A stretch of DNA of 64,000 nt from an archaeon (GTDB lineage: Archaea > B1Sed10-29 > WALL01). The notes beneath the pieces are model-generated. The model was not told the origin of the DNA and made no database searches. It worked only from the letters and a program-made list of their open reading frames with translations. The position numbers and the translations under genes were made by a program. The stretch is from the NCBI GenBank assembly GCA_042584585.1, contig JBHOSQ010000005.1, positions 7,526 to 71,525 on the forward strand, written 5' to 3'. How positions within the stretch are numbered: the stretch's first letter is position 1; each line of letters begins with the position of its first letter. Below are positions 1-64,000 of this stretch, one piece after another.

Positions 1-183
1 TTTAAGTGCGTAAGGAAGGAATCCCCTGAAGGTGTTCCCATTTACCTCCATAATTGCATCATCATCACAGCCTTCGTAGCCTTTCCCTAAATTATGAATT
101 ACTCTTTTCAGGACCCCCACGAAGTGATTCTTTTCAAATTCCTTGTAGTCCATGTGATTTTCCCCAAATTCTTTGTAATCCAT
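1..183 (-). CDS. hypothetical protein, 5'-partial at window edge (N-terminus MDYKEFGENH/MDYKEFEKNH tandem decapeptide)
   Basis: ATG at 183-181 preceded by an AGGTGA Shine-Dalgarno-like motif 7 nt upstream. Open to the window edge. Lies in ~40% GC DNA, unlike the rest of the window. Absent from the ORF track because no stop codon falls inside the window. Confidence 0.3.
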   Translation of the reverse strand, partial: MDYKEFGENHMDYKEFEKNHFVGVLKRVIHNLGKGYEGCDDDAIMEVNGNTFRGFLPYALK

Positions 184-197
184 ATACTCACCTTTAT

Positions 198-2138
198 CTA
201 AAGTGGTCTTGCCCCAACAACTTCCATGCCATCTGCTTCTAAAACTACCATCATAGGTTTATAGATACCCTTTTTAGTTTTAAAGTAACTAACTTTAACT
301 AGTCTCCCGCCTTGTGCCAAATCAGGCCGGAGCTCGCCTTTTGACGCCGTTTCTATCACCTTAGACTTAAGCACTGATTCACTCCAACCATACCTATCGA
401 AGAAGTCCACCAAGTGTTTTCCAACGATGTGGTACTTGAACGTTCCCTGTTTTAGGTAAACGTCTTTTGTGCCGATATTCATTTTATTGAACTTGCTGCT
501 TCCTGCTTTTGCCGCGGCGTCCATCACTTCAAACGACTTCTTTGCGCCCCAGATTTGCCCGGCAAACTGCGCGGGGTTGTGCCATGCCGTCGTCGCGAGG
601 CCAACAACCAAGTCACTCGCGTAGTACCTGACCTTGTCCGCCGCGTCCTGTTCGAACAAGTTCACGTTCTCGACAATCACGCAGCCCAATGCGTCCCCAG
701 CGTCCGCAACCAGCGACGGAATCGCGCCGCCGAACCCCTGGATGGCTCCACCCGCAAAGCTAGTGGCCGTCCAAAGCTGGTTCGCCGCACTGGTGGTGAG
801 GCTGTTCCATATCCCCTGCACGGGATTCACGTTGGCGTTCAACTGCTTCGCAAGGGTTTGCTGGCCAACGTCAATCGCGTCCTGTTGATAGTCCACACCC
901 GTCAAGTAAGTGCTTGCGTCGGCTCCAGTGTCCACCACGAATTGCCCCGCAGTGCCGAACCAATTCGCCACCCCCCGCGCGAAGTTGCTCGCGGGATTCT
1001 GCTTGGACATCACACGACACCGGTCAGTCGCCGAAAACCCGGCCATGTGCTTCATTTGGTCGTAATATGGCTCGTCACGCATCTTCGAAATCGCGTTTTC
1101 CTTCAAGTCATAAAAACCGCGGGTGACGCGCTCGCACTTGGCTACGCCCCCAACTAATTGGGAAATAGCTTCCGTGTCCATGCGGCTGAACCGCAGGTAA
1201 TTAGAAGGATTAATGTAGTCGTTAAACTCTTTGTTCACAACGCTGCAAGGCGGCCGGATTATGGATTGTTGACCCGAAACCCAAAGGGCGTGGTCTTGCG
1301 TTTCGGCAGAAGACAATGACTCAGCGGCCTCGACTTGTTCGAGGCGCCTCCATAATTCAGTGTCGTCATAGTTCAGCACGGCAACCAAGGCAGAAGCAAC
1401 TCTTCCAGAAAGCGAGTCGCTTATTGAGGCAGAGTCGAAAAGCTCTCCTGCCTCTTGCATAGCAAGGCGCTCCATTTCTTGCTGGTACTCCGCGTTGGCT
1501 GCTGCTGCAGCTTCCTCGTTTTCTTTCATGTGTTGTTCTGCTTTTGCGTTCAGGCCGTGTTGGTAGCTTGTCCATTGTGTTGTTGAAATTGTGTCGCCGC
1601 TTGAGCTTCCGGCGCATTCGCCCCCGAAAAAGTTCCACGAAAGCGGGACGCCCATGCACTTGTATGCGTCGCCGTGGAAGCACCGCAGCCCGCCACTCGG
1701 GGCGCACTGCATTTCCGTGCCTTTGCACGAGCCGTCCTGGAGGAACATCGTGCCTTGCGAAGAGCCAAAGCAGACCCAGCGGACGTTGTTGATGCATTGC
1801 TCTTCACTCGGTGAACACGTTGCGCCGGTCAACGCCAGCGACGCCGGCGCAAAAAAAGTGTTGATGGTGTAAAAGCCGTCGCCGTCAACGGAAAAAGTGC
1901 ACGAGCCGCCGCCAAACACGCCGGTCACACTGCTGCCCGATTGACCCAAACACGAGACGTCTATTGAGGCGCCCTCGTCGCTCCAGACCGCGAGCGTACC
2001 TGCGCCGGGAAAGTCTTTGGTGAAGCAGCCCGGCTCTGTGCCTGTGACACCTGTGCCGGTGAATTGTATGCATTGCGCTGCGGCAACCCCGACAAGAAGC
2101 AGTACTAGCAGTGCCCTCGCGTGATTTCTCCCCCTCAC
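198..2138 (-). CDS. secreted Cys-rich protein of unknown function (646 aa)
   Basis: N-terminal signal peptide ending AAAQC (lipobox-like). About 14 Cys in the first 200 aa, then an Ala/Glu-rich helical middle and an unrecognised C-terminal domain. A TTTAAATA TATA-like element lies ~26 nt upstream of the ATG. Confidence 0.55.
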   Translation of the reverse strand: MRGRNHARALLVLLLVGVAAAQCIQFTGTGVTGTEPGCFTKDFPGAGTLAVWSDEGASIDVSCLGQSGSSVTGVFGGGSCTFSVDGDGFYTINTFFAPASLALTGATCSPSEEQCINNVRWVCFGSSQGTMFLQDGSCKGTEMQCAPSGGLRCFHGDAYKCMGVPLSWNFFGGECAGSSSGDTISTTQWTSYQHGLNAKAEQHMKENEEAAAAANAEYQQEMERLAMQEAGELFDSASISDSLSGRVASALVAVLNYDDTELWRRLEQVEAAESLSSAETQDHALWVSGQQSIIRPPCSVVNKEFNDYINPSNYLRFSRMDTEAISQLVGGVAKCERVTRGFYDLKENAISKMRDEPYYDQMKHMAGFSATDRCRVMSKQNPASNFARGVANWFGTAGQFVVDTGADASTYLTGVDYQQDAIDVGQQTLAKQLNANVNPVQGIWNSLTTSAANQLWTATSFAGGAIQGFGGAIPSLVADAGDALGCVIVENVNLFEQDAADKVRYYASDLVVGLATTAWHNPAQFAGQIWGAKKSFEVMDAAAKAGSSKFNKMNIGTKDVYLKQGTFKYHIVGKHLVDFFDRYGWSESVLKSKVIETASKGELRPDLAQGGRLVKVSYFKTKKGIYKPMMVVLEADGMEVVGARPL

Positions 2139-2199
2139 ACAGTACTAGTGAGTTTTGGTGTATTTAAAACCTGTGCAGAAAACGTTTAAACGTTTTCTG
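2139..2199 (-). terminator. 24-bp perfect palindrome (CAGAAAACGTTTAAACGTTTTCTG) spanning the stop codon, followed by a U-tract and the TATA of the next gene
   Basis: On the minus strand the order is: 12-bp stem hairpin (2176..2199) containing the TAA stop, then GGUUUUAAAU, then the ATG of the 646-aa gene at 2138. Confidence 0.4.
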
Positions 2200-2569
2200 T
2201 GCATTGGTCTTCCCAGCCGTCGTAGTGTCCACCCAGCGCATCACAACAGCTTTCTATGCCCCCATATAAGAGGTTGCAGTTCGCCGGTTCTTTGGAGGCA
2301 TAAACGTCTTCCTTAAGCGCGCTTCTTGCAGCTTCTTCACATCCATAGCGTTTTGAAGAATCATCGATGTCTTTACAAAACGCCGTGCTTTTGTATTGAA
2401 TTGCTTTTTCGAGTTTGCACTCATATGTCTCGCAGAGTTCACCACTTAAGGTTTCTGATTCAGTTCGTTCTTCGATTCCGATGGTTGCGTTTGGACTGCT
2501 AATACAGCCACCAAAAAACAACGTTAGGAGTAATACCCCCATAACTAGATTTTTTGTCCTCTCTCCCAT
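2186..2569 (-). CDS. small secreted Cys-rich (lipo)protein, 127 aa
   Basis: Signal peptide with an FFGGC lipobox-like motif and at least 9 Cys. GGTGA RBS upstream of the ATG. Its stop codon sits inside a 24-bp perfect palindrome. Confidence 0.5.
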   Translation of the reverse strand: MGERTKNLVMGVLLLTLFFGGCISSPNATIGIEERTESETLSGELCETYECKLEKAIQYKSTAFCKDIDDSSKRYGCEEAARSALKEDVYASKEPANCNLLYGGIESCCDALGGHYDGWEDQCTENV

Positions 2570-2626
2570 AAGGTCACCTCACTAAAAATGGGTTAAGGAA
2601 ACTATTTAAAACTTTCATAAAAACGT

Positions 2627-5600
2627 CTAGATATTTGCCACTGGAGCGTCCGCGAATCTAATCTCGTTGTTAGTCAAGTCAATCTCAAGGCCAAAGAACT
2701 GGATGACGTTGTCGTCCTCTTCTTCTTCATCCTCGGGAGTTCCGCTCATCGGCTTGACGCCGAACGACTCGCTGTCTGACTTTGTCTCGTTCGTTGGAGT
2801 GTAAATCATGAAGCCAGTTAGTTGTTGGGTGCTTTCGGAAGAGCACGTAACTTTCCAGCTCATTGAATCGTACCCGGAGTTTCCAGCGATAGGCCCAATG
2901 TGTCTTGGGTTCTGATAAACAGAATCGATAGAACAGTCAGTAGTGAGATTGACTTTGACATCACCGAAGGATACGTTTTCTTCGTTGTAGTTGGTAACGT
3001 ATACTTTAGCCATGAATGGCGTCAGGGTAATCGCGTCCTCTGGCAATATCAAGTCCACCTTGAGGTTCGTGTATATACTCGTTACGTTGACCTGGACTCC
3101 TACTGGAGTGCCGTACATGCTCGTGTTGTCCATTGCGCGGATGTAAAGCGTGCTCACGCCTTCGGGCACGTTCTTGAACTCGTGCTTGTAGCTCGTGCCG
3201 TTATTGGCGCCTGTTACCGCGTCACTCCATTCAACGCCGTCGAACGAGTACTCGAATTCGTCCAAGTCAGCGTCGTCGCTGTGGAACGTCACGTTAACGT
3301 CGTCAATGTCGTACTGCGGCGTGCCAGTCGGCGCCGTGATAAGTGTCGTTGGACCCTGGTTGTTCACATTCGACCAAACCATAGAGACGTTCTCGTTGCC
3401 CGCCCAGTCAACCGCCTTGATGTAAGTGTACCTAACGCCCTCACTCACGTTATAGAACCACGCTGGGCTTCCGCCGGGATCCAGTTCCCACTCGCCGTCA
3501 TCAAGCTTCTGGTAAAACGCCTTCACGTCGCTTGAGCCAGAACTGTAGAGCTCCACCATGGTAGTGGTTCCAGTGTAATTGCTGTTGTTGCCACCACTCA
3601 TGGTCAACCCCGGAGCAACCGTGTCCACTGTGATGTTCACGTTCGCCTCGTCCCCAAGGTTCCCGAGCATGTCATAAGACCGCACGTAAAGCGTGTGGGC
3701 ACCATCCGATAGACTGAACGTGTGCGAGTCGCCGCTCTCGACGCTCCAGCCCCCGCTGTCGGCCTGGACCTCGTAGTAGTCCACGTCTGCCTGGTCGCTG
3801 GCGGAGTACTCAAAAAACCCGCTCGTGACATTTGCACCCTCGTTGGGGTAAGTAATCATAATCGTTGGCCCGCTTTGGTCAATCTCGAAGTCAACCGATA
3901 CCACGTCGCTCCAAAGGACGAAGTCGGTGCACTTCAAGTAAAGCGTGTGCGTTCCCTCAAGCGTTTGGTTGGTTATGGAAGTGACGTTCTGAACGCCGCT
4001 CGTCACGTTGAAGTCGCCGTTCCAAACGCCGGCATCCATTTTGTACTGGCACTTCAGCACGGTCTGCTCCGCGTCCGTTGCAGTGACGTTAATTTCGTCG
4101 ACGAACAAGTGGTACGAATCAACAACTGGCTCGTTTATCACTGCAGTCGGCGGGCTGTTCAGTGCCGACGTGGCGTTTACCCTGACGTGGTCCTCACCGG
4201 TCTCGGTGGAGTCAGACGCCCGTATCCTGAGCGTGCGCACCCCCGAGGGCAAGAGCGTGAAGTTGTAATCGTAATCTGTGTCCGCGCTTATTCCCGTTAT
4301 CCCGGTGTCTTTCCACAAGCCGCCGTCCACGGCGTACTCGAACTTGACGACGTCGTCGTCTGGCGTGGTGAAGTTCACGACCGCCCAGTTGTTCGCAGTA
4401 ACCGTGTCGTTCGCGGGCGAGGTAATGTTAACATCCGGCGCGTGCGAGTCAACGAAAACAGTGACGTTGTCCTCGGCGCCTTTCTTGCCGGCTTCGTCGA
4501 CGTGAAGCACGTGCAGTACGTGCCAGCCCTCTGCCAAGTCCTTGAACGCGGATGGCGACCCATTCGGGTCCTTGCACCACCGCTCGTTCGCGGTGTCGTT
4601 CCAGGTGTTTAGGTAAGGGGTCGGGCAGATTGCGCCGTTGTCCAGCTTGATGAGTGAGTGGTTCACGTCCGTGGCAGTGGTGTTGTAGTACACGCCAATG
4701 TTTGCGTACCCGAAGTGCGTGCTGTTGTCCGGAATGGTTATGAAGATGTCGGGCGGGCCGCTGTCTGGAGTAATTGTTATGTCCGCTGTGGCAGACGCAC
4801 CTGCTAAGTCGTCGTCCTTCACGAGAAGAGACACTTTGAAGGTGCCGGTCAGGTTGAATTTGTGGGTGGTTACCGGGTCGGTCGTGTTCGTGAGCGTGCC
4901 GTCGCCCCACTGCCACTCGTAGAAGGCAATGCTGCCGTCCGAGTCGGTGCTGGCCGAGGCGTTGAACGTGAGTTGGTGCTCTTTTTCACCAGTCAGGGGC
5001 GCGGCAAAGTTCGCGTTCGGTGGAGTGTTGCCGGGCGCGTCCGTGATTGTGACGTAGCTCCAGTCGTTGAAGCACTTGGGCACTTCCACCTTGACGTATT
5101 GGAACGTGGTGTTGTACCCCGGAATGGTGTAGGTGTGGGTCGCCCAAAGCTGGTGGCCGCCGTCGCCCATGCTGGTGTCCAGGCTCTCAAGGCTCTGCAT
5201 CCCCGCCTGCACCCAACTAATGTTGTTGTTTGAAGTGTAAACCGTGACGTTGTCTTTGCAGCTGTGGCTTCCGCCGGACTTGACGTCTACGTTGATGCTG
5301 ACGTTTTGCGTGATGCTGACTTGGAGGTCGTGGACGTGCCACTTCTGGTACCAGTTGCAGCAGTCAACAGTCCCGCAGTGTGAGTCGGCTTGGTTGGGCG
5401 AGTAGCCTATGCCGTTGTTGCAGCCATCGCGCCATAGTGACGTGTACGTCTTCATCGGCTGGGGGCCGCTGCCTACTCCCGTAGTGGGGCTGAATGCCGT
5501 GTAACTCTCGGGGTTGGCCGAGTCAGGCATGTGAATCATGATTTGGGCGATTTTTTCGTCCGTGACGAGCGCGAAGCGCGTTGGAGTGTCGGGGTTGCCG

Positions 5601-6049
5601 ACTCCTTTCTCCGCCACTTTGTGGAAGAATCCGCCTGCCGAAGCGAAGATTTCTACTTTGCTGGTGTCGCCGTGCGGCGTCACCTCGAACTCGAAGCGCG
5701 TGAGGCCGTCGGTCTCGACTTTGAAGATGTGGTTGTTGTCCAGGTTGCCGCATTTCGTGCCGCTGCAGAACACTTCTTCCGCGTCCGACACGTCTGGCCC
5801 TGTATCAATTGGCTCCGGCGTCGGCTCCGGAGTAGCTTCCGGTGTTGGCACTGGCGTTGCTGTTGGCTCGGGAGTGGGTGTTGGTGTCACCTGCTGGATT
5901 TTTACTTGGTTGTTGACCGCGTCAATCTGGATTTGGAGTGTTTGTAGCAGCTGGCTGAAGTCCGGGCCGATGAAAGCAAAGGCTGGGCTTAGTAAAATGA
6001 TAGACATTATCACCGCAACTACGCATCTCCGCATAATTCTCATATGCAA
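2627..6049 (-). CDS. large secreted surface protein with Pro/Thr linker and multiple PKD/Ig-like beta-sandwich repeats (1140 aa)
   Basis: Signal peptide, then TPTPTPEPTATPVPTPEATPEPTPEP linker. An FYEWQWGDGT PKD-type motif and many N-x-T/S sequons. Own TATA (TTTATATA) ~25 nt upstream of the ATG, consistent with a leaderless transcript. Confidence 0.75.
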   Translation of the reverse strand: MHMRIMRRCVVAVIMSIILLSPAFAFIGPDFSQLLQTLQIQIDAVNNQVKIQQVTPTPTPEPTATPVPTPEATPEPTPEPIDTGPDVSDAEEVFCSGTKCGNLDNNHIFKVETDGLTRFEFEVTPHGDTSKVEIFASAGGFFHKVAEKGVGNPDTPTRFALVTDEKIAQIMIHMPDSANPESYTAFSPTTGVGSGPQPMKTYTSLWRDGCNNGIGYSPNQADSHCGTVDCCNWYQKWHVHDLQVSITQNVSINVDVKSGGSHSCKDNVTVYTSNNNISWVQAGMQSLESLDTSMGDGGHQLWATHTYTIPGYNTTFQYVKVEVPKCFNDWSYVTITDAPGNTPPNANFAAPLTGEKEHQLTFNASASTDSDGSIAFYEWQWGDGTLTNTTDPVTTHKFNLTGTFKVSLLVKDDDLAGASATADITITPDSGPPDIFITIPDNSTHFGYANIGVYYNTTATDVNHSLIKLDNGAICPTPYLNTWNDTANERWCKDPNGSPSAFKDLAEGWHVLHVLHVDEAGKKGAEDNVTVFVDSHAPDVNITSPANDTVTANNWAVVNFTTPDDDVVKFEYAVDGGLWKDTGITGISADTDYDYNFTLLPSGVRTLRIRASDSTETGEDHVRVNATSALNSPPTAVINEPVVDSYHLFVDEINVTATDAEQTVLKCQYKMDAGVWNGDFNVTSGVQNVTSITNQTLEGTHTLYLKCTDFVLWSDVVSVDFEIDQSGPTIMITYPNEGANVTSGFFEYSASDQADVDYYEVQADSGGWSVESGDSHTFSLSDGAHTLYVRSYDMLGNLGDEANVNITVDTVAPGLTMSGGNNSNYTGTTTMVELYSSGSSDVKAFYQKLDDGEWELDPGGSPAWFYNVSEGVRYTYIKAVDWAGNENVSMVWSNVNNQGPTTLITAPTGTPQYDIDDVNVTFHSDDADLDEFEYSFDGVEWSDAVTGANNGTSYKHEFKNVPEGVSTLYIRAMDNTSMYGTPVGVQVNVTSIYTNLKVDLILPEDAITLTPFMAKVYVTNYNEENVSFGDVKVNLTTDCSIDSVYQNPRHIGPIAGNSGYDSMSWKVTCSSESTQQLTGFMIYTPTNETKSDSESFGVKPMSGTPEDEEEEDDNVIQFFGLEIDLTNNEIRFADAPVANI

Positions 6050-6126
6050 TAATGTTCTTAATAAGAGAGTATATAAAGCTTACTCTAGACTGGACAATTT
6101 ACCAGTAAAACCGGGTTTTTGCGGCA

Positions 6127-7017
6127 TTATGTAAGGTCTATGTGGGCTGTGAGCGTAGAGCCACTAGCCGGAGAGTGTGTACTGGCTCCTTTCTCGTTGC
6201 ATAGTACTGCCGTACCGCCCCCGGCACTTATTTCTACGAGGTATACGCCGGTATTCGTGCTTATGGCATTCGTTATGCGGGTTGTACTCAAATCAAACTC
6301 TAGTTTATCGTTAGTACCAAGATTTTTACCTGAGCCCTCCGAACTCCATCCAGTAGTGTCAAGCCCAGTAAGGCTGGGAATGAACGTTGTTGAACTATCC
6401 GACGTTACGAAAATGTTTGGAGCTGGATTACTGGTTTGGGATTTCTCAAAGTTCAGGGTGAGAGTTGCCGAGCTTATAGGATTAGTACCTACCTCATTGA
6501 AGTCAAAGAGCAAGTACGCCTTAAGTCCTCCACCAATAATTGTGTCTACACTGCAGACTGGGAATAAACCCGTTTGGGCTTTGTTTTGGTCGTTGTCGCC
6601 GGGATAAAACAGCTCCCACGTCACTTTTTCGGGCGCGCCTTCTCCGTACTGAATCCATCCAGTCTCGGTTTGGAGCCATGCCGTCCGCGACGCAGCGTCG
6701 AACATGAGCGTGTACTGGTCTTGTAGCATGCACGTTTCCACTGCAGCGGTCGAGGGCGCGTCAGTACCCCCCTTCGTCATCTCTCCCGTGTAGTACGTGA
6801 TTGACGATGGGGCAGTCAACGGGTCGTTGCCCAAATACGGGTTGGTGTAGCCCTTCAGGCCAAGGTGGTAGTCCCGGCACTCAATGATGTCGATTTGCAC
6901 GCCCCGCTGCGTCGCCGCAGGCGTCAGCACGGCGTTCAGAATCAACAAAACGCTTGCGATGAACCCCATCACCGCAATTATGATCAATAAGTACTCAACT
7001 GCTCCCTGGCCCTTCAT
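6127..7017 (-). CDS. class III signal peptide (archaeal type IV pilin-like) protein, 296 aa
   Basis: N-terminus MKGQGAVEYLLIIIAVMGFIASVLLIL: a short basic leader, Gly, then Q+1 and Glu followed by a hydrophobic helix. Confidence 0.7.
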   Translation of the reverse strand: MKGQGAVEYLLIIIAVMGFIASVLLILNAVLTPAATQRGVQIDIIECRDYHLGLKGYTNPYLGNDPLTAPSSITYYTGEMTKGGTDAPSTAAVETCMLQDQYTLMFDAASRTAWLQTETGWIQYGEGAPEKVTWELFYPGDNDQNKAQTGLFPVCSVDTIIGGGLKAYLLFDFNEVGTNPISSATLTLNFEKSQTSNPAPNIFVTSDSSTTFIPSLTGLDTTGWSSEGSGKNLGTNDKLEFDLSTTRITNAISTNTGVYLVEISAGGGTAVLCNEKGASTHSPASGSTLTAHIDLT

Positions 7018-7059
7018 AACTGAAAATAAGCACGATAGCTATAAAAACATTCCTTTCGT

Positions 7060-7518
7060 TTGCCTTCAACGATGCGGGGTCAAGTAACCATCGAATACAT
7101 CCTTGTCCTAGTCATAATGCTGGTCATACTCGCAACCGTGTCCATACCAACGATTGAGCAAATCGAGGTCGACGTCACCGACACCGGCAACGCAATCAAC
7201 CTGGCGGCAGTCCAGCAAAGAATCGCGTCAACCGCAAGGGAAATGAGCCTCACGGGATGCGGTTCAACCAAAAACATCACTGTCCACATCCAGCAAGACC
7301 TCTTCACACCACTAACAATCACGTGGGACGGCAACAAAGTCGGGGGCCAACTAAAATTGATGAACGGCACCGACCGCGACCTCAAAGACCTCACGTTCCC
7401 AGACACGATAAAAGTCGAGGCCTCCAACAGCACACAATTCCATTACTGGGACCTTCGCTTCACCAAAGACTGCGGGACGTTCACTTCATCAGGCTGCATA
7501 GGGGACTGCGGCATATGA
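7060..7518 (+). CDS. class III signal peptide pilin-like protein
   Basis: N-terminus MPSTMRGQVTIEYILVLVIMLVILATV. RG|Q cleavage-site-like motif with E at +5. Confidence 0.7.
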   Translation: MPSTMRGQVTIEYILVLVIMLVILATVSIPTIEQIEVDVTDTGNAINLAAVQQRIASTAREMSLTGCGSTKNITVHIQQDLFTPLTITWDGNKVGGQLKLMNGTDRDLKDLTFPDTIKVEASNSTQFHYWDLRFTKDCGTFTSSGCIGDCGI

Positions 7519-7898
7519 AAGGGCAAACCGCGCTCGAAATGGTCCTCCTCGCCGCACTCATAATCGTCGTCGCCGGAATGGTATACGTCTCCTACTCCGG
7601 AGAGTCAGCAGACACCATCGCTGAAACCACCATCCGCACCCAAGCCAACATGATACTCGCCAAAGGCGCACTCACAAACGCCTCCTGCGCCAACGCCCAA
7701 CTAATCTACTTCAACGAAACAACAACCAAACGCCGCTACGAATTAACAATAGTCCCAGACTACTGCGGCCCGTTCCTCTTCACCCAGCCCGCCCGCGACA
7801 ACATCCAGGGAAGAATCAGCGAAGCCCTCGGCTGCCGCTACGAAGACAACGGCACATGCCAAGGCAAGAATTATATAGTCTCGCTCGCAAAGACATAA
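7515..7898 (+). CDS. class III signal peptide pilin-like protein (128 aa)
   Basis: ATG at 7515 overlaps the upstream TGA (ATGA). N-terminus MKGQTALEMVLLAALIIVVAGMV. The ORF track extends it to 7257, but that upstream part lies out of context in GC-rich shadow sequence. Confidence 0.7.
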   Translation: MKGQTALEMVLLAALIIVVAGMVYVSYSGESADTIAETTIRTQANMILAKGALTNASCANAQLIYFNETTTKRRYELTIVPDYCGPFLFTQPARDNIQGRISEALGCRYEDNGTCQGKNYIVSLAKT

Positions 7899-7908
7899 CG
7901 GGGAGAAA

Positions 7909-9042
7909 TTGGAGGGAGAGGCAAAAGCGCTATGCATTGCTGCGGCAGCCATAGGGCTAGCCATCGCGCCGGACGCCTCGCTTGTCCTCGGCTGCCTCGC
8001 CGGAATCGTCACCGGATTAATCCCCGGCCTGCACCCAAACACCTTCCTCCCAATGGCCAGTGGCACTGCATTCATAATCGGCCTCGCCGTCTCCCATTCG
8101 TTCTTCGACTTCCTGCCCGCCATAATGCTCGGCGCACCCGACGAAGCCACCTCACTCTCAGTGCTCCCGGGCCACAAGATGCTGCTCCGAGGAAAAGCGC
8201 TCGAGGCCTTCCGCATCACCATACTCGGCGGGCTCTTTGCCGGAATACTCGCAGCGCTCTTCATCCCGTTCCTCGGGTTCGCAAACCAGCCCATTCTAGT
8301 GCCGATTGTTTTGGTATTCACGCTCGCCACAATGCTCGCCAACGCAAAACACAAGACAAAAACAATTCTGGTGATGATTGCCGCGGCATTCATCGGCCAC
8401 CACGCGCTCGCGGCCAACGCATTGCCTGCCATGCTTGCCGGGTTCTTCGGCACCAGCACAATCATTTTTTCGCTCGCCACCCGGCCGGTGATTCCGCCGC
8501 AGCTCCCGCACGCAAAAGCAAGAATCACCCACCGCGAGGCCGCGTTGGCGGCGGTCGCGGGATGGCTCGCGGGACTTTTTCCCGCGGTCTCGCCGTCAGT
8601 TGCAGCAATGGCTCTTTGCCCAAAGATGAAGCACCGAGAATTCCTCGCGGTGCTCGGCGGAACCAACACGGTTTACGCAATCGCCGCAATACTTGCAATT
8701 AACATTGTCGGCAGGCCGCGGAGCGGAGCCGCCATTGCGGTGGGGCGCCAAGACTTTTTGTTCGTCGCCGGCTCGGCGCTCGCGGCAATCGGGATTTCGG
8801 CGTGGCTCGCGTGGCACTTGTCAAAACCCTTGGTGCAGTGGTTCAACAAAGTCAACCACCGCGCGGCGTCGGGAATTGCGCTGATAATCGTTGTTGGGAT
8901 TGCGGGGCTGGGCGGCACGACCGCACTGGCCTTTCTCGCTGTTTCCACACTGGTTGGCCTGGTGTGCCTCGCGTGGGGAGTGAGGCGCAGCACGTGCATG
9001 GCAAGCCTTTTAATCCCGGTCCTGCTTTACTACTTATTGTGA
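7909..9042 (+). CDS. polytopic membrane protein, DUF112/TctA-like (377 aa)
   Basis: About 10 predicted TM helices. Motif GIVTGLIPGLHP fits the G-x3-G-x2-P-G-x-G-P TctA/DUF112 signature, and a second internally duplicated half is present. See the finding on its alternative reading as an aspartyl peptidase. Confidence 0.5.
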   Translation: MEGEAKALCIAAAAIGLAIAPDASLVLGCLAGIVTGLIPGLHPNTFLPMASGTAFIIGLAVSHSFFDFLPAIMLGAPDEATSLSVLPGHKMLLRGKALEAFRITILGGLFAGILAALFIPFLGFANQPILVPIVLVFTLATMLANAKHKTKTILVMIAAAFIGHHALAANALPAMLAGFFGTSTIIFSLATRPVIPPQLPHAKARITHREAALAAVAGWLAGLFPAVSPSVAAMALCPKMKHREFLAVLGGTNTVYAIAAILAINIVGRPRSGAAIAVGRQDFLFVAGSALAAIGISAWLAWHLSKPLVQWFNKVNHRAASGIALIIVVGIAGLGGTTALAFLAVSTLVGLVCLAWGVRRSTCMASLLIPVLLYYLL

Positions 9043-9395
9043 AAATCAGCCAGACCGCAGTCGAGTTCATTCTTGAAACCGCGAAGAATGCGTACCCCCG
9101 CGAGTTCGTGGGGATGCTCCGCGCCAACGAAGGTGTGATTACCGAAATCTTGATTATTCCGGGGAGCAAGTTCGAAAAGAATTATTCATCAGTCCTCACC
9201 AACATGGTGCCGCTGGACCCCTCGATTGTCGGCTCGGTGCACTCACACCCAGGCCCGGCGAGGCCGTCGCGCGCGGACCTGCGGTTTTTCGAGAGGGGCA
9301 TGGTTAACCTCATCGCTGGCTACCCCTATGAGTTCGGCAACCTCGCGGCTTTTGACGCTCACGGCAGCCCGACAAGCCTAGAAATAGTTAAATAG
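9039..9395 (+). CDS. JAMM/MPN+ family metalloprotease (about 118 aa)
   Basis: Motif VHSHPGPARPSRAD matches H-x-H-x7-S-x2-D, with the conserved Glu (EF) upstream. GTG start at 9039 overlaps the stop of the preceding gene (GTGA). The ORF track start at 8802 is probably an over-extension. Confidence 0.7.
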   Translation: MKISQTAVEFILETAKNAYPREFVGMLRANEGVITEILIIPGSKFEKNYSSVLTNMVPLDPSIVGSVHSHPGPARPSRADLRFFERGMVNLIAGYPYEFGNLAAFDAHGSPTSLEIVK

Positions 9396-9417
9396 CCCCG
9401 GTGCATATTCACAAGCG

Positions 9418-10050
9418 ATGCGGGGCTCTCTTACGCTCGAGTTCATACTCTCGCTAGTCCTGCTCATAGCGACGGCAGGCGGGTTTTTGATGCTGTCGTA
9501 CGGCCAAATCGAGAACAGCGTGATTGCCTCGACGCAGTACAAGGCCGAGGCCATGGCAATGTCCACCGGCTCCGCGCTGACGCACTTTTTCGCGACCGAG
9601 CCCGAGTACGGTTCGTACATGGAAATGGACTTCAGGGGCTTGCCACAAGAGGCGGCCGGCCAGTCCTCGTTCGGCATGCCCGGGTTCGGGGTGTACGCCA
9701 GCGGGCAGGAATGCAACGTGAGCATTGATATCGACAACAGCATGGTCATCGTAAACATACTTGTCTACCGAATCGAGTCCAGCGAGCCGGAACTCGTGAC
9801 GGCAAAGTACCCGTTCGCAAGTGGGGTAAGCGCCGGAGCCTGCAGTGGCGAAATAACTCTTGTCAAGACCGTGGGCTGCGGCAAGGGCATAAGCGTTTCC
9901 ATGCAGGCGGATGGCGGCTACTTGATTAACGAGCTTGGGATTAGGGCGTTTTTGCCTGGCGGGCCGACGGCTTCGCCCCTGCCATTCACCGGTGACAATG
10001 GCGAATCTACACCCATACCAACTCCGCCTGGGGGGTGGCAACTGGCATGA
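9418..10050 (+). CDS. class III signal peptide pilin-like protein (210 aa)
   Basis: N-terminus MRGSLTLEFILSLVLLIATAGG. Confidence 0.7.
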   Translation: MRGSLTLEFILSLVLLIATAGGFLMLSYGQIENSVIASTQYKAEAMAMSTGSALTHFFATEPEYGSYMEMDFRGLPQEAAGQSSFGMPGFGVYASGQECNVSIDIDNSMVIVNILVYRIESSEPELVTAKYPFASGVSAGACSGEITLVKTVGCGKGISVSMQADGGYLINELGIRAFLPGGPTASPLPFTGDNGESTPIPTPPGGWQLA

Positions 10051-10403
10051 AAGGCCAAATCTTTGTCGTGGACTTGATGTTCGCACTCGTAATCATTGTG
10101 CTCGCGATTGGCATAACCACGCAGGCGTTCGATTACCACCTGCAGCAGACTGCGTCAACGGTCGAGCACGCCAAGATGCAGCAGCTCGCGATTGACGCCG
10201 CGGCAGTCACCTACTACAAGGGGGCTGCTTCTTACTATTGGGGGCTCGAAGAAAAGATAGGTCCCTTCTGCGGCGCCCAAGGGGGCGCGGTCAGCATAGG
10301 CTACACGCTGGAAGAGTCTCCCGTGGCCGGCAATACCTGCGTCGGGAGCACGCGCGGCACGGGCGACAACAAAGTGGAGGTGTTCGTCTGCAGAAGGGAG
10401 TAA
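10047..10403 (+). CDS. class III signal peptide pilin-like protein
   Basis: ATG at 10047 overlaps the upstream TGA (ATGA). N-terminus MKGQIFVVDLMFALVIIVLAIG. Confidence 0.7.
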   Translation: MKGQIFVVDLMFALVIIVLAIGITTQAFDYHLQQTASTVEHAKMQQLAIDAAAVTYYKGAASYYWGLEEKIGPFCGAQGGAVSIGYTLEESPVAGNTCVGSTRGTGDNKVEVFVCRRE

Positions 10404-10648
10404 TCTTCACTGCCGAAGCCATCTACGTAATCGTGGTGGTCTTCGCCGCACTCATTGTTTTCTTTGCGTCGCTTCCATCGGTCAATGTCCCGAGCTATGA
10501 CTCGGTCCAGGCCATGAAAGTGATCCACGACATGGGCGAAGAGCAGACCATCAAGCCCCCGCCGGGCTACAACACCACTGGCTGCGAGGGCAAGACCACA
10601 GCCATGCTGGACTACTACAACGAAACCCTGGAGGTGTGCATGACTTGA
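10388..10648 (+). CDS. pilin-like ORF with no canonical start codon (...LQKGVIFTAEAIYVIVVVFAALIVFF...)
   Basis: Pilin-like hydrophobic N-terminal segment in the frame of ORF 10238..10648. There is no in-frame ATG/GTG/TTG between the TTG at 10238 and the KG|V motif. Boundaries are uncertain. Confidence 0.3.
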   Translation: MQKGVIFTAEAIYVIVVVFAALIVFFASLPSVNVPSYDSVQAMKVIHDMGEEQTIKPPPGYNTTGCEGKTTAMLDYYNETLEVCMT

Positions 10649-11331
10649 AGGGATTCATGGGCACCGCGGCCGCAATGCTGTTCGCGTTCTCGCTGGTCAC
10701 CGCAGGGTATTCATTCATGCTCTCGCAATCCGACCTGAGCTATTCGTCAATGGCGGGACCCGTCGTCGAAAGCACGCGCTGGGCCGCCGAGGCAGAGCTG
10801 TTCGAGTGCGCCACAACGGGCGACACGAACTTCAACGGAGACGCGTACAAAGAAGCGATTGGCATGAACCTGGTCGGCGTCAATGGCAATGCCAGCACCA
10901 TAAACAATTACGGGCTTGGCTCAATGAAGCTGTCCGTCCACTTGGAGCGCGACTATTCCCCAACAATCCACTTAAAACCCGGACCTCCCCTGCAGTGGAC
11001 TGTCTGTGACACCGAAGCAGATTCGCTCACCTTCACGCTGTCGGGCGACCTCCCCGCGTCCGCGATGTCCATCCAGAAACTCTTGGGGGCGGGGGTTTAC
11101 TCCTACACTCCTGCTCCTGGAGAGTCCGGCACTTACTGGATTTCTGGCAAGGACTCTACCGGCACGGTATACAGCAACAAAGTAACTGTGACAGCCGCCG
11201 CGGCGCCAACCCCAACGGCAATTCCGACTGCCATCCCGACAGCAATGCCGACTGGGATACCGACTGCGTTCCCAACAGCAATGCCAACCGTGCTGCCGAC
11301 AGCCTTCCCACCATTCGTACCCTTTTTCTAG
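10636..11331 (+). CDS. class III signal peptide pilin-like protein with C-terminal (x-P-T-A)n repeat
   Basis: Start is GTG at 10636 or TTG at 10645, giving MKGFMGTAAAMLFAFSLVTAG. C-terminus is APTPTAIPTAIPTAMPTGIPTAFPTAMPTVLPTAFPPFVPFF, encoded by a 12-nt tandem repeat. Confidence 0.6.
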   Translation: MHDLKGFMGTAAAMLFAFSLVTAGYSFMLSQSDLSYSSMAGPVVESTRWAAEAELFECATTGDTNFNGDAYKEAIGMNLVGVNGNASTINNYGLGSMKLSVHLERDYSPTIHLKPGPPLQWTVCDTEADSLTFTLSGDLPASAMSIQKLLGAGVYSYTPAPGESGTYWISGKDSTGTVYSNKVTVTAAAAPTPTAIPTAIPTAMPTGIPTAFPTAMPTVLPTAFPPFVPFF

Positions 11332-12149
11332 AGTGACTCAAGGAAAGAGTCGACACGCAGCCCCTTTTTCTTGGCGAGAATTCGAATGAACTTGTCCGAG
11401 CGCGAGCCGTACTGCGCCGCCTTTTTCGGCGCGAAAGCGATTTCCTTCGGCAGCCCAAGCTCCACCGCAAGCTCGCGGAACACAATCTTGTTGTTTTCCG
11501 AATCGATTTTTTGTTCCGCCGGAACCGCGAGCGCCTCCTCGACAAACGCCTTGTCCAGGTAAGGGAAAAACGGTTCCTTGTCCCACGCTTTTGACACGCC
11601 GATGTCCCTCGACACGTCACGCTCCCACGCGCCCATCACGCCGTTGAAGCATTCGTCGTCAATCGCGCGGTAGTCCGGCAATAACTTCCGGTGGCGCTCG
11701 TATCCCGCGAACAATTCCTCTGTGCCCATCCCGAAAAACAAGGCCCGCTCCCCAGCGTTTTTGGCGCAGAACCAAAGAGGTAAGGCAACGCCGAGCTTCA
11801 TCACGTTTTTGCTGTTGATGGCCGCGGCGACTTTGGGCAACTCCCGGCGCACGTCCTCGACAGTGAACTCTATGCGGGTCAGTTCCACGCCGAGAATGCC
11901 GGCGCTTTTCTCGGATTGCTCCCAGTCATGCGAGTCACGAGCAGCGGCGCAGTAGCAGTGGAGTGATAATTTGTCCTTGAGCAAAAGTGCAAGCAAAGAA
12001 GAGTCTACTCCGCCAGAAAAAAGCAGCGCCGCCTCGGATAGCCCGGCGGCTCGCCTGTCAACAGAATCAAGAAGAAGTTTCTTCAAGTTTTCCTTGCTGC
12101 CGTTGGGCCTCCGCTCGAGCGACGGGTGTTTCGCCCACTCGCCGTCCAT
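11328..12149 (-). CDS. asparagine synthetase-like PP-loop ATP pyrophosphatase domain protein
   Basis: SGGVDSS PP-loop motif. Similar in size and pattern to the AsnB C-terminal synthetase domain. Confidence 0.55.
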   Translation of the reverse strand: MDGEWAKHPSLERRPNGSKENLKKLLLDSVDRRAAGLSEAALLFSGGVDSSLLALLLKDKLSLHCYCAAARDSHDWEQSEKSAGILGVELTRIEFTVEDVRRELPKVAAAINSKNVMKLGVALPLWFCAKNAGERALFFGMGTEELFAGYERHRKLLPDYRAIDDECFNGVMGAWERDVSRDIGVSKAWDKEPFFPYLDKAFVEEALAVPAEQKIDSENNKIVFRELAVELGLPKEIAFAPKKAAQYGSRSDKFIRILAKKKGLRVDSFLESL

Positions 12150-12155
12150 GCCGAG

Positions 12156-12479
12156 TCACTTCTTTCTCTTGAGCAAGAGCCTGCGCGGCCTCGCGGGGGG
12201 TTCTACCAGTTTGGTTTCCCCGATGGCGGGCGAAGGGGCCACTTCTTTCCCGAGCAGTTGGTCTTCGCTCTTGTTCAGCATGATTACGTCCTCGATTGCC
12301 TCGACGTCCTCGAACTGAATGTTGAGCTGCCCGAGCTTCATCTTCGTGAGCATGCCCTTCGGCATAGCGATGATGTGAGTAATCCTGCCTTTGGTAGTGA
12401 AAACCAGGTCATAAACAAAGCCCACGCGCTCCCCGTGAGAGTCGATTATTTCCTTTCCCTCTAGTTCCTTGAAAAGCAT
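12156..12479 (-). CDS. PRC-barrel domain protein
   Basis: Small (107 aa) and Gly/Glu-rich, with a PRC-barrel-like pattern; such proteins are common in archaea. Confidence 0.45.
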   Translation of the reverse strand: MLFKELEGKEIIDSHGERVGFVYDLVFTTKGRITHIIAMPKGMLTKMKLGQLNIQFEDVEAIEDVIMLNKSEDQLLGKEVAPSPAIGETKLVEPPARPRRLLLKRKK

Positions 12480-12511
12480 AGTTGGGTTTTTGGCGAGGGA
12501 GTATAAAACAG

Positions 12512-14245
12512 TTACTCCAGAGCGTAGTAGTATTCACCAGTCTTTTTCTGCTCAGAGTCCTTCTGTGAGTCTGGCTTGTTGGCACGCGGCCGCCCAGAAT
12601 CAGGGTCGCGGCGGTAAGTGATATCCATTCCCTCAAGGAAACGGTTCATCCCGGAATGCATCGCCTCGGCGGCCATTGCCTTGCCGGTCTTCCCTGGGTC
12701 CCCATCAAAGACCATCAGCCTGTCCGAAACATAGTCCTGGAGAGTGATGTCGTGGTCGATGACCATCGTCGTGATTTCCTGCTTTTCAGTGATTTTTCGG
12801 ATGATGTCCGCGAACCTGATGCGCTGCTCGACGTCCAAAAACGCCGACGGCTCGTCAAGCAGGCAAAGGTCGCAGTCCCGTGCAAGCGCAAGCACGATGC
12901 CAACGCGCTGAAGCTCGCCGCCAGACAGTTCCTTGACCTTCTTGTTGAACAAGTCCTTGATTTCGGGCTTGAGGTAGCTCTCGAACAACTCGCGGTTCAT
13001 CTCTGACTTGCCGACCAGCTGCATTACAGTCCCCTCGAAATCGCTTGAAATGTACTGGGGCTTGTACGAAATCTCGAGCGACCAGTCCAGTTCCGGCTCG
13101 CTCTTTTCCACGCCGGCCAATGCCTTCATGAAAGTAGACTTCCCAATCGCGTTGGGGCCCAGGATGCCGATGACTTCGCCCCTGCGCAAGACACCGCCCT
13201 CGGCCTCGAGCGAAAACGCGTCGTACTTTTTCTTGAACGACGGATACTCCTGGTACTCCCTGCCCTCCCACTCGGTGGCGGGCGGCTTCACCAGGAACTT
13301 GATGCCCTCCTTGCGGAAGCGCATGTTCTCGGCGCGCAGGAACCCGTCGAGGAACTCGTTGATTCCGACGCGAACGCTCTTGAGCGATGACACGATGCCG
13401 TACACCCCCGGCTTTCCGTACAGGACATGCACGTAGTCGCTGAGGTAATCAAGGACAGCAAGGTCGTGCTCAACAACCATCACCCGCTTGGTCTCCGCGA
13501 GCTCGCGGATTAGCTTCGCGACCTTGAGCCGCTGCTTCACGTCGAGGTAAGTGGTGGGCTCGTCAAAGAAGTAGACGTCCGCCTCGCGGGAAATTCCCAC
13601 GGCGATTGCGATTCGCTGGAGCTCTCCGCCGCTGACCTCGTCCAAGTGCCTCTCGGTGAGGTGCGCGATCTCGAACTTCTTCAGGTCGGGCGTCGCGTTT
13701 TCCTTTTCGAGCAATTCGGCGACAGTCCCAGAAAACGCCTTGGGGATCAAGTCGACGTTTTGGGGCTTCATTGAAATGTGAGTCCCGCCCTTGGACAGTG
13801 CCTCGAGGTGCGTCTGGATTTCGTTCCCGCGGTGCATCTCGACGACCTTGTGCCAGTCCTTGTTTTCTCCTCCGAGGTTGGGCACGATTTGGCCGGCAAG
13901 GATGTTGACGAGCGTGCTTTTCCCAGTGGCGTTGCTCCCGACCAAACCCACGACGCCCTGCTTTGGCACCGGCAGCCCGAACACGCGGAAGCCGTTCACG
14001 CCGTACTGGTGCATCGGGTTTCCCAATTCTTCGGGCAGGTTGATTATTGTGATTGCGGTGTACGGGCATTTCTTGACGCAAATGCCACAGCCCGAGCAAA
14101 GCTCTTCCGAGATAACCGGGTACCCGCCATCTTCCTTGAGTATTGTCTCCTGCCCCATTCGCACTCCGGGGCAGAACTTGATGCATTCATAGCTGCAGCT
14201 CTTGCCACGGACACACTTCTTCCTGTCCAGAACAGCTATTCGCAT
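12512..14245 (-). CDS. ABCE1/RLI ribosome-recycling ATPase
   Basis: N-terminal tandem 4Fe-4S ferredoxin Cys clusters (CxxCxxC...CP) followed by two ABC ATPase cassettes with Walker A and the LSGGELQR signature. Confidence 0.9.
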   Translation of the reverse strand: MRIAVLDRKKCVRGKSCSYECIKFCPGVRMGQETILKEDGGYPVISEELCSGCGICVKKCPYTAITIINLPEELGNPMHQYGVNGFRVFGLPVPKQGVVGLVGSNATGKSTLVNILAGQIVPNLGGENKDWHKVVEMHRGNEIQTHLEALSKGGTHISMKPQNVDLIPKAFSGTVAELLEKENATPDLKKFEIAHLTERHLDEVSGGELQRIAIAVGISREADVYFFDEPTTYLDVKQRLKVAKLIRELAETKRVMVVEHDLAVLDYLSDYVHVLYGKPGVYGIVSSLKSVRVGINEFLDGFLRAENMRFRKEGIKFLVKPPATEWEGREYQEYPSFKKKYDAFSLEAEGGVLRRGEVIGILGPNAIGKSTFMKALAGVEKSEPELDWSLEISYKPQYISSDFEGTVMQLVGKSEMNRELFESYLKPEIKDLFNKKVKELSGGELQRVGIVLALARDCDLCLLDEPSAFLDVEQRIRFADIIRKITEKQEITTMVIDHDITLQDYVSDRLMVFDGDPGKTGKAMAAEAMHSGMNRFLEGMDITYRRDPDSGRPRANKPDSQKDSEQKKTGEYYYALE

Positions 14246-14298
14246 TAAGGTGGTTTTTGGAGGCAGGTTTTAAAAGGCTTCGCAAAAAAAGTTAAGTA

Positions 14299-15312
14299 AT
14301 GCGCGTGACAAAGCGGGCGCTTCCGGACATCCGTGTTGTGCCGGAAACGCTTGATGACATATGGCATCTCGAGAAGATTATCGAGAAGGGAGACTTGGTT
14401 ACTGCCAAGAGTGAGCGCAGGTTCAAGACCGAGTCCGGAAAGTCCGAGCGCAAGACGGTCAAGGTAAAAATAACTGTCGAGGGCCTCGAGTACCACCGGG
14501 ACTCGCGGAAGCTACGCCTGCTCGGAACGATTGTGGAGGGGCACCCGCTCGAGTACGTTGTAATCGGCACGCACCACACGATTGAGGTCTTGCCCGGAAT
14601 CATGATCACAGTCACGAAAGAGCACTGGAAGCGCTACCAACTCGAGCGCCTCGACCACGCGGTCAAGGCATCAAAAAAGCCGAAGCTATTGATTGTCGTG
14701 ATGGACGACGAGGAAGCCGAGCTCGCGCTGCTCAGGGACTTTGGATTGGAAAAGAAAGGCACAATCCGCTCCGGAAAAAGCGGCAAAGCCTTTCCCTCGG
14801 ACAAAAAGGACGACTACTTCGACCAAATCGCGGACGCCATCAAAGGCGCTGAAAAAATCGTGGTCGCGGGCCCGGGATTCACCAAGGACAATTTCGCGAA
14901 GTGGCTTGAGGGAAAGCCATTGGCCAAGAAGTGCGTGTTCGCCGACATCGGCGGCACCGGCACGCCCGGCATGCAGGAGCTATTGAAGAAAGGGGTCATC
15001 GAAAAAATCGTGAAGGACGCGCGAGCCGCGCTTGAGGCCTCGCTTGTGGAAGACGTGATGGTGAAAATCCCCACCGACAACTCGACTTATGGCCTAGCGC
15101 AGGTGGAAGAGGCGCTGGACTTCGGCGCCGCGGAAAAATTGCTTCTCGCGGACAGTTATTTCTCGGACAACAGGGACGAGGCAGAAAAGCTCCTCCAAAA
15201 AGCGGAGAAGACGAACTGCGAGGTCCACATAATCAGCACGGAACACGAGCCCGGAGAAAGATTGGAGCACCTCGGCGGCGTCGCTGCCCTGCTAAGGTTC
15301 AAGACGGCTTGA
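14299..15312 (+). CDS. Pelota/Dom34 mRNA surveillance factor
   Basis: N-terminal ...PETLDDIWHLEKIIEKGDLV... is typical of archaeal Pelota. 337 aa, with an eRF1-like domain arrangement. Confidence 0.85.
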   Translation: MRVTKRALPDIRVVPETLDDIWHLEKIIEKGDLVTAKSERRFKTESGKSERKTVKVKITVEGLEYHRDSRKLRLLGTIVEGHPLEYVVIGTHHTIEVLPGIMITVTKEHWKRYQLERLDHAVKASKKPKLLIVVMDDEEAELALLRDFGLEKKGTIRSGKSGKAFPSDKKDDYFDQIADAIKGAEKIVVAGPGFTKDNFAKWLEGKPLAKKCVFADIGGTGTPGMQELLKKGVIEKIVKDARAALEASLVEDVMVKIPTDNSTYGLAQVEEALDFGAAEKLLLADSYFSDNRDEAEKLLQKAEKTNCEVHIISTEHEPGERLEHLGGVAALLRFKTA

Positions 15313-15915
15313 GAACTCGCCCGCAAACCGCTCCCACATGGCAACGTTTTTTTCGAACTTGGAGTTCGCCTGCTCGACGAGCAAAGAACAATAGTTTTTG
15401 TCGACCAAAAGCTCACCATCTTTTTTCACGGGCACCGCCATTCGGTACGTGCCCTCGAACTCGATTTGCACCCGGTTCCCACTAATCGAAAAGATGCCCC
15501 CGCGCTTCATGCCTGCGGAAGCCTTTACCTTCAGCAGTGCGTTCGCCGCATCAATGTCGCGGCAGGACACGTGGAGAATCAGGGGGTCGGCGTTGAGCCA
15601 CACGAATTTTCCTTCCGCGTTTTGCAGCGCATCCCATGCGTCATCAGCACTGACGGGATTGTGCTGCTTCCAAAGAAACTCCGAGTTTTTTTTCGTGGAG
15701 TCCGGGAGGTCGATCAACACTATGCGGCCGTAGCACGAAGAAGAAGTCACGTAGTCCGGATGAGAATTAATCAAGTCGAGGTATTTGTTTACCTCGGAGT
15801 CGACAACGCCTTCGTTCCGCGCGTTGTCCAGCAATTCCAATAGCTCTTTTTTGATGTCGTCAAACTTTGCGTCGCGCGGGCCAGTGTACCCGTGCTTTAC
15901 GTCGGTTACTTTCAC
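15292..15915 (-). CDS. tRNA wybutosine-synthesizing protein 3 (TYW3/Taw3)-like
   Basis: SSSCYGRI motif matches the TYW3 S-x-C-x-G-R signature. Likely GTG start at 15915 overlaps the upstream TGA (GTGA). The ORF track start at 15996 is an over-extension. Confidence 0.5.
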   Translation of the reverse strand: MKVTDVKHGYTGPRDAKFDDIKKELLELLDNARNEGVVDSEVNKYLDLINSHPDYVTSSSCYGRIVLIDLPDSTKKNSEFLWKQHNPVSADDAWDALQNAEGKFVWLNADPLILHVSCRDIDAANALLKVKASAGMKRGGIFSISGNRVQIEFEGTYRMAVPVKKDGELLVDKNYCSLLVEQANSKFEKNVAMWERFAGEFSSRLEP

Positions 15916-16490
15916 AGAATCCCCTTGAGCTCGTCCAAGTAGCGGATGACGTGGTCGGGCTCGAACGAGGTCTCTTCTTCCACCGTTTTCTTCCACACGG
16001 TCTCCATCCCGGCCTTGCCCGCGAGCGCCAATACATTCAGCTTGTCGTCAACGACAACACAGTCGCCGAACTGCTTCTTCGCTTCCTCGTATACCCGGGG
16101 GTTGTTCTTCAGGTAGCCCCACTGCGGCGTGGCGACGACCTGGTCGAACATGACGCGCAAGTTTTTCTTGTCGACAATCAAGTCGAGCCAGTCCTTCGGG
16201 AAGTCACTGAACAGGACAAGGGGGTAGCCCTTGCGGGCCAAATAGGCAATCACTTCGCGGAGCTTTGGGTCAAGCTGGATTCGGTTCAGCATTTCAGCCC
16301 GGCCCTTCACCGGCTCCCAGCCGTGCTTTTCCCAGAATTCGTTCTCGTCGACCCGCCTGAACTTGAGATCGTTGTAGTCCCGCTCCACCTGGACGTCCAG
16401 AGCGCCCTTGCACAATGGCTTCAGGACGTTCCTGTGAAAATGCCCGTCCGGACAAACCACGCCGAACATGTCGAGCAGAACAGTCTTCAC
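15912..16490 (-). CDS. HAD-superfamily hydrolase-like protein
   Basis: N-terminal hhhhDMFGV (degenerate motif I) and VVDDK (motif IV); 192 aa. Confidence 0.45.
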   Translation of the reverse strand: MKTVLLDMFGVVCPDGHFHRNVLKPLCKGALDVQVERDYNDLKFRRVDENEFWEKHGWEPVKGRAEMLNRIQLDPKLREVIAYLARKGYPLVLFSDFPKDWLDLIVDKKNLRVMFDQVVATPQWGYLKNNPRVYEEAKKQFGDCVVVDDKLNVLALAGKAGMETVWKKTVEEETSFEPDHVIRYLDELKGIL

Positions 16491-17449
16491 TTTTTCTCCC
16501 CCATGAGCACGAGCTGCGCCAAAAACGCTTCGAGCTGGATGCGCTCGTTCGCGCCCTCGCTCACGCGGAAGCTTGCCTCTCCAATGCGGTCCACCAAAGC
16601 AACTTTCTGCTTGGAGTCAAAGTCCTCGGACGAAACCACCTCGCGGTGCACCTGCAGCAAAACGTCCTCGGCCGAAAGCGCGTAGTCGTAAAGCAGTGCG
16701 TCAAGCGCCTTCCTCGCCCCCATGAACTCGCCCTTGAGCGCGAGCTCAATCATCTCGCGCACTTCCTCTGGGCGGGCGCGGGCAGACACCTTGTAGACGG
16801 AGTCCGCAGTCACTTTCTTCGACAAAGTGGAGGCGACTTGTAAAATATTGATGGCGCGGCGGAGGTCTCCCTCGGCGACGTACTCCAGCGCGACGTAAGC
16901 CTTGTCGTCCACGTCCAGTTTTTCTTTCTTGGCGACGTGCTCCAACCGCTTGCGGATGTCCTTGTCGGTCAACGGAGTGAAGCGGAACATCGCGCACCTG
17001 GATTGGATGGGCTCGATTAGCTTGGACGAGTAGTTGCACGACAAAATGAACCGGCAGGTCCTGGAATACTTTTCCATGGTGCGGCGCAACGCGTTTTGGG
17101 CGTCGCGGGTCAATGAGTCGCTCTCGTCCAGGAAAATGATTTTGAACGGCACGTTGCCGATTGCAAGCGTGGCGGCGAAGTCCTTGATTTTGCCGCGGAT
17201 GACGTCGATGCCTCTTTCGTCAGACGCGTTTAATTCCAAGATGTTCCTGCCCTCCCCATCGTACATCTCGTTCGCGAGGGCAAGTGCACATGCGGTCTTG
17301 CCTATGCCAGCCCGCCCGGAAAACATTAGGTGGGGAAAGTCCTTCTCCTTGGCGTATGCCTCCAGCCGCTCGACCACTGCCCTTTGGCCGACTACTTCAT
17401 TGAGCTGTTTGGGCCTGTATTTTTCCACCCATGGCAAAGCTAGCTCCAT
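16487..17449 (-). CDS. rfcS: replication factor C small subunit
   Basis: WVEKYRPKQLNEVVGQ..., Walker A GRAGIGKT, and the SRC motif in ...QSRCAMFRF. Confidence 0.9.
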   Translation of the reverse strand: MELALPWVEKYRPKQLNEVVGQRAVVERLEAYAKEKDFPHLMFSGRAGIGKTACALALANEMYDGEGRNILELNASDERGIDVIRGKIKDFAATLAIGNVPFKIIFLDESDSLTRDAQNALRRTMEKYSRTCRFILSCNYSSKLIEPIQSRCAMFRFTPLTDKDIRKRLEHVAKKEKLDVDDKAYVALEYVAEGDLRRAINILQVASTLSKKVTADSVYKVSARARPEEVREMIELALKGEFMGARKALDALLYDYALSAEDVLLQVHREVVSSEDFDSKQKVALVDRIGEASFRVSEGANERIQLEAFLAQLVLMGEKK

Positions 17450-17521
17450 GTATACACCTCGAACTGTTATTAATGATAAGATATATAAAAGGTGGCTGCC
17501 ACTACCTAAACAGGTGATTCC

Positions 17522-17893
17522 ATGCCAAAGAAAAAAGACTGGAAAGTAATCGAAAAAGAGCTTGAGGGGATTATTGTCACCACTTCCGACAGCGTTCCCG
17601 GGAGAGAATCGACCAAGTACATGGGATACGTCTGGGGAACTTCGGTGCAGTCAAAATTCTTCGGCCACGACATACTCGCGGTCCTCCGCGGGTTCATGGG
17701 CGGCGAAATCACGCAGTACACATCAATGATTAACGACGCCAAGCATGAGGTCATCCAGCGGATTGTCGCCAACGCGAGGGCGCTCGGCGCCGACGCGGTA
17801 GTTGGCGTTCGCATGGGCTCAGGCCAGGTTTCGCCAGGAATGATTGAGATATTCGCCTACGGCACCGCCGTAAAACTAAAGAAAACGAAGTGA
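17522..17893 (+). CDS. YbjQ/UPF0145 family protein
   Basis: 123 aa with a conserved ...GADAVVGVR... C-terminal pattern. Confidence 0.6.
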   Translation: MPKKKDWKVIEKELEGIIVTTSDSVPGRESTKYMGYVWGTSVQSKFFGHDILAVLRGFMGGEITQYTSMINDAKHEVIQRIVANARALGADAVVGVRMGSGQVSPGMIEIFAYGTAVKLKKTK

Positions 17894-18291
17894 TTGCAAT
17901 GATTAGGTACGCAACTCTTTTGATAAGCGCCGTGCTGATGCTTTTCGCATTGTCCATGATGGACGCGCTAATCATCCCGCTGGCGTCGATTGTGCTCGGA
18001 TTCCTTCTGCTGGGCTACGCGTTCCCGGAACTGCTCGAGAACCTGACACCGTACAGCAAGACCGTATGGCTGCCAGTTGGGTTCGCTGTCTCCGCTTTGA
18101 TCGCGATGTTCTTACTGTTCAAGGAAAACACGCTTGACGTCGTCATGGGCGCGCAGTGGTGTGCCGTTGCGCCGTGTGTCCCCATCGGGCTGGTAGTCCT
18201 GTCGTTCATGGTGGGCTCCTTCGCAAGGTTCGGGACCATGAAGCTCGCCGGCGAAAAGCTTGACTTGTTCGGCGAGAAAATCGAGGACTGA
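17890..18291 (+). CDS. hypothetical membrane protein
   Basis: GTG start in a GTGA overlap; four predicted TM helices. Confidence 0.35.
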   Translation: MIAMIRYATLLISAVLMLFALSMMDALIIPLASIVLGFLLLGYAFPELLENLTPYSKTVWLPVGFAVSALIAMFLLFKENTLDVVMGAQWCAVAPCVPIGLVVLSFMVGSFARFGTMKLAGEKLDLFGEKIED

Positions 18292-18297
18292 CGCTCC

Positions 18298-19554
18298 ATG
18301 ACCTGCTTTAAAGTATACCTCGAGTCCTACGGCTGCGCCCACAACGAAAGCGACGCCAGAATAATCAAGGCCCTTCTGGCAAAAGAGGGGTTGGGAGTGG
18401 CTGCCGCGCCAGACAACGCGGACTACATTTTCATCAACACGTGCGGTGTCAAACTAATAAGCGAACAGCGCATGCTCTCCCGCATCAAAGAGCTCGCCAA
18501 GCATTCCGCCAAGCTCGTGGTCTGCGGCTGCCTCCCCAAAATCAACGAATCCGCAATCAGAAGGACCGCCCCCAACGCGGTTTTGCTGGACACCGACTCA
18601 TTAAGCAAGATCCCCGAACTGCTGAAGAACCCACGGGACTTTTTCTCCGAGGGAAGGGAAAACAAGTTATTGCTCGCGCAGCCAGCGCACGGCATCACGG
18701 CCGTCATCGGCATAGGTGAGGGGTGTACAGGCAAATGCGCTTACTGTGGCGCAAGGCACGCCCGTGGCGCACTCCACAGCTATCCCACGAAAGACGTGGT
18801 TTCGGCTGTTGGGAGTGCGGTAGAAAATGGCGCGAGAGAAGTTTGCCTAACGTCAGAGGACACCGGGTGCTATGGCCTGGACATCGGCTCGTCCCTGCTT
18901 GAGCTGGTCAACGAAATCACCAGCCTGCCGGGGGCATTCCGCGTGCGCATCGGGATGATGAATCCCAACCACGCGAAGCGGTTCCTTCCCAAGCTAATCT
19001 CGGCGTACCAAAGCGACAAGGTCTACAAGTTCGTGCATCTGCCCGTCCAGTCCGGCAGCGACAAAGTCCTATCGGAAATGAACCGCCAGTACACGGTCGC
19101 GGAGTTTGAGGGTATGGTTTCCCAACTGCGGAAAGGCGTTCCTGGAATCTGCATCAGCACCGACGTAATCATTGGCTTTCCCACCGAGACAGCCGAGGAC
19201 TTCGAACAAACTCTCGCGCTGCTCGACCGCGTGAAGCCCGACGTGACAAACGTGTCCCGGTTTGGGGTGCGCCCAGGCACTCCTGCCGCACAGATGAAGC
19301 AGCTCTCAACAGAAGTAATCAAGGAACGGAGCGTCAAGGCATCGAAACTGGCGCGCGAGATGGCGTTGGCGGCAAGCCAAAAGCTCGTCGGGAAAGAATA
19401 CACTGTGATTGCATTGGCACCCGGCAGCAAAGGCGGCGTTGTCGGGAGGACACCCAACTACAAGCAGCTCATCTTCGAGGGCGAGCTGGGCAAAGAATAC
19501 AAGGTAAAGGTCGTGGAAGCCTTCTCCACTTACCTAGCAGCGGAAGCCATTTAA
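18298..19554 (+). CDS. radical SAM methylthiotransferase, MiaB/MtaB family
   Basis: N-terminal MTTase Cys triad (C..C..C), a radical SAM CTGKCAYC motif, and a TRAM-like C-terminus. Confidence 0.8.
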   Translation: MTCFKVYLESYGCAHNESDARIIKALLAKEGLGVAAAPDNADYIFINTCGVKLISEQRMLSRIKELAKHSAKLVVCGCLPKINESAIRRTAPNAVLLDTDSLSKIPELLKNPRDFFSEGRENKLLLAQPAHGITAVIGIGEGCTGKCAYCGARHARGALHSYPTKDVVSAVGSAVENGAREVCLTSEDTGCYGLDIGSSLLELVNEITSLPGAFRVRIGMMNPNHAKRFLPKLISAYQSDKVYKFVHLPVQSGSDKVLSEMNRQYTVAEFEGMVSQLRKGVPGICISTDVIIGFPTETAEDFEQTLALLDRVKPDVTNVSRFGVRPGTPAAQMKQLSTEVIKERSVKASKLAREMALAASQKLVGKEYTVIALAPGSKGGVVGRTPNYKQLIFEGELGKEYKVKVVEAFSTYLAAEAI

Positions 19555-19580
19555 CCGAGTTCGAACATAACCTAGCTCCA

Positions 19581-20789
19581 ATGCTCAACCTAGTCGCGAA
19601 AAAAGAGGGCCTTCCGGTTTCAACAATCAAGAAAAGAGTGAGCGACGGCACCGTTGTCGTCCTCGCGAGCAGCACGCGCAAGAACGCAGTCCCCGTGGGC
19701 GTTGGCAAGGGCCTCCGCACCAAAATCAACGTTAACGTCGGCACGTCTTCCGACATCGCGCGCCCGGCCGACGAGGTCCGCAAAGCAAAAATCGCGGTCA
19801 AGTACGGAGCCGACGCAGTCATGGACTTGAGCACCTGCCTCACGTCAAAGACAAGGAAAAAAATACTCGCGTCTGTCGCCGCGCCGGTCGGCACGGTTCC
19901 AATCTACGAGGCGCTATTCGGAAAAACCATCCACGACCTAACCGAAGACGATTTCCTCAACGCGATTGAGTCACACCTCAACGACGGCGTTGACTTCGTG
20001 ACCATTCACTCTGGCGTCACGCGCAAAGGCGTCGCCAAGACCCGGAAGCGGACCACTGGGATAGTGAGCCGCGGCGGCGCAATCCTGTCGGCGTGGATGG
20101 AGCTGAACAAAAAAGAAAACCCGCTGTACACAAACTTCGACTCAATCCTGGGACTGCTGAAGAAGCACAACGCCACAATCAGCCTTGGCGACGGCCTGCG
20201 GCCAGGCAGCATTGCCGACGCGACCGACGCCGCACAAATCACCGAGCTAAAAACCCTCGGGAAGCTCGTCCTCCGTGCCAGGGACGCAGGCGTCCAGGCA
20301 ATGGTCGAGGGGCCCGGGCACATCCCTGTCCACCAAATAATCAAGAACGTGGAGCTGGAGAAAAAGTATTGCCACGGCGCGCCTTTCTACGTCCTTGGTC
20401 CGCTCGTGACGGACATTGCGCCGGGCTACGACCACATCACCGCAGCAATCGGAGGCGCCATCGCGGGAGCCTACGGCGCAGACTTCTTGTGCGACGTTAC
20501 GCCTTCCGAGCACTTGTGCCTCCCGGACGACGACGACATCAAAGAAGCGACAATAACAGCGAAAATCGCGGCGCACGCGGCGGACGTGGCAAAGGGCATT
20601 GACGCCGACGTCGACAAAAAGATGTCTGAGGCCAGGCATGCCCTGGACTGGGACAAGCAGCTTGGGTATGCAATCGACAAGGAAAAGCCCAAGAGGTACC
20701 TGAAGCGCCGGCCCGCCACCAAGAAAAAGAAGTGCACAATGTGCGGAGAGCTTTGTGCCATGCGGCTTTTCGACGACTACGTGGCGTGA
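19581..20789 (+). CDS. thiC: phosphomethylpyrimidine synthase ThiC
   Basis: ThiC core motifs and a C-terminal CTMCGELCAMR Fe-S cluster motif. Confidence 0.85.
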   Translation: MLNLVAKKEGLPVSTIKKRVSDGTVVVLASSTRKNAVPVGVGKGLRTKINVNVGTSSDIARPADEVRKAKIAVKYGADAVMDLSTCLTSKTRKKILASVAAPVGTVPIYEALFGKTIHDLTEDDFLNAIESHLNDGVDFVTIHSGVTRKGVAKTRKRTTGIVSRGGAILSAWMELNKKENPLYTNFDSILGLLKKHNATISLGDGLRPGSIADATDAAQITELKTLGKLVLRARDAGVQAMVEGPGHIPVHQIIKNVELEKKYCHGAPFYVLGPLVTDIAPGYDHITAAIGGAIAGAYGADFLCDVTPSEHLCLPDDDDIKEATITAKIAAHAADVAKGIDADVDKKMSEARHALDWDKQLGYAIDKEKPKRYLKRRPATKKKKCTMCGELCAMRLFDDYVA

Positions 20790-20828
20790 TTGCAAAAGCT
20801 TAAATAATTCCTACGAGCCAAATATGCC

Positions 20829-21575
20829 ATGCGGTTGCTTACTGACTCCCTAGAGGCCTATGTTGAGTCATTGTCCCTCATCTCGGTTTTTGGGTTTTTG
20901 GTGTTCGCAGTCATGCTCTTGCTTCTCGGGATGTTCACCTACGTAGTCGTGGGCGCGGGGTTCGTCCGGTACGCTGACGTTCTCGCGGGCGCAATCCCCA
21001 TCGCGGACGCACTCATCCTAATCATCGTTGGAATCGTCAGCCTGTTCTCGGTTTCGTTCCTATCCACGGCGGTAACTCTCATTGTGAAGCTGCGCCGCTC
21101 GATGGACGACCTCCACTTCACAAAGCTCTTGGTAAAGTTCCCGAGGTACGTGCTCCGCCTCATGATCGCGTGGGGCATAATCGGTGTGGTCACGTTCTTA
21201 ATCGGCCTTGTGTTCAACGCAGTCGGCCTGCCCCCGTTCACGACGGCGCTCGCCATGCTCGTGCTGTGGGCGCCATTCATCTTCCTGCCGCAGTCCATGA
21301 TCCTGCACGACAAGGAGTTCGTGGACGCGCTGAAGGACTGCGTGAAATACTGCCTAAGAAAGCCGCTTGGAGTCGTGGTGTATTACATCCTAACCACCTT
21401 CCTGCTGGCGTTCCTGCTCGTGATTGACGTCGGCCTCGGCCAGACCGGAATCTTTTGGCTGCCGGTGCTCGTCGACACGCTGCTCCTGTTCCTGTTTGTA
21501 ATCCCGTACCTTGAGGTCCTGAAGGCCAACCTCTACCTCACACAGTACCGGCTTTTGTTGAGTGGATTAAAATGA
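20829..21575 (+). CDS. hypothetical polytopic membrane protein
   Basis: Six or more predicted TM helices; no recognisable family. Confidence 0.35.
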   Translation: MRLLTDSLEAYVESLSLISVFGFLVFAVMLLLLGMFTYVVVGAGFVRYADVLAGAIPIADALILIIVGIVSLFSVSFLSTAVTLIVKLRRSMDDLHFTKLLVKFPRYVLRLMIAWGIIGVVTFLIGLVFNAVGLPPFTTALAMLVLWAPFIFLPQSMILHDKEFVDALKDCVKYCLRKPLGVVVYYILTTFLLAFLLVIDVGLGQTGIFWLPVLVDTLLLFLFVIPYLEVLKANLYLTQYRLLLSGLK

Positions 21576-23158
21576 AGTTTATTGTTGTTACCGGCGGAGT
21601 GCTGAGCGGATTGGGGAAGGGCATCGTCACCAGCTCAATCGGCAAGATATTGGAGTCACGTGGCTACAAAGTCATGCCAGTCAAGTTTGACGGCTACCTG
21701 AACGTCGACGCTGGCACCATGAACCCATACCGCCACGGCGAAGTCTTTGTCCTCGACGACGGCACCGAGTGCGACATGGACCTCGGGAACTACGAGCGAT
21801 TCCTCAACATCACAGCGGTCCGCGCCAACAACCCGACGGGCGGAAAAATATTCGAGAAAGTCCTTGCCAAGGAGCGCAAGGGCGAATACTTGGGCGTGGA
21901 CGTCCAGTTCATCCCCCACGTCACAGGCGAAATCAAGGACTGGGTGCGCGGCGTCGGCAAGGACACGGGCGCCGACGTAATCGTCATCGAGGTCGGCGGC
22001 ACGGTCGGCGACATCGAAAACTCGTATTTCATTGAAGCAATGCGTGAACTCCACCAGGAAGAAGGGCACGAAAACGTCGTGTTCTGCCACGTCACCCTCG
22101 TGCCCAAGCTGAAGGTAGTCGGCGAGCAGAAGACCAAGCCCACACAGCAAAGCATAAAACAATTGTTGGGAATGGGTGTGCAGCCCGACTTCGTGCTGTG
22201 CAGGTGCGACGAGCCACTCGACGACAGCCCACGCGAAAAAATCGCGCTGTTCGGGAACGTTAAACCCGAAAACGTCATTTCGGACCACGACTGCGACACA
22301 ATCTACGAAGTGCCGTTCGTCCTCGAGAGTGATGACTTGGGCGACAAGCTGCTGAAGCGCCTGGAGATGGAGGTCAGGCCACCGTCGCTTTTGGACTGGC
22401 GCGCCATGGTCGACAACATCAAAAACCCGGAGAAAGAAATCACGGTCGCAATCACCGGAAAGTACACTGCGCTCAAGGACTCGTACGTCTCGATAATGGA
22501 GGCGCTCACCCACGCGGGCGCGCACCACCACACCAAAATAAACCTGGTATGGGTCGAGACCACCAACATCGAGGACAAAAAGATAACCGTTGAAAAAGCA
22601 CTGGAGGGAGTGGACGGAATCATCGTGCCCGGTGGCTTCGGGAGCAGGGGCACGGAAGGAAAAATCGCGTGCGTCAAGTACTGCCGCGAGAACAACATTC
22701 CTTACCTTGGCTTGTGCTACGGATTCCAAATGGCGGTCATTGACGCGGCGAGGAACATGTGCGGCCTCGAGGGCGCGAACTCGACAGAGGCAGACCCCAA
22801 GAGCCCCCACCCCGTAATCACAATCCTCCCGGACTCCGCCGGAGACCTCGGCGGGACCATGCGGCTCGGCGCGTACGAGGCGCTTCTGAAGAAGGGCTCG
22901 CGTGTCGCCGAACTGTACGGCAAGACAAAAGTAAGCGAGCGCCACCGCCACCGCTATGAAGTCAACCCGGACTACATCGAAAAAATCGAGGCGGGCGGGC
23001 TCGTGTTTTCCGGCCGTTCCGAGGACGGGCGGCTCATGGAGTTCCTTGAGCTTCCGGACCACAAGTTCTTCATTGGGACACAGGCGCACCCCGAGTTCAA
23101 GACGCACCTCGAGGAGCCGGCGCCGCTGTTCTATGGATTCGTCGGTGCCTGTTTATGA
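21572..23158 (+). CDS. pyrG: CTP synthase
   Basis: MKFIVVTGGVLSGLGKGI... N-terminus and a C-terminal glutamine amidotransferase domain (GLCYGFQ). Confidence 0.95.
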   Translation: MKFIVVTGGVLSGLGKGIVTSSIGKILESRGYKVMPVKFDGYLNVDAGTMNPYRHGEVFVLDDGTECDMDLGNYERFLNITAVRANNPTGGKIFEKVLAKERKGEYLGVDVQFIPHVTGEIKDWVRGVGKDTGADVIVIEVGGTVGDIENSYFIEAMRELHQEEGHENVVFCHVTLVPKLKVVGEQKTKPTQQSIKQLLGMGVQPDFVLCRCDEPLDDSPREKIALFGNVKPENVISDHDCDTIYEVPFVLESDDLGDKLLKRLEMEVRPPSLLDWRAMVDNIKNPEKEITVAITGKYTALKDSYVSIMEALTHAGAHHHTKINLVWVETTNIEDKKITVEKALEGVDGIIVPGGFGSRGTEGKIACVKYCRENNIPYLGLCYGFQMAVIDAARNMCGLEGANSTEADPKSPHPVITILPDSAGDLGGTMRLGAYEALLKKGSRVAELYGKTKVSERHRHRYEVNPDYIEKIEAGGLVFSGRSEDGRLMEFLELPDHKFFIGTQAHPEFKTHLEEPAPLFYGFVGACL

Positions 23159-25191
23159 GAATCATCGTGGCAGAAAAAGCGATTGCGGCGAAGCGTATCG
23201 CCGAAATACTTGGGTCGAAGGCACCCAAGCCAATCCGCGAGGGAAGGACCACGGTCTACGACATCGGGAACGACACAGTTGTAATCGCGATGAGTGGCCA
23301 CGTGCTGAACGTGGACTATCCCAAGGCCTACAACAACTGGCGCGCGGTGAACCTGCGCCAGCTCGTGAACGCGCCGCTGCGTTACGAGGCGTCCATGCCG
23401 TCCATCGTGACTGCACTGAAAAAGTACGGCAAAAACGCTGACCTAATCACGATTGCCACGGACTACGACACAGAGGGCGAGTCCATCGGCCGCGAGGCAT
23501 TGACGATAATCAACAAGAAAACAATCAAGGTCAACCGCGCCCACTTTTCTGCCATCACTCCTGAAGAGGTCCGCCACGCGTTTGACAATCTTGTCCCGCT
23601 CGACTACAACTTGGCGGACTCTGCGGACTGCCGCAGGGAAGTCGACTTGATTTGGGGCGCTGTACTGACGCGCTACGTTTCATTGGCCGCCGCGCGCCTG
23701 GGCAAAGACTTCTTGTCCGTGGGCCGGGTGCAGACCCCGACCCTCGCATTAATCGTTGACCGCGAGAAAGAGCGCCGCGCCTTCAAGGCAACGCCTTACT
23801 GGGAAATGCTGGCGGTCTTCAACAAGGGCAAGGACTTCGAGGCGTCGCATTCCACTGGCCGCTTCACTGCCGAGCCCAAGGAGCTTTTCGAGCGCCTCAA
23901 AAAAGAAAAAGAGGGCACGGTCAAGGACGTCAGCAAGAAAAAGAAGAACTTGTTCCCGCCAACGCCGTTCAACACGACGGAATTCCTTCGTTCCGCCAGC
24001 TCAATAGGCGTCGACCCGTCGAGGGCAATGGTTATCGCCGAGTCGCTTTACACGTCCGGGTTCATCAGCTATCCCCGAACCGACAACACTGTTTTCCCGG
24101 AGTCAATCCAGCTCAAGAAAATCACCGAATCGTTTCTGGGTGGAGAGTTCGACAAGGACGCGAAGCTCGTGCTTGCCCAAAAGAAGCTTGTCCCAACGAA
24201 AGGCAAGAAAAAGACGACCGACCACCCGCCTATCCACCCGGTGGCTCCCGCTTCAAGCAAAGTGCTTCCCTCGGACCAGTGGAAGGTCTACGAATTAATC
24301 GTCCGCAGGTTCTTTTCGACGATGCTCCCGAAATGCGAGCTGGACACCGTGCGCGCTCTCATTGAAGTTACGGGCGAGGACTTCGTGGCGAACGGCCAGA
24401 CCATCCGCTCGCCCGGCTGGAAAGCAGTTTACACTTATTCCAAGACGAAGGAAGTCGAGCTCCCGCCTTTGGCGAAGGGTGACGTGGTGAAGCTGAAGGA
24501 CTTGAGTTTGCTTGCAAAGGAGACCCAGCCACCGAAGCTTTACACTCCGTCCGCGCTCATCAAGGCGCTGGAGGACAAAAACCTCGGCACCAAGTCGACG
24601 AGGCCCGAGATAATCCGCAAGCTCGTGAGCAGGAACTATATCCGTGGCACCAAGAACTACGAGCCGACTGAAGTCGCGTTCGCAGTAATCAGTGTCCTTG
24701 AGAAAGTGGCCTCGGACATCACGAGCCCGAAAATGACTTCTAAGCTGGAAAAAGAGATGGAACTCATCGGTGCTGGCGAGAAAAAGAAGCCTGATGTGGT
24801 TGATGCCTCGCGGAAGATGCTTGACACCATCATGGATGAGCTGACGCGCGGCCACGACGAAATCAGCAAGTCGCTGCGTGGCGCGGTCGCGGACGTGAAC
24901 ACAGTTGGAAAGTGTGAGTGCAGTGGTGACTTGCGCATCATTACTTCCCGGGCGTCCGGAAAGCGCTTTGTGGGGTGCTCGCGATACAGCGAGGGATGCC
25001 GTGTGTCGTACCCGTTGCCGCAAAAAGGAAAAGTGATTCCATTGGGCACGGTGTGCGAGCCGTGTGGCACTCCGAGGATAAAGGTCTTGAACGGGCGCCG
25101 CAGTTACGAGATGTGCATCGACATGAACTGCGAGACCAAGAAGGACTGGGGAAAGAAAAAAGAAAAGAAGAAAGAAACGAAGGCTAAATGA
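23155..25191 (+). CDS. topA: DNA topoisomerase, type IA (TopA/Topo III-like)
   Basis: Toprim N-terminus (MRIIVAEK...), the catalytic SYPRTD motif (FISYPRTD), and C-terminal Cys4 zinc ribbons. Confidence 0.85.
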   Translation: MRIIVAEKAIAAKRIAEILGSKAPKPIREGRTTVYDIGNDTVVIAMSGHVLNVDYPKAYNNWRAVNLRQLVNAPLRYEASMPSIVTALKKYGKNADLITIATDYDTEGESIGREALTIINKKTIKVNRAHFSAITPEEVRHAFDNLVPLDYNLADSADCRREVDLIWGAVLTRYVSLAAARLGKDFLSVGRVQTPTLALIVDREKERRAFKATPYWEMLAVFNKGKDFEASHSTGRFTAEPKELFERLKKEKEGTVKDVSKKKKNLFPPTPFNTTEFLRSASSIGVDPSRAMVIAESLYTSGFISYPRTDNTVFPESIQLKKITESFLGGEFDKDAKLVLAQKKLVPTKGKKKTTDHPPIHPVAPASSKVLPSDQWKVYELIVRRFFSTMLPKCELDTVRALIEVTGEDFVANGQTIRSPGWKAVYTYSKTKEVELPPLAKGDVVKLKDLSLLAKETQPPKLYTPSALIKALEDKNLGTKSTRPEIIRKLVSRNYIRGTKNYEPTEVAFAVISVLEKVASDITSPKMTSKLEKEMELIGAGEKKKPDVVDASRKMLDTIMDELTRGHDEISKSLRGAVADVNTVGKCECSGDLRIITSRASGKRFVGCSRYSEGCRVSYPLPQKGKVIPLGTVCEPCGTPRIKVLNGRRSYEMCIDMNCETKKDWGKKKEKKKETKAK

Positions 25192-25660
25192 CTTTTATTT
25201 TGTGCGTTTCTTTTAGCGTTTTGAATCCAACCATTCCGAGCCCACGGCCGTTTCCTTCGCCAAGGGCTTTCGCGACTTTTTTTATTACATGTGTGTACTC
25301 GTCTCGGTCCTTCACGCGGAACTTTATCAAGTAGTCCCATTCGCCAGAGATGAAGAACACTTCGAGCACTTCAGGAATTGCAGCCAGCAGTTTGGGGATG
25401 TCCTCGACAAGATCCAGGTCTTTTCTGAGTGGCACACGGCCAAGGGTAAACGCCACAAACCCTCTGCCTGTTTTCTCTGGGTCAACGGTTGCGCTAAGCC
25501 CAGTAACATATCCTTCACGCACGAGCTTGTCTATCTTTGTCTTCACTGTTGAAGTCGGCAGCCCAAGCTTGTGCGCCAACATTGTGACCCTTGGGACACA
25601 TGCATCGTCTTTCTGCAGCAGGTTCAAAAGCTTCTTGTCCTCTGCTTTAAGCGCCTTCAT
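25184..25660 (-). CDS. Lrp/AsnC family transcriptional regulator
   Basis: HTH N-terminus and a RAM/AsnC C-terminal domain; 158 aa. Confidence 0.85.
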   Translation of the reverse strand: MKALKAEDKKLLNLLQKDDACVPRVTMLAHKLGLPTSTVKTKIDKLVREGYVTGLSATVDPEKTGRGFVAFTLGRVPLRKDLDLVEDIPKLLAAIPEVLEVFFISGEWDYLIKFRVKDRDEYTHVIKKVAKALGEGNGRGLGMVGFKTLKETHKIKVI

Positions 25661-25755
25661 TACGTATGGTATGCGGTTTTTTGCATATAAACCCGTATGT
25701 TTTACGTATATGGTTCGGGAATCTTCTTTTAAAACCCTTGCAATAACTATTCAGG
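25661..25755. promoter_or_regulatory. back-to-back promoters of lrp and the ThrRS-ED-like operon, with repeated (T)ACGTAT half-sites
   Basis: TTTATATG (lrp) and TTTTAAAA (plus-strand operon) boxes sit ~26 nt from their starts. TACGTATGG / CCGTATG / TTACGTATATGG repeats flank the lrp TATA. Confidence 0.35.
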
Positions 25756-26196
25756 ATGCGGGGCGTTATACTTGGCTGCAGAAAGTTCAAGTACACAGAT
25801 ACCCGCAAGTCCACTTGGCCGAAAGGGATTTTTCCCACTGCGTTTGGAAGCGGCGAGTTCCGTGATGCCATTGTGGTCTTGTCCTGCATAGAGAAAGGGG
25901 ATAACATGGAGTACATTGAGTCTGCGGTGCAAAGGGTAGTGGAGCTGAACAATGCGTTCCACCGAAAGAAGAAAGTGGTAATCCTGCCTTTCGCGCACTT
26001 GTCGAACAAACTGGAGCACCCGCGCAAGGCTCTTCCGTTGTTGGTCCATTTCCAGGAGCGCCTTCAGGAAGAAGGGTTTTCGGTTGGCTCGGCGAGTTTC
26101 GGCACGGACAAGGACGCGTTGTTCGACATTCTTGGTCACCGCGCGAGTGTTTCGTACTTTGAATTTCCTTACAATGGAAAGCAGGAAGTGGAATGA
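25756..26196 (+). CDS. free-standing threonyl-tRNA synthetase editing-domain-like (DTD2/ThrRS-ED fold) protein
   Basis: Motifs ...ILPFAHLSNKLEHP... and GFSVGSASFG resemble the archaeal ThrRS N-terminal editing domain. Only 146 aa, with no synthetase core. Confidence 0.4.
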   Translation: MRGVILGCRKFKYTDTRKSTWPKGIFPTAFGSGEFRDAIVVLSCIEKGDNMEYIESAVQRVVELNNAFHRKKKVVILPFAHLSNKLEHPRKALPLLVHFQERLQEEGFSVGSASFGTDKDALFDILGHRASVSYFEFPYNGKQEVE

Positions 26197-27203
26197 TGGA
26201 CGCACCCGTCTTGAAAGGATACATGTTCAGCAAGGAAGACATAGACCTGGCAGTGAGGGAGCAACACTTGTTGATGCTCCTCCTCGCATTCAATACCGAA
26301 TGTAATCTGGCGTGTCCTTTTTGTTTTACATCCCAAGGAAAAAAGAGTGCTGTTGAGCTAGCGGGTAAGGGCATTGGAGCTCAGCTTGTAGACCTTGCTC
26401 TTTTGAAGCAGTTGATTGACCAGGGGGGCGAACTGGGTGTTAAGTCGGTTTGCATTTGGGGCGAGGGCGAGCCGATGCTTGACAAGAAAACCGTGTTCGA
26501 GCTCGTCGACTACGCCAACAGTAAGGGCATGACACCAGTGGTTTTCACGAACGGAACCTTTGTCGACGAACATACTGCAAAGCAACTCTTTGAAAAGAAT
26601 GTGTCTGTCGTCGGCAAGCTTTACAGCTTTGACCCGGCAGTGAACGAGGAGCTTACGGGCGGCAAGAGGCGTTACAGCTACGTCGAATTCGCTGGCAGAA
26701 AAGTACCGTCCCATATAATGGCTTTGCTGGAGGCCGGCTTCGCAGGTACTAATCGTTTCGCGCTCCACACCGTGGTGACCACAAAAAACATTGGTGAACT
26801 CTCTACAGTGTGGAGGTGGGAACGGGAGCAAGGCATAATCCCGTTCATGGACTTCTTGTACATGCCTAACCCTAGCCTGGACCTGGGAGTCGAAGAGCGG
26901 GTGAAGCTACAGAAACAAATCTGGGAACTTGACAAGGGGTTGGGCTTTGACTATGGCCTCACCATAGGGCCCGCACTTGGCCCAAGGAAGTGTGACACGC
27001 GGGCATCCCTCTTTGTTGGCGCGCATGGGATAGCGCGCGTCTGTGGAGCAACTTACAGGTTTCTGGGCGACACGCGGACCACGCCACTAAAGCAGATAAT
27101 CCAACGGAAGCAGGAGGTTGACGCGGGTCTTTGCAGGGGGACAGAAAAAGGCTGCGTCTTCTGTGACTGCTACTTATATAATCAAGAGAAGGTGAAAAAA
27201 TGA
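26193..27203 (+). CDS. radical SAM protein with C-terminal Cys-rich (SPASM/twitch-like) region
   Basis: CNLACPFC (CxxxCxxC) motif, a GEGEP SAM-binding motif, and C-terminal Cys clusters (C-x16-C ... CRGTEKGCVFCDC). Confidence 0.7.
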   Translation: MMDAPVLKGYMFSKEDIDLAVREQHLLMLLLAFNTECNLACPFCFTSQGKKSAVELAGKGIGAQLVDLALLKQLIDQGGELGVKSVCIWGEGEPMLDKKTVFELVDYANSKGMTPVVFTNGTFVDEHTAKQLFEKNVSVVGKLYSFDPAVNEELTGGKRRYSYVEFAGRKVPSHIMALLEAGFAGTNRFALHTVVTTKNIGELSTVWRWEREQGIIPFMDFLYMPNPSLDLGVEERVKLQKQIWELDKGLGFDYGLTIGPALGPRKCDTRASLFVGAHGIARVCGATYRFLGDTRTTPLKQIIQRKQEVDAGLCRGTEKGCVFCDCYLYNQEKVKK

Positions 27204-27598
27204 AAATTCCTGAAGAAGCAAAAAAACTTTTTGATGCCCAGGACATTGTGGCGTTCGGCACTGCCGACGCGAATGGCGTGCCCAACGTGTGCGCTGTGTT
27301 CTGGAAGACCGTAACTGCTGAGGACACTATCCTGATATTGGACAATTTTTTCAAGCAGACGAAGCAAAACCTCGCGGAAAACAGTGAAGTATGTATCTCT
27401 TTTTGGGACACTTCAACAGAAGAGGGGTACAAACTCAAAGGCACTGCAACTTACCACACTAAAGGCCAGGTGTTCGAGCAAGGACAGGCGTGGATGCAGT
27501 CCAAAAAGCCCGGGCGCGTTCCACGGGGTGTTGTCGAAGTAAAAGTCAACCAGGTCTTTGTCATCACTCCGGGCGAACACGCAGGCGAGCTGTTATAA
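27200..27598 (+). CDS. pyridoxamine 5'-phosphate oxidase-like FMN-binding split-barrel protein
   Basis: 132 aa with a PNPOx-like pattern; ATGA overlap with the upstream gene. Confidence 0.55.
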   Translation: MKIPEEAKKLFDAQDIVAFGTADANGVPNVCAVFWKTVTAEDTILILDNFFKQTKQNLAENSEVCISFWDTSTEEGYKLKGTATYHTKGQVFEQGQAWMQSKKPGRVPRGVVEVKVNQVFVITPGEHAGELL

Positions 27599-27640
27599 CT
27601 TTTTATACTGCCCCGCGAATAACTCCGTTGATGGAAATCG

Positions 27641-28356
27641 AGCTGGACTTGAAGAAGTCCTTGCACGAGAACGCGGGCGACTACTACGACCGCGCGAAGA
27701 AGCTGAAGAAAAAAGCCGCGGGCGCGCGCGAAGCGCTCGAGGCAAGCAAGCGCGAGCTGGAGAAAGCCCAAGAAACCGAAAAGCCCACCACGCTCGAGAA
27801 AAAGCGAAAGCGCGACTGGTTCGAAAAATACCACTGGCTCAAGACCACCAACGGCTTTTTGGTTGTCGCTGGCCGCGACGCCAAAAGCAACGAAGCTGTC
27901 GTCAAGCGCCAAATGAAAAAAGACGACTTGTTCTTCCATGCCGACATACAAGGCGCGGCAGTCACAATCCTAATCGACGGGCAAAAAGCCAAGAAACAAG
28001 ACCGCGAGGACGCAGCAAAACTAGCCGCAGTCTTTTCAAAGGCATGGGGTGCGGGCGTCGGCTCAATCAACGTCTACTCAGTCAAGCCAGACCAAGTCAA
28101 GACCGCAGCCAAAGCAGGCGAATCTTTGGCAAAGGGCTCTTTTGTCATGGAAGGCAAGCGCGAGTGGTTCAAGAGCGTCCCACTAGAAATCTTCGCTGTT
28201 TTTGACGGGTTTCCAGCGGTTTCCGCGACCCAAGGCATCCGCATCACCCCCGGAAAAACCAAGAAAAGCGACCTAGCCAAAAAGCTCAGGGCAAAGTTCG
28301 GCGGCACACTCGACGACTGGATGCTCGTCCTCCCCAGCGGGGGTGACATGAAGTGA
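27641..28356 (+). CDS. NFACT-R (DUF814) domain protein with N-terminal coiled coil
   Basis: ...WLKTTNGFLVVAGRDAKSNEAVVKRQMKKDDLFFHADIQGAAV... is typical of the NFACT-R domain. The ORF track start at 27490 is an over-extension. Confidence 0.55.
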
Positions 28357-28526
28357 AATCATTCACAGAACTCGTAAGGGACCCAAACTTCACCATCGCA
28401 CTCGCAGCAGCCTTTATTCTCGCGGGGTGGAACCTCGCGTACGGCTCGTGGTGGATAGGCGTGGTATTTCTCGTTCTTATAATGGGCTCGATAGCCCTAA
28501 ACGTGTGGAAAACCCGCAAAGCTTAA
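28353..28526 (+). CDS. small predicted membrane protein (57 aa)
   Basis: GTG start in a GTGA overlap with the NFACT-R gene; two predicted hydrophobic helices. Below the ORF-track size cutoff. Confidence 0.25.
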   Translation: MKSFTELVRDPNFTIALAAAFILAGWNLAYGSWWIGVVFLVLIMGSIALNVWKTRKA

Positions 28527-28534
28527 AATAGGTC

Positions 28535-29128
28535 GTGTGCGTTACCTCAACCGTGGCCATAGAAAACACAATTCAGATTCCACTCCTAAACGCAGTCCTT
28601 TCCCTAATCCTCACGGTCTTTTTCCTGCAGCGCTCGCGCTTCAAGGACTATCGCAAGCTCATGCTCGTCGGCTTGTTCGCGTTCACGGCCATAGCCTCAA
28701 TACTCAACATGTTCTTCGGGGCACCCTTCGCTGTTTTGGTGCCGGTCGTTGGGCTATTGCTTGTTTCGCTAACGTTCGCCGACTGGTTCGAAGACAAATG
28801 GCTAAAGCCACTGTGCCTAAGCTACTTCGCAATAGTCGCCCTCTCACTCATCGGGGCGTTCTTCATTGGCTTCTCGGCCTACGCCTACCTCTACGCCTAC
28901 CTTGGGGAGCTAAGGGGATTCGTCGCACTCGTCCTCGCACTAATAACCATCGGAATGTTCGGACAGGCATACGTCCGCACGCGCAGCACCAAACTACTGA
29001 TATTCTTCGTGTCAGTCTTGTTCTTCAGCGGGGCCGCGCTCTTGAACGTTGCCGCGCTTGACGCCGCCGCGGAATATGCACGGCTCGCCGCCTACGTAAT
29101 GTTTGCGTTTCCGTTCATCATGGAATAA
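28535..29128 (+). CDS. hypothetical polytopic membrane protein
   Basis: Six predicted TM helices; no recognisable family. Confidence 0.35.
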   Translation: MCVTSTVAIENTIQIPLLNAVLSLILTVFFLQRSRFKDYRKLMLVGLFAFTAIASILNMFFGAPFAVLVPVVGLLLVSLTFADWFEDKWLKPLCLSYFAIVALSLIGAFFIGFSAYAYLYAYLGELRGFVALVLALITIGMFGQAYVRTRSTKLLIFFVSVLFFSGAALLNVAALDAAAEYARLAAYVMFAFPFIME

Positions 29129-29412
29129 AAAAAAGTCGGAGCATGCCCCAGAAACGTGTAGGGGCATTGCTCCGGTAGGGCTCTCTATGCGAGGTGGGAG
29201 AGATGCGTTAGTGTTGCGTGGAGTTCCCGGGCAATCCGCCGATTGCCACAGGTTTTTTCGAGCGTCACCAGTAATGCACAAGCATAATCATTTGTTTCAT
29301 TTTTGGACAAGCTCTTTATTTGGTTCCCAAGTAATACCTTCACGCCATCACCGACAATAGCTTCACTGTTTTCATATATATACTCAGAAGCATTAGCGGC
29401 TTGCCGAGAAAA

Positions 29413-29477
29413 AGTGCTTCCCACTGGAAACGAGCTCCCAACACCGGTTTCCACCGGAAATGGCTTGTTGCCGAGAA
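29413..29477 (-). terminator. stem-loops with a U5 tract immediately 3' of radB
   Basis: Minus-strand RNA: stop - UUCUCGGCAACAAGCC - CCGGUGGAAACCGG / GGAAAC...GUUUCC alternative helices - GGGAAGCAC - UUUUU. Confidence 0.3.
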
Positions 29478-30188
29478 TCAGATTACGCCTTTGCCGACTA
29501 TCTTGAAGTTTGCCCGCTGGCCTTCTTTCATGAACGGGTGCTTGACCAACCGGGCGTACCGGTCGGACGCATGCGACAGTTCAACAATCGCTTTTGACGA
29601 GTACTTCATGGTGTCGCCGCCGGCCGGCTCGATGCCACCACGGTCCAGGTTGCTGTAAACTTGGTTCGTCACGAGCACAGGAATATTTTTCTTCCTCGCG
29701 ATGTCCAGAAGCGCAGCCATCTGCAAGCCAAGTTCCCTGTTCGCCTTGTGCGGCTCTTCCCTGTCGAGCTCAAGCCTGAAGTGATAGATGATGCTGTCCA
29801 CGACAACCAAGGCCAATCCCTCAATCTCCCACGCCGCGTCGATGGCGGCGCCCTGCTCGCTCATGCTCGCAGGCTCACGCAAAACAATCGACTTCAATGC
29901 TTCCTTGCTTGGCTGCATCTGCTCGAGGCGCTTCAAATTGAACGAGCCCTCGGGGTCGACGAACAAAACCTTGCCCCCCATGCGCGTCGCGTTGATTGAG
30001 GCCTGCAGCGCCAGGTTGCTCTTGCCGCTTCCAGCCGGACCATAGACTTGCGTGATAATCCGCGACGGAAGGCCGCCGCCCAGCAAATCGTCTATAGGAC
30101 AATTGAGGGGTATGTTTTCAATCATATCAAGGGTTCCCGCGTATGTTTTATGTGGTCCCGGGCGTGGTTTAGTATCCTTTCCTTGCAA
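29478..30188 (-). CDS. radB: RadB-like RecA-superfamily ATPase
   Basis: Walker A GPAGSGKS. About 230 aa, lacking the N-terminal HhH domain of RadA. Confidence 0.7.
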   Translation of the reverse strand: MQGKDTKPRPGPHKTYAGTLDMIENIPLNCPIDDLLGGGLPSRIITQVYGPAGSGKSNLALQASINATRMGGKVLFVDPEGSFNLKRLEQMQPSKEALKSIVLREPASMSEQGAAIDAAWEIEGLALVVVDSIIYHFRLELDREEPHKANRELGLQMAALLDIARKKNIPVLVTNQVYSNLDRGGIEPAGGDTMKYSSKAIVELSHASDRYARLVKHPFMKEGQRANFKIVGKGVI

Positions 30189-30709
30189 GTTCCACAGTAA
30201 TCCTTCTTGCCCACGTCTTCAGTGGTCATGTGGTCGCCCATGACGCAGTCCTCGTCCTCGCAGTGCGTGCCTTTTGCTGTTGTCTTGGTCTTGTACCTGC
30301 CATGCGGGACAGAGTCAAGCGCTTCGCCGAGCCCGTGCTTCCCGACTTTTTTCAAGGCAGGCAGTACATTCTCCTTGCCAACCGCGTCCTCGACCGCCGG
30401 GATGGAGCAAACGAGCGTCTGGCCAGACTTGTGGCCCCAGGGGGACTCCACGTCTTCCACATGCACCTTCTTGCCCGTCAAGTGAATCCGTAAGTTAAAT
30501 TCGCTGTTCAAATGCTCTGCCAGCGTCTTCGCGTCTATGCGCTCTTCCCCCGCCACTAATTTAGTTGCGTGCTCTTTTTCATCCTGCTCCACAGGCCAGG
30601 CCTTCAGGTCCAGCCCAAGCTCGTCAGCGGCTTCCTTCAGCCCGTCCAAAACAGCTTGAATCTGCGCCTTAGACACCTTGGGGGCATGACTCACATACGC
30701 CGTTATCAT
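30122..30709 (-). CDS. hypothetical protein with C-terminal zinc-ribbon-like Cys pairs
   Basis: Probable start at the internal MITAYV (30709). C-terminal ...CEDEDC...CGTC. The upstream part of the ORF-track ORF overlaps the cdc48 start region. Confidence 0.35.
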
Positions 30710-30779
30710 AATCCTCTGCCTCGCTCGATTATTTATACCCCCTTCAACTAATATACCTAACTCCCGCAGAGTGATTTCT
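30710..30779. promoter_or_regulatory. divergent promoter region (two TATA-like boxes) between the hypothetical Zn-ribbon gene and cdc48
   Basis: ATTATTTATACCC and CTAATATACC AT-rich boxes sit ~25-30 nt from each start, inside a 70-nt intergenic spacer. Confidence 0.35.
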
Positions 30780-32942
30780 ATGGCTGACATAAAGCTTAAG
30801 GTCCAGGAAGCGATGCAGAACGACGTAGGCCGCGGAATAGTGCGCATCGACACCGAGACACGCGAGGCACTCGGGCTCACGTCCGGAGACATAGTCCAGG
30901 TCAAGGGCACCACCGACACCGTCGGCGTCGTCTGGCAGTGCTACCCACAGGACGAAGGCCTCAAAATCATCCGCATGGACGGCCTCATTCGCCAAAACTC
31001 CGGAGTCGGCATCGGCGACTACGTCAAAATCGAGAAGACCGAGCTAAAGCCAGCCACAAAAATAACTCTCGCGCCATCAAAGCCCGTGAGGTTCTCACCA
31101 GGCTTCGAGTCATACGTCCAAAAGCGACTAATCGGCAGGCCCCTAATCAAAGGCGACCGCATACTCATTGGTGTGTTCGGCACAAGCCTCGTCATGATAG
31201 CAACCAAAACCACTCCAAAAGGCTTCGTGCAAATCACGCAGGACACTCAAATCGAGCTCAAGACCGAGCCAATCAAAGAAATAGTCGGAGTCCCCCAAGT
31301 CACTTACGAAGACATCGGCGGAGTCAAGGACGAAGTCCACAAAGTCCGCGAAATGATTGAAATCCCACTCAAGCACCCCGAACTGTTCGAGCGCCTCGGA
31401 ATCGAGCCCCCGAAAGGCGTCCTCCTCCACGGCCCGCCGGGCACAGGCAAGACACTTTTGGCAAAGGCAGTGGCAAACGAAAGTGACGCCAACTTTATTT
31501 CCATCCAGGGCCCAGAAATTATTTCCAAGTTCGTGGGCGAAGCCGAGGAAAGGCTCCGCCAAATCTTCAAGCAAGCAGAAGAAAACGCGCCAACAATAAT
31601 CTTCATCGACGAAATCGACGCCATCGCGCCAAAGCGCGGCGAAGTCACCGGCGAAGTAGAGAAGCGTGTCGTCGCCCAACTATTGGCCTCAATGGATGGG
31701 CTGCAGACCCGCGGCAACGTAGTCGTAATCGCGGCCACCAACCGAGTCAACGCAATCGACGAAGCGCTGCGCCGCCCAGGGAGGTTCGACCGAGAAATTG
31801 AGCTCGGCGTCCCCGACCGCAAGGGCCGCAAGGAAATCCTGCAAATTCACACGCGCAACATGCCGCTTGAAGGGGTTGACCTGGACAGGATGGCAGACAT
31901 CACCCACGGCTACGTTGGCGCCGATGTCCAAGCCCTTGCCAAGGAAGCGGCCATGAAAACACTGCGCCGCCTAATCCCCAAAATGAACCTTGAGGGCGAG
32001 GACGGCATCCCCACCGAAGTCCTGGAAAACCTTAAGGTCACCAAGGACGACTTCATGGACGCGTTCAGGGAAGTCCAGCCCAGCGCCATGCGCGAAGTCC
32101 TCGTAGAAGTCCCGAACGTGAAGTGGAAGGACATCGGCGGCCTCGACGACGTCAAGAAGCGGCTCAAGGAAGCCATTGAATGGCCAATCAAAAACCCCAA
32201 GATGTTCACGCGACTCGGAATCCGCCCGCCGAAAGGAATTTTCCTGTTCGGCCCGCCCGGCAGCGGCAAAACCATGCTCGCCAAAGCAGTGGCAACCGAG
32301 AGCGAGACAAACTTCATCGTGGTCAAAGGCCCGGAACTCCTGTCCAAGTGGGTTGGCGAGTCCGAGCGTGGCGTGCGAGAAATCTTCCGCAAGGCCCGCC
32401 TTGCCGCACCCGTAGTAATCCTGTTCGACGAAATCGACGCGCTCGCGCCAAAGCGCGGCATGCATGCGGGCTCAGCAGCTACGGAAACAGTGGTCAACCA
32501 ACTGCTGACCGAATTGGACGGCGTTGAAGAATTGAAGGACGTGGTAATCTTAGCAACGTCAAACCGCCCGGACATCGTCGACCCAAGCCTCTTGAGGCCG
32601 GGCAGGTTCGACAGAATGATCTTCGTTCCGGCTCCGGACGCAAAGTCGCGCCTCGCAATCTTTGAGGTGCACACCAAAAAGATGCCTCTCGCCAAAACAG
32701 TGAAGCTTGAGACGCTCGCGTCTTCCACAGACGGGTTCTCGGGCGCAGACATAGAGGGCGTGTGCCGCGAGGCAGCGATGAACGCGCTGCGCCACAACAA
32801 GAAAGCCAAAGAAGTAACGGAAAAGGACTTCGAGAAAGCGATGAAGGCGGCGAGGCCGTCCATCCAGGAAGATGACTTGAAGCGCTACCACGGGTTCATG
32901 AAAGAGCACAAGTCAATAGACACGGCGAGCTACATCGGCTAG
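30780..32942 (+). CDS. Cdc48/VCP-like AAA+ ATPase (double AAA domains)
   Basis: N-terminal double-psi barrel, then two AAA modules (GPPGTGKT; GPPGSGKT) with second-region-of-homology motifs. Confidence 0.9.
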
Positions 32943-33520
32943 AGGAACGGCAGCAGCAGGTAAGCCGCGGCCGCGAGCGTGAGGAACCACACAACCGGGT
33001 TCCACTGCAGTACTTTGTTCCCGTCCAGCGGCGGGAATGGAATCAGGTTGAAAGCTGCCAAGAAAAAGTTTATGTACGCGCCCCAGTTCCCGATGACCGC
33101 GAGCAAAGTGGTTGAGGAATAGCTGAGTGCGAGGAACCCAACGCCGACACTGAGGTTAACCAACGGGCCAGTCACCGCAATCAATCCCTGTTCCCGGAGC
33201 GTGAGGCGCTTGCCTCCAATCATCACCGCGCCCGGCGCAGCAAAAATCAGGCGCCCCCCAGTCATTATCGCCATGGCCAGTGCCAACGCAAGGCCTTGCC
33301 ACCACATCCTGAAGAACGCGATGCACCCGAACTTCTTGGCAACCCACCTGTGGCCCATTTCGTGGAAGACAAACCCGGTCCCGAGCGTCAGGAGTATAAT
33401 CGGGAAGCTCGTGGTCAATGCGGGCAGCAGGCCGTGTGAGTACACCGACGCCATGGAAAACGCTAGGCTAAGAGTGACCCACGAAATGAGTATGTGCATA
33501 AGCTCCTGGTTTTCCATCAA
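32939..33520 (-). CDS. M50 (site-2 protease) family membrane metalloprotease
   Basis: HEMGH HExxH motif within a TM helix, plus an LDG motif; 193 aa polytopic. Confidence 0.7.
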
Positions 33521-33573
33521 AGTTAAATACGAGTTAATCCAATAAATACATTACTAAAGGGGAGTGGGAGAGA

Positions 33574-33750
33574 ATGAGTAAAGACCTTTGGAAAGATAGC
33601 GCTGCACAGCTGTCCATGGAGCTAATCCTGGTGCTGGCAGCAGTTCTCGCCGTCGCACTGCTGGCTGTTTCGTCCCTACGGGGCACGGCAGTGGACGCCG
33701 AGAAAGTAGGCGGGAGGACCGCCAAAAAAATCCTGAAGGAGCTGAAATGA
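33574..33750 (+). CDS. small pilin-like protein (58 aa), class III/Flp-like
   Basis: MSKDLWKDSAAQLSMELILVLAAVLAVALLAV. Below the ORF-track size cutoff. Its TGA overlaps the next ATG. Confidence 0.5.
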   Translation: MSKDLWKDSAAQLSMELILVLAAVLAVALLAVSSLRGTAVDAEKVGGRTAKKILKELK

Positions 33751-33935
33751 TGGGGAGATTGATTGATGACGACCGCGGACAAGTCTCTGCAGAGCTCATC
33801 GTGGTCATCGCCGCGCTTCTTGCGGTGGCGATGTTCTTCGTGAGCAGCCTGAACGACACGGTGACACAGGCTGGCGACAAGATGCAGGACAAGACCGGCG
33901 ACGTCTTGAAACAGATAGACGGCATTGGGAAGTGA
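33747..33935 (+). CDS. small class III signal peptide pilin-like protein (62 aa)
   Basis: MMGRLIDDDRGQVSAELIVVIAALLAVAMFF: RG|Q with E at +5. Confidence 0.6.
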   Translation: MMGRLIDDDRGQVSAELIVVIAALLAVAMFFVSSLNDTVTQAGDKMQDKTGDVLKQIDGIGK

Positions 33936-34312
33936 TTTCCGTGCGCGGCCAGGTCTCGCTTGAGTTCATGGTAGTGCTAGCCGTATTCCTCGCCGCCATG
34001 GCGCTTTGGCTCACCGGGGTAAACCAGGCCAGCGGCGCAATCACCGTGGCGCTTGGCGCGAAGCAGTCCGTGCTCGCGGCCGAGCGCCTGGCGTCAACAA
34101 TCAACGCGGTGTGCGTCATGGGCAGCGGCAACTCGCTCGACACCGAGGCCTATGTCGCCGGCAACGCAAGCGTCATTTACGACAGCGCGTTGGTGCTGGA
34201 CACAACCGAAAAAACAGTTTACTGCGAGTTCAACGACTTCACTGTTTCAGGCAAGCAAGAGTTCACCGCCACAAACACCGATGGATTCGTCGAAGTCACA
34301 CGCAAAGAGTGA
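33932..34312 (+). CDS. class III signal peptide pilin-like protein (126 aa)
   Basis: MISVRGQVSLEFMVVLAVFLAAMALW. Confidence 0.65.
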   Translation: MISVRGQVSLEFMVVLAVFLAAMALWLTGVNQASGAITVALGAKQSVLAAERLASTINAVCVMGSGNSLDTEAYVAGNASVIYDSALVLDTTEKTVYCEFNDFTVSGKQEFTATNTDGFVEVTRKE

Positions 34313-34631
34313 ACGACACGGGCTCGTAATCGAGCTCGGGGGTCACGGCGGTGCGCTCGACAGTGGCACACTTATCCCCGTCGCCGCTGTGGCCAATTAG
34401 TTCCCGCAATCCCTCAAGGCAATCTTCGTCGTGCTCGCACTTCTGCTTCATCGCGATTTGGGCGTAGTCGCCCGCCTGCTTGTAGAGCACAACGTCGCTG
34501 TAGTCTTCCGCGGCAACCGAAGACAGCGCCGCGATGAACGCGACGAAGCAAAGCAACGCGACCATCGCCTCAAGGCTGAACACAAACCCTTTACCAGACA
34601 GAAAGCGCAACAGCTTCACCCCCCTCCTCAT
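34296..34631 (-). CDS. class III signal peptide pilin-like protein (111 aa)
   Basis: ...SGKGFVFSLEAMVALLCFVAFIAAL. Confidence 0.6.
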   Translation of the reverse strand: MRRGVKLLRFLSGKGFVFSLEAMVALLCFVAFIAALSSVAAEDYSDVVLYKQAGDYAQIAMKQKCEHDEDCLEGLRELIGHSGDGDKCATVERTAVTPELDYEPVSFTLCV

Positions 34632-34956
34632 CTAAAAACACGAGCCGCTTGATTCCGTCGCCATTAATGGAGTAATTGTGGTGGCAGTACGTGGCTTCTT
34701 TCCCAATCTGAGCAGAGTCAATGGTCTGCGGCACCACCCTGCCAACGCTCTGGTCGACTTTGGCGAGGCACTTCGGGTCGTTAATCAGGCGGTCGCTCGC
34801 CGCAATCAATTCTTTCTGTTTTTCGGCGGTGAAGTGCATTGCCGCCGCCTCCCCTGTGACGAGCTGCGTCCATAAGAGGCACAGCTGCACGAGGACTAGC
34901 ACGAGCACGAACGCGATGCTGGCGTCAATCATCCAAACTTGGCCTTTTTCCAACAT
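34591..34956 (-). CDS. class III signal peptide pilin-like protein
   Basis: Internal start MLEKGQVWMIDASIAFVLVLVLV. Confidence 0.55.
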   Translation of the reverse strand: MLEKGQVWMIDASIAFVLVLVLVQLCLLWTQLVTGEAAAMHFTAEKQKELIAASDRLINDPKCLAKVDQSVGRVVPQTIDSAQIGKEATYCHHNYSINGDGIKRLVFLDEEGGEAVALSVW

Positions 34957-35158
34957 ACCACCTCGCGTATGACCCGTTGCCGCGGGACTCGCCGAGCGCA
35001 ATCACTGCTTTTTGCTTGCCGGCTTCCTGCGACGCCGTGATTATCCCGAGCAATTCTTCGTCGCCGAGCGCTTCGGCTGCTCGGGAGTGCGCGTTCATCA
35101 CCACGGAGACGAGGGCAATCATCATCATGACTGCGAGCATTGCCTCAAGAGTGTTCAT
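34925..35158 (-). CDS. pilin-like small protein (77 aa) lacking the K/R-G leader
   Basis: MNTLEAMLAVMMMIALVSVV has a type IV pilin-like Glu at +5, but no basic-Gly leader and no upstream in-frame start. Confidence 0.4.
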   Translation of the reverse strand: MNTLEAMLAVMMMIALVSVVMNAHSRAAEALGDEELLGIITASQEAGKQKAVIALGESRGNGSYARWYVGKRPSLDD

Positions 35159-35609
35159 ACCAGCACCCCATCGGAATCAAGTAAACGCCTTTGCTGTTCC
35201 CAACAGTTATCGTGGCGCCAATCGCGTCGTACCTGCCCCCCATAACAGCAGTGATGTTGCTTGGCAACCGCTCCACCCTAATTTCGCTGTTGGGAGCCGA
35301 CTCCAGCAGCCTTGAATACCCGGGCCCACCGGTGTCGCCGTACCACACGTCGATTCCTTGCGCACGCATTTCTTTTTTCCAGTCCGCTAGTGCCGCATCC
35401 AATTCCGTTTGGCTCCCGGAATATTCCACGGCGCGCCAAAACGTTTCCTCGAAGTCCTGCTCTTTGACCGTGATCGCCTGGTGCTCAAGAAAAAGCTGGC
35501 GCGTCTCGCGTATGCCGTTGGCTTCGGTTTGGTAAATCGAGAGCGCGTGGAACGCCGTGGGCACGAAAGACAAAAGTACTAAGAATGCTACTACTCCTCT
35601 CCCCATACC
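35145..35609 (-). CDS. signal-anchored hypothetical protein
   Basis: Probable start at the internal MGRGVVAFLVLLSFVPTAFHA (signal/TM segment) followed by a soluble domain. Confidence 0.4.
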   Translation of the reverse strand, partial: GMGRGVVAFLVLLSFVPTAFHALSIYQTEANGIRETRQLFLEHQAITVKEQDFEETFWRAVEYSGSQTELDAALADWKKEMRAQGIDVWYGDTGGPGYSRLLESAPNSEIRVERLPSNITAVMGGRYDAIGATITVGNSKGVYLIPMGCWYEHS

Positions 35610-35647
35610 GTTGGTTAGGGACGAGCAAACTTTTATCGCTTTCGGTC

Positions 35648-35995
35648 CTAGGAGTACTGCTCTGCCAGGTCTCCGGCGATTGGGAGCTTGTACTTCTTGC
35701 CCTGGTACGCCTTTACCATCAGCACTATCACTAGGATAAACCAAACGAGGGACAGTGGCCCGGCGGCTATCCAGCCGATGACAGGAACGACTATGAACAA
35801 GTTAAGCAGGCCGAACACGATGATGGACTGCACTGCGTGGAACCTAACAAACTTGTCGTCGTCCTTCAAAAGGTAGACCAGTAGCCCACTAACCCAACCC
35901 AGTAGATAGGCCAGCGCAGCTATGCTGTTGCTGTCGACTGTTGCCTTGGATTTTGCAGGGGCTTTTTTTGTTGCCTTGGCCTTTTTCGTTGCCAT
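35648..35995 (-). CDS. DUF4870-like small membrane protein (paralog 1)
   Basis: Lys-rich N-terminus (MATKKAKATKKAPAKSKA), then ...FVRFHAVQSI... and TM helices. Confidence 0.45.
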   Translation of the reverse strand: MATKKAKATKKAPAKSKATVDSNSIAALAYLLGWVSGLLVYLLKDDDKFVRFHAVQSIIVFGLLNLFIVVPVIGWIAAGPLSLVWFILVIVLMVKAYQGKKYKLPIAGDLAEQYS

Positions 35996-36021
35996 AAGCG
36001 CCAATAACCCGTTCTGTGTAT

Positions 36022-36345
36022 TTAAGCATTGTGGGGCACGCTGTGCCTTTCGGCGACGCCGCCCGCCCACGGAAGCCCGAACCTTTCGCCTTGCGCGGCC
36101 TTGACGATCAGCACCGCCCACAGCACGACGCCCAGCAGCCACACCACCGGAAGCAGCAGTATCCCGAGCACACTGGCTATCAAGACCGTCTGCACGAGCG
36201 TCAGCAGCCCAAACACGGCGATTGACTGCATGGCGTGGAACCGGGCGTACTCGTCGTTTCGGCTGAACAAGTACACGAGGCCCCCGCTAAACCAGAAAAA
36301 GGTGTAGGCCAGCATGGCCATGGCGCGAGAATCAGTGTTTGGCAT
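36022..36345 (-). CDS. DUF4870-like small membrane protein (paralog 2)
   Basis: ...YARFHAMQSIAVFGLL... motif shared with the downstream paralog. Confidence 0.45.
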   Translation of the reverse strand: MPNTDSRAMAMLAYTFFWFSGGLVYLFSRNDEYARFHAMQSIAVFGLLTLVQTVLIASVLGILLLPVVWLLGVVLWAVLIVKAAQGERFGLPWAGGVAERHSVPHNA

Positions 36346-36450
36346 GCATGGAACAACCCGTTTTAGCTATAAAAGGCTTTTCAAACCCCCGAAAACCTTT
36401 TTAAACAGAGGCTTTCATAATAGCCCCCACAACCCAAGCAACCGCTTATT

Positions 36451-37272
36451 TTGTGGATTTACATGGAGCTTGAACATCTAAAGCAAGAACGGGACAAGCT
36501 TAACACCGAGACCCAGAAGCTGCGCAGCGAGTCCCAAGAAACGACTGGCCGCGTGAAGCGCCTACGGGTCTCGCTGAAAGACGCCAAGTCCAAGCGCGAC
36601 CAGGAAAACAAGCTCGTCAAGGAATTCAAGGACAAGCGCGACGAAGTCAACAAAAAAATCAAGTCCCGCATCTCAGAGCTCAACAAATTCCAGGAAGACC
36701 TGGCCAAGCTCAAGACCACTTCCGGCCCGATGCACCAGACCCGCAAGGAACTGGAGCGCCTGGAGTGGAAGGTCCAGACCGAAGTCCTCAACGTCAAGCA
36801 AGAAGAAAAACTTGCGAAGCGCATCGCAGAACTCGAGGAAGCGTGCGCGGCGAGCGACGAGTTCAACGAAAAAAGGAAGAAGCTGCGCAAAATCACTGGC
36901 GAGCTCGACGAGCTCCGCAAGGAAGCGCAGGCGTATCACGAAGTAATGCTCCAACACGCTCGGGACTCCGAGCACTACCACGAAGAAGTCAAGAAAGCGT
37001 ACGACCAAATCAAGAAAATCGAGCCCGAATTCAAGGAAGCCCAGCAAAAAGTCTCGCAGGCAAAGCGAGAGGCCGACGAGGCGCACAAGACCTACGTCGA
37101 AAAATACAAGAAGACCAAGGGCGCCGCAAGGGTCGAGCAGGATAAGGTCGTGAAGAAAAAGGTCAGGGCCATGAAGGCCGAGGCCGACGACTTGATGAAG
37201 GCATTCAAGACAGGCAAGAAGCTCACGACCGAAGAGATCATGATTATCCAGGGGTACGGTGGCAAGGAATGA
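36451..37272 (+). CDS. archaeal coiled-coil protein (COG1340-like)
   Basis: K/E-rich heptad-repeat sequence throughout. TATA (AGCTATAAAAGG) upstream. Confidence 0.5.
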   Translation: MWIYMELEHLKQERDKLNTETQKLRSESQETTGRVKRLRVSLKDAKSKRDQENKLVKEFKDKRDEVNKKIKSRISELNKFQEDLAKLKTTSGPMHQTRKELERLEWKVQTEVLNVKQEEKLAKRIAELEEACAASDEFNEKRKKLRKITGELDELRKEAQAYHEVMLQHARDSEHYHEEVKKAYDQIKKIEPEFKEAQQKVSQAKREADEAHKTYVEKYKKTKGAARVEQDKVVKKKVRAMKAEADDLMKAFKTGKKLTTEEIMIIQGYGGKE

Positions 37273-37490
37273 ACACCTACCTCACCTTGTGGTACAGCAG
37301 CGAGGGCGACAGCCCCGTCGAGGTCGCGAAGAAGCTGGGCTCCCTTGGCTTCGTGCACCAGCAGGGCAACTATGACTTCTCTTACGCATGGGACGCCAAC
37401 CCGGAGGTGGACGACCTACTGCGCCTCGGAAACACCGTCCAGACAAAGCTCAACGGCTCGAAAGCCGTCTTCAAGATGGAAACCGTATAG
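37269..37490 (+). CDS. small hypothetical protein (73 aa)
   Basis: ATGA overlap with the coiled-coil gene suggests it is co-translated. Confidence 0.3.
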   Translation: MNTYLTLWYSSEGDSPVEVAKKLGSLGFVHQQGNYDFSYAWDANPEVDDLLRLGNTVQTKLNGSKAVFKMETV

Positions 37491-38031
37491 TTCCCTTGAT
37501 TTTTTCAAGAAGCAACTCAAATTCAGTGTAGCCCGCGGCCGCATTAAAATGGCCCGCGTTTTTTACGACAACCAACTCGCCGCCCACGTGCTCCGCCAAC
37601 TCCTCGGCCTTTTCCATTGCCACGTACGGGTCGTTGTCCGAGTGGAAGAGAAAGAACTTTTTGCAGTGCGCCTTGATTTTGTCCCAGTCAAACTCTCTCT
37701 GGGAAATTGTTTTCATATTATCGTCATATTCGTGGCCAATCGTCCCCGTAAACCCTGCCACAAAAAACGCGGACCCAACAGTATTCTGCTCAATCACGCT
37801 TAAGGCAAAAGGCGTGCCCAGGCTATGGCAAACAAAAACAGTCTCCTCGTTTATGAGCTCTTTGTGCTCGTCCAAAACCCTTGACCAATTCTCCAGTGTC
37901 TGGCCCTCAAGAGTGGGGAACCGTGGCACGACCACGTTGCACCCCAGCTTTTCCAGTTCTTGCCTCAGCCAATCAAACCAATTCTCTTGGGGGTGCCCCA
38001 GCACCCCATGAAAAATGAAAACAGTTACCAC
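37471..38031 (-). CDS. alpha/beta hydrolase (YdeN/RBBP9-like serine hydrolase)
   Basis: Nucleophile elbow CHSLG, 186 aa, with an FHSDNDPYV acid motif. Confidence 0.6.
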   Translation of the reverse strand: MVTVFIFHGVLGHPQENWFDWLRQELEKLGCNVVVPRFPTLEGQTLENWSRVLDEHKELINEETVFVCHSLGTPFALSVIEQNTVGSAFFVAGFTGTIGHEYDDNMKTISQREFDWDKIKAHCKKFFLFHSDNDPYVAMEKAEELAEHVGGELVVVKNAGHFNAAAGYTEFELLLEKIKGTIRFPS

Positions 38032-38032
38032 G

Positions 38033-38644
38033 TCAAACCAGTTCCTTCATCTCTATCGCCGCTTCCCTCGACTCGGCCACCAGCGTGTACCTCTCCGGCA
38101 GGGCCGCGGCCAGCTTTTCCAAGTCAATCGACATATCAAAGTGAATGTACGGATTCTTTAGGCTCCCAAGCACGCCGAAGTCCATCTCTCCCTCCCTCTC
38201 AATCACGGCTGGCACGTTAATCACGGGCACCACCCCAATCTCCGCAATTTTCAGCACTTCTTTCAGCGACCCGAACTGTGCCCGTCGGGGCTGCGTCTCT
38301 ATGCCAAGCGGAACACTAAGCTTCTTCATTACCTCGCGGCAGTTCTTGGCCAGCACTTCCATGGCTTCTTCCGGCTCCCGCTTCGAGTAAAATCCCGCCC
38401 GCGTCACGACTATGTCCGCGTTCAATTTCCGTGCGACCTCGCCAGCCTCAACAATCCGGTTAATCGCGTCGTCGACCTTCTGCAGCTTCGGGCTGGTCAG
38501 GCTGACGTAGTATGGTGCGTGTATGCCGAACCTCGGGCCGCTGTACTTCCAATCCAGGTTATAGCTAACGCTTTTTTCGAACTGGATTTCGACGAATTCC
38601 CATTCCGACCTGTAGTCCTCCGGCCTTAGGCACACCCCTAACAT
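38033..38644 (-). CDS. short xylose-isomerase-like TIM-barrel / AP endonuclease family 2-like protein
   Basis: GIHAPYYVSL resembles the Nfo HAPYLINL motif, but the protein is only 203 aa. Confidence 0.35.
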   Translation of the reverse strand: MLGVCLRPEDYRSEWEFVEIQFEKSVSYNLDWKYSGPRFGIHAPYYVSLTSPKLQKVDDAINRIVEAGEVARKLNADIVVTRAGFYSKREPEEAMEVLAKNCREVMKKLSVPLGIETQPRRAQFGSLKEVLKIAEIGVVPVINVPAVIEREGEMDFGVLGSLKNPYIHFDMSIDLEKLAAALPERYTLVAESREAAIEMKELV

Positions 38645-38685
38645 CAGTTATCCTATCGGAGGAAAAGTTTATAAGCTGCGGGGGA

Positions 38686-38979
38686 GTGTATTGCGCTATG
38701 CAGGACGATGAGCTGGCTTTGAAGCTTGTGGAGCTTTACGTCGTAGAAGTGTCAAAAGGGCATGAAAAACGGCAGATGGGGTTAGACACTTTGCTGAACG
38801 CTTATTTCTATGCATTGCTCCGCATCACGCGCAAGAACAAGGAGACCGCGGCACTCCACAAGGCGGTCGAGCGCGAAGAAGAAGTGCTCGAGGAAGAGTA
38901 CAAGCCCGAGGTCCCGACCGAAGGCGGAAAAGAGCCCTACAAGGAAAAAGAGGGAAGCGAAGACTTCAAGTTCGACTAG
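38686..38979 (+). CDS. small acidic hypothetical protein
   Basis: ORF with a Glu-rich C-terminus; weak support. Confidence 0.25.
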   Translation: MYCAMQDDELALKLVELYVVEVSKGHEKRQMGLDTLLNAYFYALLRITRKNKETAALHKAVEREEEVLEEEYKPEVPTEGGKEPYKEKEGSEDFKFD

Positions 38980-39002
38980 CTCCCACACCCTGGGGCGATA
39001 AA

Positions 39003-39902
39003 TTGAAAGTTTGTGTTTTCGGCGCAGGCGCCATCGGCAGCTTATTCGCAGCACTCCTTTCCAAACAAAATGATGTTTTCGTCGTCTGCCGCGAGGCACA
39101 CGCCAACGCAATAAACTCCAGCGGCCTAGCCGTAAGCGGCATCGAAGAATTCAATTCAAAAATTCCCGCATACACCACCGCGCCCAACCAACAAGTTGAC
39201 TTGCTCGTGATGGCCACGAAGTCTTACGACACCGAAGCCGCAATCAAGCAAGCCACCCCACTCATCTCCAGCAACACCCATGCCCTTTCATTGCAAAACG
39301 GCTACGGCAACCCCGAGCTCATCCACAAACAATTCCCCGGCACCTCCGTTGTCACCGGAGTAACAACCTACGCGGCGCAGCTCCGGGAGCCCGGAAAAGT
39401 GGAATGGACCGGGAAAGGCCAAACCCTGCTCGGGCCCCCAAGCGCCTTCACGCAAGAGCTCGCGGAAAACCTTGTGTCATGCGGCATAAGCGCCGAAGTC
39501 TCCGAGGACATTGAAAAAGAGGCCTGGAAAAAGCTTGTCATCAACGCAGCGATAAACCCAGCCGGGGCAATCTTCGGCCTAACAAACGGAGAATTACTCG
39601 GCTCCTCCGAAGCAATGAAACTAATGCAAGGGATTGTTGGCGAGGCAGAACAAGTCCTGAAACTAAACAATACCCCCGTCCTGAATTCTTTCCAGCGAGT
39701 GAAAGAAGTCGCATTACAAACCCGTGCCAACCGCAACTCAATGCTCCGCGACCTGGACCGCGGCAAGCAAACAGAAGTGGACTACATCAACGGAGTGATT
39801 TGCGGGCTCGGGAAAAAGCTTGGCGTGCCCACGCCCCTGAACGAGTTCGCAGTAAAAAAAATCAAGGAGCTGGAAGCATCTTCTTCTGCCCGTGCCACGT
39901 GA
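39003..39902 (+). CDS. panE: 2-dehydropantoate 2-reductase (ketopantoate reductase)
   Basis: MKVCVFGAGAIGS Rossmann N-terminus with an ApbA/PanE-like C-terminal domain. Confidence 0.7.
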   Translation: MKVCVFGAGAIGSLFAALLSKQNDVFVVCREAHANAINSSGLAVSGIEEFNSKIPAYTTAPNQQVDLLVMATKSYDTEAAIKQATPLISSNTHALSLQNGYGNPELIHKQFPGTSVVTGVTTYAAQLREPGKVEWTGKGQTLLGPPSAFTQELAENLVSCGISAEVSEDIEKEAWKKLVINAAINPAGAIFGLTNGELLGSSEAMKLMQGIVGEAEQVLKLNNTPVLNSFQRVKEVALQTRANRNSMLRDLDRGKQTEVDYINGVICGLGKKLGVPTPLNEFAVKKIKELEASSSARAT

Positions 39903-40696
39903 CCGCAGCCTTCAAGGTTGTCAAGGCCGAAAGCGCCCTTGCCACCGGCTCGCTCGGCTACGGCTTTTGCCTTGACAAAGGCGTCACGACTTCCGCCGAA
40001 AAAGGCGCACTGAAAACCATTGTCAACGGCAAGGAGTGCGACGCGGGCGTCACGAAACGCGTGTGCGAATTGCTTGGGGTCGAGGCAGTAATCCGCCAGA
40101 CCGCAGACTTGCCGAGCGGAAGCGGATTCGGGGTCAGCGCCGCAGCCGCGTTTTCCACTGCCCTTGAGCTGAACGAGCTTTTTGGCTTGGGGCTGTCAAC
40201 CGAAAAATGCGGCCAAACCGCCCACACGGCTGAAGTAGAATTGCTCGCGGGGTTGGGCGATGTTATCGCCGCTTTCCACGGCGGGTTTGACCTCAGGGAA
40301 AAGCCTGGCGCCCCTGGAATCGGCGTGGTCAAAACACAGGACATCGCTGCCGACAATGTAGTGGTCGGGACAGCCGGCAGAATCGCGACCAAAACCGTGT
40401 TGGGCAGTGACTTGGAGAGGCTAAACGAGTTCGCGGACAGGCACATCACCGGCTTCAGGCCAACCACCGAGTACTTGTGCGACTCTTCACTTGAATTTGC
40501 CCACGAAATCGGGATTGTCGACAAAGAGCTTCAGGCAAAAATCGATTCCATAACCGGCACCGGCGTCAAGGTCGGCGTGGCCATGCTTGGGAAAACACTT
40601 TTTTCTTTTGATGACGCGGAAGCTGCGTTCAAAAAGAGCTTAAGCAACGTCACGTCTTGCGGAATAAACCGTGGCGGCCCAAAGAATTATTCGTAG
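39899..40696 (+). CDS. GHMP-kinase family protein, probable archaeal pantoate kinase
   Basis: GHMP motif PSGSGFGVSAAAA. GTG start at 39899 in a GTGA overlap with panE. Sits in a panB/panE neighbourhood. Confidence 0.6.
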   Translation: MTAAFKVVKAESALATGSLGYGFCLDKGVTTSAEKGALKTIVNGKECDAGVTKRVCELLGVEAVIRQTADLPSGSGFGVSAAAAFSTALELNELFGLGLSTEKCGQTAHTAEVELLAGLGDVIAAFHGGFDLREKPGAPGIGVVKTQDIAADNVVVGTAGRIATKTVLGSDLERLNEFADRHITGFRPTTEYLCDSSLEFAHEIGIVDKELQAKIDSITGTGVKVGVAMLGKTLFSFDDAEAAFKKSLSNVTSCGINRGGPKNYS

Positions 40697-41454
40697 CTGT
40701 GTTCCAGGTCGGGGTAACTTCCTTTTTTCACTTCGTTGTTGTATTCCTGGAAGGCTTTTTTCATTTCTTCGCGAATGTTGGCGTACTTTTTCACGAACTT
40801 GGGCTCGAAGTCGTTAAAAATCCCGAGCATGTCGTGCGAGACCATTACTTGGCCGTCGCAGTGGGGCCCGGCACCAATCCCGATGGTCGGTATCTTGAGT
40901 GATTCAGTGATTGTCTTGGCGAGCGCGACTGGAATGCATTCCAGCACGATTGAGTAACAGCCGCTTTTTTCCAGGGACAGTGCGCCGTCAACTATTTTTT
41001 TTGCCGACTCTTCGTCCCGTCCCTGCACCCTGAACTTGGTTATTGTTTGTGGCGTCAGGCCAACGTGCCCCATGACCTGAATGTCTTCGGCGATAAGCGC
41101 TTCAACGACGTCGGGGAGGTCGCCCTCGACTTTCACGGACTGTGCCCCCGCTTCCACCAAAAGCCTGGCGTTTTTCACGGCTTCGCTGGGCGTGTCGAAG
41201 CTCTTGTACGGCATGTCCCCAATCACGTGCGCGTTTTTTGCGCCGCGGGCCACTGGCCTCACGTGCTCCAGCATGTCGTGCATCGTCACTGCCTGTGTGT
41301 TCGTGTACCCAAGCATGACCATTCCCAGAGAGTCGCCAACCAGAATCGCGTCAATCCCCGCCTCGTCCATTATACTGGCCGAAGGCATGTCGTAGGCAGT
41401 GAGGACACTAATCTTTTCCCCACGCTCCTTCATCTCCAGAAACCGCTTGACCAT
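40687..41454 (-). CDS. panB: 3-methyl-2-oxobutanoate hydroxymethyltransferase
   Basis: ...EKISVLTAYDMPSASIMDEAGIDAILVGDSLGMVMLGY... Probable start at the internal MVKRF; the ORF-track N-terminus is an over-extension. Confidence 0.8.
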   Translation of the reverse strand: MVKRFLEMKERGEKISVLTAYDMPSASIMDEAGIDAILVGDSLGMVMLGYTNTQAVTMHDMLEHVRPVARGAKNAHVIGDMPYKSFDTPSEAVKNARLLVEAGAQSVKVEGDLPDVVEALIAEDIQVMGHVGLTPQTITKFRVQGRDEESAKKIVDGALSLEKSGCYSIVLECIPVALAKTITESLKIPTIGIGAGPHCDGQVMVSHDMLGIFNDFEPKFVKKYANIREEMKKAFQEYNNEVKKGSYPDLEHSYE

Positions 41455-41559
41455 GAGACTGGTGTTGTGCCCCCGCCCAAATAAAACCATTCCCCCTGCA
41501 ATTGACGATGATTGGGCTCGACCAGTGGCTTTATGAATCATCCTCGCCATAATTAGCTT

Positions 41560-42054
41560 ATGCCCAGCGGCAAACCCGACCAAATCAACGTGCGCTTCGT
41601 CTTGGTAAACCAAGACAATATTGGCGAGTGGGAAGAAGCAATCAAGGAAGTGCGCGTCCACAAGGTGAAATTCAGGGAGCTAATCCACTCCATCAAAGAC
41701 GGGTCTGCCACAACCGTCCTTGGCCTGCTGGAGGGAACGAAAGAGCCCATCGCGGAATACAGCTCGTTTTTTTATCCCGGCGGCGACATCAAGACCGGCT
41801 ACCTCCGCGTCAGAGAAAAATACAGGGGGTACGACCTCGGTTACCACTTGATTGACGTGCGGGACAAGCACTTTCACCCCGATGCCGACAAAACCGTTAT
41901 GGTCTCGCGCCCCAAGGAAAGCTTGGTGCCCGGCATAATGGAGCGGCACGACTACAAGCCAATCCCACAAGGCAACTGGCTAAAGCTTGGCACCGACAAA
42001 GCACCCAGCACAAAGCCGGTCGTGCGCACGCTCAAAAGAAAAGAGTTTGCCTAG
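41560..42054 (+). CDS. hypothetical protein (164 aa), divergent from panB
   Basis: No motif recognised. Conserved-looking ...YPGGDIKTGYLRVRE...HLIDVRDKHFHPDADK... Confidence 0.35.
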   Translation: MPSGKPDQINVRFVLVNQDNIGEWEEAIKEVRVHKVKFRELIHSIKDGSATTVLGLLEGTKEPIAEYSSFFYPGGDIKTGYLRVREKYRGYDLGYHLIDVRDKHFHPDADKTVMVSRPKESLVPGIMERHDYKPIPQGNWLKLGTDKAPSTKPVVRTLKRKEFA

Positions 42055-43199
42055 ACCAAAATCCTAATCACGTCGCCGTCCTTCAGCTCGTAGTCCTTGC
42101 CAACGCGCTTTTTCGTCCTGGCGTCGACAGCCCCAATAAACTTCTCCCCAATGTCAGTGTGAACCTTGTACGCCAAGTCCAGCGCCGTCGAGCCCTTCGG
42201 CACCAGGTACGCGTCCGGCAGCACGCGCCCCTTCTTGTCCGTCAGCTTGTTCTCGTCCTCCACGGGATAAACCACGATTAAGTCAAGCAACTTGTACGCC
42301 GCCTCATCAATCGCCTGCTGCACCCCGGTGTTCCCGAACTTCGCGAGCAAAGACTTGATGAAATCAAGCGCCTTCCCCTGCTTCTCCGGGACCTCACTCC
42401 CAACCTCAAAACCATTGTCACCCGGCGAATACGCAACCAGCCCGTGCTCACTCGCCCTCCGCAGCGCCAATTCCGCCTCCGCGCAACAAGCCACCGGGCT
42501 GGGGGACGCCGACTCCGTCGACGTCAACTCGCGCAACTTTTTAATGTTCTCTTCGGACTCCGGAAGGTCCATCTTGTTCGCCGCGACAAGAATCGGCTTC
42601 CGCACCCGCTTCACGAGTTCCAGCAAATCACTTTCGCTCGCAGTGTTATCAATACCCAACTCCTTGACGGCCTTCTTCACCTCGTCTTCCCGCACCTTCA
42701 GCCCCGTAAGCGGTTGCTGGATTGCCTGCCACGGCTTCACGGTTTTCATCTCAATCTTCCGCTTCAGCGCGTCCCACTTGTCCATGAGTATTCCGAGCAT
42801 CCATTGCTCAATTTCTTCTTCCAAAAACGCGACGTCCGCAACCGGGTCGCCACTGCCCTGGTTCCCCTCCGCGTCGCTGCGCCCGCTCGCGTCAACAACG
42901 TGGATTAATGCATCAGCGTCAGCCAGATCGGCCAAGAACTGGTTGCCCATTCCCTTGCCCTCGTGGGCTCCAGGCACAAGCCCGGCCACGTCCACCATGG
43001 CAATCGGCACCAACCGCTTGCCGTCGCAGTGCTTTACCCCCAAGTCCACACACGGGCACTTCGCCCGCACGACCGCGGTCCCGCGGTTAGGCTTAATCGT
43101 CGTAAACGGATAAGCGGCCATCTCCGCCTCTGTCAGGCACGCAGCGTTCAAAAACGTGGTTTTGCCTGAAGAAGGTTTGCCCACAACACCGATTTTCAT
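42051..43199 (-). CDS. Obg-family GTPase (YchF/Ygr210-like) with C-terminal TGS domain
   Basis: G1 GKPSSGKTT, G2 YPFTTIKPNRG, DxxG, and a C-terminal TGS-like ...LKDGDVIRILV. Confidence 0.65.
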   Translation of the reverse strand: MKIGVVGKPSSGKTTFLNAACLTEAEMAAYPFTTIKPNRGTAVVRAKCPCVDLGVKHCDGKRLVPIAMVDVAGLVPGAHEGKGMGNQFLADLADADALIHVVDASGRSDAEGNQGSGDPVADVAFLEEEIEQWMLGILMDKWDALKRKIEMKTVKPWQAIQQPLTGLKVREDEVKKAVKELGIDNTASESDLLELVKRVRKPILVAANKMDLPESEENIKKLRELTSTESASPSPVACCAEAELALRRASEHGLVAYSPGDNGFEVGSEVPEKQGKALDFIKSLLAKFGNTGVQQAIDEAAYKLLDLIVVYPVEDENKLTDKKGRVLPDAYLVPKGSTALDLAYKVHTDIGEKFIGAVDARTKKRVGKDYELKDGDVIRILV

Positions 43200-43220
43200 G
43201 CGGTTTTATTCTGCAGCTGA

Positions 43221-44465
43221 ATGTTTTTAAACATGGCTATGCAGTATCTACGCATGGCCTGGGCAGAAGAGTTCGCCCCATCCACACTGTCGGAAGTCGC
43301 CGGCAACCCCAGCGCAGTCGAAGACATCGAGCACTGGGCCAAGCACCCAAAAGGCGCCTTATTGCTCGTCGGCCCGCCGGGCTGCGGAAAAACATCTGCG
43401 GCATTGGCCCTTGCCAACGACAAAACATGGGACGTGCTTGAGCTAAACGCGAGCGACCTGCGCAGCAAAAAAAACCTGGAGCGCGTCGCCGGCCTTGCTG
43501 CCGTGTCCACCACTTTTTCCGGAAACCAGCGAATGATTCTATTCGACGAAATCGACGGTCTGTTCCGAGCCGACTACGGCGGCGCGGGCGCGGTGCTAAA
43601 CATCATCCGCAACGCCGAGTGCCCCATTGTCTTGACGGCGAACGACCAGTACGCCAAAAACATTTCTTCCATCCGCAAGGCATGCACGACCGTAAAATTC
43701 AAAAAAGTCCACTACGCCACAATCAAGCACACACTCGAAAGAATTTCCAAGGAAAAGAAAATCGACTGCGACGCCGCTGCCCTGGAAACCATCGCGAAGG
43801 CAAACCACGGCGACCTGAAGGCAGCAATCAACGACCTTCAGGCATTGACCATCGGCAAGAAAAAGCTCCACGAGGGCGACGTGCTTTTGCCAGAGAGAGA
43901 CCGCGAGGGCAGCATCTTCAACGCAATGCTCACGGTCTTCAAAACTACACACTACGAAAAAGCCAAGGCGGCTTTTGACTCGGTCCAGGAGGACCCGGAC
44001 CTGTTCATGAAGTGGGTGGACGAAAACATTCCCCGGGAGTACAGAAAGCCCGAGGACCTTGCCGCGGCGTTCCAGGCATTGTCCCGCGCCGACTTCTACA
44101 ACGGCGCCATATATCGCCGCCAGAACTGGTCCCTCATGAAGTTCCAGATAGCCATGATGACCGCTGGAGTGGCAATGGCCAAGAAAGAAAAGTACCACGG
44201 CTTCACGGCTTACCAGTATCCGTCGTTCATCCGCAAGCTCTTCGCCACGAAGGCAAAGCGCGACGCCCGGAAAAGCGCGGCAAAGAAGATTGGCAGCGAA
44301 ATCCACGCAAGCCCCCACGAGGTCATAGTGGACCACTGGCCTTACTTGCGCCTCCTCGCGAAGGAGGACCCGGTGGGCTACGCGCACACGTTTGACCTCA
44401 ACGAAAAAGAGCTGGAGTCCCTCGGCGTGACTGCCGCAAAGGCAAAAAAGGCGTTAGCTTTATAA
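43221..44465 (+). CDS. rfcL: replication factor C large subunit
   Basis: Walker A GPPGCGKTS, ...LELNASD..., and a C-terminal basic tail. Confidence 0.8.
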   Translation: MFLNMAMQYLRMAWAEEFAPSTLSEVAGNPSAVEDIEHWAKHPKGALLLVGPPGCGKTSAALALANDKTWDVLELNASDLRSKKNLERVAGLAAVSTTFSGNQRMILFDEIDGLFRADYGGAGAVLNIIRNAECPIVLTANDQYAKNISSIRKACTTVKFKKVHYATIKHTLERISKEKKIDCDAAALETIAKANHGDLKAAINDLQALTIGKKKLHEGDVLLPERDREGSIFNAMLTVFKTTHYEKAKAAFDSVQEDPDLFMKWVDENIPREYRKPEDLAAAFQALSRADFYNGAIYRRQNWSLMKFQIAMMTAGVAMAKKEKYHGFTAYQYPSFIRKLFATKAKRDARKSAAKKIGSEIHASPHEVIVDHWPYLRLLAKEDPVGYAHTFDLNEKELESLGVTAAKAKKALAL

Positions 44466-44491
44466 GCCGCCCTTGTTTTTAGTGGGTTGAG

Positions 44492-45214
44492 GTGAACTCA
44501 TATATGGTATTAGACCTCTCTATCCTTGCTTTGCAAGGTATGTTATTGAATATAGTTATAAGTTTGGTTATTGGCCTTGCACTGCTAGTCGTCGGTTACG
44601 GCGTCGCAGTGGTGCTAGAAACGATCCTGAAGCGCGCTTTTGAGCGCTCCAAGATAGAAGAAAAGCTGAAGCAACACGGTATGAGCGGCGCGCTCATGGG
44701 CTTCTCGCTCAGCGGCATCATCACTGGACTAATCAAGTGGATTGTGTTCCTGTGGTTCATGGTGTCCGCAATCAGCGTTATTGAAAACGCGTTCCTTGTG
44801 TTCAAGGAAGGAGCGGCATCGCCTGTGCTTACGAACTTCCTCGTGTCGTTCGTGAACTTCTTGCCCGCGCTCCTGCAGGGAATCGTCATCTTGATTGTCG
44901 GTTTCTTGGTGGCTGACTACTTGGCCTCCGCAATCAGGACCGGCATGAAGACCCAGGCAAACGTCGTCGCGGCAGCCGTGAAAGTTATCGTGATTTACTT
45001 CACGGTGACCATTGCCCTTAGCAACCCCGCCTACGGAATCAACGTCGGCATCATCACGGAAATCTTTAACTTCCTAGTGATGGCGGTCTCGATTGGCATC
45101 GGCGGCGGAATTGCTATAGCGATGGGCCTCGGCTTAAAAGACTCTGTCTCAAGAATCGCAAAGAAACACGAGAACAGTACCGAACGCGCTTTGCTCGGAA
45201 CCATCAAGAAATAA
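44492..45214 (+). CDS. hypothetical membrane protein with repeated conserved-TM-helix (MscS N-terminal-like) segments
   Basis: Four or five TM helices with internal repeats. Confidence 0.35.
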   Translation: MNSYMVLDLSILALQGMLLNIVISLVIGLALLVVGYGVAVVLETILKRAFERSKIEEKLKQHGMSGALMGFSLSGIITGLIKWIVFLWFMVSAISVIENAFLVFKEGAASPVLTNFLVSFVNFLPALLQGIVILIVGFLVADYLASAIRTGMKTQANVVAAAVKVIVIYFTVTIALSNPAYGINVGIITEIFNFLVMAVSIGIGGGIAIAMGLGLKDSVSRIAKKHENSTERALLGTIKK

Positions 45215-46811
45215 GCGCTTCAAGGCTGATTTCAAACGCAGCAACCGGCAAGTCCATCCCGAAGTTCGTGAGGGCCTCGGGGTGGATTTCGCCGACAACC
45301 CCTATTTCTTTTTTATTCACGACGACAGCAGCAGCCCTGCCATTCAGGAAAGATGGGTTCTTCACCGGCTTGAACTTCGGCTCGTACCCAAGCGACACGA
45401 GCAATGACTCCACCAGTGACTTCGCCTCGGTAAAGTCCGCCCTCGCGTTGCACGAAACCGCGGCAAGCCTCTGCTCCTCGTGCAAAGTCTTCCGGTCCTC
45501 GACCACTCTCCCAATATCGAAGAGCCTCTGCGGGTACTCATAGTGCTTGTTTTCCGACAGGATTTGCAGAAGCCCGGGCAACAGCGAATTCCGAATCGCA
45601 TTATAGTTAACATTAACCGGGTTCTTTGCCATAACCAACTCTGCCTTCTGCCGCATCCTCTTCGGCATTTCCGAGCTGGTCAAGTGATAAGTATTGCACT
45701 CCAGGAACCCGAACCCCGCGAACGCCTCCGCGACCTTCCTCTCCATAATCGCCTCACGATCCTCGCCGCCGATAGTGGAAATCCCGGGAATAATCGCCTC
45801 GAAGTTCTCGTAGCCATACGCAATGGCCACGTCCTCCACAAGGTCAATGGGGTGCAGCACGTCAGTTCGGTAAGCAGGCACAAGCACTTCCTCGCCGTCC
45901 ACGCCGTAGCGCATCTTCTCCAGTAATTTCTTGGCCTGTTTCCAGTTCAACGCCAGCCCAAGCAATGAATTACAATAGTTAAGGTCCAGCCTCATCCGCC
46001 GCGGCTCCATGTTGGGCGTCGCCGACCCACTGAACTTCACCAGGTACGCCTCTCCGCCAGTGTCCGCGAGCTGCGCCACGATAATGTGCAGCGCCTGTTC
46101 CACAACACGCTTGTTCAATCCAGTGACGTCAATGAAAACCCCTTTCGTGTCCGGAGTGACCGCGGTCGCCGCGCTGTTGATAATCGGCGGCAGCGAAAGC
46201 ACTTGTTTCTTGGCGTCAATCCACAGCGGGTACAAGTTCGTCCCGTGCAGCAAGTGCGCGTAGTCCTTTCCTTTGGGGTGCTCCCGAAGGATTTCGGTGA
46301 CCGTCATCTCGCGCCGGTACTCGAGCGGCACGAACTTGAAGTCGCCGCGCACAGTGGTGTACTTCACGGGGAACTCAATCGTGTCCAAATCGTAAACTCC
46401 AATCGACGCCAGTTTCCTGTTTCTGGAATGCGTGGTGTGCAGCTTTTCCTGCATCTGCATCAGCGAGACCAACGCCTCTTCGTCAATCGAAACGCCCTTG
46501 ACGACCGCGGCAACTACGTGCTCGCGCACCTTTGCGACTGACTTATCCACGATTGCGGTGTAGCCACCGTCTTTTGTATTGTACTTCGCGAGCCCCGTCT
46601 CGATGCCCAAAAAACCACGCAGCGCGCGGGCCAGCCCCTCCTCGCTCAGCAAGTCGGGCCGGTTCGGGAACGCCTCGATGACCCACGTGTCGCCCTCCGA
46701 CTTCTCGACCACGGCGCCCATCATTGCGATGCGGTCGGCCAGCTTGTCGTCACTAATCGGCTTGCCGATTCTCTTCACGAGCTTGTCCTTGCTGACCTCG
46801 AAAGTTGGCAT
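45204..46811 (-). CDS. pheT: phenylalanine--tRNA ligase beta subunit (archaeal type)
   Basis: 535 aa with an archaeal PheT-like B3/4 domain and B5 region; adjacent to pheS. Confidence 0.85.
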   Translation of the reverse strand: MPTFEVSKDKLVKRIGKPISDDKLADRIAMMGAVVEKSEGDTWVIEAFPNRPDLLSEEGLARALRGFLGIETGLAKYNTKDGGYTAIVDKSVAKVREHVVAAVVKGVSIDEEALVSLMQMQEKLHTTHSRNRKLASIGVYDLDTIEFPVKYTTVRGDFKFVPLEYRREMTVTEILREHPKGKDYAHLLHGTNLYPLWIDAKKQVLSLPPIINSAATAVTPDTKGVFIDVTGLNKRVVEQALHIIVAQLADTGGEAYLVKFSGSATPNMEPRRMRLDLNYCNSLLGLALNWKQAKKLLEKMRYGVDGEEVLVPAYRTDVLHPIDLVEDVAIAYGYENFEAIIPGISTIGGEDREAIMERKVAEAFAGFGFLECNTYHLTSSEMPKRMRQKAELVMAKNPVNVNYNAIRNSLLPGLLQILSENKHYEYPQRLFDIGRVVEDRKTLHEEQRLAAVSCNARADFTEAKSLVESLLVSLGYEPKFKPVKNPSFLNGRAAAVVVNKKEIGVVGEIHPEALTNFGMDLPVAAFEISLEALIS

Positions 46812-46812
46812 T

Positions 46813-48300
46813 TTACCCTCGCATCCAGTGCTTCATTGTCCGCAGCTGCTGCACGTCGTTCTTGTACAGGTCGCGGATGTCGTGAATCGCGTAATAGTCC
46901 ATGATTATCCTGTCGAATCCCGGCCCCCATGCCAGCACGGGGACGTCAAGGCCGAGCAACGGCTCGACTACCTCGGGCCTGAAGATTCCTGCGCCACCCA
47001 ATTCAATCCATTCACCCCTTCCCGGGTGCAGCACGTCAATCTCAATGCTCATCTCGGTGTAAGGGAAGTACGCCGGCCTGAACCGGGCCTTCTCGAAACC
47101 AAGTTTTCCAAAGAACTGTTTCAAATAACCAAGCAAGTGCTTGAAGTTCACGTCCGGGTCCACCACAATGCCCTCGACCTGGTTGAACTCGAATAAGTGC
47201 GACCAGTCAAGCGCCTCGTTCCTGAAGCACCTGCCCACGGAAAAATACTTTGCCGGGAAATCCTCTTTCTTCAGCGCCGCAATCGTCCGAGCGCTCAAGA
47301 CTGTGGTGTGCGTCCGCAGCACCCGCTTCTTCGCGACCTCGGGGTCCCACGCGTAGTCCCATCCGATGGAGTCGCGCGTCCCGATTTCGTGTGCCTTCTT
47401 CACCCGCTCCACAACCGCAGAGTCCGGCAGCTTGCCGCTCTCGGGGTCCACGAAAAACGTGTCCTGCATCTCGCGCACGGGATGCTCCTGCGAAGTGAAC
47501 AATGCGTCAAAGTTCCAGAACGAAGTGTTAATCAACGAGCCCTCCATCTCCTGGAAGCCCATCTCCAGCCACACCTTGCGGACGTAATCAGTCGCCTGCC
47601 TCACGAAGTGCCGCCTTCCCGGGTAAATCCGCGGCACGACAGCCTCAACCTCGTACGGCCTGAACTTGGTCTTTTCCCACGAGCCGTCCCTCAGCATCTT
47701 CGGCGTCAACAGGTTCGCGGCCGCAGTCAAGTCCAGCCCTTTCTTCACGAGCTTTTTCCCTTCCGCGGTCAATTGCACGGTCCTCTTGACATCATCAGTC
47801 GCATTGATTAGTCCACCGCGGGACTTCAACAGCTTCACCGCACTCCCCGGAACTTTTTTCCCGGAAGAAATCGCGTCCAGTGCCTCTTCGTCAGAAGTTT
47901 TTTTCTTCAGCGCCTTCTTGCCGTATTCAGTAAGAACCAAGTCCCCCTTGTCCGCCGTGGCAAGCCTTTTTTTCATGAGCCACGTCATGGCAATCCCGAA
48001 CTTTTTCGGGCCCAGCTTTTTCTTGAGCTCCGCCATGCCTGCGCTGCCCTTGCCCATGAGCTTCAGGGCCTGCCGCTCGGGCAACCCCTCCGCCAAATAC
48101 TCTTTGCCTTCCTTTCCCAGCGAGATTTTTTCGGTGCGCTCCTCGTCCATTTTCACGAGGCCTTTCGACACGAGCCACAGCGACGCGTGCGCCACGCTGT
48201 CGGGCTTTAGGCCAGAGGCCACCGCCAGCGCTTGCTGGTCCATTGGCTTCTTCAAAGCCACTAAAATGGCTTTCTCGTGCTCGTGCAGCGAGTAATTCAT
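46813..48300 (-). CDS. pheS: phenylalanine--tRNA ligase alpha subunit
   Basis: Class II aaRS motifs (...FRPAYFPYTEMSIEIDV..., GGAGIFRPEV) and a long N-terminal extension typical of archaea. Confidence 0.9.
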   Translation of the reverse strand: MNYSLHEHEKAILVALKKPMDQQALAVASGLKPDSVAHASLWLVSKGLVKMDEERTEKISLGKEGKEYLAEGLPERQALKLMGKGSAGMAELKKKLGPKKFGIAMTWLMKKRLATADKGDLVLTEYGKKALKKKTSDEEALDAISSGKKVPGSAVKLLKSRGGLINATDDVKRTVQLTAEGKKLVKKGLDLTAAANLLTPKMLRDGSWEKTKFRPYEVEAVVPRIYPGRRHFVRQATDYVRKVWLEMGFQEMEGSLINTSFWNFDALFTSQEHPVREMQDTFFVDPESGKLPDSAVVERVKKAHEIGTRDSIGWDYAWDPEVAKKRVLRTHTTVLSARTIAALKKEDFPAKYFSVGRCFRNEALDWSHLFEFNQVEGIVVDPDVNFKHLLGYLKQFFGKLGFEKARFRPAYFPYTEMSIEIDVLHPGRGEWIELGGAGIFRPEVVEPLLGLDVPVLAWGPGFDRIIMDYYAIHDIRDLYKNDVQQLRTMKHWMRG

Positions 48301-48338
48301 AAGTCAGGTTCTTATATCGGCGTGCATTAATATGCTTT

Positions 48339-48677
48339 ATGCCGGTGCTTGACGCTGCAGCAATCATCAACGCCGCGCTCGCGGAAGGCGTTACGGTGCC
48401 CGAAGTCCTCGGCGAGCTCAAGGACTTTGAGTCCCGCGAGCTCGCGCAAGCCAGGGTGTCCGAGGGCCTTCTGATTGTCAAGTCCCCTTCTCCCGAATCA
48501 GTGGCTGCAGTCAAGCCCAAGGCATCCCCACGGTTGTCCAAAACAGACCTGCAAGTCCTCGCGCTAGCGTTCGAGCTAAAACAAGAAATAATCACGGACG
48601 ACTATTCGCTCCAGGCCTCGGCCAAGCGGCTCGGCATAAAATTCAGGCCGGTCATTTTCCCCGGCATTACTCATTGA
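48339..48677 (+). CDS. PIN-domain-like protein
   Basis: N-terminal VLDAAAIIN (acidic-residue PIN motif) and a downstream TDDY motif; 112 aa. Confidence 0.4.
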   Translation: MPVLDAAAIINAALAEGVTVPEVLGELKDFESRELAQARVSEGLLIVKSPSPESVAAVKPKASPRLSKTDLQVLALAFELKQEIITDDYSLQASAKRLGIKFRPVIFPGITH

Positions 48678-49446
48678 TTTCTTCGAGCGTCGGCTCGCCG
48701 GTGAACGACTCGCTCAGCAGGAGGCCGAGTTCTTTGCGGTACCAAATAACCATCACCAGCACGACCAGCCCCGCAATCATGTAGACCGGGTCGCCGTACT
48801 TCTCGCGCATTTCCTCGGTTATCTTGCTGAGTGACAGCTGGCTCTGCAGCGTGATTTCCTGCTCGTAAAGCACTTCGAACTTGCTGCTCGTGAACGGCTT
48901 CCGGTAGTTCCACTCGTAGTAAGTGACTTTTTGGCCCGTCGCGTCAATGCCCTCGGTCGTGGAATAGGCCGGCGGCGTCACTTCCCTCGCGAGCCGCAGC
49001 GTAATTGGCATCGCAATCGTGAGCGTCGTCGGCGGGTCGTACGGCAGCGAAATGGTGTTGCCGTCAAAGAAAATGAACGCGTTCTCGGTGATTCCAGTGA
49101 GCTCCTGCTTGCCAATCTTTTCTACTGGCTCGACGATTTCAGGAACGGTGTACTGCAGTATCACGACGCCGAAGTCGGACTGCGTCAATTCCATCACGAC
49201 GTTCCTGTCTCCCGCCTCGTAAGTAATGACTTTGGATATGCCGTACGGCGTGAGCTCTTCGAAGCTAGCGCCCCGCGCAATCAATGCCTCGAACGAGGTT
49301 TTTTCGTGGCTCGCGAGGCGAACAAGATACTCTTCCTCGACGTAGGCGGAGCCGTCCTCGTGCAGGCCAATGCTGATGTCGTGCCCGATTACCTGCGTGG
49401 CTAGACAAGTCGAAATCAAAACCAGCAACACGAGCAAGCGCTTCAT
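48667..49446 (-). CDS. secreted protein with C-terminal TM anchor, unknown function
   Basis: Start at MKRLLVLLVLIST (signal peptide). C-terminal hydrophobic helix (...MIAGLVVLVMVIWY). Confidence 0.4.
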   Translation of the reverse strand: MKRLLVLLVLISTCLATQVIGHDISIGLHEDGSAYVEEEYLVRLASHEKTSFEALIARGASFEELTPYGISKVITYEAGDRNVVMELTQSDFGVVILQYTVPEIVEPVEKIGKQELTGITENAFIFFDGNTISLPYDPPTTLTIAMPITLRLAREVTPPAYSTTEGIDATGQKVTYYEWNYRKPFTSSKFEVLYEQEITLQSQLSLSKITEEMREKYGDPVYMIAGLVVLVMVIWYRKELGLLLSESFTGEPTLEEINE

Positions 49447-49470
49447 CACTATACCTCTGTCCATTCTTCC

Positions 49471-50244
49471 TTATATCTCTATCTTCATGAATTCATGAAT
49501 TGCCCTTGCCGCCTTGGCCAAAGTTTCTTCGTAGTCTTCTTGCGTGAGGCGAGTATAATCCCCTTTTTCCTCACTCCCTTTTTCCTTCACGTAAGCAAGC
49601 GTGACACTCGGCACCTTTATGAGGTTGGCTGATGCCACGAGGCACGCGGTCTCATAGTCCCCAAAAACATTTGGCCCCTCATTCTCTGCGAACGAGTCCC
49701 ACAGCTCATCCCACAGCTCATAGGGATGCTCCTTGAACTTTCCTGGCTTAAGCCCGTAGCGGCTGTAGACCTCGCCGTCATGAACCTTCAAGCCCATACC
49801 CTCTGTCACTCGCTTCATTTTTTCACGAAGCTCTTCGTTGAACAATTCCGGATTGCCCGGCACGTTGTTGTCCCTGCAAATTCCGCAAAGCTCTATGAAG
49901 CTCGGGTCGTCTGAATACGCCCTTGATGGCACCACGAAGTCTCCCGGTTCTGCGTCCGAGTTGCACGTGGCCTGATAGCATCCCAAGTACACGATGAACG
50001 GCTTTTCATCAAACTCCAGCAAGTCACCATAAAACAATGAAACTCCAAGGGCTTGGTTATACCCATAGCCCCCAAAAAGCGCGAACAGCTTCTTCCCATT
50101 CATTTCAGTTTCGTAAAACAAGTCAGCAAAATTCTTGTGCTCGAATTTTTCCGCCATCGCCGGTGATGGGGGCCCAAAGTCGAATTCTTTCCTTAATGTT
50201 TCCACCGCCAGCTTATCAGTCCTGGCGGTCATTATAACAGGCAT
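49471..50244 (-). CDS. nucleoside phosphorylase (PNP/UDP/MTAN) superfamily-like protein
   Basis: ...ALFGGYG... N-terminus and ...ETACLVASANL... resemble the PNP_UDP_1 fold. Assignment is weak. Confidence 0.3.
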   Translation of the reverse strand: MPVIMTARTDKLAVETLRKEFDFGPPSPAMAEKFEHKNFADLFYETEMNGKKLFALFGGYGYNQALGVSLFYGDLLEFDEKPFIVYLGCYQATCNSDAEPGDFVVPSRAYSDDPSFIELCGICRDNNVPGNPELFNEELREKMKRVTEGMGLKVHDGEVYSRYGLKPGKFKEHPYELWDELWDSFAENEGPNVFGDYETACLVASANLIKVPSVTLAYVKEKGSEEKGDYTRLTQEDYEETLAKAARAIHEFMKIEI

Positions 50245-50248
50245 ATAA

Positions 50249-51151
50249 TCAAATCTCTATCTTCATGAAGTCCTTCGCGAGTATAACGTTGTCGAACTCT
50301 TTCTGGGCGTCCTGCAAGAGCTTGTCCAGCTCCTCGTCCTTGTACCGCGTCGAAAAGTGCGTGAGCACCAACTGCTTTACGTTCGCCTGCCGCGCGATTT
50401 CCCCCGCCTCCTTGGCGGTCGAGTGGTTCGTCTCCCTAGCGCGGTCGGTCGCGTCCTGCGCAAAGCTCGCCTCGTGCACAAGCAGGTCCGCGCCATCCGC
50501 GGCCTTGACTGTCGCGTCAATCGGCTCGGTGTCGCCCGAATAAACAAACTTAATGCCCTTCTCGCCCGTAACGTAATTCGTGGGCTTCAGCTTCTTGCCC
50601 TTCCACTCCACGGTCTTTCCGGCCTTCAAATCGGCATACATCGGGCACGGGTCTAGCCCAAGCTTCCGCAGCTTTTCCTCGTCCACGTGCAGCCGCTCTT
50701 TTTCCTGGAAGACGTAGCCCACGCCGGGGCCCGAGTGCTTGGTCTCGAACGCGGACACCGTGTAATCCTCTTCCTGGATTTCCCAGCCGCCCTTGACTTC
50801 CTTGACAATGATTTCGAACGTGTTCTTCCCGGGCTCGACCAGCCTCATCACGTCCCCCACAATCTTTTTCACGCCCTTCGGGCCATAGATATACAATGGC
50901 TCCGCCCGCTCGCGCCAGTAGCATGACTGGATGAACCCAATGAGGCCATAATAATGGTCCCCGTGGAAGTGCGTCAGGAAAATCCTGCTGATTTTCATGG
51001 GGCTGAGCTTCGCGATGGCGAGCTGGCGCTGTGTGTTTTCCCCGCAGTCGAACAAGAACCGGTGCTCGTTGTAGCGAAAGTAAATCGCGGCGTGGTTCCG
51101 CTCTGGGGCGGGTATTCCGCAGCTGGTGCCAAGGAACACAATTTCTGCCAT
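50249..51151 (-). CDS. rnz: ribonuclease Z (tRNase Z)
   Basis: Metallo-beta-lactamase HFHGDH motif; N-terminus and size match the short-form RNase Z. Confidence 0.85.
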   Translation of the reverse strand: MAEIVFLGTSCGIPAPERNHAAIYFRYNEHRFLFDCGENTQRQLAIAKLSPMKISRIFLTHFHGDHYYGLIGFIQSCYWRERAEPLYIYGPKGVKKIVGDVMRLVEPGKNTFEIIVKEVKGGWEIQEEDYTVSAFETKHSGPGVGYVFQEKERLHVDEEKLRKLGLDPCPMYADLKAGKTVEWKGKKLKPTNYVTGEKGIKFVYSGDTEPIDATVKAADGADLLVHEASFAQDATDRARETNHSTAKEAGEIARQANVKQLVLTHFSTRYKDEELDKLLQDAQKEFDNVILAKDFMKIEI

Positions 51152-51190
51152 GCGATAGCTATTTATTGCTTGTCTATTTAACTATGCAGC

Positions 51191-52478
51191 ATGAAACCGG
51201 ATTGGCTCGCGAAGAAGATTGTCAACTACACGCTCGGCATCGGCCAGAAAGAAAACACCGATGGAATCAAAAAAGCCGAGCGCAAGTACGGGAAAAGAGT
51301 CCTCCCACTGCTCAAGAAGAAAAAAGTCGCGGCCACCAAAAAGAACACCAAGATGCTCGACGACTTGTGCGGCGTGGACTACGGCCCGCTCTTCGTCAAG
51401 AAAGGCAAAGGCTACGTCCCGAAAACAAAGGTCGGCCACTCCGTAATAATCACGTTCAACGCAGCCAACAAAAAAGTTGCAGAGGGAATCCGCCGCGAGT
51501 GCATCCTCAAGGGCGCTCACACCCTGATGCTCGAGCGAAGCACCAAGGCAATCAGGGAGGCATACGCCCTTTCCCCAACCGACACAGTGCGCGAGCTCTC
51601 GCCAATCAGCACAGCACTCCACAGCACTGCAGACTATTACATAAACCTCGAGGCAATCGAGAACGAGTTCTGGAAAAAAGGCATCAGCCCAAACAAGTTC
51701 AAGGCGTCCGCACCCTCCAACATGAAGCTGCACGAAATCCGCGACAAGCGGCTGCAGCGATGGTGCTACGTCGGCTGGCCGCACCCAAAAATCGCCAAGG
51801 AGCTGAAGCTCCCCCCCCGGAAAGTTCAAGCGCATTGTCAACGGCTCGCTCGAAGAGTCGTTCAGCCCCCGCATGAAGCGCCTAGTAGACGGCTACTACC
51901 ACGCGCTCAAGGGCACGGACAAAATCCGTATCGTGCACGACGACGGCACCGACCTATCGTTTTCGGTCAAGGGCCGCCGCTTCATGCGCGACGACGCAAT
52001 CCTTGACGAAGAAGACATCCGCAACAAGGACGTCGGCATGAACCTCCCCGCAGGAGAAATATTCACGGCGCCGCGCGAGTACAGCGCCAACGGCATCCTC
52101 AAAATCCCGAAGAACATCATCCCCGGCCACGGCATCGCCGAAGAAATCGAATTCCTCTTCGAGAAAGGAAAAGTCGTCGACTACGGCGCGAAAAAGCACC
52201 GCGACTACCTGACAAAGTTCTTCGCCGAAAACACCGGCGAGTGCCGCCGCATCGCCGAGCTCGGGATAGGCTGCAACTCCAAGGCCGAGTTCACCGACGG
52301 GTACATAATCGTAGACGAAAAAATCAAGGGCACGCTCCACATCGCAATCGGGTGGAACATCGGCTACGGCGGAAAAAACAACGCGTCGTCGCACCTTGAC
52401 TTCATCAAGCCCATGTACAACGGCAGCCTTTACGCAGACGGCGCGCTCGTAATGCACAAGGGCAAGCTGGTGGCCTGA
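51191..52478 (+). pseudogene. M29 (AmpS/aminopeptidase T) family aminopeptidase, interrupted by a frameshift in a C8 homopolymer
   Basis: ORF 51191.. carries the N-terminal half and ORF 51873..52478 the C-terminal half (...GTDLSF...NLPAGEIFTAP...) in another frame. Removing one C from the C8 run at 51811-51818 restores a continuous protein of about 429 aa. Confidence 0.6.
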
Positions 52479-53824
52479 TGATTGACTCCATGAAGAAGGC
52501 AATCGCTTCCCAACCCGATTTTGTCGAGGTCCGGGGCTCAACCGGGAGCATGACCCGCGTGCGCCTCCGCGAAAAAGACATAGAGACTGCGTCTTCGGGC
52601 TCGTCAAGCGGGTTCAGTGCCCGCACCCTCCACAAGGGCGCGTGGGGCTTTGCCTACACTTCTGACGAGACAAAGCTGCCGGAAATAGTCAAGGAGGCGG
52701 CGCGCCTCGCCAAAGCGGCTTCCCGCAAGTCCCTGGACGCCAGCCTCGCCGGCAAAAGCACTGCCGAGGCCAGCATAACACTCAAGCCGAAGAGGCACCC
52801 TGCGGACTTGGGGCTCGACGAAAAAGTCTCGCTGTGCAAAGAGCTTCTCGCGCAAAAGCCGGAGGGCATTGTCACGCACGACCTTGACTATGCCGACGCG
52901 TGGGGCAAGTCGTACTACGTGAACAGCGAGGGCGCGGCAATCGAGTACGTTCCCGTGCGCTCGTTCCTCGCCTTCTCGGCCTACTCAAAAAAGAACGGAG
53001 AATTGCTCAGCGCGCATGACGCAGTCGCCGGCCTCAAGGGCGTGGAGCTCCTCGACAACCAAGCGCCCCTAATCACAAGCGTATTCGAAAAGGCCTTGCT
53101 GATGCAGGAGGCGCAGCTGCCGCCCAAAGGGAAGATGCCGGTAATCATCGACCCCAAGATGGCGGGAGTGTTCGCGCACGAAATGGTGGGGCACGCCGGG
53201 GAAGGCGACACGGTCGCAAACGGCAAAAGCATTTTGCTCGGCAAGCTCGGGCGCCTGCTCGGCTCAAGCCACGTCAACATTGTTGACGACCCCACGCTCC
53301 CAGAGCTATTCGGCTCTTATCCCTACGACGCCGAGGGCACCAAGACACGGCGCACACAACTGTTCAAGGCAGGCCGCATCATGGAGTTCCTGCAGTCACG
53401 CGAGTCAGCCGCACGGCTCAACGCCGAACCCACCGGAAACTCCAGGGCAGAGTCGACGGCCAACTTCCCAATCGTGAGAATGAGCAACACTTTCTTCGAG
53501 GCTGGCGATCACACGGACGAAGAATTGTTCGATGGCGCCAATGGCGTCTACGCAATCGGCACCAAGGGCGGCGTGACCGAACCGAACACCGGCTACTTCC
53601 AGTTCGCCGCGGAGTACGGCTGGCTCGTCGAGAACGGGGAGAAGACAAAGCCCCTCCGGGACGTCACACTTGTGGGCAACCTATTAGAAACCCTGCGCAA
53701 CGTCGACGCGTGCGGCAAGACCATAAAGCTCGGCAGCCCCGGATTCTGCGGCAAGGCCGGGCAGTCCGTGGCTGTGAGTGACGGCGGGCCGCACATAAAA
53801 ATCAAGGAGGTGCTCGTGGGATGA
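52478..53824 (+). CDS. TldD family metallopeptidase
   Basis: TldD/PmbA fold pattern with an HEMVGH HExxxH motif; paired with a PmbA-like gene. Confidence 0.8.
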   Translation: MIDSMKKAIASQPDFVEVRGSTGSMTRVRLREKDIETASSGSSSGFSARTLHKGAWGFAYTSDETKLPEIVKEAARLAKAASRKSLDASLAGKSTAEASITLKPKRHPADLGLDEKVSLCKELLAQKPEGIVTHDLDYADAWGKSYYVNSEGAAIEYVPVRSFLAFSAYSKKNGELLSAHDAVAGLKGVELLDNQAPLITSVFEKALLMQEAQLPPKGKMPVIIDPKMAGVFAHEMVGHAGEGDTVANGKSILLGKLGRLLGSSHVNIVDDPTLPELFGSYPYDAEGTKTRRTQLFKAGRIMEFLQSRESAARLNAEPTGNSRAESTANFPIVRMSNTFFEAGDHTDEELFDGANGVYAIGTKGGVTEPNTGYFQFAAEYGWLVENGEKTKPLRDVTLVGNLLETLRNVDACGKTIKLGSPGFCGKAGQSVAVSDGGPHIKIKEVLVG

Positions 53825-55056
53825 ACGGCATTCTCGCAAAGGCCGCGAAGAAGTGTGACCAGGCAGAGCTTTACTCCGAGTCATCTAGCTCGCTTTTGGC
53901 CCGCAGCTCGCTCGACAGAATCGAGGCCTGTAAGTCCACCGAAGACCATGGCTTCGGCCTTCGCGTGGTGTACGGCGGCCGCATCGGCCACGCCTTCTTC
54001 ACCCGGGAGCAGGACGCGGACCGCGCAATCGACGAAGCGCTTCGCTCGGCAAAGCTTTCCCACGCGGAAAGCTATTCCCTTCCCCCCGCGGCGAGCTACA
54101 AAACACCGAAGTGCTTTGACCCCCGGCTCACGAAGCTGTCCGAGGAAGAGCTCGTGGACCTTTTGCTAGAGTCCATGCAAGCGACTTCCGAGAATGCGGA
54201 CCCAATTCAGGCCGAGTTCGATGCTGAGTCCTCGACCGTGCACATCACCAGTACCGAGGGCGTGGACGCGGAAGCCACGGAGTCACTCTTTTCCGCTTAC
54301 TGTGTCGGGAAGAAAAAGGAGAGCATGGGCCATGACTCGTTTTCGTCGCGCAGGCTCACCGACTGCGCGGAAAAAGTCGGGCGCTCTGCCGGAGAACTGG
54401 CTGCCAGCGGAGCCGGCGCGTCACCCATCGACTACACTGGCACTGTCACGCTCCACCAGGACGTGGTCTCTTCGTTTTTCGGGCAGTCCGTCATCCGAAA
54501 CCTTAACGGCGAGTTCTCGCGGCGCGGAAAGTCACGGTGGGGCGGCAAGCTCAACGAAAAAGTCACTAGCGACTTCACGCTCGTCGACGACCCGACGGTG
54601 GACTGGGGCATCGGCAGCAACGCGTTCGACGACGAGGGAGTCCCAACACAAAAAAATACCATGATACAAAACGGCGTGCTCAAGAAATTGTATTACGACA
54701 CGCGCACTGCGAACTTGTCGGGCGCGGAAAGCACGGGCAGCGGCTTCAGGGCAAGCCACGCGGGCCTGCCATCCATCAGCGTGGCCAACGTGACCGTCGA
54801 CGCCCCGTCCCATGGGGCTGAAGGGGAACTGTTCGTGCGTGACCTTATGGGCTACCACAACATGAACCCCGTGACGGGCGACTTCTCGCTCGACATTGTC
54901 CTCGCATTGCTCGACGGCAAGCCGGTGCGCGGCTGCGTGCTGACCGGAAACGTCTTCAAAATGCTTGAGGAAGGCGAGTGGACCGGAAAGCCCGAGACCA
55001 GGGACTGGTTCACTTCACCCATGTTTTCTTTTGAGGGGGAGGTGGTCGGGAAATGA
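53821..55056 (+). CDS. PmbA/TldE family protein (TldD partner)
   Basis: ATGA overlap with tldD; similar fold pattern to the TldD gene but lacking the HExxxH motif. Confidence 0.75.
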   Translation: MNGILAKAAKKCDQAELYSESSSSLLARSSLDRIEACKSTEDHGFGLRVVYGGRIGHAFFTREQDADRAIDEALRSAKLSHAESYSLPPAASYKTPKCFDPRLTKLSEEELVDLLLESMQATSENADPIQAEFDAESSTVHITSTEGVDAEATESLFSAYCVGKKKESMGHDSFSSRRLTDCAEKVGRSAGELAASGAGASPIDYTGTVTLHQDVVSSFFGQSVIRNLNGEFSRRGKSRWGGKLNEKVTSDFTLVDDPTVDWGIGSNAFDDEGVPTQKNTMIQNGVLKKLYYDTRTANLSGAESTGSGFRASHAGLPSISVANVTVDAPSHGAEGELFVRDLMGYHNMNPVTGDFSLDIVLALLDGKPVRGCVLTGNVFKMLEEGEWTGKPETRDWFTSPMFSFEGEVVGK

Positions 55057-55427
55057 AGTGGGAAAAAGACCCCGTGGTCCAGGAGATGATGGAGCGGCTT
55101 GCCGCGGCAGAAGAATTCGCACACGTCCGCGCCGACCGCGTGTTCTGCGTGCGCGGCGAAGGGTCCAAAAGCCGTGCGGTCGCACGCATCTGGTCATTGC
55201 CCCGCGTGTTCCAGCAGTGCCTGGAAATCGACGCCGCCTACATCATTGAGGTAATGGACAAAAAGTGGGACAAGCTGTCGGACGAGGAAAAACAAAAGAC
55301 AATGATCCACGAACTTCTGCACATCCCAAAAACATTTTCGGGCGCACTGGTCCCGCACAGCTGCTTCGGAAAAAGGGTTGTCGGCTCAAGGCAAGTCGAC
55401 AAAATCTGGAACAACCTCATGCGCTAG
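55053..55427 (+). CDS. small HExxH zinc metallopeptidase-like protein (SprT/WLM-like)
   Basis: HELLHIP motif; 124 aa; ATGA overlap with the pmbA-like gene. Confidence 0.45.
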   Translation: MKWEKDPVVQEMMERLAAAEEFAHVRADRVFCVRGEGSKSRAVARIWSLPRVFQQCLEIDAAYIIEVMDKKWDKLSDEEKQKTMIHELLHIPKTFSGALVPHSCFGKRVVGSRQVDKIWNNLMR

Positions 55428-56343
55428 CGACGTGGATGTAGCGCCGCATGCTTTTGTGAACGTACATTTCGAACCACTGCGTGGTCTTCCACCCCGCTTT
55501 TTTCAGCAGCGGCTTCAAGTCGCTGTGCGCCATCACGACCAGCTTCTTGGAATGTGTTTTCATTTTCTTGAATGCGTCAAGGTAAAGCTCGTCACGGTTT
55601 TTCCCGAACAGGCCCGAGCTTTTTCCGTACGGCAGGTCACTAACGATTGCGTCGAACTTTCCGCCCTTCCACTCGAGGAAATCGCTTTGGTCGACCTGGA
55701 CCTTTTTTTCCATCCTGTAGAACCACGCGTTTTCCCGTGCACCTTCCGCGTATTCTTCACTAATCTCAATGCCCTGTGCCGCGAGCCCAAAGTCCGCGGC
55801 CTCCAAAAGGATTCCGCCGACGCCACAGAACGGGTCAAGCACTTTTCCTTTCTTCACGCCAGTGAGGTTGACGAGCAGCCGCCCGTACTTTGGCTGCAGG
55901 CTCGTCGGGTGGAACACCATTCGCGCGTTGACGTCGCGCTCGGCAAAACTCTTCGGAGAGTACTCGTACAGCTGTTCCGTGACCCAGTACTTTTTGCCGT
56001 CGGTGAAAAGGCGGATTACAGCATTTGGCGTCTCCAGGTCCACTTTTCCCTTGACCTGCCCGGCCACGGCATTGATTATTTCCGAGCTGCTTTCCTTGCC
56101 TGCCACGCGGCTCACGCGGACAGCAAAGGATTTATAAGCAGGAAGCCGTAATCCTTTGCAGGTGTTTGTTTCAGTCAATAGCTTCCCAGCGAACCGCGTC
56201 ATCACGAGGCGGCTGAGCAGCTTGGCGTCGCCCTCAACGAGCAAGAGCTCGCCGTGCAGCGCCGTGGCTTTCGGGAAAAGCGATTCCGCCTCCGCCTTTG
56301 CGAGCGCGGGGTCCTGGCGCGACAGCTGGAGCACCAACTTCAT
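55417..56343 (-). CDS. tRNA (guanine10-N2)-methyltransferase Trm11/TrmG10-like (THUMP + class I MTase)
   Basis: Probable start at the internal MKLVLQL. SAM motif LDPFCGVGGILLEA and catalytic DLPYG. Confidence 0.7.
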   Translation of the reverse strand: MKLVLQLSRQDPALAKAEAESLFPKATALHGELLLVEGDAKLLSRLVMTRFAGKLLTETNTCKGLRLPAYKSFAVRVSRVAGKESSSEIINAVAGQVKGKVDLETPNAVIRLFTDGKKYWVTEQLYEYSPKSFAERDVNARMVFHPTSLQPKYGRLLVNLTGVKKGKVLDPFCGVGGILLEAADFGLAAQGIEISEEYAEGARENAWFYRMEKKVQVDQSDFLEWKGGKFDAIVSDLPYGKSSGLFGKNRDELYLDAFKKMKTHSKKLVVMAHSDLKPLLKKAGWKTTQWFEMYVHKSMRRYIHVASA

Positions 56344-56375
56344 TGGACAAATATTGCCCACCGGAGTATTAAAGC

Positions 56376-58325
56376 ATGCCGAAGAAAAAGCGCAGCAAGC
56401 CGTCCGGCAGACCGTCTTCGACGAAGTCAAAGACAAAGGCTAAGCCAAAGGCATCCACAAAATCCTTGCTGCCGCTCAGCATAAAGTCGACCGCCAGCAT
56501 CAAGATCCCTGCGAAGACCGTGGACCAGGTCCTTGGCCAGGAGAAAGGAGTCGAGATAATAAAGAAGGCGGCCAGCCAGCGGCGCAACGTATTCCTGCTC
56601 GGCGACCCGGGCACGGGCAAGTCCATGCTCGGCCTCGCAATGGCGGAGCTGTTGCCGGTGAGCAAGCTCCAGGACATTCTCGTCTACCAGAACCCGGCAG
56701 ACGCCAACCAGCCCACTATCGAGGCCGTGAAGGCGGGCAAGGGCTCCAAGGTCATGGAGGAAGAGACCAAAAAATCCATGGCGGGCGGCAGCTCCAAGCA
56801 GATGGTGGGGTTCATCGCGTTTTTGTTTTTGCTTTCAATTCCGTGGGTATTGCTTTGGCTCGGCTGGCTCAGTGAGCTCATGGCCGGCGCGTCACTCATT
56901 GTCGCTGGCATGCTCGGAATCGGCGTCGTCATCGGCATGCAGATGCGGCCGCGCAGCGACATCAGTGTCCCAAAATTGTTGGTTGACAACAAAAACCAAA
57001 AGCACGCCCCGTTCATTGAGGCGACTGGCGCGAAGGCCGGCGCACTCCTCGGCGACGTCAAGCACGACCCACTGCAGTCCGGGGGCCTCGGCACTCCCGC
57101 GCACTTGCGTGTGATATCCGGAATGATTCACCGCGCGCACCTAGGGGTATTGTTCATCGACGAAATCGGCACGCTTTCACCAAAGTCACAGCAGGAACTG
57201 CTGACCGCGATGCAGGAAAAAAAGTTTTCAATCACTGGCCAGAGCGAGCTTAGCTCCGGCGCAATGGTGCACACTTCGCCCGTCCCGTGCAACTTCGTTC
57301 TTGTCGCCGCGGGAAACCTGCTGGACCTGAAGAACATGCACCCCGCGCTCCGCAGCAGAATCAGGGGCTACGGCTACGAGGTCTACCTCAACAACAAGAT
57401 GCCGGACACTCCCGAAAACCGCATCAAGCTCGCGCAGTTCGTGGCGCAGGAGGTCCGGAAGGACGGGCAAATCCCGCACTTTTCGAGGGAAGCGGTGGAA
57501 GACATAATCCGCGAGGCCCGCAAGCGCGCCGGAAGAAAAGGAAAGCTGACGGTGAAGCTGCGTGAGCTCGGTGGGCTTGTGCGTGCGGCCGGCGACATTG
57601 CGCAGGGCGAGGGCGCGAAGCTCGTGCAGCCGAAGCACATCACGCAAGCCAAGAAACTGGCACGCACGATGGAGCAGCAGCTCGCGGACCAGTACATTTC
57701 ACAGAAAAAAGAGTACGAAGTGTTTTCGACGAGCGGAAAAAAAGTCGGAAAAGTAAACGGCCTTGCCATCATGGGTGATGGCGGAATCATTCTCCCAATC
57801 GAGGCAGAGATTGCCCCGGCGCACTCCAAGAGCGAGGGCAAATTAATCGCGACTGGCAAGCTTGGGGAAATCGCGCGTGAGGCTGTGATGAACGTCTCGG
57901 CGATTATCAAGAAGTACAAGGGCACTGACATTTCCCGCCGCGACATCCACGTGCAGTTTCTCCAGACCTATGAAGGGGTCGAGGGGGACTCCGCGTCCGT
58001 CTCGGTCGCCACTGCGTTGATAAGCGCGCTTGAGGACTTGCCGGTGGACCAGAGCATCGCCATGACCGGCTCGCTGAGCGTGCGGGGCGAAGTCCTCCCT
58101 GTTGGGGGCATAACTCCGAAGGTCGAGGCGGCGATTGGCGCCGGAATGAAGACCGTGGTGATTCCTGAGGCGAACAAGGACGACATCCTGCTTTCCCCCG
58201 CGAACCTAAAGAAAATCAAGGTGGTGACGGCGGCGAACCTGTATCAAGTGCTTGACGCGGTTTTGGTTCATTCCAGCAAGAAGCCGGCGCTCCTGAAGAA
58301 GATTAAGCGCATTGTGAGCCGATAG
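56376..58325 (+). CDS. lonB: archaeal membrane-anchored Lon protease (LonB)
   Basis: GDPGTGKS Walker A, two TM helices inserted in the AAA domain, and a C-terminal Lon protease domain (...[16 protein letters not shown]...K...). The true start may be the TTG near 56466. Confidence 0.9.
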
Positions 58326-58357
58326 CCTTTTTATTCTAGCCTGTATAACATATACGC

Positions 58358-58555
58358 ATGTACGACGAGTTCGTTAACTTGTTCCAATCCAACTTGATGG
58401 GCAAGCTTGGCTTCACCATGATGCTGCTCAGCCCGTTCTCGATGGCAGTGGCATTGGTCTACCGGGACTTCCTGCTGCTGGGCACGGCTTTTGTCATGCT
58501 GGTGCTTGGCGGGGCTAACCTGGTTTACTTGACCAAGAAGCAGATTAGGCAATAA
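58358..58555 (+). CDS. small hypothetical membrane protein
   Basis: 65 aa with two predicted TM helices. Confidence 0.3.
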   Translation: MYDEFVNLFQSNLMGKLGFTMMLLSPFSMAVALVYRDFLLLGTAFVMLVLGGANLVYLTKKQIRQ

Positions 58556-59831
58556 TTGCTGTGCTGTCCCTCACCATCAGGACTTTGTTGAAGCTAGCGG
58601 GAGTCTTCTCTCCGCGCAGGGTGTAGTAAAAGTAGTTGTTCTTGTAGTCAATGAAGCTAATTTTCCCGAGCTCGTCGCCTTCCGCGTCCTTGACCGCGAT
58701 TCCCTTTTGTATCCGCGGCTTGACATACCTCTTCATGTAAATGTATTTTATGACGACGAATCCCACGAGCGTAATCATGAAGCTTGTGCCCACCGCAACG
58801 AACAAGTCAGCGAACGTCGGGCCGATTGGAATCGCGTCTGTCCAGAACAGCGCGAACTTTCCGACTGCCTCGGTAATAACGTAAAGCGCAATCATTGACA
58901 CGATGCTGCGGGCGTACTTCCGTATCCGGTAGTACTCACCCTTGTAGTACATGTCCCCGATCCTCCCGGCCAGGAACAGCACCGCAGACAGCACGGCCAA
59001 CCCAATAAACCCAATCAGGAAACCGGCTATGTTAACTATGTTGACATAGCTTTGCTTGATTATGATTCCTGCGGGCACCGCGTCCCAAACGAACGAAATG
59101 TTGTCCACGCCCGCCCAAAGCGAAAGCAAAAGCAACAGCGCAGCGCCCATGTAGAGCGGGAAGCTGGCGCGCTCGATGCTCGTGGTCTTCCGGAACATTG
59201 TGAACGCGCCGACAAGCGAGTCCTCAATCCCGAATCCCTTGAGTATCAGGTAAAACCCAATCAGGGCCAGGAACACGTTAAGCGAAATCTGCTGGATGCC
59301 CAGCAAGTGCACCGCGCCGTAAAGCGCCAATGCAATCCCCGGCAACCCAAAGATGAGCCGAGCGAAGTGGGGGTCGCGCAACACTTCCTTAATCACGTAA
59401 TAGCTCTTCTCCAATTCCTTGGCCTGCTTGACTATGACTGTTTTGACGCTGAGCACTTTGGTCCGCGACTGGATGAGCGGGAGCACCTGCTCGTCGTCCG
59501 CGCCATCACTTATAACGATTATTCCCTTGACGTCGCCCTTCTTCAGGATTCTCTCGAGCTGCTTGACGATTTCCTTGTCCGCCTTGTAGTCCCGGTCCCT
59601 GTGGCCGCACACGGTCACGACCTCGACCGCTTCCCCGTCTTTCTTCAGCTGCCGATAAGTCTTCACTGCCGCATACACTGCGTTGATGTCCGACTCGCTC
59701 GGGTCCTTTAGCGCCAAAGCCTGCGCTGCCTCCAGGTTTGCCTTTTCACCGACTATGGGGCTCTTAACGCCTGCTTTCTTCCCGTAGTCGTCATCCCGGT
59801 CTACGCACAGCACAATAGTCCTTTTCTTCAT
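58545..59831 (-). CDS. DUF373-like archaeal membrane protein
   Basis: Soluble N-terminal domain (IVLCVDRDDD...) followed by a polytopic C-terminus. Confidence 0.45.
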   Translation of the reverse strand: MKKRTIVLCVDRDDDYGKKAGVKSPIVGEKANLEAAQALALKDPSESDINAVYAAVKTYRQLKKDGEAVEVVTVCGHRDRDYKADKEIVKQLERILKKGDVKGIIVISDGADDEQVLPLIQSRTKVLSVKTVIVKQAKELEKSYYVIKEVLRDPHFARLIFGLPGIALALYGAVHLLGIQQISLNVFLALIGFYLILKGFGIEDSLVGAFTMFRKTTSIERASFPLYMGAALLLLLSLWAGVDNISFVWDAVPAGIIIKQSYVNIVNIAGFLIGFIGLAVLSAVLFLAGRIGDMYYKGEYYRIRKYARSIVSMIALYVITEAVGKFALFWTDAIPIGPTFADLFVAVGTSFMITLVGFVVIKYIYMKRYVKPRIQKGIAVKDAEGDELGKISFIDYKNNYFYYTLRGEKTPASFNKVLMVRDSTAIIA

Positions 59832-59886
59832 CTTCCAGTACCTTATCCCTTTATATATTCTGTTCTAATTTAAATTAATCGGTTGT

Positions 59887-60927
59887 ATGCCCAAATTTGA
59901 GGATATAACGGCGATTCGGCCGGCCGGAAAGAAGCCCCGTGGCAAGGAAGTCGGCAGCTTCCTGCTTATCCTTGTCCTTGCAGTACTCGGCATTTTCGTG
60001 CTCTACGCACTCGGCGTCATCACCGAATTGATTCTTCTCGCTGGATTACTCGTAGTCCTCTTCTACATATACAGCAACACGCCCCCGTTCCTCATTGAAC
60101 TGGAGCAATACGAGCGCGCCGTAATCCTGCGCTACGGAAAATTCCTTCGCGTCGCTGGCCCGGGATGGGTCTTTCTTGCCCCGTTCATCGACGACGCGCG
60201 CATTGTGGACCAGCGTGTTGTGGTCGTGGACATAGAGCCACAAGAAGTATTGTCAAAGGACAACATCAAGCTCCACATCGACGGCATCATCTACATGAGC
60301 GTCAAGGACGCCGAGGCCGCGGTCATCAACATCAAGAACCCCGTCGAGGCAGCGACTACTTACGTCCGCGCACACTTGCGTGACATCATCGGCAAGATGG
60401 AGCTCGAGGCGGTAATCAGCGACATCCACGTCATCAACGAATTGCTCCGGGCAGGCCTGGCCAAAATGTCCAAGGAGTGGGGCGTCGACGTCGCAAAAGT
60501 AGAAATCCAGAGCATCGAACTGCCCGACGTTGTCATGGACGCAATGCACGACCGCAAGGCCGCGGAACAAAAGAAGTACGCGACCGAAGAGCTTGCCAAG
60601 GCACAGGCAATCAAAATCGACGCCATCCGCAAGGCTGCGGGCCAACTCAACGATCCCGCAATCCAGTACCTCTACCTCCAGGCACTCGAAAAAGTCGCGG
60701 AAGGCAAGTCATCCAAAATCATTTTCCCACTCGAGCTCACCCACCTCGCGTCACGCTTGTCCGGCAACATGAACCCCAACCAGCGGGCAAAGTTCCAGGA
60801 CGACATGGTGGACAACTACAACGAGTTTATGCTTGAGGAAACGCGCGACGGTGTGCCGATTTCCAGAACGGACATCCTCAATACCCTGAAGCGCAAGGCC
60901 CGAAGAAAACTGAAGAAGGAGAAGTGA
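59887..60927 (+). CDS. SPFH/Band 7 (stomatin/prohibitin-like) protein
   Basis: N-terminal TM, then an ...ERAVILRYGKF...VDQRVVVVDIEPQEVLSKDNI... SPFH core, and a coiled-coil C-terminus. Confidence 0.85.
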   Translation: MPKFEDITAIRPAGKKPRGKEVGSFLLILVLAVLGIFVLYALGVITELILLAGLLVVLFYIYSNTPPFLIELEQYERAVILRYGKFLRVAGPGWVFLAPFIDDARIVDQRVVVVDIEPQEVLSKDNIKLHIDGIIYMSVKDAEAAVINIKNPVEAATTYVRAHLRDIIGKMELEAVISDIHVINELLRAGLAKMSKEWGVDVAKVEIQSIELPDVVMDAMHDRKAAEQKKYATEELAKAQAIKIDAIRKAAGQLNDPAIQYLYLQALEKVAEGKSSKIIFPLELTHLASRLSGNMNPNQRAKFQDDMVDNYNEFMLEETRDGVPISRTDILNTLKRKARRKLKKEK

Positions 60928-60931
60928 TCGA

Positions 60932-61372
60932 ATGGCCTGGCTCGAAATCCTTTTGCTCGTGCTAACGCCCGGCATAGAGCTCCGCGGAGCAATCCCTTAC
61001 GGCATAGCAATCGGCATGGACCCATTGGCCGTTGCGTTGTTCGCCACCGTAGCCAACATGGCACTAGTCTTTCCACTTTTCATCTTCCTTGACAACGTCT
61101 TTCCCTTTTTCGAGAAATGGGGCTTAACCCAAAAAATTATTTCCCGAACCCAGAAAGCCGCAAAGCCATACTTAGACCAATACGGCCTCATCGGCCTTGC
61201 CTTGTTCGTGGCCATTCCCCTCCCCGGCTCCGGCGTCTACACCGGAGCGCTCGCGGCCTACCTGTTCGGCGTCCCCAAAAAGGTTTCCACTCCCGCAATA
61301 GCCCTCGGCGCTGCCGTGGCTGGCATACTGGTAACATGTATTTCGGCCGGCTTCATCCCACTGCTTCTTTAG
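60932..61372 (+). CDS. small membrane protein, COG2426/'small multidrug export'-like
   Basis: ...TPGIELRGAIPYG... signature; four predicted TM helices. Confidence 0.45.
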   Translation: MAWLEILLLVLTPGIELRGAIPYGIAIGMDPLAVALFATVANMALVFPLFIFLDNVFPFFEKWGLTQKIISRTQKAAKPYLDQYGLIGLALFVAIPLPGSGVYTGALAAYLFGVPKKVSTPAIALGAAVAGILVTCISAGFIPLLL

Positions 61373-62208
61373 CCCGCCGCCGCAGCCTCAATCAGCGCAC
61401 CAATCACCACAAACACTACCGCGAGGATGAGTACGATGAAAATGTCTTTCATCACAACATGGTTCTTGAAGTCCCTGCGCAGCATTGCCGCGGAAAGCAT
61501 TCCCGCCCCAAGGCCACCGAGGAAGTACGCGCCAATCTCAAAAATCCCGTGCGGAAACAATGATATCAACGAGTAAGGCAGCGCAGTCAAATAAGAAGCA
61601 ATCAATGACCCGCCGGTTTGGGCAGCGTGCTGCCTGGCAAGCATCCCAATCAATACCCCGACTATGCTAGCGTTCCATGTGATTATGTATACGGCTCCCG
61701 CCCCGAACACGAACGAGAACAAAAGCACCAGCGCCAAGACCCCGAGGTTGTTCCACACGAGGCACGTGAAGCCACACGCCTTCGCGACGTGGCCCGTGCT
61801 ACGCAAAGACTCAATCGCGCTTAGCTCACTGACCTGGCTCGAGAACACGCCTTCCATTGTCTCCAACGGAAACACCGTGAAAAACAGCGAAGTGATGATG
61901 ATGAACCCCAGAAAGTAGCATCCGTACACCGCGAACATATCGCCGTGCCGCACTAGAAGGCCAATGTTGCTCTTGGACAGCCAGGGCTCGGCGTCGTCGT
62001 GTTCCTCAATCTGGATGACCCGAACCATCAATGGCGCTGCGGCAATGCATGCGAACGCCACCACGAGATGCCCGCTTTCCTGCCCTGTGCCAATCACTGC
62101 AGTAAGCGCGATGGCCACGGCGCCAATCGCCATGGCGAGAAAAATCATTTTCCACGGAGCCTTCTCCGCTTTTTCTGCCTCAAGCAACGACTCAAGCATA
62201 AATAACAC
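61369..62208 (-). CDS. SpoIIM/DUF95-like membrane protein
   Basis: Six predicted TM helices with a COG1300-like pattern. Confidence 0.4.
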   Translation of the reverse strand: MLFMLESLLEAEKAEKAPWKMIFLAMAIGAVAIALTAVIGTGQESGHLVVAFACIAAAPLMVRVIQIEEHDDAEPWLSKSNIGLLVRHGDMFAVYGCYFLGFIIITSLFFTVFPLETMEGVFSSQVSELSAIESLRSTGHVAKACGFTCLVWNNLGVLALVLLFSFVFGAGAVYIITWNASIVGVLIGMLARQHAAQTGGSLIASYLTALPYSLISLFPHGIFEIGAYFLGGLGAGMLSAAMLRRDFKNHVVMKDIFIVLILAVVFVVIGALIEAAAAG

Positions 62209-62238
62209 TTAGTGTCCCGAGTTTAAATCTTTTTCCAC

Positions 62239-63246
62239 TCACAGCCCCGTTTTTTCGAACACCCACGGCACTGCGGACGGGTACTCCACGACCTTGAACG
62301 CCTTATACCTATTAGCTAACCGCCTTGCTTTTTCGACACTTGTCCGTGCCTCTCCGCCAACCCAGTCCAATCCCAATCGCTTCGCGGTTGCCTTGTCAAC
62401 ATCCACAACCCCCCGGACCAAGTAACCATACTGGTTCACTTTTTCGTATTGGCATTTGATTGTTTCCGCCCTTCGCTTCATGCGCTTCACGAGCTGCCCG
62501 GAGTACTTGTAGTGCACCGAACAAAAATGCGCGCGGCCACCAATTTCTTTTGCGTACCCAACGGCTTTCTCGCCGAGCTCTCGGCTCCCTTCCGCGGCGA
62601 ACCCGTCGCCCCGCTGCCTGAACCCGTGCTCATCCATCCCCTCTTCGTTGGTGTCCGAGTACTCGAACTCGTTAAGGTTCAGAAACAAATTGTTGTCATT
62701 AGCGAATCCAACCACGGCCTTAAGCCGCTTCCAGTCCCCTGGGATGCACGGCACTTCAACGCCCACGCTCATCCCGCTGCCCATCGCAGGCCCAAGCCGT
62801 TCAAACCCCCCGAGCGCGTGGAAGCGGATTTCGTCCAGCCCCGCTTTTTCGAGCAAAGAAATGTTTTTTTTGGTGGCCAAGTCCCCAAACGTATACAAGT
62901 GCACGTGATAGCCATCAAAGTTTTGCTTGGCCAGCTTGATGTAATCACATACCTTGTTTACTTCGCACAACGGGTCCCCGCCCGTGACGCCCATCCCCGT
63001 GGCGCGCATTTCCCTGGACTCCACCAAAAAATCCTTGTTCTTGTGGATTGGGCGCTCGTTTGCCCACGGCTGCCTCTTGCCTTTACGCAAATCCGAGATT
63101 GGGCAGTAAAAACAGTGCTGGCTACACAGCCCGGTGGCAAAGAAAACCATTTTCTCGCCTTTCCAGCAGCGTTTGCAGCCTTCCGCGAGTTCTCCTACCC
63201 TAAAAGAGTTGTACCACACGGTCCATTTATAAACCCCCCCTCTCAT
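62239..63246 (-). CDS. radical SAM protein, COG2108 (PFL-activase-related) family
   Basis: CSQHCFYC (CxxxCxxC) motif and ...GVTGGDPL... Likely start at MRGGVYKW. Confidence 0.6.
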   Translation of the reverse strand: MRGGVYKWTVWYNSFRVGELAEGCKRCWKGEKMVFFATGLCSQHCFYCPISDLRKGKRQPWANERPIHKNKDFLVESREMRATGMGVTGGDPLCEVNKVCDYIKLAKQNFDGYHVHLYTFGDLATKKNISLLEKAGLDEIRFHALGGFERLGPAMGSGMSVGVEVPCIPGDWKRLKAVVGFANDNNLFLNLNEFEYSDTNEEGMDEHGFRQRGDGFAAEGSRELGEKAVGYAKEIGGRAHFCSVHYKYSGQLVKRMKRRAETIKCQYEKVNQYGYLVRGVVDVDKATAKRLGLDWVGGEARTSVEKARRLANRYKAFKVVEYPSAVPWVFEKTGL

Positions 63247-63275
63247 AAAACTACCGATTTTGAGGAGATGAAACA

Positions 63276-63845
63276 ATGTCAGAGGAATTACTGTTTCCTG
63301 GCGATTTTATTGCAAACGCCGAGGAATTTTTGCCCGGAGAGGGCACATATGTTGAAGACGGAAAGATTTTTTCTTCCGTGACCGGAGTAGCCGATAAAAA
63401 CCTTGACCAGCGCGAAGTATCCGTTGGCTGCAAGGGCTGCAAGCTCCCTGTGCTACAGCACTCAGGGCTTGAAGTAATCGGAATCGTGGCCAGGACCAGC
63501 GAAAAAGCCGGCTTCGTCGACTTAATGCCGCTGGAGGACGCAACCCACCGCTACTTTCCGATCCCAGCGTCGACCGTGCTCCGCGTGAACAACATTCGCC
63601 GCGGGTTCGTCAAGAGCCTCGCCGAAGAGTTCAAGATTGGAGACGTCGTGCGCGTCAAGATACTCGAAGCAGACCCGGAAAACGTCGTGGTCAGCACCGA
63701 TGGCCCAAACCTCGGTGTAATCAAGGCGTACTGCGTCAAGTGCCGCACCCCCCTGGACAAGGACGCAAAAGGCCTCACCTGCCCAGAATGCGGGTGGAGA
63801 GACCACAGGCACTTGGCTGCTGACTACCGCGAAGCGAAGGTGTAA
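63276..63845 (+). CDS. csl4: exosome complex RNA-binding protein Csl4
   Basis: N-terminal beta domain, an S1 domain, and a C-terminal CVKC...CPEC zinc ribbon. GAGGAG RBS upstream. Confidence 0.75.
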   Translation: MSEELLFPGDFIANAEEFLPGEGTYVEDGKIFSSVTGVADKNLDQREVSVGCKGCKLPVLQHSGLEVIGIVARTSEKAGFVDLMPLEDATHRYFPIPASTVLRVNNIRRGFVKSLAEEFKIGDVVRVKILEADPENVVVSTDGPNLGVIKAYCVKCRTPLDKDAKGLTCPECGWRDHRHLAADYREAKV

Positions 63846-63846
63846 A

Positions 63847-64000
63847 TATGGAACTGGTTTTTCTCGAGAACAGGAAAGACTCGATGGTCGTCGACCTTAA
63901 GGGCGAGGCACACACGTTCCCAAGCCTCTTGTGCTGGGCCCTTTTGAAGGACCCTAAGGTTCAAGTCGCAGTCTATGACGTGCCCCACCCACTAATCGGC
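63847..64000 (+). CDS. rpoL: DNA-directed RNA polymerase subunit L (Rpo11), 3'-partial
   Basis: ...FPSLLCWALLKDPKVQVAVYDVPHPL... is the canonical RpoL motif. Truncated by the window end. Confidence 0.7.

Follow-up and report, generated by a model that had tools for sequence, protein, structure and literature searches.

A 646-aa protein encoded on the minus strand of a 64,000-nt stretch of archaeal DNA (hereafter the window, at its full length), together with a small downstream open reading frame (ORF) coupled to its gene by a Shine-Dalgarno sequence, probably represents a polymorphic toxin/immunity pair. This anatomy is suggested by the variable C-terminal tips of the family to which the protein belongs, by the conserved N-terminal domain that the tips share, and by the presence of a small ORF after every complete family member. 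The family as a whole is new and recurs beside pilin genes; nevertheless, a polymorphic toxin accompanied by an immunity gene accounts for the 646-aa protein better than pilus cargo or an adhesin does. The host archaeon appears to be related to Iainarchaeota (DPANN), and the block in which the gene resides is best explained as a surface/secretome neighborhood of four separately promoted genes, not as one machine.

The initial annotation of this region described three minus-strand ORFs, of 646, 127 and 1140 aa, lying downstream of a pilin-like gene, and all four are present as described; the block encodes secreted or surface proteins, all in the same direction, and adjoins pilin-like genes. In the order of transcription, the 296-aa pilin-like gene (6127–7017), with the class-III-like N-terminus MKGQGAVEYLLIIIAVMG, is followed by the 1140-aa gene (2627–6049), the 127-aa gene (2186–2569) and the 646-aa gene (198–2138), the last of which begins with GTG and corresponds to NCBI MFC2174668.1, annotated as 'hypothetical protein'. 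The 1140-aa ORF begins with TTG, but an ATG at 6043, which yields 1138 aa, or at 6034 matches the N-termini of the orthologs better. The sequence TTTWWATA occurs seven times in the 64 kb compared to 1.96 expected, a number reached in none of 100 shuffles, and four of the seven occurrences precede the 646-, 127-, 1140- and 296-aa genes, at 22–33 nt from their starts. These TATA boxes, all on the minus strand, are TTTAAATA at 2161–2168, 22 nt before the GTG start codon of the 646-aa gene; the same TTTAAATA at 2603–2610, within the promoter and ribosome-binding region (2574–2610) of the 127-aa gene; TTTATATA at 6070–6077, 26 nt upstream of the 1140-aa gene's ATG at 6043; and TTTTTATA at 7040–7047, in the 42-nt gap between two divergent pilin-like genes that begin at 7017 (minus) and 7060 (plus). 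The proposal that every gene is preceded by a TATA box of its own thus holds for all four. The leaderless transcripts that had been suggested along with it are plausible for the 646-aa gene; the 127-aa gene is not leaderless, and a GGTGA Shine-Dalgarno sequence (2574–2578) precedes its ATG by 4 nt.

The Cys-rich 646-aa protein had been thought to belong to no recognizable family, a view that gives way to a small but informative family and a recognizable C-terminal domain. An exhaustive phmmer search of 1.84 billion representative sequences yielded a family of five proteins, all of them metagenomic and all aligning only over aa 1 to ~215, four of whose loci may stand for only two or three organisms. 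No match of any kind to Pfam or NCBIfam was found for the 646-aa protein or its relatives. Each of the five begins with an export signal, recognized by eye as an N-terminal hydrophobic stretch that leads into an AxA-type or lipobox-like site and an invariant Cys; in the window protein, inspection of the sequence places the signal peptide, MRGRNHARALLVLLLVGVAAAQ/C, at aa 1–22 (2073–2138, minus). The family is defined by the Cys-rich N-domain that follows (aa 23 to ~200; 1539–2072, minus), which contains 12 invariant Cys, is the sole part conserved throughout the family and is 80%, 50%, 40% and 44% identical to that of the other members. The protein as a whole contains 16 Cys rather than the 14 initially counted, 12 of them within aa 23–175. 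In an AF2 model, aa 21–100 are all-beta (pLDDT 73–87), and Foldseek matches the N-domain best to beta-sandwiches of the PPC/collagen-binding and CBM types, with an E of ~0.016 that is not significant. The central region (aa 201–546; 501–1538, minus) is predicted, with low confidence, to be helical (AF2 pLDDT 21–34) and has no homolog, the phmmer matches among the 1.84 billion representatives ending at aa 216. The acidic N-domain (pI 4.4) contrasts with a basic C-terminal tip (pI 9.8). A paralog in the same genome, P0002, is 80% identical to the 646-aa protein over aa 1–205 and unrelated thereafter, and P0002 is in turn 41% identical to another member, P0004, up to approximately aa 615 and divergent beyond. 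Such an abrupt switch from a conserved N-terminal part to unrelated C-termini is one of the features expected of a polymorphic toxin system.

The C-terminal tip of the window protein (aa 547–646; 201–500, minus) is a candidate RNase toxin domain, and the comparisons lend moderate support to its probable assignment to the BECR-fold RNase toxins of the family typified by CdiA-CT of Serratia marcescens BWH57. A profile combining this tip with that of another family member, P0006, matches PDB 7M5F_C, 'Toxin CdiA', with E=2.4e-8. In BLASTP against 40 bacterial members of the toxin family, the best match of the window tip reaches 30.4 bits (E=7e-5) and is collinear to the C-terminus, and 18 matches score above the maximum of 200 shuffles. 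The ~95 C-terminal residues align end to end with CdiA-CT(BWH57), a CDI toxin domain that is accompanied by the immunity protein CdiI; the similarity is weak (27–35% identity), but the two share an H-x4-H pair, a G-R motif and a terminal VVGA(N/R)P, and both are basic domains located at the very C-terminal end of a larger protein that serves for delivery. The proposed active site of the bacterial toxin includes H47, H52, R89 and E51 (PMC8616854). The first three align with H570, H575 and R612 of the window protein, which are thus candidate catalytic residues, whereas the position of E51 is occupied by K574. With hhalign, E is 0.0019 and the probability 14%. A bacterial-only HMM, applied to 531 ORFs, scores the window tip at 4.6 bits (E=0.68), which is not significant; a phmmer search with the tip alone gave no PDB match. 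The core of the AF2 model of the tip has a pLDDT of 81–90, and the CDI toxin-immunity complex 6CP9 and HigB2 are at the top of its Foldseek list, none of the entries being significant and 7M5F not being among them.

The tips of the relatives differ from one member to the next. That of P0006 can be confidently identified from its sequence as an RNase-fold domain of the CdiA-CT(BWH57) type, with E=1.6e-15 for the bacterial-only family HMM and E=5e-9 for 7M5F, whereas a gene at another locus (L006) joins the N-domain in frame with Peptidase_M64 (E=2.9e-9). D...E-x-K motifs are present in P0004, in P0005 and in an orphan tip at L006, which, by motif reading only, may be PD-(D/E)xK-like. The orphan cassette encodes a 208-aa tip (3489–4115 of L006, minus) followed by a 125-aa ORF, and the tip matches P0004 aa 552–741 and P0002 aa 561–618. 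A second possible orphan cassette, at L001, consists of a 51-aa fragment and paralogs of 158 and 188 aa. No such cassette is visible in the window, where the view is limited to the 197 nt that lie beyond the toxin gene.

Within these 197 nt, an ORF that does not figure in the initial annotation starts with an ATG at 183–181, 14 nt past the stop codon of the 646-aa gene. Its 5' part, 61 codons beginning MDYKEFGENHMDYKEF, extends to the end of the stretch (1–183, minus). Given the 14-nt spacing, the GGTGA sequence at 188–192 and the absence of a TATA box between the two, the ORF is probably co-transcribed with the toxin gene. Small, co-directional, unannotated ORFs are found at the same position, 0–35 nt downstream, in the window and at three further loci: 136 aa long after 34 nt in L001, overlapping the toxin homolog in L002, and 164 aa long after 3 nt in L003. 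On the basis of its position, the window ORF is a probable immunity gene candidate. The 61 codons have no match in Pfam at E up to 1 and resemble no PDB chain.

If the toxin interpretation is correct, the 646-aa protein would be exported by Sec and held on, or targeted to, a cell surface by its N-domain; the helical middle might aid entry, as in three-part bacteriocins of the colicin type; the tip would cut the RNA of a competing cell or of a host; and the product of the downstream ORF would neutralize the tip in the producer. The combination of a conserved N-terminus with interchangeable nuclease or peptidase tips is shared with the known polymorphic toxin systems (Zhang, Aravind et al. 2012, PMC3482391), as are the small ORF directly downstream, the orphan cassette of tip and ORF that a related locus carries, the same-genome paralog with its abrupt switch, and the large Ig/PKD secreted proteins nearby. 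The present family differs from those systems in that it is extremely small and its N-module is a new Cys-rich beta-sandwich that has no Pfam or NCBIfam model; searches of these two databases detected no Rhs/YD, FHA, LXG or DUF4157 domain, nor any other domain known to act in trafficking or processing. From CdiA it differs in the entire delivery part, which is unrelated and lacks the features of CdiB/CdiA two-partner secretion (CdiB, FHA repeats and the VENN motif), with no outer membrane to cross, so that only the tip is common to both. An analogy may also be drawn with nuclease bacteriocins of the colicin/pyocin type, in which an N-terminal binding or translocation part, a helical middle and a C-terminal nuclease are likewise followed by a downstream immunity gene, although the N-terminal and central parts bear no sequence relation to those of the 646-aa protein, which has a Sec-type signal peptide instead of lysis-protein release. 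Polymorphic toxin systems have also been predicted in archaea, where large secreted proteins with Ig/PKD domains often lie beside them (PMC8416519; PMC6393860), both of these sources citing the predictions of Makarova et al. 2019. In the literature searched, we found no description of such a system in Iainarchaeota-related DPANN. The VARTIG modules of Thermococcales, in which a large secreted multi-Ig protein is also found among co-directional variable genes, have been discussed as resembling polymorphic toxin systems, with no toxin domain found (PMC8416519); there, the large Ig protein is itself hypervariable, whereas here the Ig/PKD protein is conserved and a separate protein bears the variable tips.

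The 1140-aa protein we read, from its sequence, as a conserved, presumably heavily N-glycosylated PKD/Ig-repeat surface protein, a facultative neighbor of toxins and a candidate S-layer-like protein or adhesin. The architecture originally proposed for it, consisting of a signal peptide, a PT linker, a PKD domain and abundant sequons, is upheld and extended by Ig-like repeats, except that the number of N-X-S/T sequons is 35 rather than more than 40, a 2.5-fold excess over the 14 that composition would predict. Sequon excess and acidity (pI 4.2 in the window protein) are common to all three orthologs. A (T/E)P-rich linker (aa 55–80; 5810–5887, minus), seen in the translation and in both other orthologs, precedes two uncharacterized N-terminal domains (aa 95–340; 5030–5767, minus) that have no Pfam match but are retained in the orthologs. 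A Cys-rich module within them (VDCCNWYQ) also occurs in Aenigmatarchaeota proteins, and two ORFs of a further locus, L008, match aa 206–333 at 31–35% identity. The PKD domain (aa 341–425; 4775–5029, minus) contains the sequence FYEWQWGDGT and is recognized by Pfam PKD_4 (E=5.6e-15, 55.6 bits, cut-off 27) and PKD (E=8.7e-11, 42.1 bits, cut-off 23.5), with PDB matches to collagenase and endoglucanase PKD domains down to E=9.6e-14. Divergent Ig-like/OmpL47-type beta-sandwich repeats occupy aa ~430–1000 (3050–4762, minus), where NCBIfam barrel_OmpL47 matches two stretches (E=8.5e-12) and Pfam Big_7, Big_13 and Y_Y_Y all score below cut-off; the repeats are visible as offset alignments to the L003 ortholog, and none was detected by self-BLASTP at E<1e-3. 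The C-terminus consists of an acidic, E-rich stretch and a conserved tail of ~25 aa. Archaeal PKD/Ig S-layer-type glycoproteins (e.g., of the arCOG02508 type, PMC8416519) have a similar organization, with a signal peptide, a PT linker and PKD and Ig-like repeats in an acidic, sequon-rich chain, but the 1140-aa protein is distinguished from them by the domains at aa 95–340, which belong to no family, and by the lack of a C-terminal transmembrane or PGF-CTERM-type anchor. The L003 ortholog, adjoined by a toxin homolog, is collinear from the signal peptide on (32–43% identity), and a Candidatus Iainarchaeum MAG (L007) contains a further ortholog of 1231 aa, 36% identical along the full length and 55% identical within the C-terminal 738 aa, that stands alone, with neither pilin nor toxin neighbors; we do not read the 1140-aa protein as an obligate partner. 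The only traits that bear indirectly on a possible S-layer role are the consensus TATA box, the acidity, the conserved sequon excess and the solitary L007 ortholog.

The initial annotation took the block to be the adhesive tip or cargo of the neighboring type IV pilus-like filament, with the 1140-aa protein as the adhesin and the Cys-rich proteins as accessory or cargo subunits. We found nothing in support of such a role and consider it unlikely, even though the block directly follows the pilin-like gene in the same orientation, six more pilin-like ORFs adjoin it, and the PKD/Ig architecture of the 1140-aa protein is adhesin-like. The Pfam Class_IIIsignal match of the 296-aa protein itself (E=0.022) is below the cut-off, the prepilin motif ([KR]G-Q/hydrophobic) is confined to this and neighboring ORFs, and the N-termini of the 1140-, 127- and 646-aa proteins are Sec-type or lipobox-like; none of the three has a class III (pilin) signal peptide and, therefore, none is a filament subunit. 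Neither a pilus ATPase nor the platform gene (PilC) was detected in the 64 kb by Pfam scans of the larger ORFs, each gene has a separate TATA box, and hypervariable C-termini with a coupled small ORF would be unexpected for pilus subunits. The association of the orthologs with class III pilin genes is not constant: at L005, another metagenomic contig with a syntenic pilin/TctA/JAB/AsnS region, the 646-aa homolog directly adjoins the orthologous pilin pair and is transcribed divergently from it, but the 1140-aa ortholog of L007 has no pilin neighbors, and the upstream neighbor of the toxin homolog of L002 is a membrane protein, not a pilin. Accordingly, of the two findings that had been expected to speak against a filament role, similarity to well-characterized families and the lack of a link to pilins, only the former was obtained, and for the tip alone: the tip resembles a characterized bacterial CDI toxin family, but the protein family as a whole is new and does occur beside pilins.

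The polymorphic toxin interpretation must also be weighed against a role of the 646-aa family as secreted enzymes or binding proteins for nutrients or host attachment, with a substrate-binding N-module, varied catalytic domains and unrelated downstream ORFs. In favor of this role, scavenging of nucleotides and peptides is known from DPANN archaea, the model of the N-domain is similar to collagen-binding/PPC and CBM domains, one member has an M64 peptidase, which is not a classical toxin, and the toxin homology of the window tip is only moderate. We nevertheless regard this role as improbable, as the coupling, at 0–35 nt, of a small, unrelated, non-secreted-looking ORF to the nuclease-tipped members is better suited to immunity, an orphan tip cassette has its own small ORF, and the tip of P0006 can be placed with confidence in a family that is known only among antibacterial CDI toxins (PMC8616854). 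Less probable still is that the 1140-aa protein serves as a dedicated scaffold for toxin display or delivery, an archaeal functional analogue of the CdiA stick, and that the four genes form a single contact-dependent inhibition module. The 1140-aa and toxin-family genes are no more than two genes apart on the same strand in both the window and L003 lineages, which differ in gene order, large Ig/PKD secreted proteins are frequent neighbors of archaeal polymorphic toxin systems (PMC8416519), and the CBM-like N-domain could conceivably bind glycans of the 35-sequon protein; however, the L007 ortholog is solitary, no 1140-like gene is found within 6 kb downstream of the toxin in L001 and L006, and the promoters are separate.

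The 127-aa gene is a lineage-specific lipoprotein-like ORFan. Its product matches only itself among 5.8 billion clusters and is unrelated to the 283/309-aa family of L001 and L003, and the original statement that it belongs to no family agrees with the lack of Pfam and NCBIfam matches. The count of nine Cys is also confirmed: a signal peptide ends in the lipobox-like FFGG/C, and the acidic mature part that follows contains eight Cys.

The four complete genes of the block lie on the minus strand of the window, transcribed in the order 296-aa gene (6127..7017; pilin-like, with a class-III-type N-terminus), 1140-aa ORF (2627..6049), 127-aa ORF (2186..2569) and 646-aa ORF (198..2138), and this co-directional arrangement following the pilin-like gene is the one described in the initial annotation. 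A fifth ORF, which was missing from that description, starts on the same strand with an ATG at 183-181, 14 nt past the 646-aa stop, is preceded by GGTGA at 188-192, and leaves the window. The motif TTTWWATA occurs seven times in the 64 kb, compared to 1.96 expected, a count reached by 0 of 100 shuffles, and four of the seven copies are located 22-33 nt upstream of the four complete minus-strand block genes; each of these genes therefore has its own consensus archaeal TATA box, as had been noticed earlier. The accompanying suggestion of leaderless transcripts fits the TATA spacing of the 646-, 1140- and 296-aa genes but not the 127-aa gene, which combines its TATA box with an SD motif, GGTGA, 4 nt ahead of the ATG. 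The ORF behind the 646-aa gene has an SD motif and no TATA box, which suggests co-transcription with that gene. The archaeal window also encodes ABCE1/RLI, a pelota/aRF1-type protein, TYW3, RFC, Cdc48, LonB, PheRS and similar housekeeping proteins, while tRNA and Rfam searches of it gave no match. NCBI labels the block proteins "hypothetical protein ACFLQ2_02250 / _02255 [archaeon]", and the best-named relative of any block gene belongs to a Candidatus Iainarchaeum MAG (lineage Iainarchaeota, DPANN; NCBI kingdom Nanobdellati), in which the 1140-aa protein has a full-length ortholog.

Searching Pfam, NCBIfam and PDB sequences with the 646-aa protein (MFC2174668.1) returned no match, and neither did Pfam for its relatives P0002 and P0004-6. 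The earlier verdict that it has no recognisable family thus stands for curated libraries only; a small family and, probably, a defined functional class, that of toxins, can now be assigned. Searched exhaustively with phmmer, 1.84 billion cluster representatives yielded just five proteins, all matching within query residues 1-~215. Among them, the same-MAG paralog P0002 (ACFLQ2_03910, MFC2174979.1, 809 aa) matches at 80% identity over residues 1-205, after which all similarity ends. The five-member alignment contains 12 invariant cysteines in aa 23-175; the 646-aa protein has 16 cysteines in total, not the 14 counted initially, with 12 of them in this region, and no N-X-S/T sequon. Beyond the N-domain (aa 23-~200), the relationships are mosaic: P0002 and P0004 are 41% identical up to ~residue 615 and diverge afterwards, P0005 tracks both at 27% up to ~residue 640, and the middle regions of P0006 and of the window protein differ. 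A metagenome scan added two further loci of the family, both from the sample that yielded P0006, whereas a scan of a genome-contig collection with narrow patterns from a two-sequence N-domain alignment and a scan of a viral-contig collection produced no match. The AF2 model of the whole protein (mean pLDDT 39.5) is usable only for aa 21-100, a beta-sandwich with pLDDT 73-87, and aa 150-190; in Foldseek its nearest neighbors were collagen-binding/PPC and carbohydrate-binding modules, all non-significant. We considered Cys23 as a lipid anchor and disfavor it because the number of invariant cysteines, Cys23 included, is even, which fits six disulfides better.

The C-terminal tip of P0006 can be assigned with confidence, on sequence similarity, to the family of the CdiA-CT toxin of Serratia marcescens BWH57 (PDB 7M5F): BLASTP gives E=5e-9 and 31% identity, and an HMM built from 40 bacterial members only scores 51.9 bits (E=1.6e-15). 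According to the authors of that structure, the domain is a BECR-fold (Barnase/EndoU/Colicin/RelE) toxin whose active site is proposed to involve H47, E51, H52 and R89, and >900 predicted antibacterial proteins contain homologs of it (PMC8616854); in our tip profile search, many of the matches are short proteins of bacteria that bear the name "filamentous hemagglutinin".

The tip of the window protein (aa 547-646), which is basic (pI 9.8) while the remainder of the protein is acidic, is probably a diverged homolog of the same toxin family. It matches the P0006 tip with a pairwise E=2e-5, and a two-sequence profile of both tips matches 7M5F chain C almost end to end (E=2.4e-8). BLASTP comparisons with the 40 bacterial members are collinear up to the C-terminus at 27-35% identity, the best reaching 30.4 bits (E=7e-5), and 18 matches exceed the maximum of 23.5 bits obtained with 200 composition-matched shuffles (mean 17.6, sd 2.1). 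In the 41-sequence alignment, most near-invariant positions are kept in the window protein (L, G, H570, I, H575, F, G, A, G, QG, R612 and the terminal VVGA-x-P); AF2 with this alignment predicts a core (pLDDT 81-90) in the order alpha-alpha-beta-beta-beta. Hhalign with the alignment of the bacterial members cuts both ways: E=0.0019 (84 columns) is in favor, a probability of 14% is not. Other results speak against membership. E51 of the Serratia toxin is K574 in the window protein; phmmer of the tip alone against PDB finds no CdiA chain; and Foldseek of the tip model against PDB gives nothing significant, with 7M5F absent from the list, chains (toxin or immunity component) of the 6CP9 CDI toxin-immunity complex at the top (TM 0.43-0.48, E=0.24), and HigB2 at rank 17. 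Since the bacterial-only HMM score of the window protein is non-significant (4.6 bits, E=0.68 among 531 ORFs; a spurious match elsewhere in the window scores higher), we grade this tip a probable member of the family, not a member.

The tips of P0004, P0005 and a stand-alone ORF at L006, another locus with toxin-family genes, contain D...E-x-K motifs (for example, KPDFMVVKPDGSVVEIVEVK) and look like PD-(D/E)xK nucleases, a call that stays a motif reading because a profile of these tips found no match in PDB. The stand-alone ORF (208 aa, within L006 3489-4115), with the motif D...EVK, aligns to P0004 residues 552-741 (28%) and P0002 residues 561-618 (44%), and its start coincides with GVKLDDAIY, the conserved junction ahead of the variable tip in both proteins. 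Together with the 125-aa ORF that comes next (pair within L006 3105-4115, minus strand), it looks, judged by these alignments, like an orphan toxin-tip/immunity cassette. On the opposite strand (L006 1-1599, +), the N-domain runs at its end in frame, via a G/N/T-rich linker, into Peptidase_M64 (E=2.9e-9), an IgA-peptidase-like zinc peptidase that contains the motif HESGH, so the payloads of the module are not limited to nucleases. The same locus encodes a pair of secreted paralogs, each anchored by a C-terminal transmembrane segment (1596-2765 and 4261-5469); they are 83% identical over the C-terminal ~210 aa, differ in their Cys-rich N-terminal halves and form another mosaic surface-protein pair near toxin genes.

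Every family member with a visible 3' end is followed by a small co-directional ORF without a Pfam match: 136 aa, 34 nt after the toxin gene at locus L001; at least 171 aa, overlapping the toxin stop, at L002; 164 aa, 3 nt after the toxin gene, at L003; and, in the window, at least 61 aa (cut by the window edge), 14 nt after the toxin gene and with an SD motif. These four ORFs show no mutual relationship, and PDB searches with two of the candidate immunity proteins found no match for either. Lack of database matches is usual for immunity proteins, though it is no proof of function. We consider it likely that the 646-aa gene and its downstream ORF constitute a polymorphic toxin/immunity pair. 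This reading draws on a modular family, an abrupt switch between paralogs, diverse tips, an apparent orphan cassette and a tightly coupled downstream ORF, all seen in the sequences; one of the tips, that of the sibling P0006, is a genuine CDI-type toxin domain.

At L001, the toxin/ORF pair is followed (3703-4901) by a 51-aa ORF fragment and paralogous 158- and 188-aa ORFs (E=4e-8 to each other; no family), which may be further orphan or immunity elements. A conserved family of 283-309-aa proteins (E=1e-22) follows the immunity-position ORF at L001 (2818-3669) and L003 (2892-3821); these proteins have an N-terminal membrane anchor and Cys residues, belong to no Pfam family and have no detected counterpart in the window.

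In the proposed scheme, the 646-aa protein would be exported by Sec, its disulfide-rich N-domain would serve in surface retention or target binding, the helical middle (aa 201-546) might have some entry function, the tip would cleave RNA in the target cell, and the downstream protein would neutralise the tip inside the producer. Such a layout would work like that of colicin-type bacteriocins and polymorphic toxin systems, whereas the FHA repeats, VENN motif and transporter of the CdiB/CdiA system are all absent, and it is therefore not a member of that system. Bacterial polymorphic toxin systems are well documented (PMC3482391); those of archaea had been predicted from genomes and were experimentally uncharacterised as of 2021 (PMC8416519, PMC6393860). 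Our literature search found no account of this N-domain family nor of a polymorphic toxin system in DPANN archaea. Distinctive here are the new trafficking/binding module, the very narrow family, the unusual host lineage and a tip type apparently shared with the CDI toxins of bacteria; such sharing would mean that warheads have been exchanged between domains of life. Since DPANN archaea live by attaching to other cells, a secreted or surface-held RNase toxin could matter for symbiont competition or host manipulation. The locus offers a compact, testable archaeal example, a Sec-type protein with an apparently CDI-like tip and a candidate immunity gene directly behind.

The 1140-aa protein comprises a signal peptide (to ~26; ...SPAFAF|IGP), a (T/E)P linker (55-80), two uncharacterised domains (95-340), a PKD domain (341-425), divergent Ig-like/OmpL47-type repeats (~430-1000), a final beta domain (~1000-1095) and, at the C-terminus, an acidic E-rich stretch with a conserved tail and no transmembrane anchor; self-BLASTP detected no repeats at E<1e-3. 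It carries 35 N-X-S/T sequons, fewer than the >40 first estimated (14 expected from composition). L003 encodes an ortholog that is 32-43% identical to it and collinear from the signal peptide onward; the ortholog of the Iainarchaeum MAG (L007) has 1231 aa and is 36% identical end to end and 55% over the C-terminal 738 aa. All three proteins are acidic (pI 4.2-4.5) with 34-38 sequons versus 14-17 expected. Their neighborhoods vary: the gene lies two genes upstream of the toxin gene in the window and two genes downstream of it, on the same strand, at L003, while at L007 it is surrounded by small HTH genes and a pair that reads as AbiE-like, and neither the toxin family nor pilins have a homolog in the 10 kb upstream and 3 kb downstream of it. 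The protein is therefore read as a conserved lineage surface glycoprotein, in agreement with the initial label of S-layer-associated protein or adhesin, and as a facultative, not obligate, neighbor of the toxin. Large Ig/PKD secreted proteins are reported to be frequent neighbors of predicted archaeal polymorphic toxin systems (PMC8416519). A Cys-rich module at aa 206-333 (window 5050-5434; W-x-D-x-C...H-C...VDCC-x-WYQ, no Pfam model) recurs at 31-35% identity in two Aenigmatarchaeota MAG ORFs (L008 3388-5583 and 9875-11023) and looks like a domain that moves among the surface proteins of DPANN archaea. Downstream of the L007 ortholog, convergent ORFs of 272 and 307 aa (14721-16413) are read, from their sequences, as an AbiEi/AbiEii-like toxin-antitoxin pair.

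The 127-aa protein matched only itself among 5.8 billion clusters and nothing in Pfam, NCBIfam or PDB sequences, in accordance with the earlier remark that its family is not recognisable. Its nine cysteines were counted correctly; the signal peptide ends in a lipobox-like FFGG|C, and the acidic mature part contains 8 Cys. The protein is not related to the 283/309-aa membrane-anchored Cys proteins of L001 and L003, and we treat the gene as a real lineage-specific lipoprotein-like gene.

The block had been proposed to encode the adhesive or cargo part of the adjacent filament. Six more pilin-like ORFs with class-III-type N-termini lie beside it (7060-11331, +), with genes for a membrane protein of the TctA family (7909-9042) and for a Prok-JAB protein (called as ORF 8802-9395) in between. 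The metagenomic toxin-family locus L005 is syntenic with window 7060-12149: it has two pilins, one of them an ortholog at 50% identity, TctA, JAB, four pilin-like ORFs and AsnS. The arrangement of the pilin-like cluster (L005 818-4907) is conserved as a whole, the flanking Asn-synthase-like gene included. The L005 toxin-family gene is directly divergent from the orthologous pilin pair, a place taken in the window by the 296-aa gene followed by the block; the family therefore recurs at this chromosomal spot, which would fit a role as pilus cargo or tip adhesin. This role is nevertheless argued against by the unrelated membrane protein upstream of the toxin homolog at L002, by the lack of a prepilin signal in all three block proteins (1140, 127 and 646 aa), by the separate promoters of the block genes and by the absence of assembly genes nearby, no pilus ATPase or PilC/platform gene being found among the larger ORFs of the 64-kb window. 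Proximity to fast-evolving surface genes is accounted for just as well if these are islands of variable, non-essential genes. The initial observation of the block was largely confirmed and its interpretation partly supported: the surface-protein label fits, and a role as pilus cargo is unlikely.

Combining all elements, one could envisage a hitherto undescribed contact-dependent antagonism system of an Iainarchaeota-related DPANN archaeon, a functional archaeal analogue of CDI, with Sec-exported toxins, a new disulfide-rich glycan/surface-binding N-domain and interchangeable tips, at least one tip type having been acquired from the bacterial CDI pool, and with display or delivery helped by the giant glycoprotein and/or the adjacent type IV pili. 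In its entirety this reading is improbable; if true, the system would possibly be aimed at hosts or rival episymbionts.

Two minor observations concern the pilin-like genes. The cut upstream ORF of L003 (3-359) did not match the C-terminus of the 296-aa protein (window 6127-6300) significantly in BLASTP (E=1.4), and the two have the short motifs NTAIS and [DN]EKGAS in common. The divergent pilin-like genes of the window (7017/7060) are just 42 nt apart, and the gap contains one near-palindromic TATA element (TTTTTATA / TATAAAAA, 7040-7047), which may be their shared bidirectional promoter.

Follow-up and report, generated by a model that had tools for sequence, protein, structure and literature searches.

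The Epd pilus of M. maripaludis (EpdA-E, EppA and EpdJ/K/L) represents clade 1 of Makarova 2016, or System 1 of the 2026 TFF census. The peptidase EppA requires Gln at position +1 (PMC4371748). The Epd pilus genes are essential for natural transformation, and so is each of two neighbouring genes that lie apart from them (MMJJ_13020 and MMJJ_13030, as against MMJJ_082xx), which encode a single-TM OB-fold protein and a TctA-like protein, respectively; transformation of Methanoculleus thermophilus likewise requires its TctA homologue (PMC10133366). A functional tie between archaeal TctA-like proteins and type IV-like pili, by way of natural transformation, is already published, and a role of the TctA-like protein as a DNA channel was offered by the M. 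maripaludis authors as a hypothesis only (PMC10133366). In the literature searched, no report was found of TctA, OB and JAMM genes embedded in a pilus operon, in agreement with a preliminary description of the present DNA, which knew of no described arrangement of JAMM and DUF112 genes with pilins.

Gene cluster and pilin-like proteins

The 64-kb window, that is the whole stretch of 64,000 nucleotides analysed, comes from a tiny Iainarchaeota-related DPANN archaeon. Positions 6127-11331 hold nine genes: seven pilin-like, one of the TctA family and one for an intact JAMM protease. P1 (6127-7017, minus strand, 296 aa, MKG/QGAVEY, the slash marking the end of the leader) diverges from a plus-strand operon composed of P2 (7072-7518, 148 aa, MRG/QVTIEY), P3 (7515-7898, 127 aa, MKG/QTALEM), the TctA-like (DUF112) polytopic membrane protein (7909-9042, 377 aa, TTG start), the JAMM/MPN+ zinc metalloprotease (9039-9395, 118 aa, GTG start), P6 (9418-10050, 210 aa, MRG/SLTLEF), P7 (10047-10403, 118 aa, MKG/QIFVVD), P8 (10388-10648, 86 aa, (L)QKG/VIFTAE, or (M)QKG if CTG initiates) and P9 (10645-11331, 228 aa, MKG/FMGTAA, TTG start). 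The coordinates of the preliminary description hold, as do its 4-nt start/stop overlaps (ATGA at 7515, GTGA at 9039, ATGA at 10047 and TTGA at 10645); its size range of 128-296 aa for the pilin-like proteins has to be widened to 86-296 aa. P1 and P2 diverge from a 54-bp gap holding the element TATAAAAA (7040-7047, unstranded), which by sequence reading lies ~25-30 nt from the start codons of both genes and is possibly an archaeal TATA box common to them. All eight plus-strand genes have dN/dS values of 0.12-0.46 against their orthologues in locus L001 of a relative, indicating purifying selection, and on this basis these genes are judged to be functional.

The identification of the seven proteins as carriers of class III signal peptides, like those of type IV pilins, is borne out by a scan for a strict N-terminal motif that covered the whole window on both strands (12 matches, six of them in this cluster, four in a second one at 33.7-35.0 kb, and two false positives), and by the orthologues of P2, P3, P6, P7, P8 and P9, which keep the [KR][GA] cleavage motif and the hydrophobic helix at loci where TctA identity is no more than 42-75%. 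The Pfam profile Class_IIIsignal matches P1-P3 only, with 15-18 bits against a gathering score of 23.7 (E 0.022 for P1 and 0.0023 for P2). Each of the seven leaders has [KR]G as its last two residues; in four proteins +1 is Gln and an acidic residue follows at +5 or +6, which is the pattern of EppA-type prepilin peptidase substrates.

It is well supported that P2, P3 and P6-P9 are six co-directional minor-pilin-like genes and that P1 is a divergent pilin-like gene. The N-terminus of P1 is of the same type as those of the relatives' 109-135-aa candidate major pilins (phmmer 2e-5 against the 109-aa pilin of L001) and is followed by a long C-terminal extension; L001 has a 54-aa counterpart in the same position and on the same strand. 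P2 is the most widely conserved pilin-like gene of the set (dN/dS 0.28), with orthologues immediately after the A24 peptidase in ~20 loci, Hydrothermarchaeota included. P3, whose start overlaps the P2 stop, has orthologues in L001 and L008-L011 (dN/dS 0.46), and the same loci carry P6 orthologues after the JAMM gene (dN/dS 0.30; no match to P6 in the Pfam search). The P7 family, whose gene overlaps that of P6 here, recurs 3' of JAMM in 16 loci (dN/dS 0.26). P8, which overlaps the 3' end of P7 by 16 nt, has no ATG, GTG or TTG start and most likely begins at CTG 10388, preceded by GGAGGTG; its L001 orthologue also has no canonical start between the upstream in-frame stop and KG, L008 has GTG at the codon aligned with the CTG, and L010 and L011 begin with ATG (dN/dS 0.22). 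P9 orthologues of 177-418 aa end the operon in relatives (dN/dS 0.32); the C-terminal part is variable with a P/T-rich tail and weak Pfam matches to Big_9 and PT.

Relationship to Epd-like pilus operons

Comparison with Iainarchaeota/Diapherotrites and allied DPANN MAGs makes it very probable that the cluster is the distal, pilin-rich transcription unit of an Epd-like (clade 1/System 1) type IV filament operon. In L001, whose TctA is 75% identical, the gene order is T2SSE, T2SSF, T2SSF, Class_IIIsignal, A24, P2, P3, TctA, JAB, P6, P7, P8 and P9, and beyond it comes the Asn-synthase/PRC/ABCE1/Pelota flank also seen in the window. L001, L009, L010, L017, L026, L030, L057, L077, L078, L091 and further loci have the same string directly behind T2SSE, a pair of T2SSF genes, short pilins and a peptidase of A24/Arc_PepC type. 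Of the T2SSF pair, one gene matches the N-terminal half of UpsF/ArlJ and the other the C-terminal half, so the platform is split. Because ATPase, split platform, Flp-like pilins of 60 aa and an EppA-like peptidase lie directly upstream in relatives, the layout is Epd-like, and it shares with Epd the dedicated long A24 peptidase with an Arc_PepC domain and a DUF2101-type membrane protein. In the cluster itself the likeness to Epd consists of many minor pilins with KGQ/RGQ sites matching EpdB-E and an acidic +5 (PMC4371748), a likeness to EpdA-E in processing sites, not in sequence-level orthology. Unlike Epd, the relatives' operon contains TctA-like, OB and JAMM genes.

In most relatives DUF2101 and a membrane-anchored OB-fold gene stand just before TctA, L091 having this full form with the OB gene matching tRNA_anti-codon. 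The copy in the window is a cut-down one, its locus lacking the machinery half as well as DUF2101 and the OB domain, the presumed DNA-binding partner of TctA. No ATPase, T2SSF or A24 homologue was found in the 64-kb window at E<1e-3, in line with the preliminary description, and the machinery would have to act in trans. Of the two options raised there, a minor-pilin locus with its machinery elsewhere fits, the relatives' machinery lying directly upstream of the same string, and a distinct surface-structure system does not, since that string is syntenic with pilus operons; the synteny with a characterised pilus operon that would have spoken against novelty is largely present, in the form of the Epd-like layout.

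The membrane protein was rightly described as TctA/DUF112-like (Pfam TctA 3e-24, 85.7 bits against a cutoff of 28.9) and has 73 archaeal homologues. Its AF2 model is all-helical (pLDDT 94), the structure it matches best is that of a transporter, and no solved homologue structure was found. With bacterial TctABC it shares the TctA Pfam domain; it differs in being shorter, in the absence of TctB and TctC from the loci with Pfam gene calls and in a context of pilins instead of solute-binding proteins. MMJJ_13030 is likewise a Pfam TctA protein of ~380-400 aa without TctB/TctC, and the TM-OB plus TctA-like pair of archaeal loci matches the MMJJ_13020/13030 pair by description, so that the putative orthology to MMJJ_13030 rests on Pfam family, size, and the gene pair. 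Among 82 non-redundant TctA loci, a TM+OB gene lies directly upstream (≤700 nt) in 40, from many archaeal phyla; 39 of 42 TM+OB proteins match a nucleic-acid-binding OB fold, and nine of the 42 weakly resemble the DUF4131 region at the N-terminus of ComEC. A functional association with Epd-type pili is a further point in common with the M. maripaludis pair, from which the window differs by having no OB gene, by an extra N-terminal helix of TctA, seen also against relatives whose OB gene is separate, and by the added JAMM. TctA is within a pilus operon or linked to pilus genes in 22/82 loci and not adjacent in 60/82; pilus-linked loci have a median of 6.5 class-III-like ORFs less than 5 kb from TctA, unlinked ones 0.

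The protease is indeed a JAMM enzyme (Prok-JAB 7e-10, 39.2 bits against 25), with a full-length match to AfJAMM (AF2198, PDB 1oi0/1r5x; 5e-18). It shares with AfJAMM a ~120-aa single domain and the E...H-S-H...S-x-x-D zinc site (PMC300881), and differs in its spacing (HSH-x6-S against x7) and in a gene fixed beside TctA inside a pilus operon. The motif E...HSH-x6-S-x2-D is intact here and kept in 18/18 operon copies (dN/dS 0.12). The GTG start of JAMM overlaps the TctA stop, which couples the two genes translationally. Co-oriented upstream machinery (A24 peptidase, ATPase and two platform genes) is present in 14/18 related JAMM loci; two of the other four end at a contig edge, L016 has ~10 kb of upstream flank without machinery, and the fourth is this window. 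Across the 82 loci JAB and upstream machinery are strongly associated ([[14,4],[4,60]], Fisher p = 3e-9). The JAMM therefore adds to the machinery and does not replace it. No ubiquitin-like or E1-like gene was found near it, and any specific role assigned to it would be doubtful.

Function of the TctA-containing operon

The reading we favour, and as a whole hold to be fairly probable, has a pilus or pseudopilus working with a TctA-like DNA-uptake conduit and a lineage-specific JAMM partner; taken by itself, DNA uptake as what the operon does is somewhat less likely than not. An A24 peptidase encoded elsewhere would process the pilins, from which the ATPase and platform would build a pilus or short pseudopilus. 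The filament would bring extracellular DNA to the membrane, where the conduit would be the TctA-like protein, as a rule together with the OB-fold partner, analogous to the ComG pseudopilus with ComEA/ComEC, and the JAMM may work at the cytoplasmic face of TctA on some protein substrate. The full operon of relatives has the parts list of ComG (ComGA/GB/GC-GG, ComC) plus ComEA/ComEC: an ATPase and a platform, a major pilin with several minor ones, a prepilin peptidase, a membrane-anchored module of DNA-binding OB type and a polytopic membrane protein. This likeness to the bacterial competence apparatus is functional analogy, not homology; unlike that apparatus, the archaeal operon lacks both the ComEC competence domain and the beta-lactamase nuclease domain, and the TctA fold family is unrelated. 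Against the DNA-uptake reading count the JAMM, which it does not explain and whose more distant homologues sit in unrelated contexts, the machinery, DUF2101 and OB partner missing from the window's locus, and the 60/82 TctA loci off pilus genes.

Somewhat unlikely, and the strongest alternative, is that the operon makes an adhesive Epd-like pilus only, with TctA-like, DUF2101, OB and JAMM proteins as accessories of assembly, anchoring or quality control; on this view the transformation defect seen in M. maripaludis would follow from a defect in the pilus, and TctA would not conduct DNA. The main text of PMC10133366 is silent on the piliation of the TctA and OB mutants, which leaves room for such an explanation. 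The interleaving of TctA-like and JAMM genes with pilin genes through 4-nt overlaps also favours it, and so does the window's subclade, which has lost the OB domain and kept TctA-JAMM under purifying selection. A need for attachment structures is to be expected in DPANN cells. Moreover, arCOG05786 (COG4025, 4 TM), probably DUF2101 by the COG4025-DUF2101 mapping, is already listed as a clade 1 pilus-associated membrane protein. However, the OB fold of nucleic-acid-binding type and its occasional ComEC-like region do not suit a pilus-only role, and the loci away from pilus genes fit a separable module better than a structural part of the pilus. The published M. maripaludis piliation studies considered here implicate no TctA gene, an absence of mention only.

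It is very unlikely that the TctA-like protein is an ordinary secondary transporter of small solutes and the JAMM a housekeeping desampylase-type protease, merely inserted here and sharing no function. Genetics in two methanogens link the family to transformation and not to solute uptake (PMC10133366), TctB and TctC are missing from every locus with Pfam gene calls, and the place inside the pilin string is kept at ~30% TctA identity and in three tree clades, while the GTGA overlap couples TctA and JAMM. Pfam membership, the transporter as best structural match, the many TctA loci without pilus linkage and the more distant JAMM homologues (~45% identity) in unrelated gene contexts speak for such a transporter. 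Finally, a self-contained surface fibre without ATPase, platform and A24 peptidase, in which JAMM and/or the TctA-like protein takes over pilin processing or export, would suit the window without machinery genes and the pilin leaders ending in Gly, after which JAMM enzymes cleave, but is extremely improbable given the machinery directly upstream in 14 of the 18 JAMM loci.

Neighbouring surface protein and second pilin-like cluster

A large surface protein is encoded at 2627-6049 on the minus strand and has one Pfam PKD domain and Ig-like domains. The preliminary description placed a giant PKD-repeat protein immediately downstream of the cluster; the gene sits on the far side of P1, upstream of the plus-strand operon, with a single PKD domain, and it is neither a conserved neighbour nor a member of the conserved locus in relatives.

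The second cluster found by the motif scan (33747-35001, unstranded) contains a 62-aa Flp-like pilin (33747-33935, plus strand), a P2 paralogue recognised by a P2-family match (33932-34312, plus strand) and two pilin-like genes on the minus strand (34296-34631 and 34591-35001). Its Pfam matches, Class_IIIsignal at 5e-4 and Flp1_like at 2e-3, are both below threshold. It is possibly the source of the major pilin for the filament to which the cluster at 6127-11331 would contribute.

Organisation of cluster A and its pilin-like proteins

Cluster A consists of nine tightly packed genes, one on the minus strand (P1, pilin-like, 6127-7017) and eight on the plus strand (P2 to P9). The plus-strand string begins with two pilin-like genes, P2 (7072-7518) and P3 (7515-7898), continues with the genes for a 377-aa TctA-like membrane protein carrying a Pfam TctA domain (7909-9042) and a 118-aa JAMM protein with Prok-JAB and AfJAMM homology (9039-9395), and ends with four further pilin-like genes, P6 (9418-10050), P7 (10047-10403), P8 (10388-10648, with a probable CTG start) and P9 (10645-11331). 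Start and stop codons overlap by 4 nt at four of the junctions. Purifying selection acts on each of the eight plus-strand genes, dN/dS being 0.12-0.46 against the orthologues of L001, a 268-kb Diapherotrites scaffold that is the closest relative and whose TctA is 75% identical to that of the window. The cluster is flanked in the window by housekeeping genes (ABCE1, Pelota, RFC and CTP synthase), and the nearest named relatives are Candidatus Diapherotrites/Iainarchaeum MAGs. The preliminary description of the cluster holds, in that the class III motifs, the TctA gene and the JAMM gene are all found and a secretion ATPase, a platform and an A24 peptidase are undetectable anywhere in the 64-kb window; the pilin-like proteins, which it put at 128-296 aa, range from 86 to 296 aa.

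The 54-bp gap between the divergent genes P1 and P2 (7018-7071) contains TATAAAAA (7040-7047), at a distance of about 25-30 nt from either start codon, which could be a candidate TATA box common to the two genes and serving two leaderless transcripts. With this element between P1 and P2, the genes P2 to P9 are possibly a transcription unit of their own, apart from the ATPase-to-A24 part of the operon, even in L001.

A class III leader was defined as a short basic segment that ends in [KR]-[GA] and precedes a hydrophobic helix of about 20 residues. All seven pilin-like ORFs start with M[KR]G, or with (L)QKG in P8, followed by a hydrophobic helix of ~20 residues, and the motif is kept in the orthologues of each gene across six diverged loci with TctA identities of 42-75%. 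The +1 residue is Gln (G/Q) in P1, P2, P3 and P7, Ser in P6, Val in P8 and Phe in P9, while Glu is found at +5 in P1, P2, P3 and P6 and an acidic residue at +6 in P7 and P8. Processing of +1-Gln pilins by EppA-type peptidases is established in other organisms, the substrates needing Gln at +1 and having Glu at +5, and the KGQ/RGQ sites with acidic +5 seen here are like the processing sites of EpdB-E of M. maripaludis, which have the same form (PMC4371748). Against Pfam Class_IIIsignal (PF04021), which as a 27-position model is a weak test, P1, P2 and P3 score 15.1, 18.2 and 16.7 bits, all below the cutoff of 23.7, and P6-P9 have no match. When the whole window is scanned strictly for the motif, 10 of the 12 matches fall in cluster A and in a second cluster at 33.7-35.0 kb.

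P8 has the class III motif only if translation starts at the CTG codon at 10388. The frame offers no canonical start codon, and in L001 it opens 21 nt before the KG codons without ATG, GTG or TTG. In the start region (10376-10403) a GGAGGTG precedes an aligned codon that is CTG in the window and in L001 and GTG in the related locus L008, and the gene is under purifying selection (dN/dS 0.22). P8 appears to start at CTG 10388.

The pilus operon in relatives and its apparent rearrangement in the window

Eighty genome loci around TctA-like genes were fetched, and the window proteins and the L001 machinery were mapped onto them; the statistics cover 82 non-redundant TctA loci, 22 linked to pilus genes and 60 unlinked. 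L001 carries the string P2-P3-TctA-JAB-P6-P7-P8-P9, with the Asn-synthase/PRC/ABCE1/Pelota flank of the window after it, and directly before its P2 lie a T2SSE ATPase, two T2SSF genes, a Class_IIIsignal pilin, a 60-aa pilin and a Peptidase_A24. The order that recurs is ATPase, long T2SSF, short T2SSF, pilin(s), A24, P2 with or without P3, then optional DUF2101 and TM-OB (a membrane-anchored OB-fold protein), TctA, JAB and more pilin-like genes; it is found in Iainarchaeum and other DPANN MAGs whose TctA is only ~30% identical to that of the window. The complete form is seen in L091 (a JGI contig with precomputed Pfam calls), where T2SSE, two T2SSF genes, three short pilins, A24+Arc_PepC and two pilin-like genes are followed by DUF2101, an OB gene (tRNA_anti-codon), TctA, Prok-JAB, four pilin-like genes and the Asn-synthase ... 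ABCE1 flank. Four Hydrothermarchaeota loci (L020, L023, L048 and L087) have the order pilin, A24/Arc_PepC, four pilin-like genes, DUF2101, OB and TctA, with no JAB. DUF2101 is present in L009-L011, L030, L087 and L091; none occurs in the window.

JAB and upstream machinery occur together in 14 of the 82 loci, each without the other in 4, and neither in 60 (Fisher p = 3e-9). Within 5 kb of TctA, the median number of same-strand class-III-like ORFs is 6.5 where TctA is linked (22 loci) vs 0 where it is unlinked (60 loci, 53 of them with none). The linked TctA genes form three clades in a rough NJ tree. One clade of unlinked loci (L003, L012, L013 and L024), where DNA polymerase B and NAC adjoin TctA, has a gene for a 599-aa PIN + T2SSE (weak) + KH ATPase about 3-5 kb upstream of TctA on the opposite strand.

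Cluster A, a real and well-conserved feature, makes up the distal half of a type IV filament operon of the Epd-like kind. The alternative of a distinct surface-structure system is not supported, because relatives carry the same string behind T2SSE, T2SSF and A24 in an Epd-like layout. The two T2SSF genes of the relatives match the N- and C-halves of UpsF/ArlJ, indicating a split platform, the peptidase is of the long A24 form with Arc_PepC, Flp-like pilins of ~60 aa are present and the minor pilins number at least five; in these features the operons resemble the Epd-like group. The orthologues of the window pilin genes directly follow the A24/Arc_PepC gene, and the DPANN DUF2101 proteins match DUF2101 at 7e-21, the family that we take to be the clade-1 pilus-associated arCOG05786 (COG4025). 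The Epd-like group is clade 1 of Makarova et al. 2016 and System 1 of the 2026 census. A role of JAMM or TctA in place of the prepilin peptidase was rejected, since A24/Arc_PepC accompany JAMM in relatives.

The window departs from L001 beyond P1, where a minus-strand string of surface-protein genes with lower G+C replaces the A24 and ATPase half. This block (1-6049, downstream of P1) encodes a 1140-aa PKD/Ig-like surface protein, a 127-aa protein and a 646-aa Cys-rich protein, and its G+C is 0.51-0.53 over the first 4 kb. The giant PKD surface protein noted earlier is present (2627-6049), but its place is on the minus strand beyond P1, and Pfam gives it a single PKD domain. Apparently a rearrangement or an insertion here split the pilus operon.

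The TctA-like protein, its OB-fold partner and the JAMM protease

The TctA-like protein matches Pfam TctA at 3e-24 (85.7 bits vs a cutoff of 28.9, profile positions 4-422), and its structure model has a pLDDT of 94; the solved structures include no informative relative. Homologues in Methanosarcinales, Hydrothermarchaeota and Hadarchaeota MAGs are ~30-36% identical. A profile search gave 917 protein matches, and the 120 listed are unnamed or MAG proteins, with no named M. maripaludis protein among them. The domain is shared with TctABC transporters, but their partners TctB, a small membrane protein, and TctC, a solute-binding protein, are found neither in the window cluster nor among the genes called with Pfam in L001, L003, L005, L087 and L091. 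The annotation 'tripartite tricarboxylate transporter permease' probably misleads when applied to these archaeal proteins. The 'LLRG/KALEAF' stretch inside TctA, considered as a hidden class III site, is a family-wide loop motif that also occurs in pilin-less loci.

In 40 of the 82 loci the gene directly upstream of TctA encodes an OB-fold protein of 110-130 aa that has a single TM helix at its N-terminus. This arrangement is seen in Iainarchaeota, Aenigmatarchaeota, Woesearchaeota, Undinarchaeota, Hadarchaeota, Hydrothermarchaeota, Methanosarcinales and a Hodarchaeaceae MAG. Of 42 TM-OB proteins, 39 match tRNA_anti-codon, an OB family that binds nucleic acids (best E 5e-16), and nine, including that at 9646-9978 of L009, have sub-threshold Pfam matches (best 9e-4) to DUF4131, the N-terminal TM+OB region of bacterial ComEC. 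In Hadarchaeota and the Hodarchaeaceae MAG (L032, L044, L051, L062 and L081) the upstream OB gene encodes 222-250 aa, about twice the usual length.

A pair of this kind is known from M. maripaludis, and in methanogens the requirement of pili, OB and TctA-like proteins for transformation is established (PMC10133366). In M. maripaludis JJ, MMJJ_13020 (OB fold, one TM) and its neighbour MMJJ_13030 (TctA-like, 11 TM) are each indispensable to natural transformation (Fonseca et al. 2023, PMC10133366). The transposon screen also struck epdA, C, F, J, K, L and eppA, a TctA homologue of Methanoculleus thermophilus is likewise essential, and the authors propose the TctA-like protein as the archaeal DNA transporter in place of ComEC (PMC10133366). 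The OB and TctA pair of the relatives matches MMJJ_13020/MMJJ_13030, as compared by their description in that paper. The M. maripaludis pair and the pilus genes are at separate loci, whereas in the loci described here both are in one operon.

The window has no such pair, a TM-anchored OB gene being found nowhere in its 64 kb. It belongs to a subclade, with L001/L007, L008 and the TctA proteins P0002-P0011, that has neither DUF2101 nor the OB gene, in which TctA follows directly on P3 and has acquired an N-terminal helix of ~22 residues (TctA residues 1-22, 7909-7980 in the window). By eye, the extra helix recalls the OB membrane anchor (e.g. GLLLASLSG vs GVVLASLG). With a profile of the OB-anchor N-termini, the TctA N-termini of P0011 and L008 are among the first non-OB matches, at E of about 0.1 only, and that of the window has no score. 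The helix may be a remnant of a deletion of the OB gene and a fusion.

The JAMM protein is translationally coupled to TctA. It matches Prok-JAB at 7e-10 (39.2 bits vs 25) and aligns end to end with AfJAMM (AF2198) at 5e-18. The zinc site E...HSH...S..D is intact in the window, and the catalytic motif is kept in all 18 operon copies. The motif is described as E-x(n)-H-S/T-H-x7-S-x-x-D (PMC300881); AfJAMM and the other operon clade have the x7 spacing, whereas the window (9237-9278), L001, L008-L011 and L030 have HSH-x6-S-x2-D. Ubiquitin-like (ThiS/MoaD/SAMP) and E1-like families are found neither in the gene calls of L001 and L091 nor in the window cluster, and none of the pilin-like proteins ends in Gly-Gly. 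More distant JAMM homologues are in unrelated gene contexts. The protein was also considered as a RadC-like competence protein and rejected, its only Pfam match being Prok-JAB, with no RadC at E<=1, and its best solved relative being AfJAMM.

Possible role in DNA uptake

What is new in these loci is a known kind of pilus operon into which a competence-linked TctA-like gene (accompanied in relatives by an OB gene) and a gene for JAMM are built. The literature searches found no paper on OB/TctA within a pilus operon or on a link with JAMM or DUF2101, in agreement with the preliminary description, which knew of no report of JAMM and DUF112 genes with pilins. The part of the Makarova 2016 supplements covered here, with a neighbourhood table that stops short of the methanococci, holds no TctA, DUF112, JAB or COG1784 entry, and some doubt remains as to whether that 2016 census records the association without naming it.

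To our knowledge archaea lack ComEC. The OB-fold and TctA-like proteins from one M. maripaludis transposon screen are the only candidates so far for moving DNA across the archaeal membrane in natural transformation. The pair inside Epd-like operons of two distant archaeal groups is independent comparative evidence that it works together with the pilus, and a TctA-like gene within a pilus operon offers both comparative support and a way into the question of which channel archaea use for DNA uptake.

Filament assembly by an ATPase and a platform is established in other organisms. In the mechanism proposed here, the pilins would form a pilus or a short pseudopilus by which DNA reaches the membrane, on the outside of which it would be received by the OB protein, the TctA-like protein would be the conduit for the DNA and JAMM would presumably act on a protein at the cytoplasmic face. 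Such uptake would be analogous in function, not homologous, to that by ComG with ComEA/ComEC. The joint reading is a tentative one: Iainarchaeota-type DPANN archaea (and Hydrothermarchaeota, without JAMM) would have a complete DNA-uptake machine in one operon, made up of an Epd-like pilus or pseudopilus and a DUF2101/TM-OB/TctA-like translocon, with JAMM as an added cytoplasmic partner. Equally tentatively, and as parts of the same reading, the TctA-like protein would be the missing archaeal counterpart of ComEC, genome-reduced DPANN would import DNA for nucleotides or genes, and the window lineage would be derived, its OB domain deleted and the membrane anchor of that domain fused to TctA.

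The operon may instead serve adhesion or assembly, which we regard as rather unlikely and retain mainly because the OB gene is missing in the subclade of the window. If the OB protein is the DNA receptor, this subclade must have another receptor or have put the apparatus to a different use. On the DNA-uptake reading, the operons add DUF2101 and JAMM as candidate parts, and their compactness makes them amenable to heterologous expression or complementation. Patescibacteria import DNA with type IV pili and ComEC, and DPANN archaea are without many biosynthetic pathways; the operons suggest that DPANN archaea may scavenge DNA as Patescibacteria do.

The second pilin-like cluster of the window (33747-35001, perhaps to 35744, with 32939-33520) contains a 62-aa Flp-like pilin at 33747, which has weak Class_IIIsignal and Flp1_like matches, a P2 paralogue and, on the minus strand, two pilin-like genes. 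The cluster adjoins a Peptidase_M50 gene; an M50 peptidase is among the genes found in the M. maripaludis transformation screen (PMC10133366).

Follow-up and report, generated by a model that had tools for sequence, protein, structure and literature searches.

What could a protein resembling the editing domain of the archaeal threonyl-tRNA synthetase (ThrRS) do next to a radical SAM (rSAM) enzyme? The question is raised by a locus within a 64,000-nt stretch of archaeal DNA (the window), in which a first-pass annotation saw an operon of five genes in a combination that it did not recognise. We likewise found no description of the pairing of an editing-domain-like (ED) protein with an rSAM enzyme in the searchable literature.

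Extent of the gene unit

The five plus-strand ORFs of the first-pass annotation are all present. The row begins with ORF1, the ED-like gene (positions 25,756 to 26,196; 146 aa; PF08915; GenBank MFC2174695.1), and continues with the rSAM gene (26,193 to 27,203; 336 aa; PF04055) and a PNPOx-like gene (27,200 to 27,598; 132 aa; PNPOx_N, PF01243). These are followed by an NFACT-R gene (27,631 to 28,356; 241 aa from the ATG, the start used in the GenBank protein; NFACT-R_1) and by an ORF with a GTG start and two hydrophobic segments (TM ORF; 28,353 to 28,526; 57 aa).

All five genes had been thought to be joined by 4-nt overlaps. We found such overlaps between the ED-like and rSAM genes (ATGA), the rSAM and PNPOx-like genes (ATGA), and the NFACT-R gene and the TM ORF (GTGA), but not between the PNPOx-like and NFACT-R genes. 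These two genes are separated by a 32-nt gap with a TATA-like box (cTTTTATAct, 27,600 to 27,609, plus strand), which precedes the ATG of the NFACT-R gene by about 25 nt. Judged by the features of archaeal promoters and leaderless mRNAs, the TTTTATA box is a probable separate promoter of the NFACT-R gene. The third-position GC content (GC3) divides the genes at the same place: values of 0.55-0.65 are common to lrp (0.55), ED, rSAM and PNPOx, compared to 0.70-0.78 for the flanking genes and 0.70 for the NFACT-R gene, which like the TM ORF is genome-typical in its GC3. Also, at 80 other ED loci no homolog of the NFACT-R protein or of the TM ORF was found nearby. With its own promoter-like element, different GC3 and absence from these loci, the NFACT-R gene probably lies outside the ED/rSAM unit, and the idea of a five-gene co-conserved operon had to be given up.

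The domain call for the fourth ORF as a stand-alone NFACT-R protein held (NFACT-R_1, 5.9e-28). Its match to the RqcH_arch model (NF041120) covers positions 380-620 of 645, and its Pfam NFACT_N match is confined to model positions 369-420; we see a coiled-coil remnant, NFACT-R and a C-terminal part, with no NFACT-N. An identification as RqcH was rejected, since the NFACT-N and HhH half is absent and the score of 259 bits is below the cut-off of 400. Among the best 120 homologs listed, 117 have lengths from 240 to 308 aa and three are shorter, and the names of many refer to Micrarchaeota, Anstonellaceae or ainarchaeum. This short form of NFACT-R protein is spread across the lineage, is of a housekeeping type and is common in Micrarchaeota-like DPANN archaea. 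As for the small TM protein of the first-pass annotation, the ORF and its two hydrophobic segments do exist, but no Pfam or NCBIfam match supports it by homology, and it is only a putative gene.

On the other side of ORF1, the lrp gene (25,184 to 25,660, minus strand) is divergent from it, as described earlier. It codes for a Lrp/AsnC-family regulator (Pfam AsnC_trans_reg at 5e-11 and HTH_24; NCBIfam Lrp at 5.8e-14). In the divergent promoter/operator region (25,661 to 25,755, no strand assigned), each of the two start codons is preceded by a TATA-like box at a distance of about 26 nt. The region also contains imperfect palindromes as well as the pentamer CGTAT, seen three times in its 95 bp compared to 0.06 expected. 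We consider these repeats and palindromes to be candidate Lrp boxes; related boxes were observed in the equivalent intergenic regions of five other loci (L001, L003, L009, L010 and L015). The functional unit is probably lrp with the divergent ED-like, rSAM and PNPOx-like genes, and the NFACT-R gene and TM ORF are its unrelated neighbors.

The three proteins of the unit

ORF1 matched the Pfam model of the editing domain (PF08915, tRNA-Thr_ED) at 2e-19 with 70.5 bits, compared to the gathering score of 30.2; residues 1-129 align with model positions 1-129 of 137. In the PDB it matched the N-terminal domain (NTD) of P. abyssi ThrRS (2hl1/1y2q) at 1.5e-9. The likeness to the ThrRS editing domain that had been noticed is borne out by these matches. 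The absence of a synthetase body was confirmed as well: the 146-aa ORF is bounded by the promoter region and the rSAM gene with no ThrRS or ThrRS-ed polypeptide around it, and its score against the NCBIfam ThrRS model was 59.7 bits (cut-off 484). No ThrRS gene appeared among the window ORFs scanned. By its sequence, ORF1 is a free-standing paralog of the archaeal ThrRS N-terminal editing (DTD-like) domain. The AF2 model of ORF1, built from a four-sequence alignment, had a pLDDT of only 49.

Both the PFAHLS and GFSVG motifs are present in ORF1. In the aligned stand-alone members of the ED family no variation is seen at P78, F79, H81, L82, S83, F115, G116 and K119, and A80 is present in ORF1; P78 F79 A80 H81 and K119 match the P. 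abyssi core Pro80-Phe81-Ala82-His83 and Lys121. The roles of the active-site residues of the NTD, with a core positioning the adenosine, the water and the ester and a cross-subunit Glu134 holding the substrate alpha-amine, were described in a study in which isolated NTD fragments were assayed (PMC4491819). The equivalent of Glu134 in ORF1 is Val132. In this column, the stand-alone proteins have Val in 66/114, Glu in 19/114 and Ile in 7/114 cases; of 20 ThrRS-linked NTDs, two are gapped there and the other 18 all have Glu. Such a replacement suggests that the amino-acid pocket is altered in the stand-alone family.

The rSAM protein matched PF04055 at 2.8e-12 (47.5 bits, cut-off 29.5). The cluster motif C37-x3-C41-x2-C44 is invariant and a GEGEP motif is present, in agreement with the first-pass annotation; of the two C-terminal Cys clusters that it had also reported we found one twitch-type motif. 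Three of the C-terminal cysteines, C267, C284 and C324, are conserved without exception, and most members also have C321. The arrangement C267-x16-C284-x36-C321-x2-C324 fits one putative auxiliary Fe-S site of the twitch type, for which a shortened C-terminal domain with about 3-4 Cys, spaced as C-x(16-18)-C ... C-x2-C by comparison with BtrN, is typical. Membership in the SPASM family was rejected (no PF13186 match at E<=0.1, no 7-Cys motif); a Bacillota relative with 31% identity, at locus L016, does match SPASM. In the AF2 model (pLDDT 89.9), the best Foldseek matches were SkfB, DesII, anSME, MoaA and CteB, with query-normalized TM-scores of 0.53-0.65; with viperin included, the TM-scores are 0.5-0.65, with E-values from 1e-10 to 1e-8 and identity of only 14-19%. 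The modeled fold, therefore, supports a place in the SPASM/twitch structural neighborhood.

No NCBIfam family reached its cut-off for the rSAM protein. The weak matches, to sactipeptide and ranthipeptide maturases and NirJ/AhbD, span the rSAM core only (e.g., NirJ2 with 56 bits versus a cut-off of 500), and the protein database contained no homolog with identity above 57%. The protein belongs to an uncharacterized family seen in DPANN archaea and metagenomes. A likeness to peptide-maturing enzymes had been suggested, along with a search for a precursor peptide. Pfam detected no RRE-type domain in the rSAM protein and no conserved small precursor ORF was found beside the rSAM gene across 12 contexts; the suggestion is thus unsupported.

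The PNPOx-like assignment of the third ORF held as well, with matches to PNPOx_N (PF01243) at 9.4e-16 and to HupZ in the PDB at 8e-12. A homolog with 55% identity is situated 3 kb from the rSAM gene in L095/L096, the only other lineage with such a recurrence. This split-barrel protein may be an FMN-dependent partner of the rSAM enzyme, serving in electron transfer or tailoring.

Neighborhoods of the two families

The family of free-standing NTD-like proteins to which ORF1 belongs is large and undescribed: 266 representatives matched at E<=1e-3, and among the 150 cluster representatives listed, 113 have lengths of 120-200 aa. The majority are stand-alone proteins without a SAM enzyme nearby, and their neighbors are mainly housekeeping genes including those for aminoacyl-tRNA synthetases (SerRS in three loci, class II D/K/N, CysRS). 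At locus L102, a tRNA-splicing endonuclease is located 9 nt upstream of the ED gene. Class I methyltransferases (MTases) made up 7/59 of the immediate neighbors of stand-alone EDs compared to 0/108 of distant genes (Fisher p = 5e-4). The hosts of the family are DPANN-type archaea, plus some contigs with bacterial cell-division genes.

The ED was also found in fusions with rSAM (P0011), with an MTase (P0021) and with a P-loop protein; in P0011 and P0021 it is at the N-terminus. A subgroup of EDs with the SYFEFP signature is paired with two classes of SAM enzymes. The nearest relatives of ORF1 (90%, 84% and 63% identity) appear to lack rSAM, and those at 84% and 63% have different genes downstream. 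The closest non-orthologous relative is P0021 (55%), fused to a methyltransferase and not to rSAM; kinship among the EDs does not follow the type of partner.

By the first-pass annotation, its reading would be refuted if the genes were not co-conserved in any other genome. For the ED and rSAM this was not the case. At locus L009, P0011 is a 502-aa ED-rSAM fusion whose ED and rSAM parts are 42% and 53% identical to those of the window, and at L109 an rSAM fragment directly follows a distant ED. Since the pairing recurs, once as a single fused protein, it is probably functional. Co-conservation did not extend to the whole row: the PNPOx-like gene recurs in the one lineage mentioned above and the last two genes at none of the 80 ED loci. 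Even for ED and rSAM the association is infrequent: of about 12 distinct contexts of rSAM, only 2-3 include an ED, and an rSAM fragment was seen at only 1/62 stand-alone ED loci of a metagenome scan.

The two families also share neighbors. Lrp orthologs with 49-88% identity are divergent beside the ED alone (L001-L008), the rSAM alone (L010-12, L015) and the fusion (L009), as well as beside both in the window. A family of ferredoxin-thioredoxin (Fer4-Trx) fusions (41% identity, 1e-64) follows the ED in L004-6 and is situated inside the rSAM clusters L013 and L097. Around the rSAM gene we observed type I dehydroquinase (DHQase I; L009, L010-12, L015 and L182), a PhzF-like isomerase (L095, L182), a class III aminotransferase (L013, L098), PNPOx or FMN_red (window, L095, L182) and, in L010, a CCA-adding enzyme and Elp3.

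A proposed guarded pathway, its alternatives and known systems

We tentatively propose that the locus encodes a Lrp-controlled pathway of amino-acid type guarded by a dedicated tRNA deacylase, the best of the readings considered, yet less likely than not. The twitch-type rSAM would transform an amino acid or an amino-acid-like metabolite, and the FMN-type split-barrel protein would reduce the rSAM enzyme or work alongside it. ORF1 would bind an ester-linked 3'-terminal adenosine, the end of an aminoacylated tRNA, and most likely hydrolyze the ester; acting in trans as the pathway's own aminoacyl-tRNA deacylase, it would clear a product or intermediate of the pathway mischarged onto tRNA. The amino-acid-sensing Lrp would switch the whole block.

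The intact adenosine- and water-positioning core of ORF1 argues for such a guard, along with the replacement of Glu134 in the stand-alone proteins. The ATGA overlap, the L009 fusion and the L109 fragment link the ED physically to rSAM; one Lrp ortholog accompanies the ED, the rSAM, both or the fusion, with conserved intergenic boxes, and one Fer4-Trx family accompanies both. The small-molecule and amino-acid enzymes around rSAM and the low GC3 common to the four genes are consistent with the proposal as well. There is also a precedent, as three other families of stand-alone tRNA deacylases (AlaX, 4-fluorothreonine and canavanine cluster deacylases) mark non-canonical amino acid clusters, and some AlaX deacylase genes adjoin radical SAM genes (PMC13149037). 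The co-localization used to recognize those clusters is seen here in the ED beside rSAM and PNPOx, the divergent Lrp and the recurrence as a fusion. On the other hand, ED and rSAM are mostly found apart, the nearest ED relatives appear to lack rSAM, ED kinship does not track the partner, no rSAM homolog above 57% identity was present in the protein database, and it would be unusual for a deacylase of the resistance type to be fused to a biosynthetic enzyme. Moreover, we know of no producers of non-canonical amino acids among DPANN archaea, whose genomes are small.

Functional coupling could also be absent, with ORF1 a housekeeping trans-editing factor of reduced-genome archaea (a Ser-tRNAThr or D-aminoacyl-tRNA deacylase), possibly compensating for a ThrRS or DTD deficiency, and rSAM/PNPOx an unrelated metabolic pair at the same Lrp locus. 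We consider this rather unlikely, in spite of the size of the stand-alone family, its mainly housekeeping neighbors and the rSAM-free nearest relatives. It also agrees with the isolated P. abyssi NTD being reportedly active by itself, and a Lrp sensing amino-acid imbalance could sensibly govern an editing factor. However, the ED-rSAM fusion and the ATGA translational coupling are hard to explain in this way, as are the ED-MTase and ED-P-loop fusions, and both the Fer4-Trx family of the two contexts and the loss of a Glu134 invariant in the aligned ThrRS-linked NTDs speak against it. Another account, also unlikely, makes the ED less a proofreader than a substrate-recruiting module that docks the tRNA 3' end or aminoacyl-adenosine and presents the substrate to rSAM or class I MTases; the SAM-dependent enzymes would then modify the tRNA or the tRNA-bound aminoacyl group, in an arrangement similar to that of RNA-binding domains fused to tRNA-modifying methyltransferases and rSAMs. 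The N-terminal position of the ED in every fusion (P0011, P0021), the pairing of the SYFEFP subgroup with two SAM-enzyme classes, the MTase enrichment and the tRNA-related neighbors at L102 and L010 all point that way. Still, rSAM occurs mostly without the ED and beside small-molecule enzymes (DHQase I, PhzF), so that tRNA is less likely to be its general substrate; most ED proteins stand alone with no SAM enzyme close by, and to our knowledge no SAM-dependent chemistry on an aminoacylated tRNA 3' end has been described. That the ED was repurposed as a handle on the aminoacylated tRNA 3' end, serving the twitch rSAM here and class I methyltransferases in sister lineages, is a quite improbable, if specific, version of events.

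Far less probable is either maturation of a RiPP or cofactor, with a SPASM-type peptide maturase whose target is a small ORF close by, or a five-gene operon of translation quality control, with ED, rSAM and NFACT-R taking part in ribosome rescue. The peptide maturases SkfB, CteB and anSME among the closest solved folds and the weak NCBIfam maturase and NirJ/AhbD matches favor the former; the single auxiliary-cluster motif, the lack of SPASM, RRE and a conserved small ORF, and scores far under every cut-off disfavor it. In favor of the latter, NFACT-R as well as ED has to do with tRNA 3' ends, and their genes are 1.4 kb apart on one strand, but the NFACT-R gene has its own TATA-like box and GC3, is lineage-wide and is absent near other ED genes.

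Free-standing editing domains of three other folds were recently reported to flag hidden non-canonical amino acid pathways, in work covering neither archaea nor the DTD-like NTD fold (PMC13149037). The window locus, taken with its relatives, points to a fourth family of deacylases, large, unstudied and repeatedly wired, sometimes by fusion, to SAM-dependent enzymes. A guard function, if true, would offer a way to find amino-acid chemistry in organisms regarded as metabolically minimal. Recruitment would reveal SAM chemistry on aminoacyl-tRNA and, if the ED is a tRNA 3'-end handle, a previously unknown enzyme class in DPANN archaea that carries out radical chemistry or methyl transfer on amino acids bound to tRNA or on the tRNA terminus. 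Under either model, the uncharacterized rSAM family would have a first functional partner, and the NTD fold would have a function beyond ThrRS.

Among known systems, ORF1 is homologous over about 130 residues to the archaeal ThrRS NTDs (P. abyssi, A. pernix, M. jannaschii; 1y2q, 2hl1, 4rr6, 4rrf) and has in common with them PFAHLS, FG.xK (with the Lys121 equivalent), the GH motif and E46/D49. It differs in having no synthetase body, Val at Glu134, and SAM-dependent enzymes beside or fused to it; the signatures HC near the N-terminus, S.RP.GI and GH.xSVSYFEFP are specific to its family. The trans-acting crenarchaeal ThrRS-ed, a Ser-tRNA(Thr) hydrolase (NF011500, ~390 aa), has the same editing domain (ORF1 matches at 1.2e-12 with 47.5 bits, cut-off 362). 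However, ThrRS-ed proteins of ~390-410 aa (e.g., P0049, P0067) retain an anticodon-binding region and a degenerate catalytic region, compared to the bare 146-aa domain here. The rSAM enzyme resembles the twitch/SPASM group (SkfB, BtrN, MoaA, anSME, DesII, BlsE, viperin) in CxxxCxxC, a GEGEP motif, a partial TIM barrel and an extension with Cys residues at the C-terminus, and is unlike it in lacking a SPASM Pfam match and NCBIfam membership and in having three invariant and one semi-conserved auxiliary Cys. The third ORF is, like HupZ and PNPOx-like proteins, a single-domain split barrel (132 aa), though with no family-level NCBIfam assignment and with ATGA coupling to rSAM. The neighboring fourth ORF has NFACT-R in common with the RqcH/NEMF (NFACT) factors without their NFACT-N and HhH half. 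As a whole, the locus is comparable to those of BesG (AlaX family), the 4-fluorothreonine deacylase and the canavanyl-tRNA deacylase CtdA, where an editing-domain paralog is likewise found by biosynthetic-type enzymes and a regulator; ORF1 is distinguished by its predicted DTD-like NTD fold, its archaeal (DPANN) host and its fusions to enzymes.

Gene organization of the block

The threonyl-tRNA editing-domain-like ORF1 (ED; 25756-26196, plus strand; Pfam tRNA-Thr_ED, 2e-19), the radical SAM gene (rSAM, ORF2; 26193-27203, plus strand; Radical_SAM, 2.8e-12) and the PNPOx-like gene (ORF3; 27200-27598, plus strand; PNPOx_N, 9.4e-16) are joined by ATGA overlaps at both junctions, and the lrp gene (25184-25660, minus strand) is divergent from ORF1. 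Next come NFACT-R (ORF4; 27631-28356, plus strand; NFACT-R_1, 5.9e-28) and TM57, a hydrophobic 57-aa ORF from the ORF list (28353-28526, plus strand), which share a GTGA overlap. The GenBank products of the block are MFC2174695.1, MFC2174696.1 and MFC2174698.1. Between PNPOx and NFACT-R there is a gap of 32 nt, with cTTTTATAct located ~25 nt 5' of the NFACT-R ATG; TATA-like boxes were also observed ~26 nt upstream of the start codons of ORF1 and lrp. Such a box ~25-26 nt before the start codon is the usual arrangement in leaderless archaeal transcripts. The third-codon-position GC (GC3) was 0.55 for lrp, 0.65 for ED, 0.62 for rSAM and 0.57 for PNPOx, compared to 0.70 for NFACT-R, 0.71 for a 197-aa membrane gene and 0.70-0.78 for the flanking housekeeping genes.

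The first-pass annotation was largely correct with respect to the ORFs, and Pfam and NCBIfam agreed with all the domains it named, but its reading of the five genes as one operon did not hold. Because of the overlaps, the 32-nt gap with its TATA-like box and the GC3 break before NFACT-R, the supported unit is lrp divergent from ED-rSAM-PNPOx, with NFACT-R and TM57 as a separate unit. The stretch 25184-27598 is compositionally distinct from its flanks by GC3, which may reflect either horizontal acquisition or weak expression.

The NFACT-R gene is ordinary for its lineage. Among its 120 best listed homologues, 117 were 240-308 aa long and three were shorter; many were annotated as NFACT or DUF814 in Micrarchaeota-type archaea, and the named relatives came from Micrarchaeota, Anstonellaceae or ainarchaeum. 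Against the archaeal RqcH model, NFACT-R aligns to positions 380-620 only, at 259 bits where the cut-off is 400. At 80 other ED loci we found no homologues of NFACT-R, TM57 or PNPOx.

The gene content of the window is archaeal (ABCE1, LonB, PheRS alpha and beta, CDC48, RadB, ThiC and a MiaB-like radical SAM protein), and no tRNA genes were found in it. A 646-aa ORF (198-2138, minus strand) had no Pfam match at 1e-5. Another ORF, of 265 aa with a putative start (30122-30919, minus strand), lies between radB and CDC48, overlaps both, and had only faint PSP1/RicT and archaemetzincin-like matches.

The stand-alone editing domain and its neighbours

Searched exhaustively with HMMER, 1.84 billion cluster representatives yielded 266 relatives of ED at E<=1e-3; stand-alone proteins of 120-200 aa made up 113 of 150 relatives among the matches listed. 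An orthologue of ORF1 at 90% identity was found in a Ca. Diapherotrites MAG; this, with the lineages named for the NFACT-R relatives, makes a DPANN archaeon the most likely host. In the alignment, residues E46, D49, P78, F79, H81, L82, S83, F115, G116 and K119 were invariant across the stand-alone members. These residues match P80-F81-A82-H83 and K121 of PabNTD in the sequence alignment; the latter are no more than 6 A away from the scissile bond (PMC4491819). The family also has signatures of its own (HC at 7-8, RP at 21-22 and GH.xSV[SA][YF][RF]E), and ORF1 falls in a smaller 'SYFEFP' subgroup.

The stand-alone EDs share the P-F-A-H/K core with the N-terminal editing domains (NTDs) linked to archaeal ThrRS, but the equivalent of Glu134, the residue by which the alpha-amine of the substrate is held from across the dimer, is mostly replaced. 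For 114 stand-alone proteins compared with 20 ThrRS-linked NTDs, this residue was Glu in all 18 linked NTDs aligned there (two of the 20 were gapped at that column), while 66 of the 114 stand-alone proteins had Val and 7 had Ile; in ORF1 it is Val132. Since the core residues are invariant and Glu134 is replaced, ORF1 is, judging by sequence, a true NTD homologue in which the adenosine- and ester-positioning core appears to be kept and the amino-acid pocket to be different. We infer that ORF1 may have deacylase activity. The AF2 model of ORF1, made from 4 sequences, had a pLDDT of 49.

Fusions and neighbours connect the family with other enzymes. In the database protein P0021 (55% identical to ORF1), ED is fused to a class I methyltransferase, and the same methyltransferase is located directly downstream of ED in loci L103 and L104. 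When the stand-alone ED loci were reduced to 42 non-redundant ones, 7 of 59 immediate neighbours matched families of generic class I methyltransferases, compared to 0 of 108 genes 4-6 positions off (Fisher p = 5e-4); a PDB search with the partner methyltransferases gave generic SAM-binding matches only. In L102 ED is flanked by B12-radical SAM genes, and in L112 such genes are close by. In a further database protein, P0065, a HerA-like P-loop domain is joined to ED.

More distant ED subfamilies adjoin PNP_UDP_1 'PN-superfamily effector'-like proteins, sometimes SerRS, and proteins weakly resembling mad2 and mad8. For example, a conserved cassette in L106, L114, L120 and L152 (e.g., L152 4431-7126) opens with a membrane protein of 230 aa, followed by a class I methyltransferase, then ED and last the HerA-like P-loop protein that P0065 has as a fusion, with weak PADLOC matches to mad2/mad8 of the MADS defence system. 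The nucleosidase-like PNP_UDP_1 was the commonest neighbour family (12 of the 62 loci with a stand-alone ED; e.g., L106 2991-5081), encoded one position before or after ED (-1 or +1) on its strand, with a PADLOC match to 'PN-superfamily effector' (2e-25); in L106 this protein is fused to a methyltransferase. In the distant-gene control set of the metagenome scan, several stand-alone ED contigs also carried genes for MreB, FtsA and penicillin-binding transpeptidases. Although the editing domain has been called archaea-specific, the ED family therefore occurs in bacteria as well, the hosts being probably CPR/Patescibacteria.

The radical SAM enzyme and its recurrence with ED

Sixteen database homologues of rSAM were found at 40-57% identity, all metagenomic or DPANN (e.g., Aenigmatarchaeota). 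A scan of 185,579 species-representative genomes with the rSAM alignment gave one true orthologue (L015) and a 31%-identical Bacillota relative (L016). No NCBIfam family reached its cut-off for rSAM, and Pfam gave no PF13186 (SPASM) match. C37/C41/C44, C267, C284 and C324 were invariant in the alignment, and C321 was present in most members; this Cys pattern points to one putative auxiliary site of the twitch type, not to SPASM. The AF2 model was confident (pLDDT 89.9), with SkfB, DesII, anSME, MoaA, CteB, BlsE and viperins as the closest folds, at a modest match strength (query-normalised TM-score 0.5-0.65, 14-19% identity).

A haem reading (NirJ/AhbD-like rSAM, HupZ-like barrel, AhbA/B-like Lrp) was rejected as the main one: all its matches were unspecific and fell far short of their cut-offs, and lrp scored far higher as an Lrp regulator than as AhbA/B-like. 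A viperin or defence reading was also discarded; the pVip matches cover the rSAM core only, and ORF1 had no PADLOC match. A virus or mobile-element origin of the pair was likewise rejected, as no relatives of ED or rSAM were found in viral contigs.

ED and rSAM are conserved together, but only sporadically. In locus L009 the 502-aa protein P0011 joins ED and rSAM in one continuous chain that has no additional linker; here too an Lrp orthologue is divergent, and a type I dehydroquinase comes next downstream. In L109 a distant ED is followed by an rSAM fragment weakly similar to the window rSAM. Most rSAM contexts are without ED, and the protein database has no rSAM above 57% identity, though the 90%-identical ED exists. 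The same divergent Lrp orthologue (49-88% identical) was observed beside ED alone in L001-L008, beside rSAM alone in L010-12 and L015, beside both in the window and beside the fusion in L009.

The intergenic regions between lrp and ED or rSAM have CGTAT-containing imperfect palindromes in common, and likewise TATA-like boxes; proteins of the source lineages are just 49-63% identical. The regions with these candidate Lrp operators, conserved across the lineages, are 25661-25755 of the window, with ACGTATGGTATGCGG, L009 682-780, with a perfect CGCATA-T-TATGCG, L001 5564-5661, L003 2447-2560, L010 6547-6714 and L015 1119-1285.

For 84%-identical ED relatives, a ferredoxin(2x4Fe-4S)-thioredoxin fusion of ~200 aa (Fer4-Trx; L004-L006 1365-1967) follows ED and is 41% identical (1e-64) to one in rSAM clusters L013/14 and L097/98 (L013 7028-7720; L097 1791-2417). 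The contigs of these relatives end right after Fer4-Trx, and rSAM may be located farther downstream. In the two lineages of the L013/14 and L097/98 clusters, Fer4-Trx heads a Trx / ~617-aa / ~128-aa / rSAM cluster; the ~617-aa and ~128-aa proteins had no Pfam match. The 122-128 aa proteins 5' of rSAM in L013 and L097 were considered as ED and rejected by HMM as not ED-like.

Other neighbours of rSAM recur too. A type I dehydroquinase is found just downstream in several loci (L009 2234-2908; L010 8081-8821; L015 2710-3450; L182 2287-3060), a PhzF-like isomerase just upstream in two lineages (L095 208-1128; L182 235-1164), and PNPOx or FMN_red flavoproteins nearby in three; a class III aminotransferase recurs as does Fer4-Trx. 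These neighbours are enzymes of small-molecule or amino-acid type, together with likely electron donors. The dehydroquinase and PhzF hint at a shikimate-type or carbocyclic metabolite as the rSAM substrate. A BacA/UppP gene is directly downstream of a 40%-identical rSAM (L099 9015-9779); another, in L016 (4409-5236), is ~2.8 kb upstream of the Bacillota relative, from which it is separated by a peptidase gene and one more radical SAM gene.

Possible roles of the pairing

ED and rSAM form a genuine pair, though a rare and undescribed one; literature searches gave no described stand-alone NTD or NTD-radical SAM link. Fusion and translational coupling speak for joint action of ED and rSAM; that each is often found apart from the other speaks against a strict dependence in either direction. 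Such separate occurrence would suit ED as an independent housekeeping trans-editing factor, a role that the fusion makes doubtful. Also unlikely is a docking role, suggested by the fusions to SAM enzymes, in which ED would bind the tRNA 3' end on behalf of those enzymes. Very improbable are an rSAM acting as a RiPP maturase, given a twitch-type site, or a quality-control operon of five genes, given that NFACT-R stands apart.

Tentatively, we favour ED as a deacylase that would guard an amino-acid-modifying pathway under Lrp control, because four features fit a precedent: control by Lrp, the company that the rSAM family keeps with amino-acid- and shikimate-type enzymes, the intact hydrolytic core of ED and its altered pocket. 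In a 2026 study, gene clusters for non-canonical amino acids, some of them with radical SAM enzymes, were shown to be marked by stand-alone tRNA deacylases from three other families (PMC13149037). The locus of the window likewise links a paralogue of an editing domain to enzymes of metabolism. It differs from the deacylase clusters of that study, which were without archaea and without a DTD-like fold.
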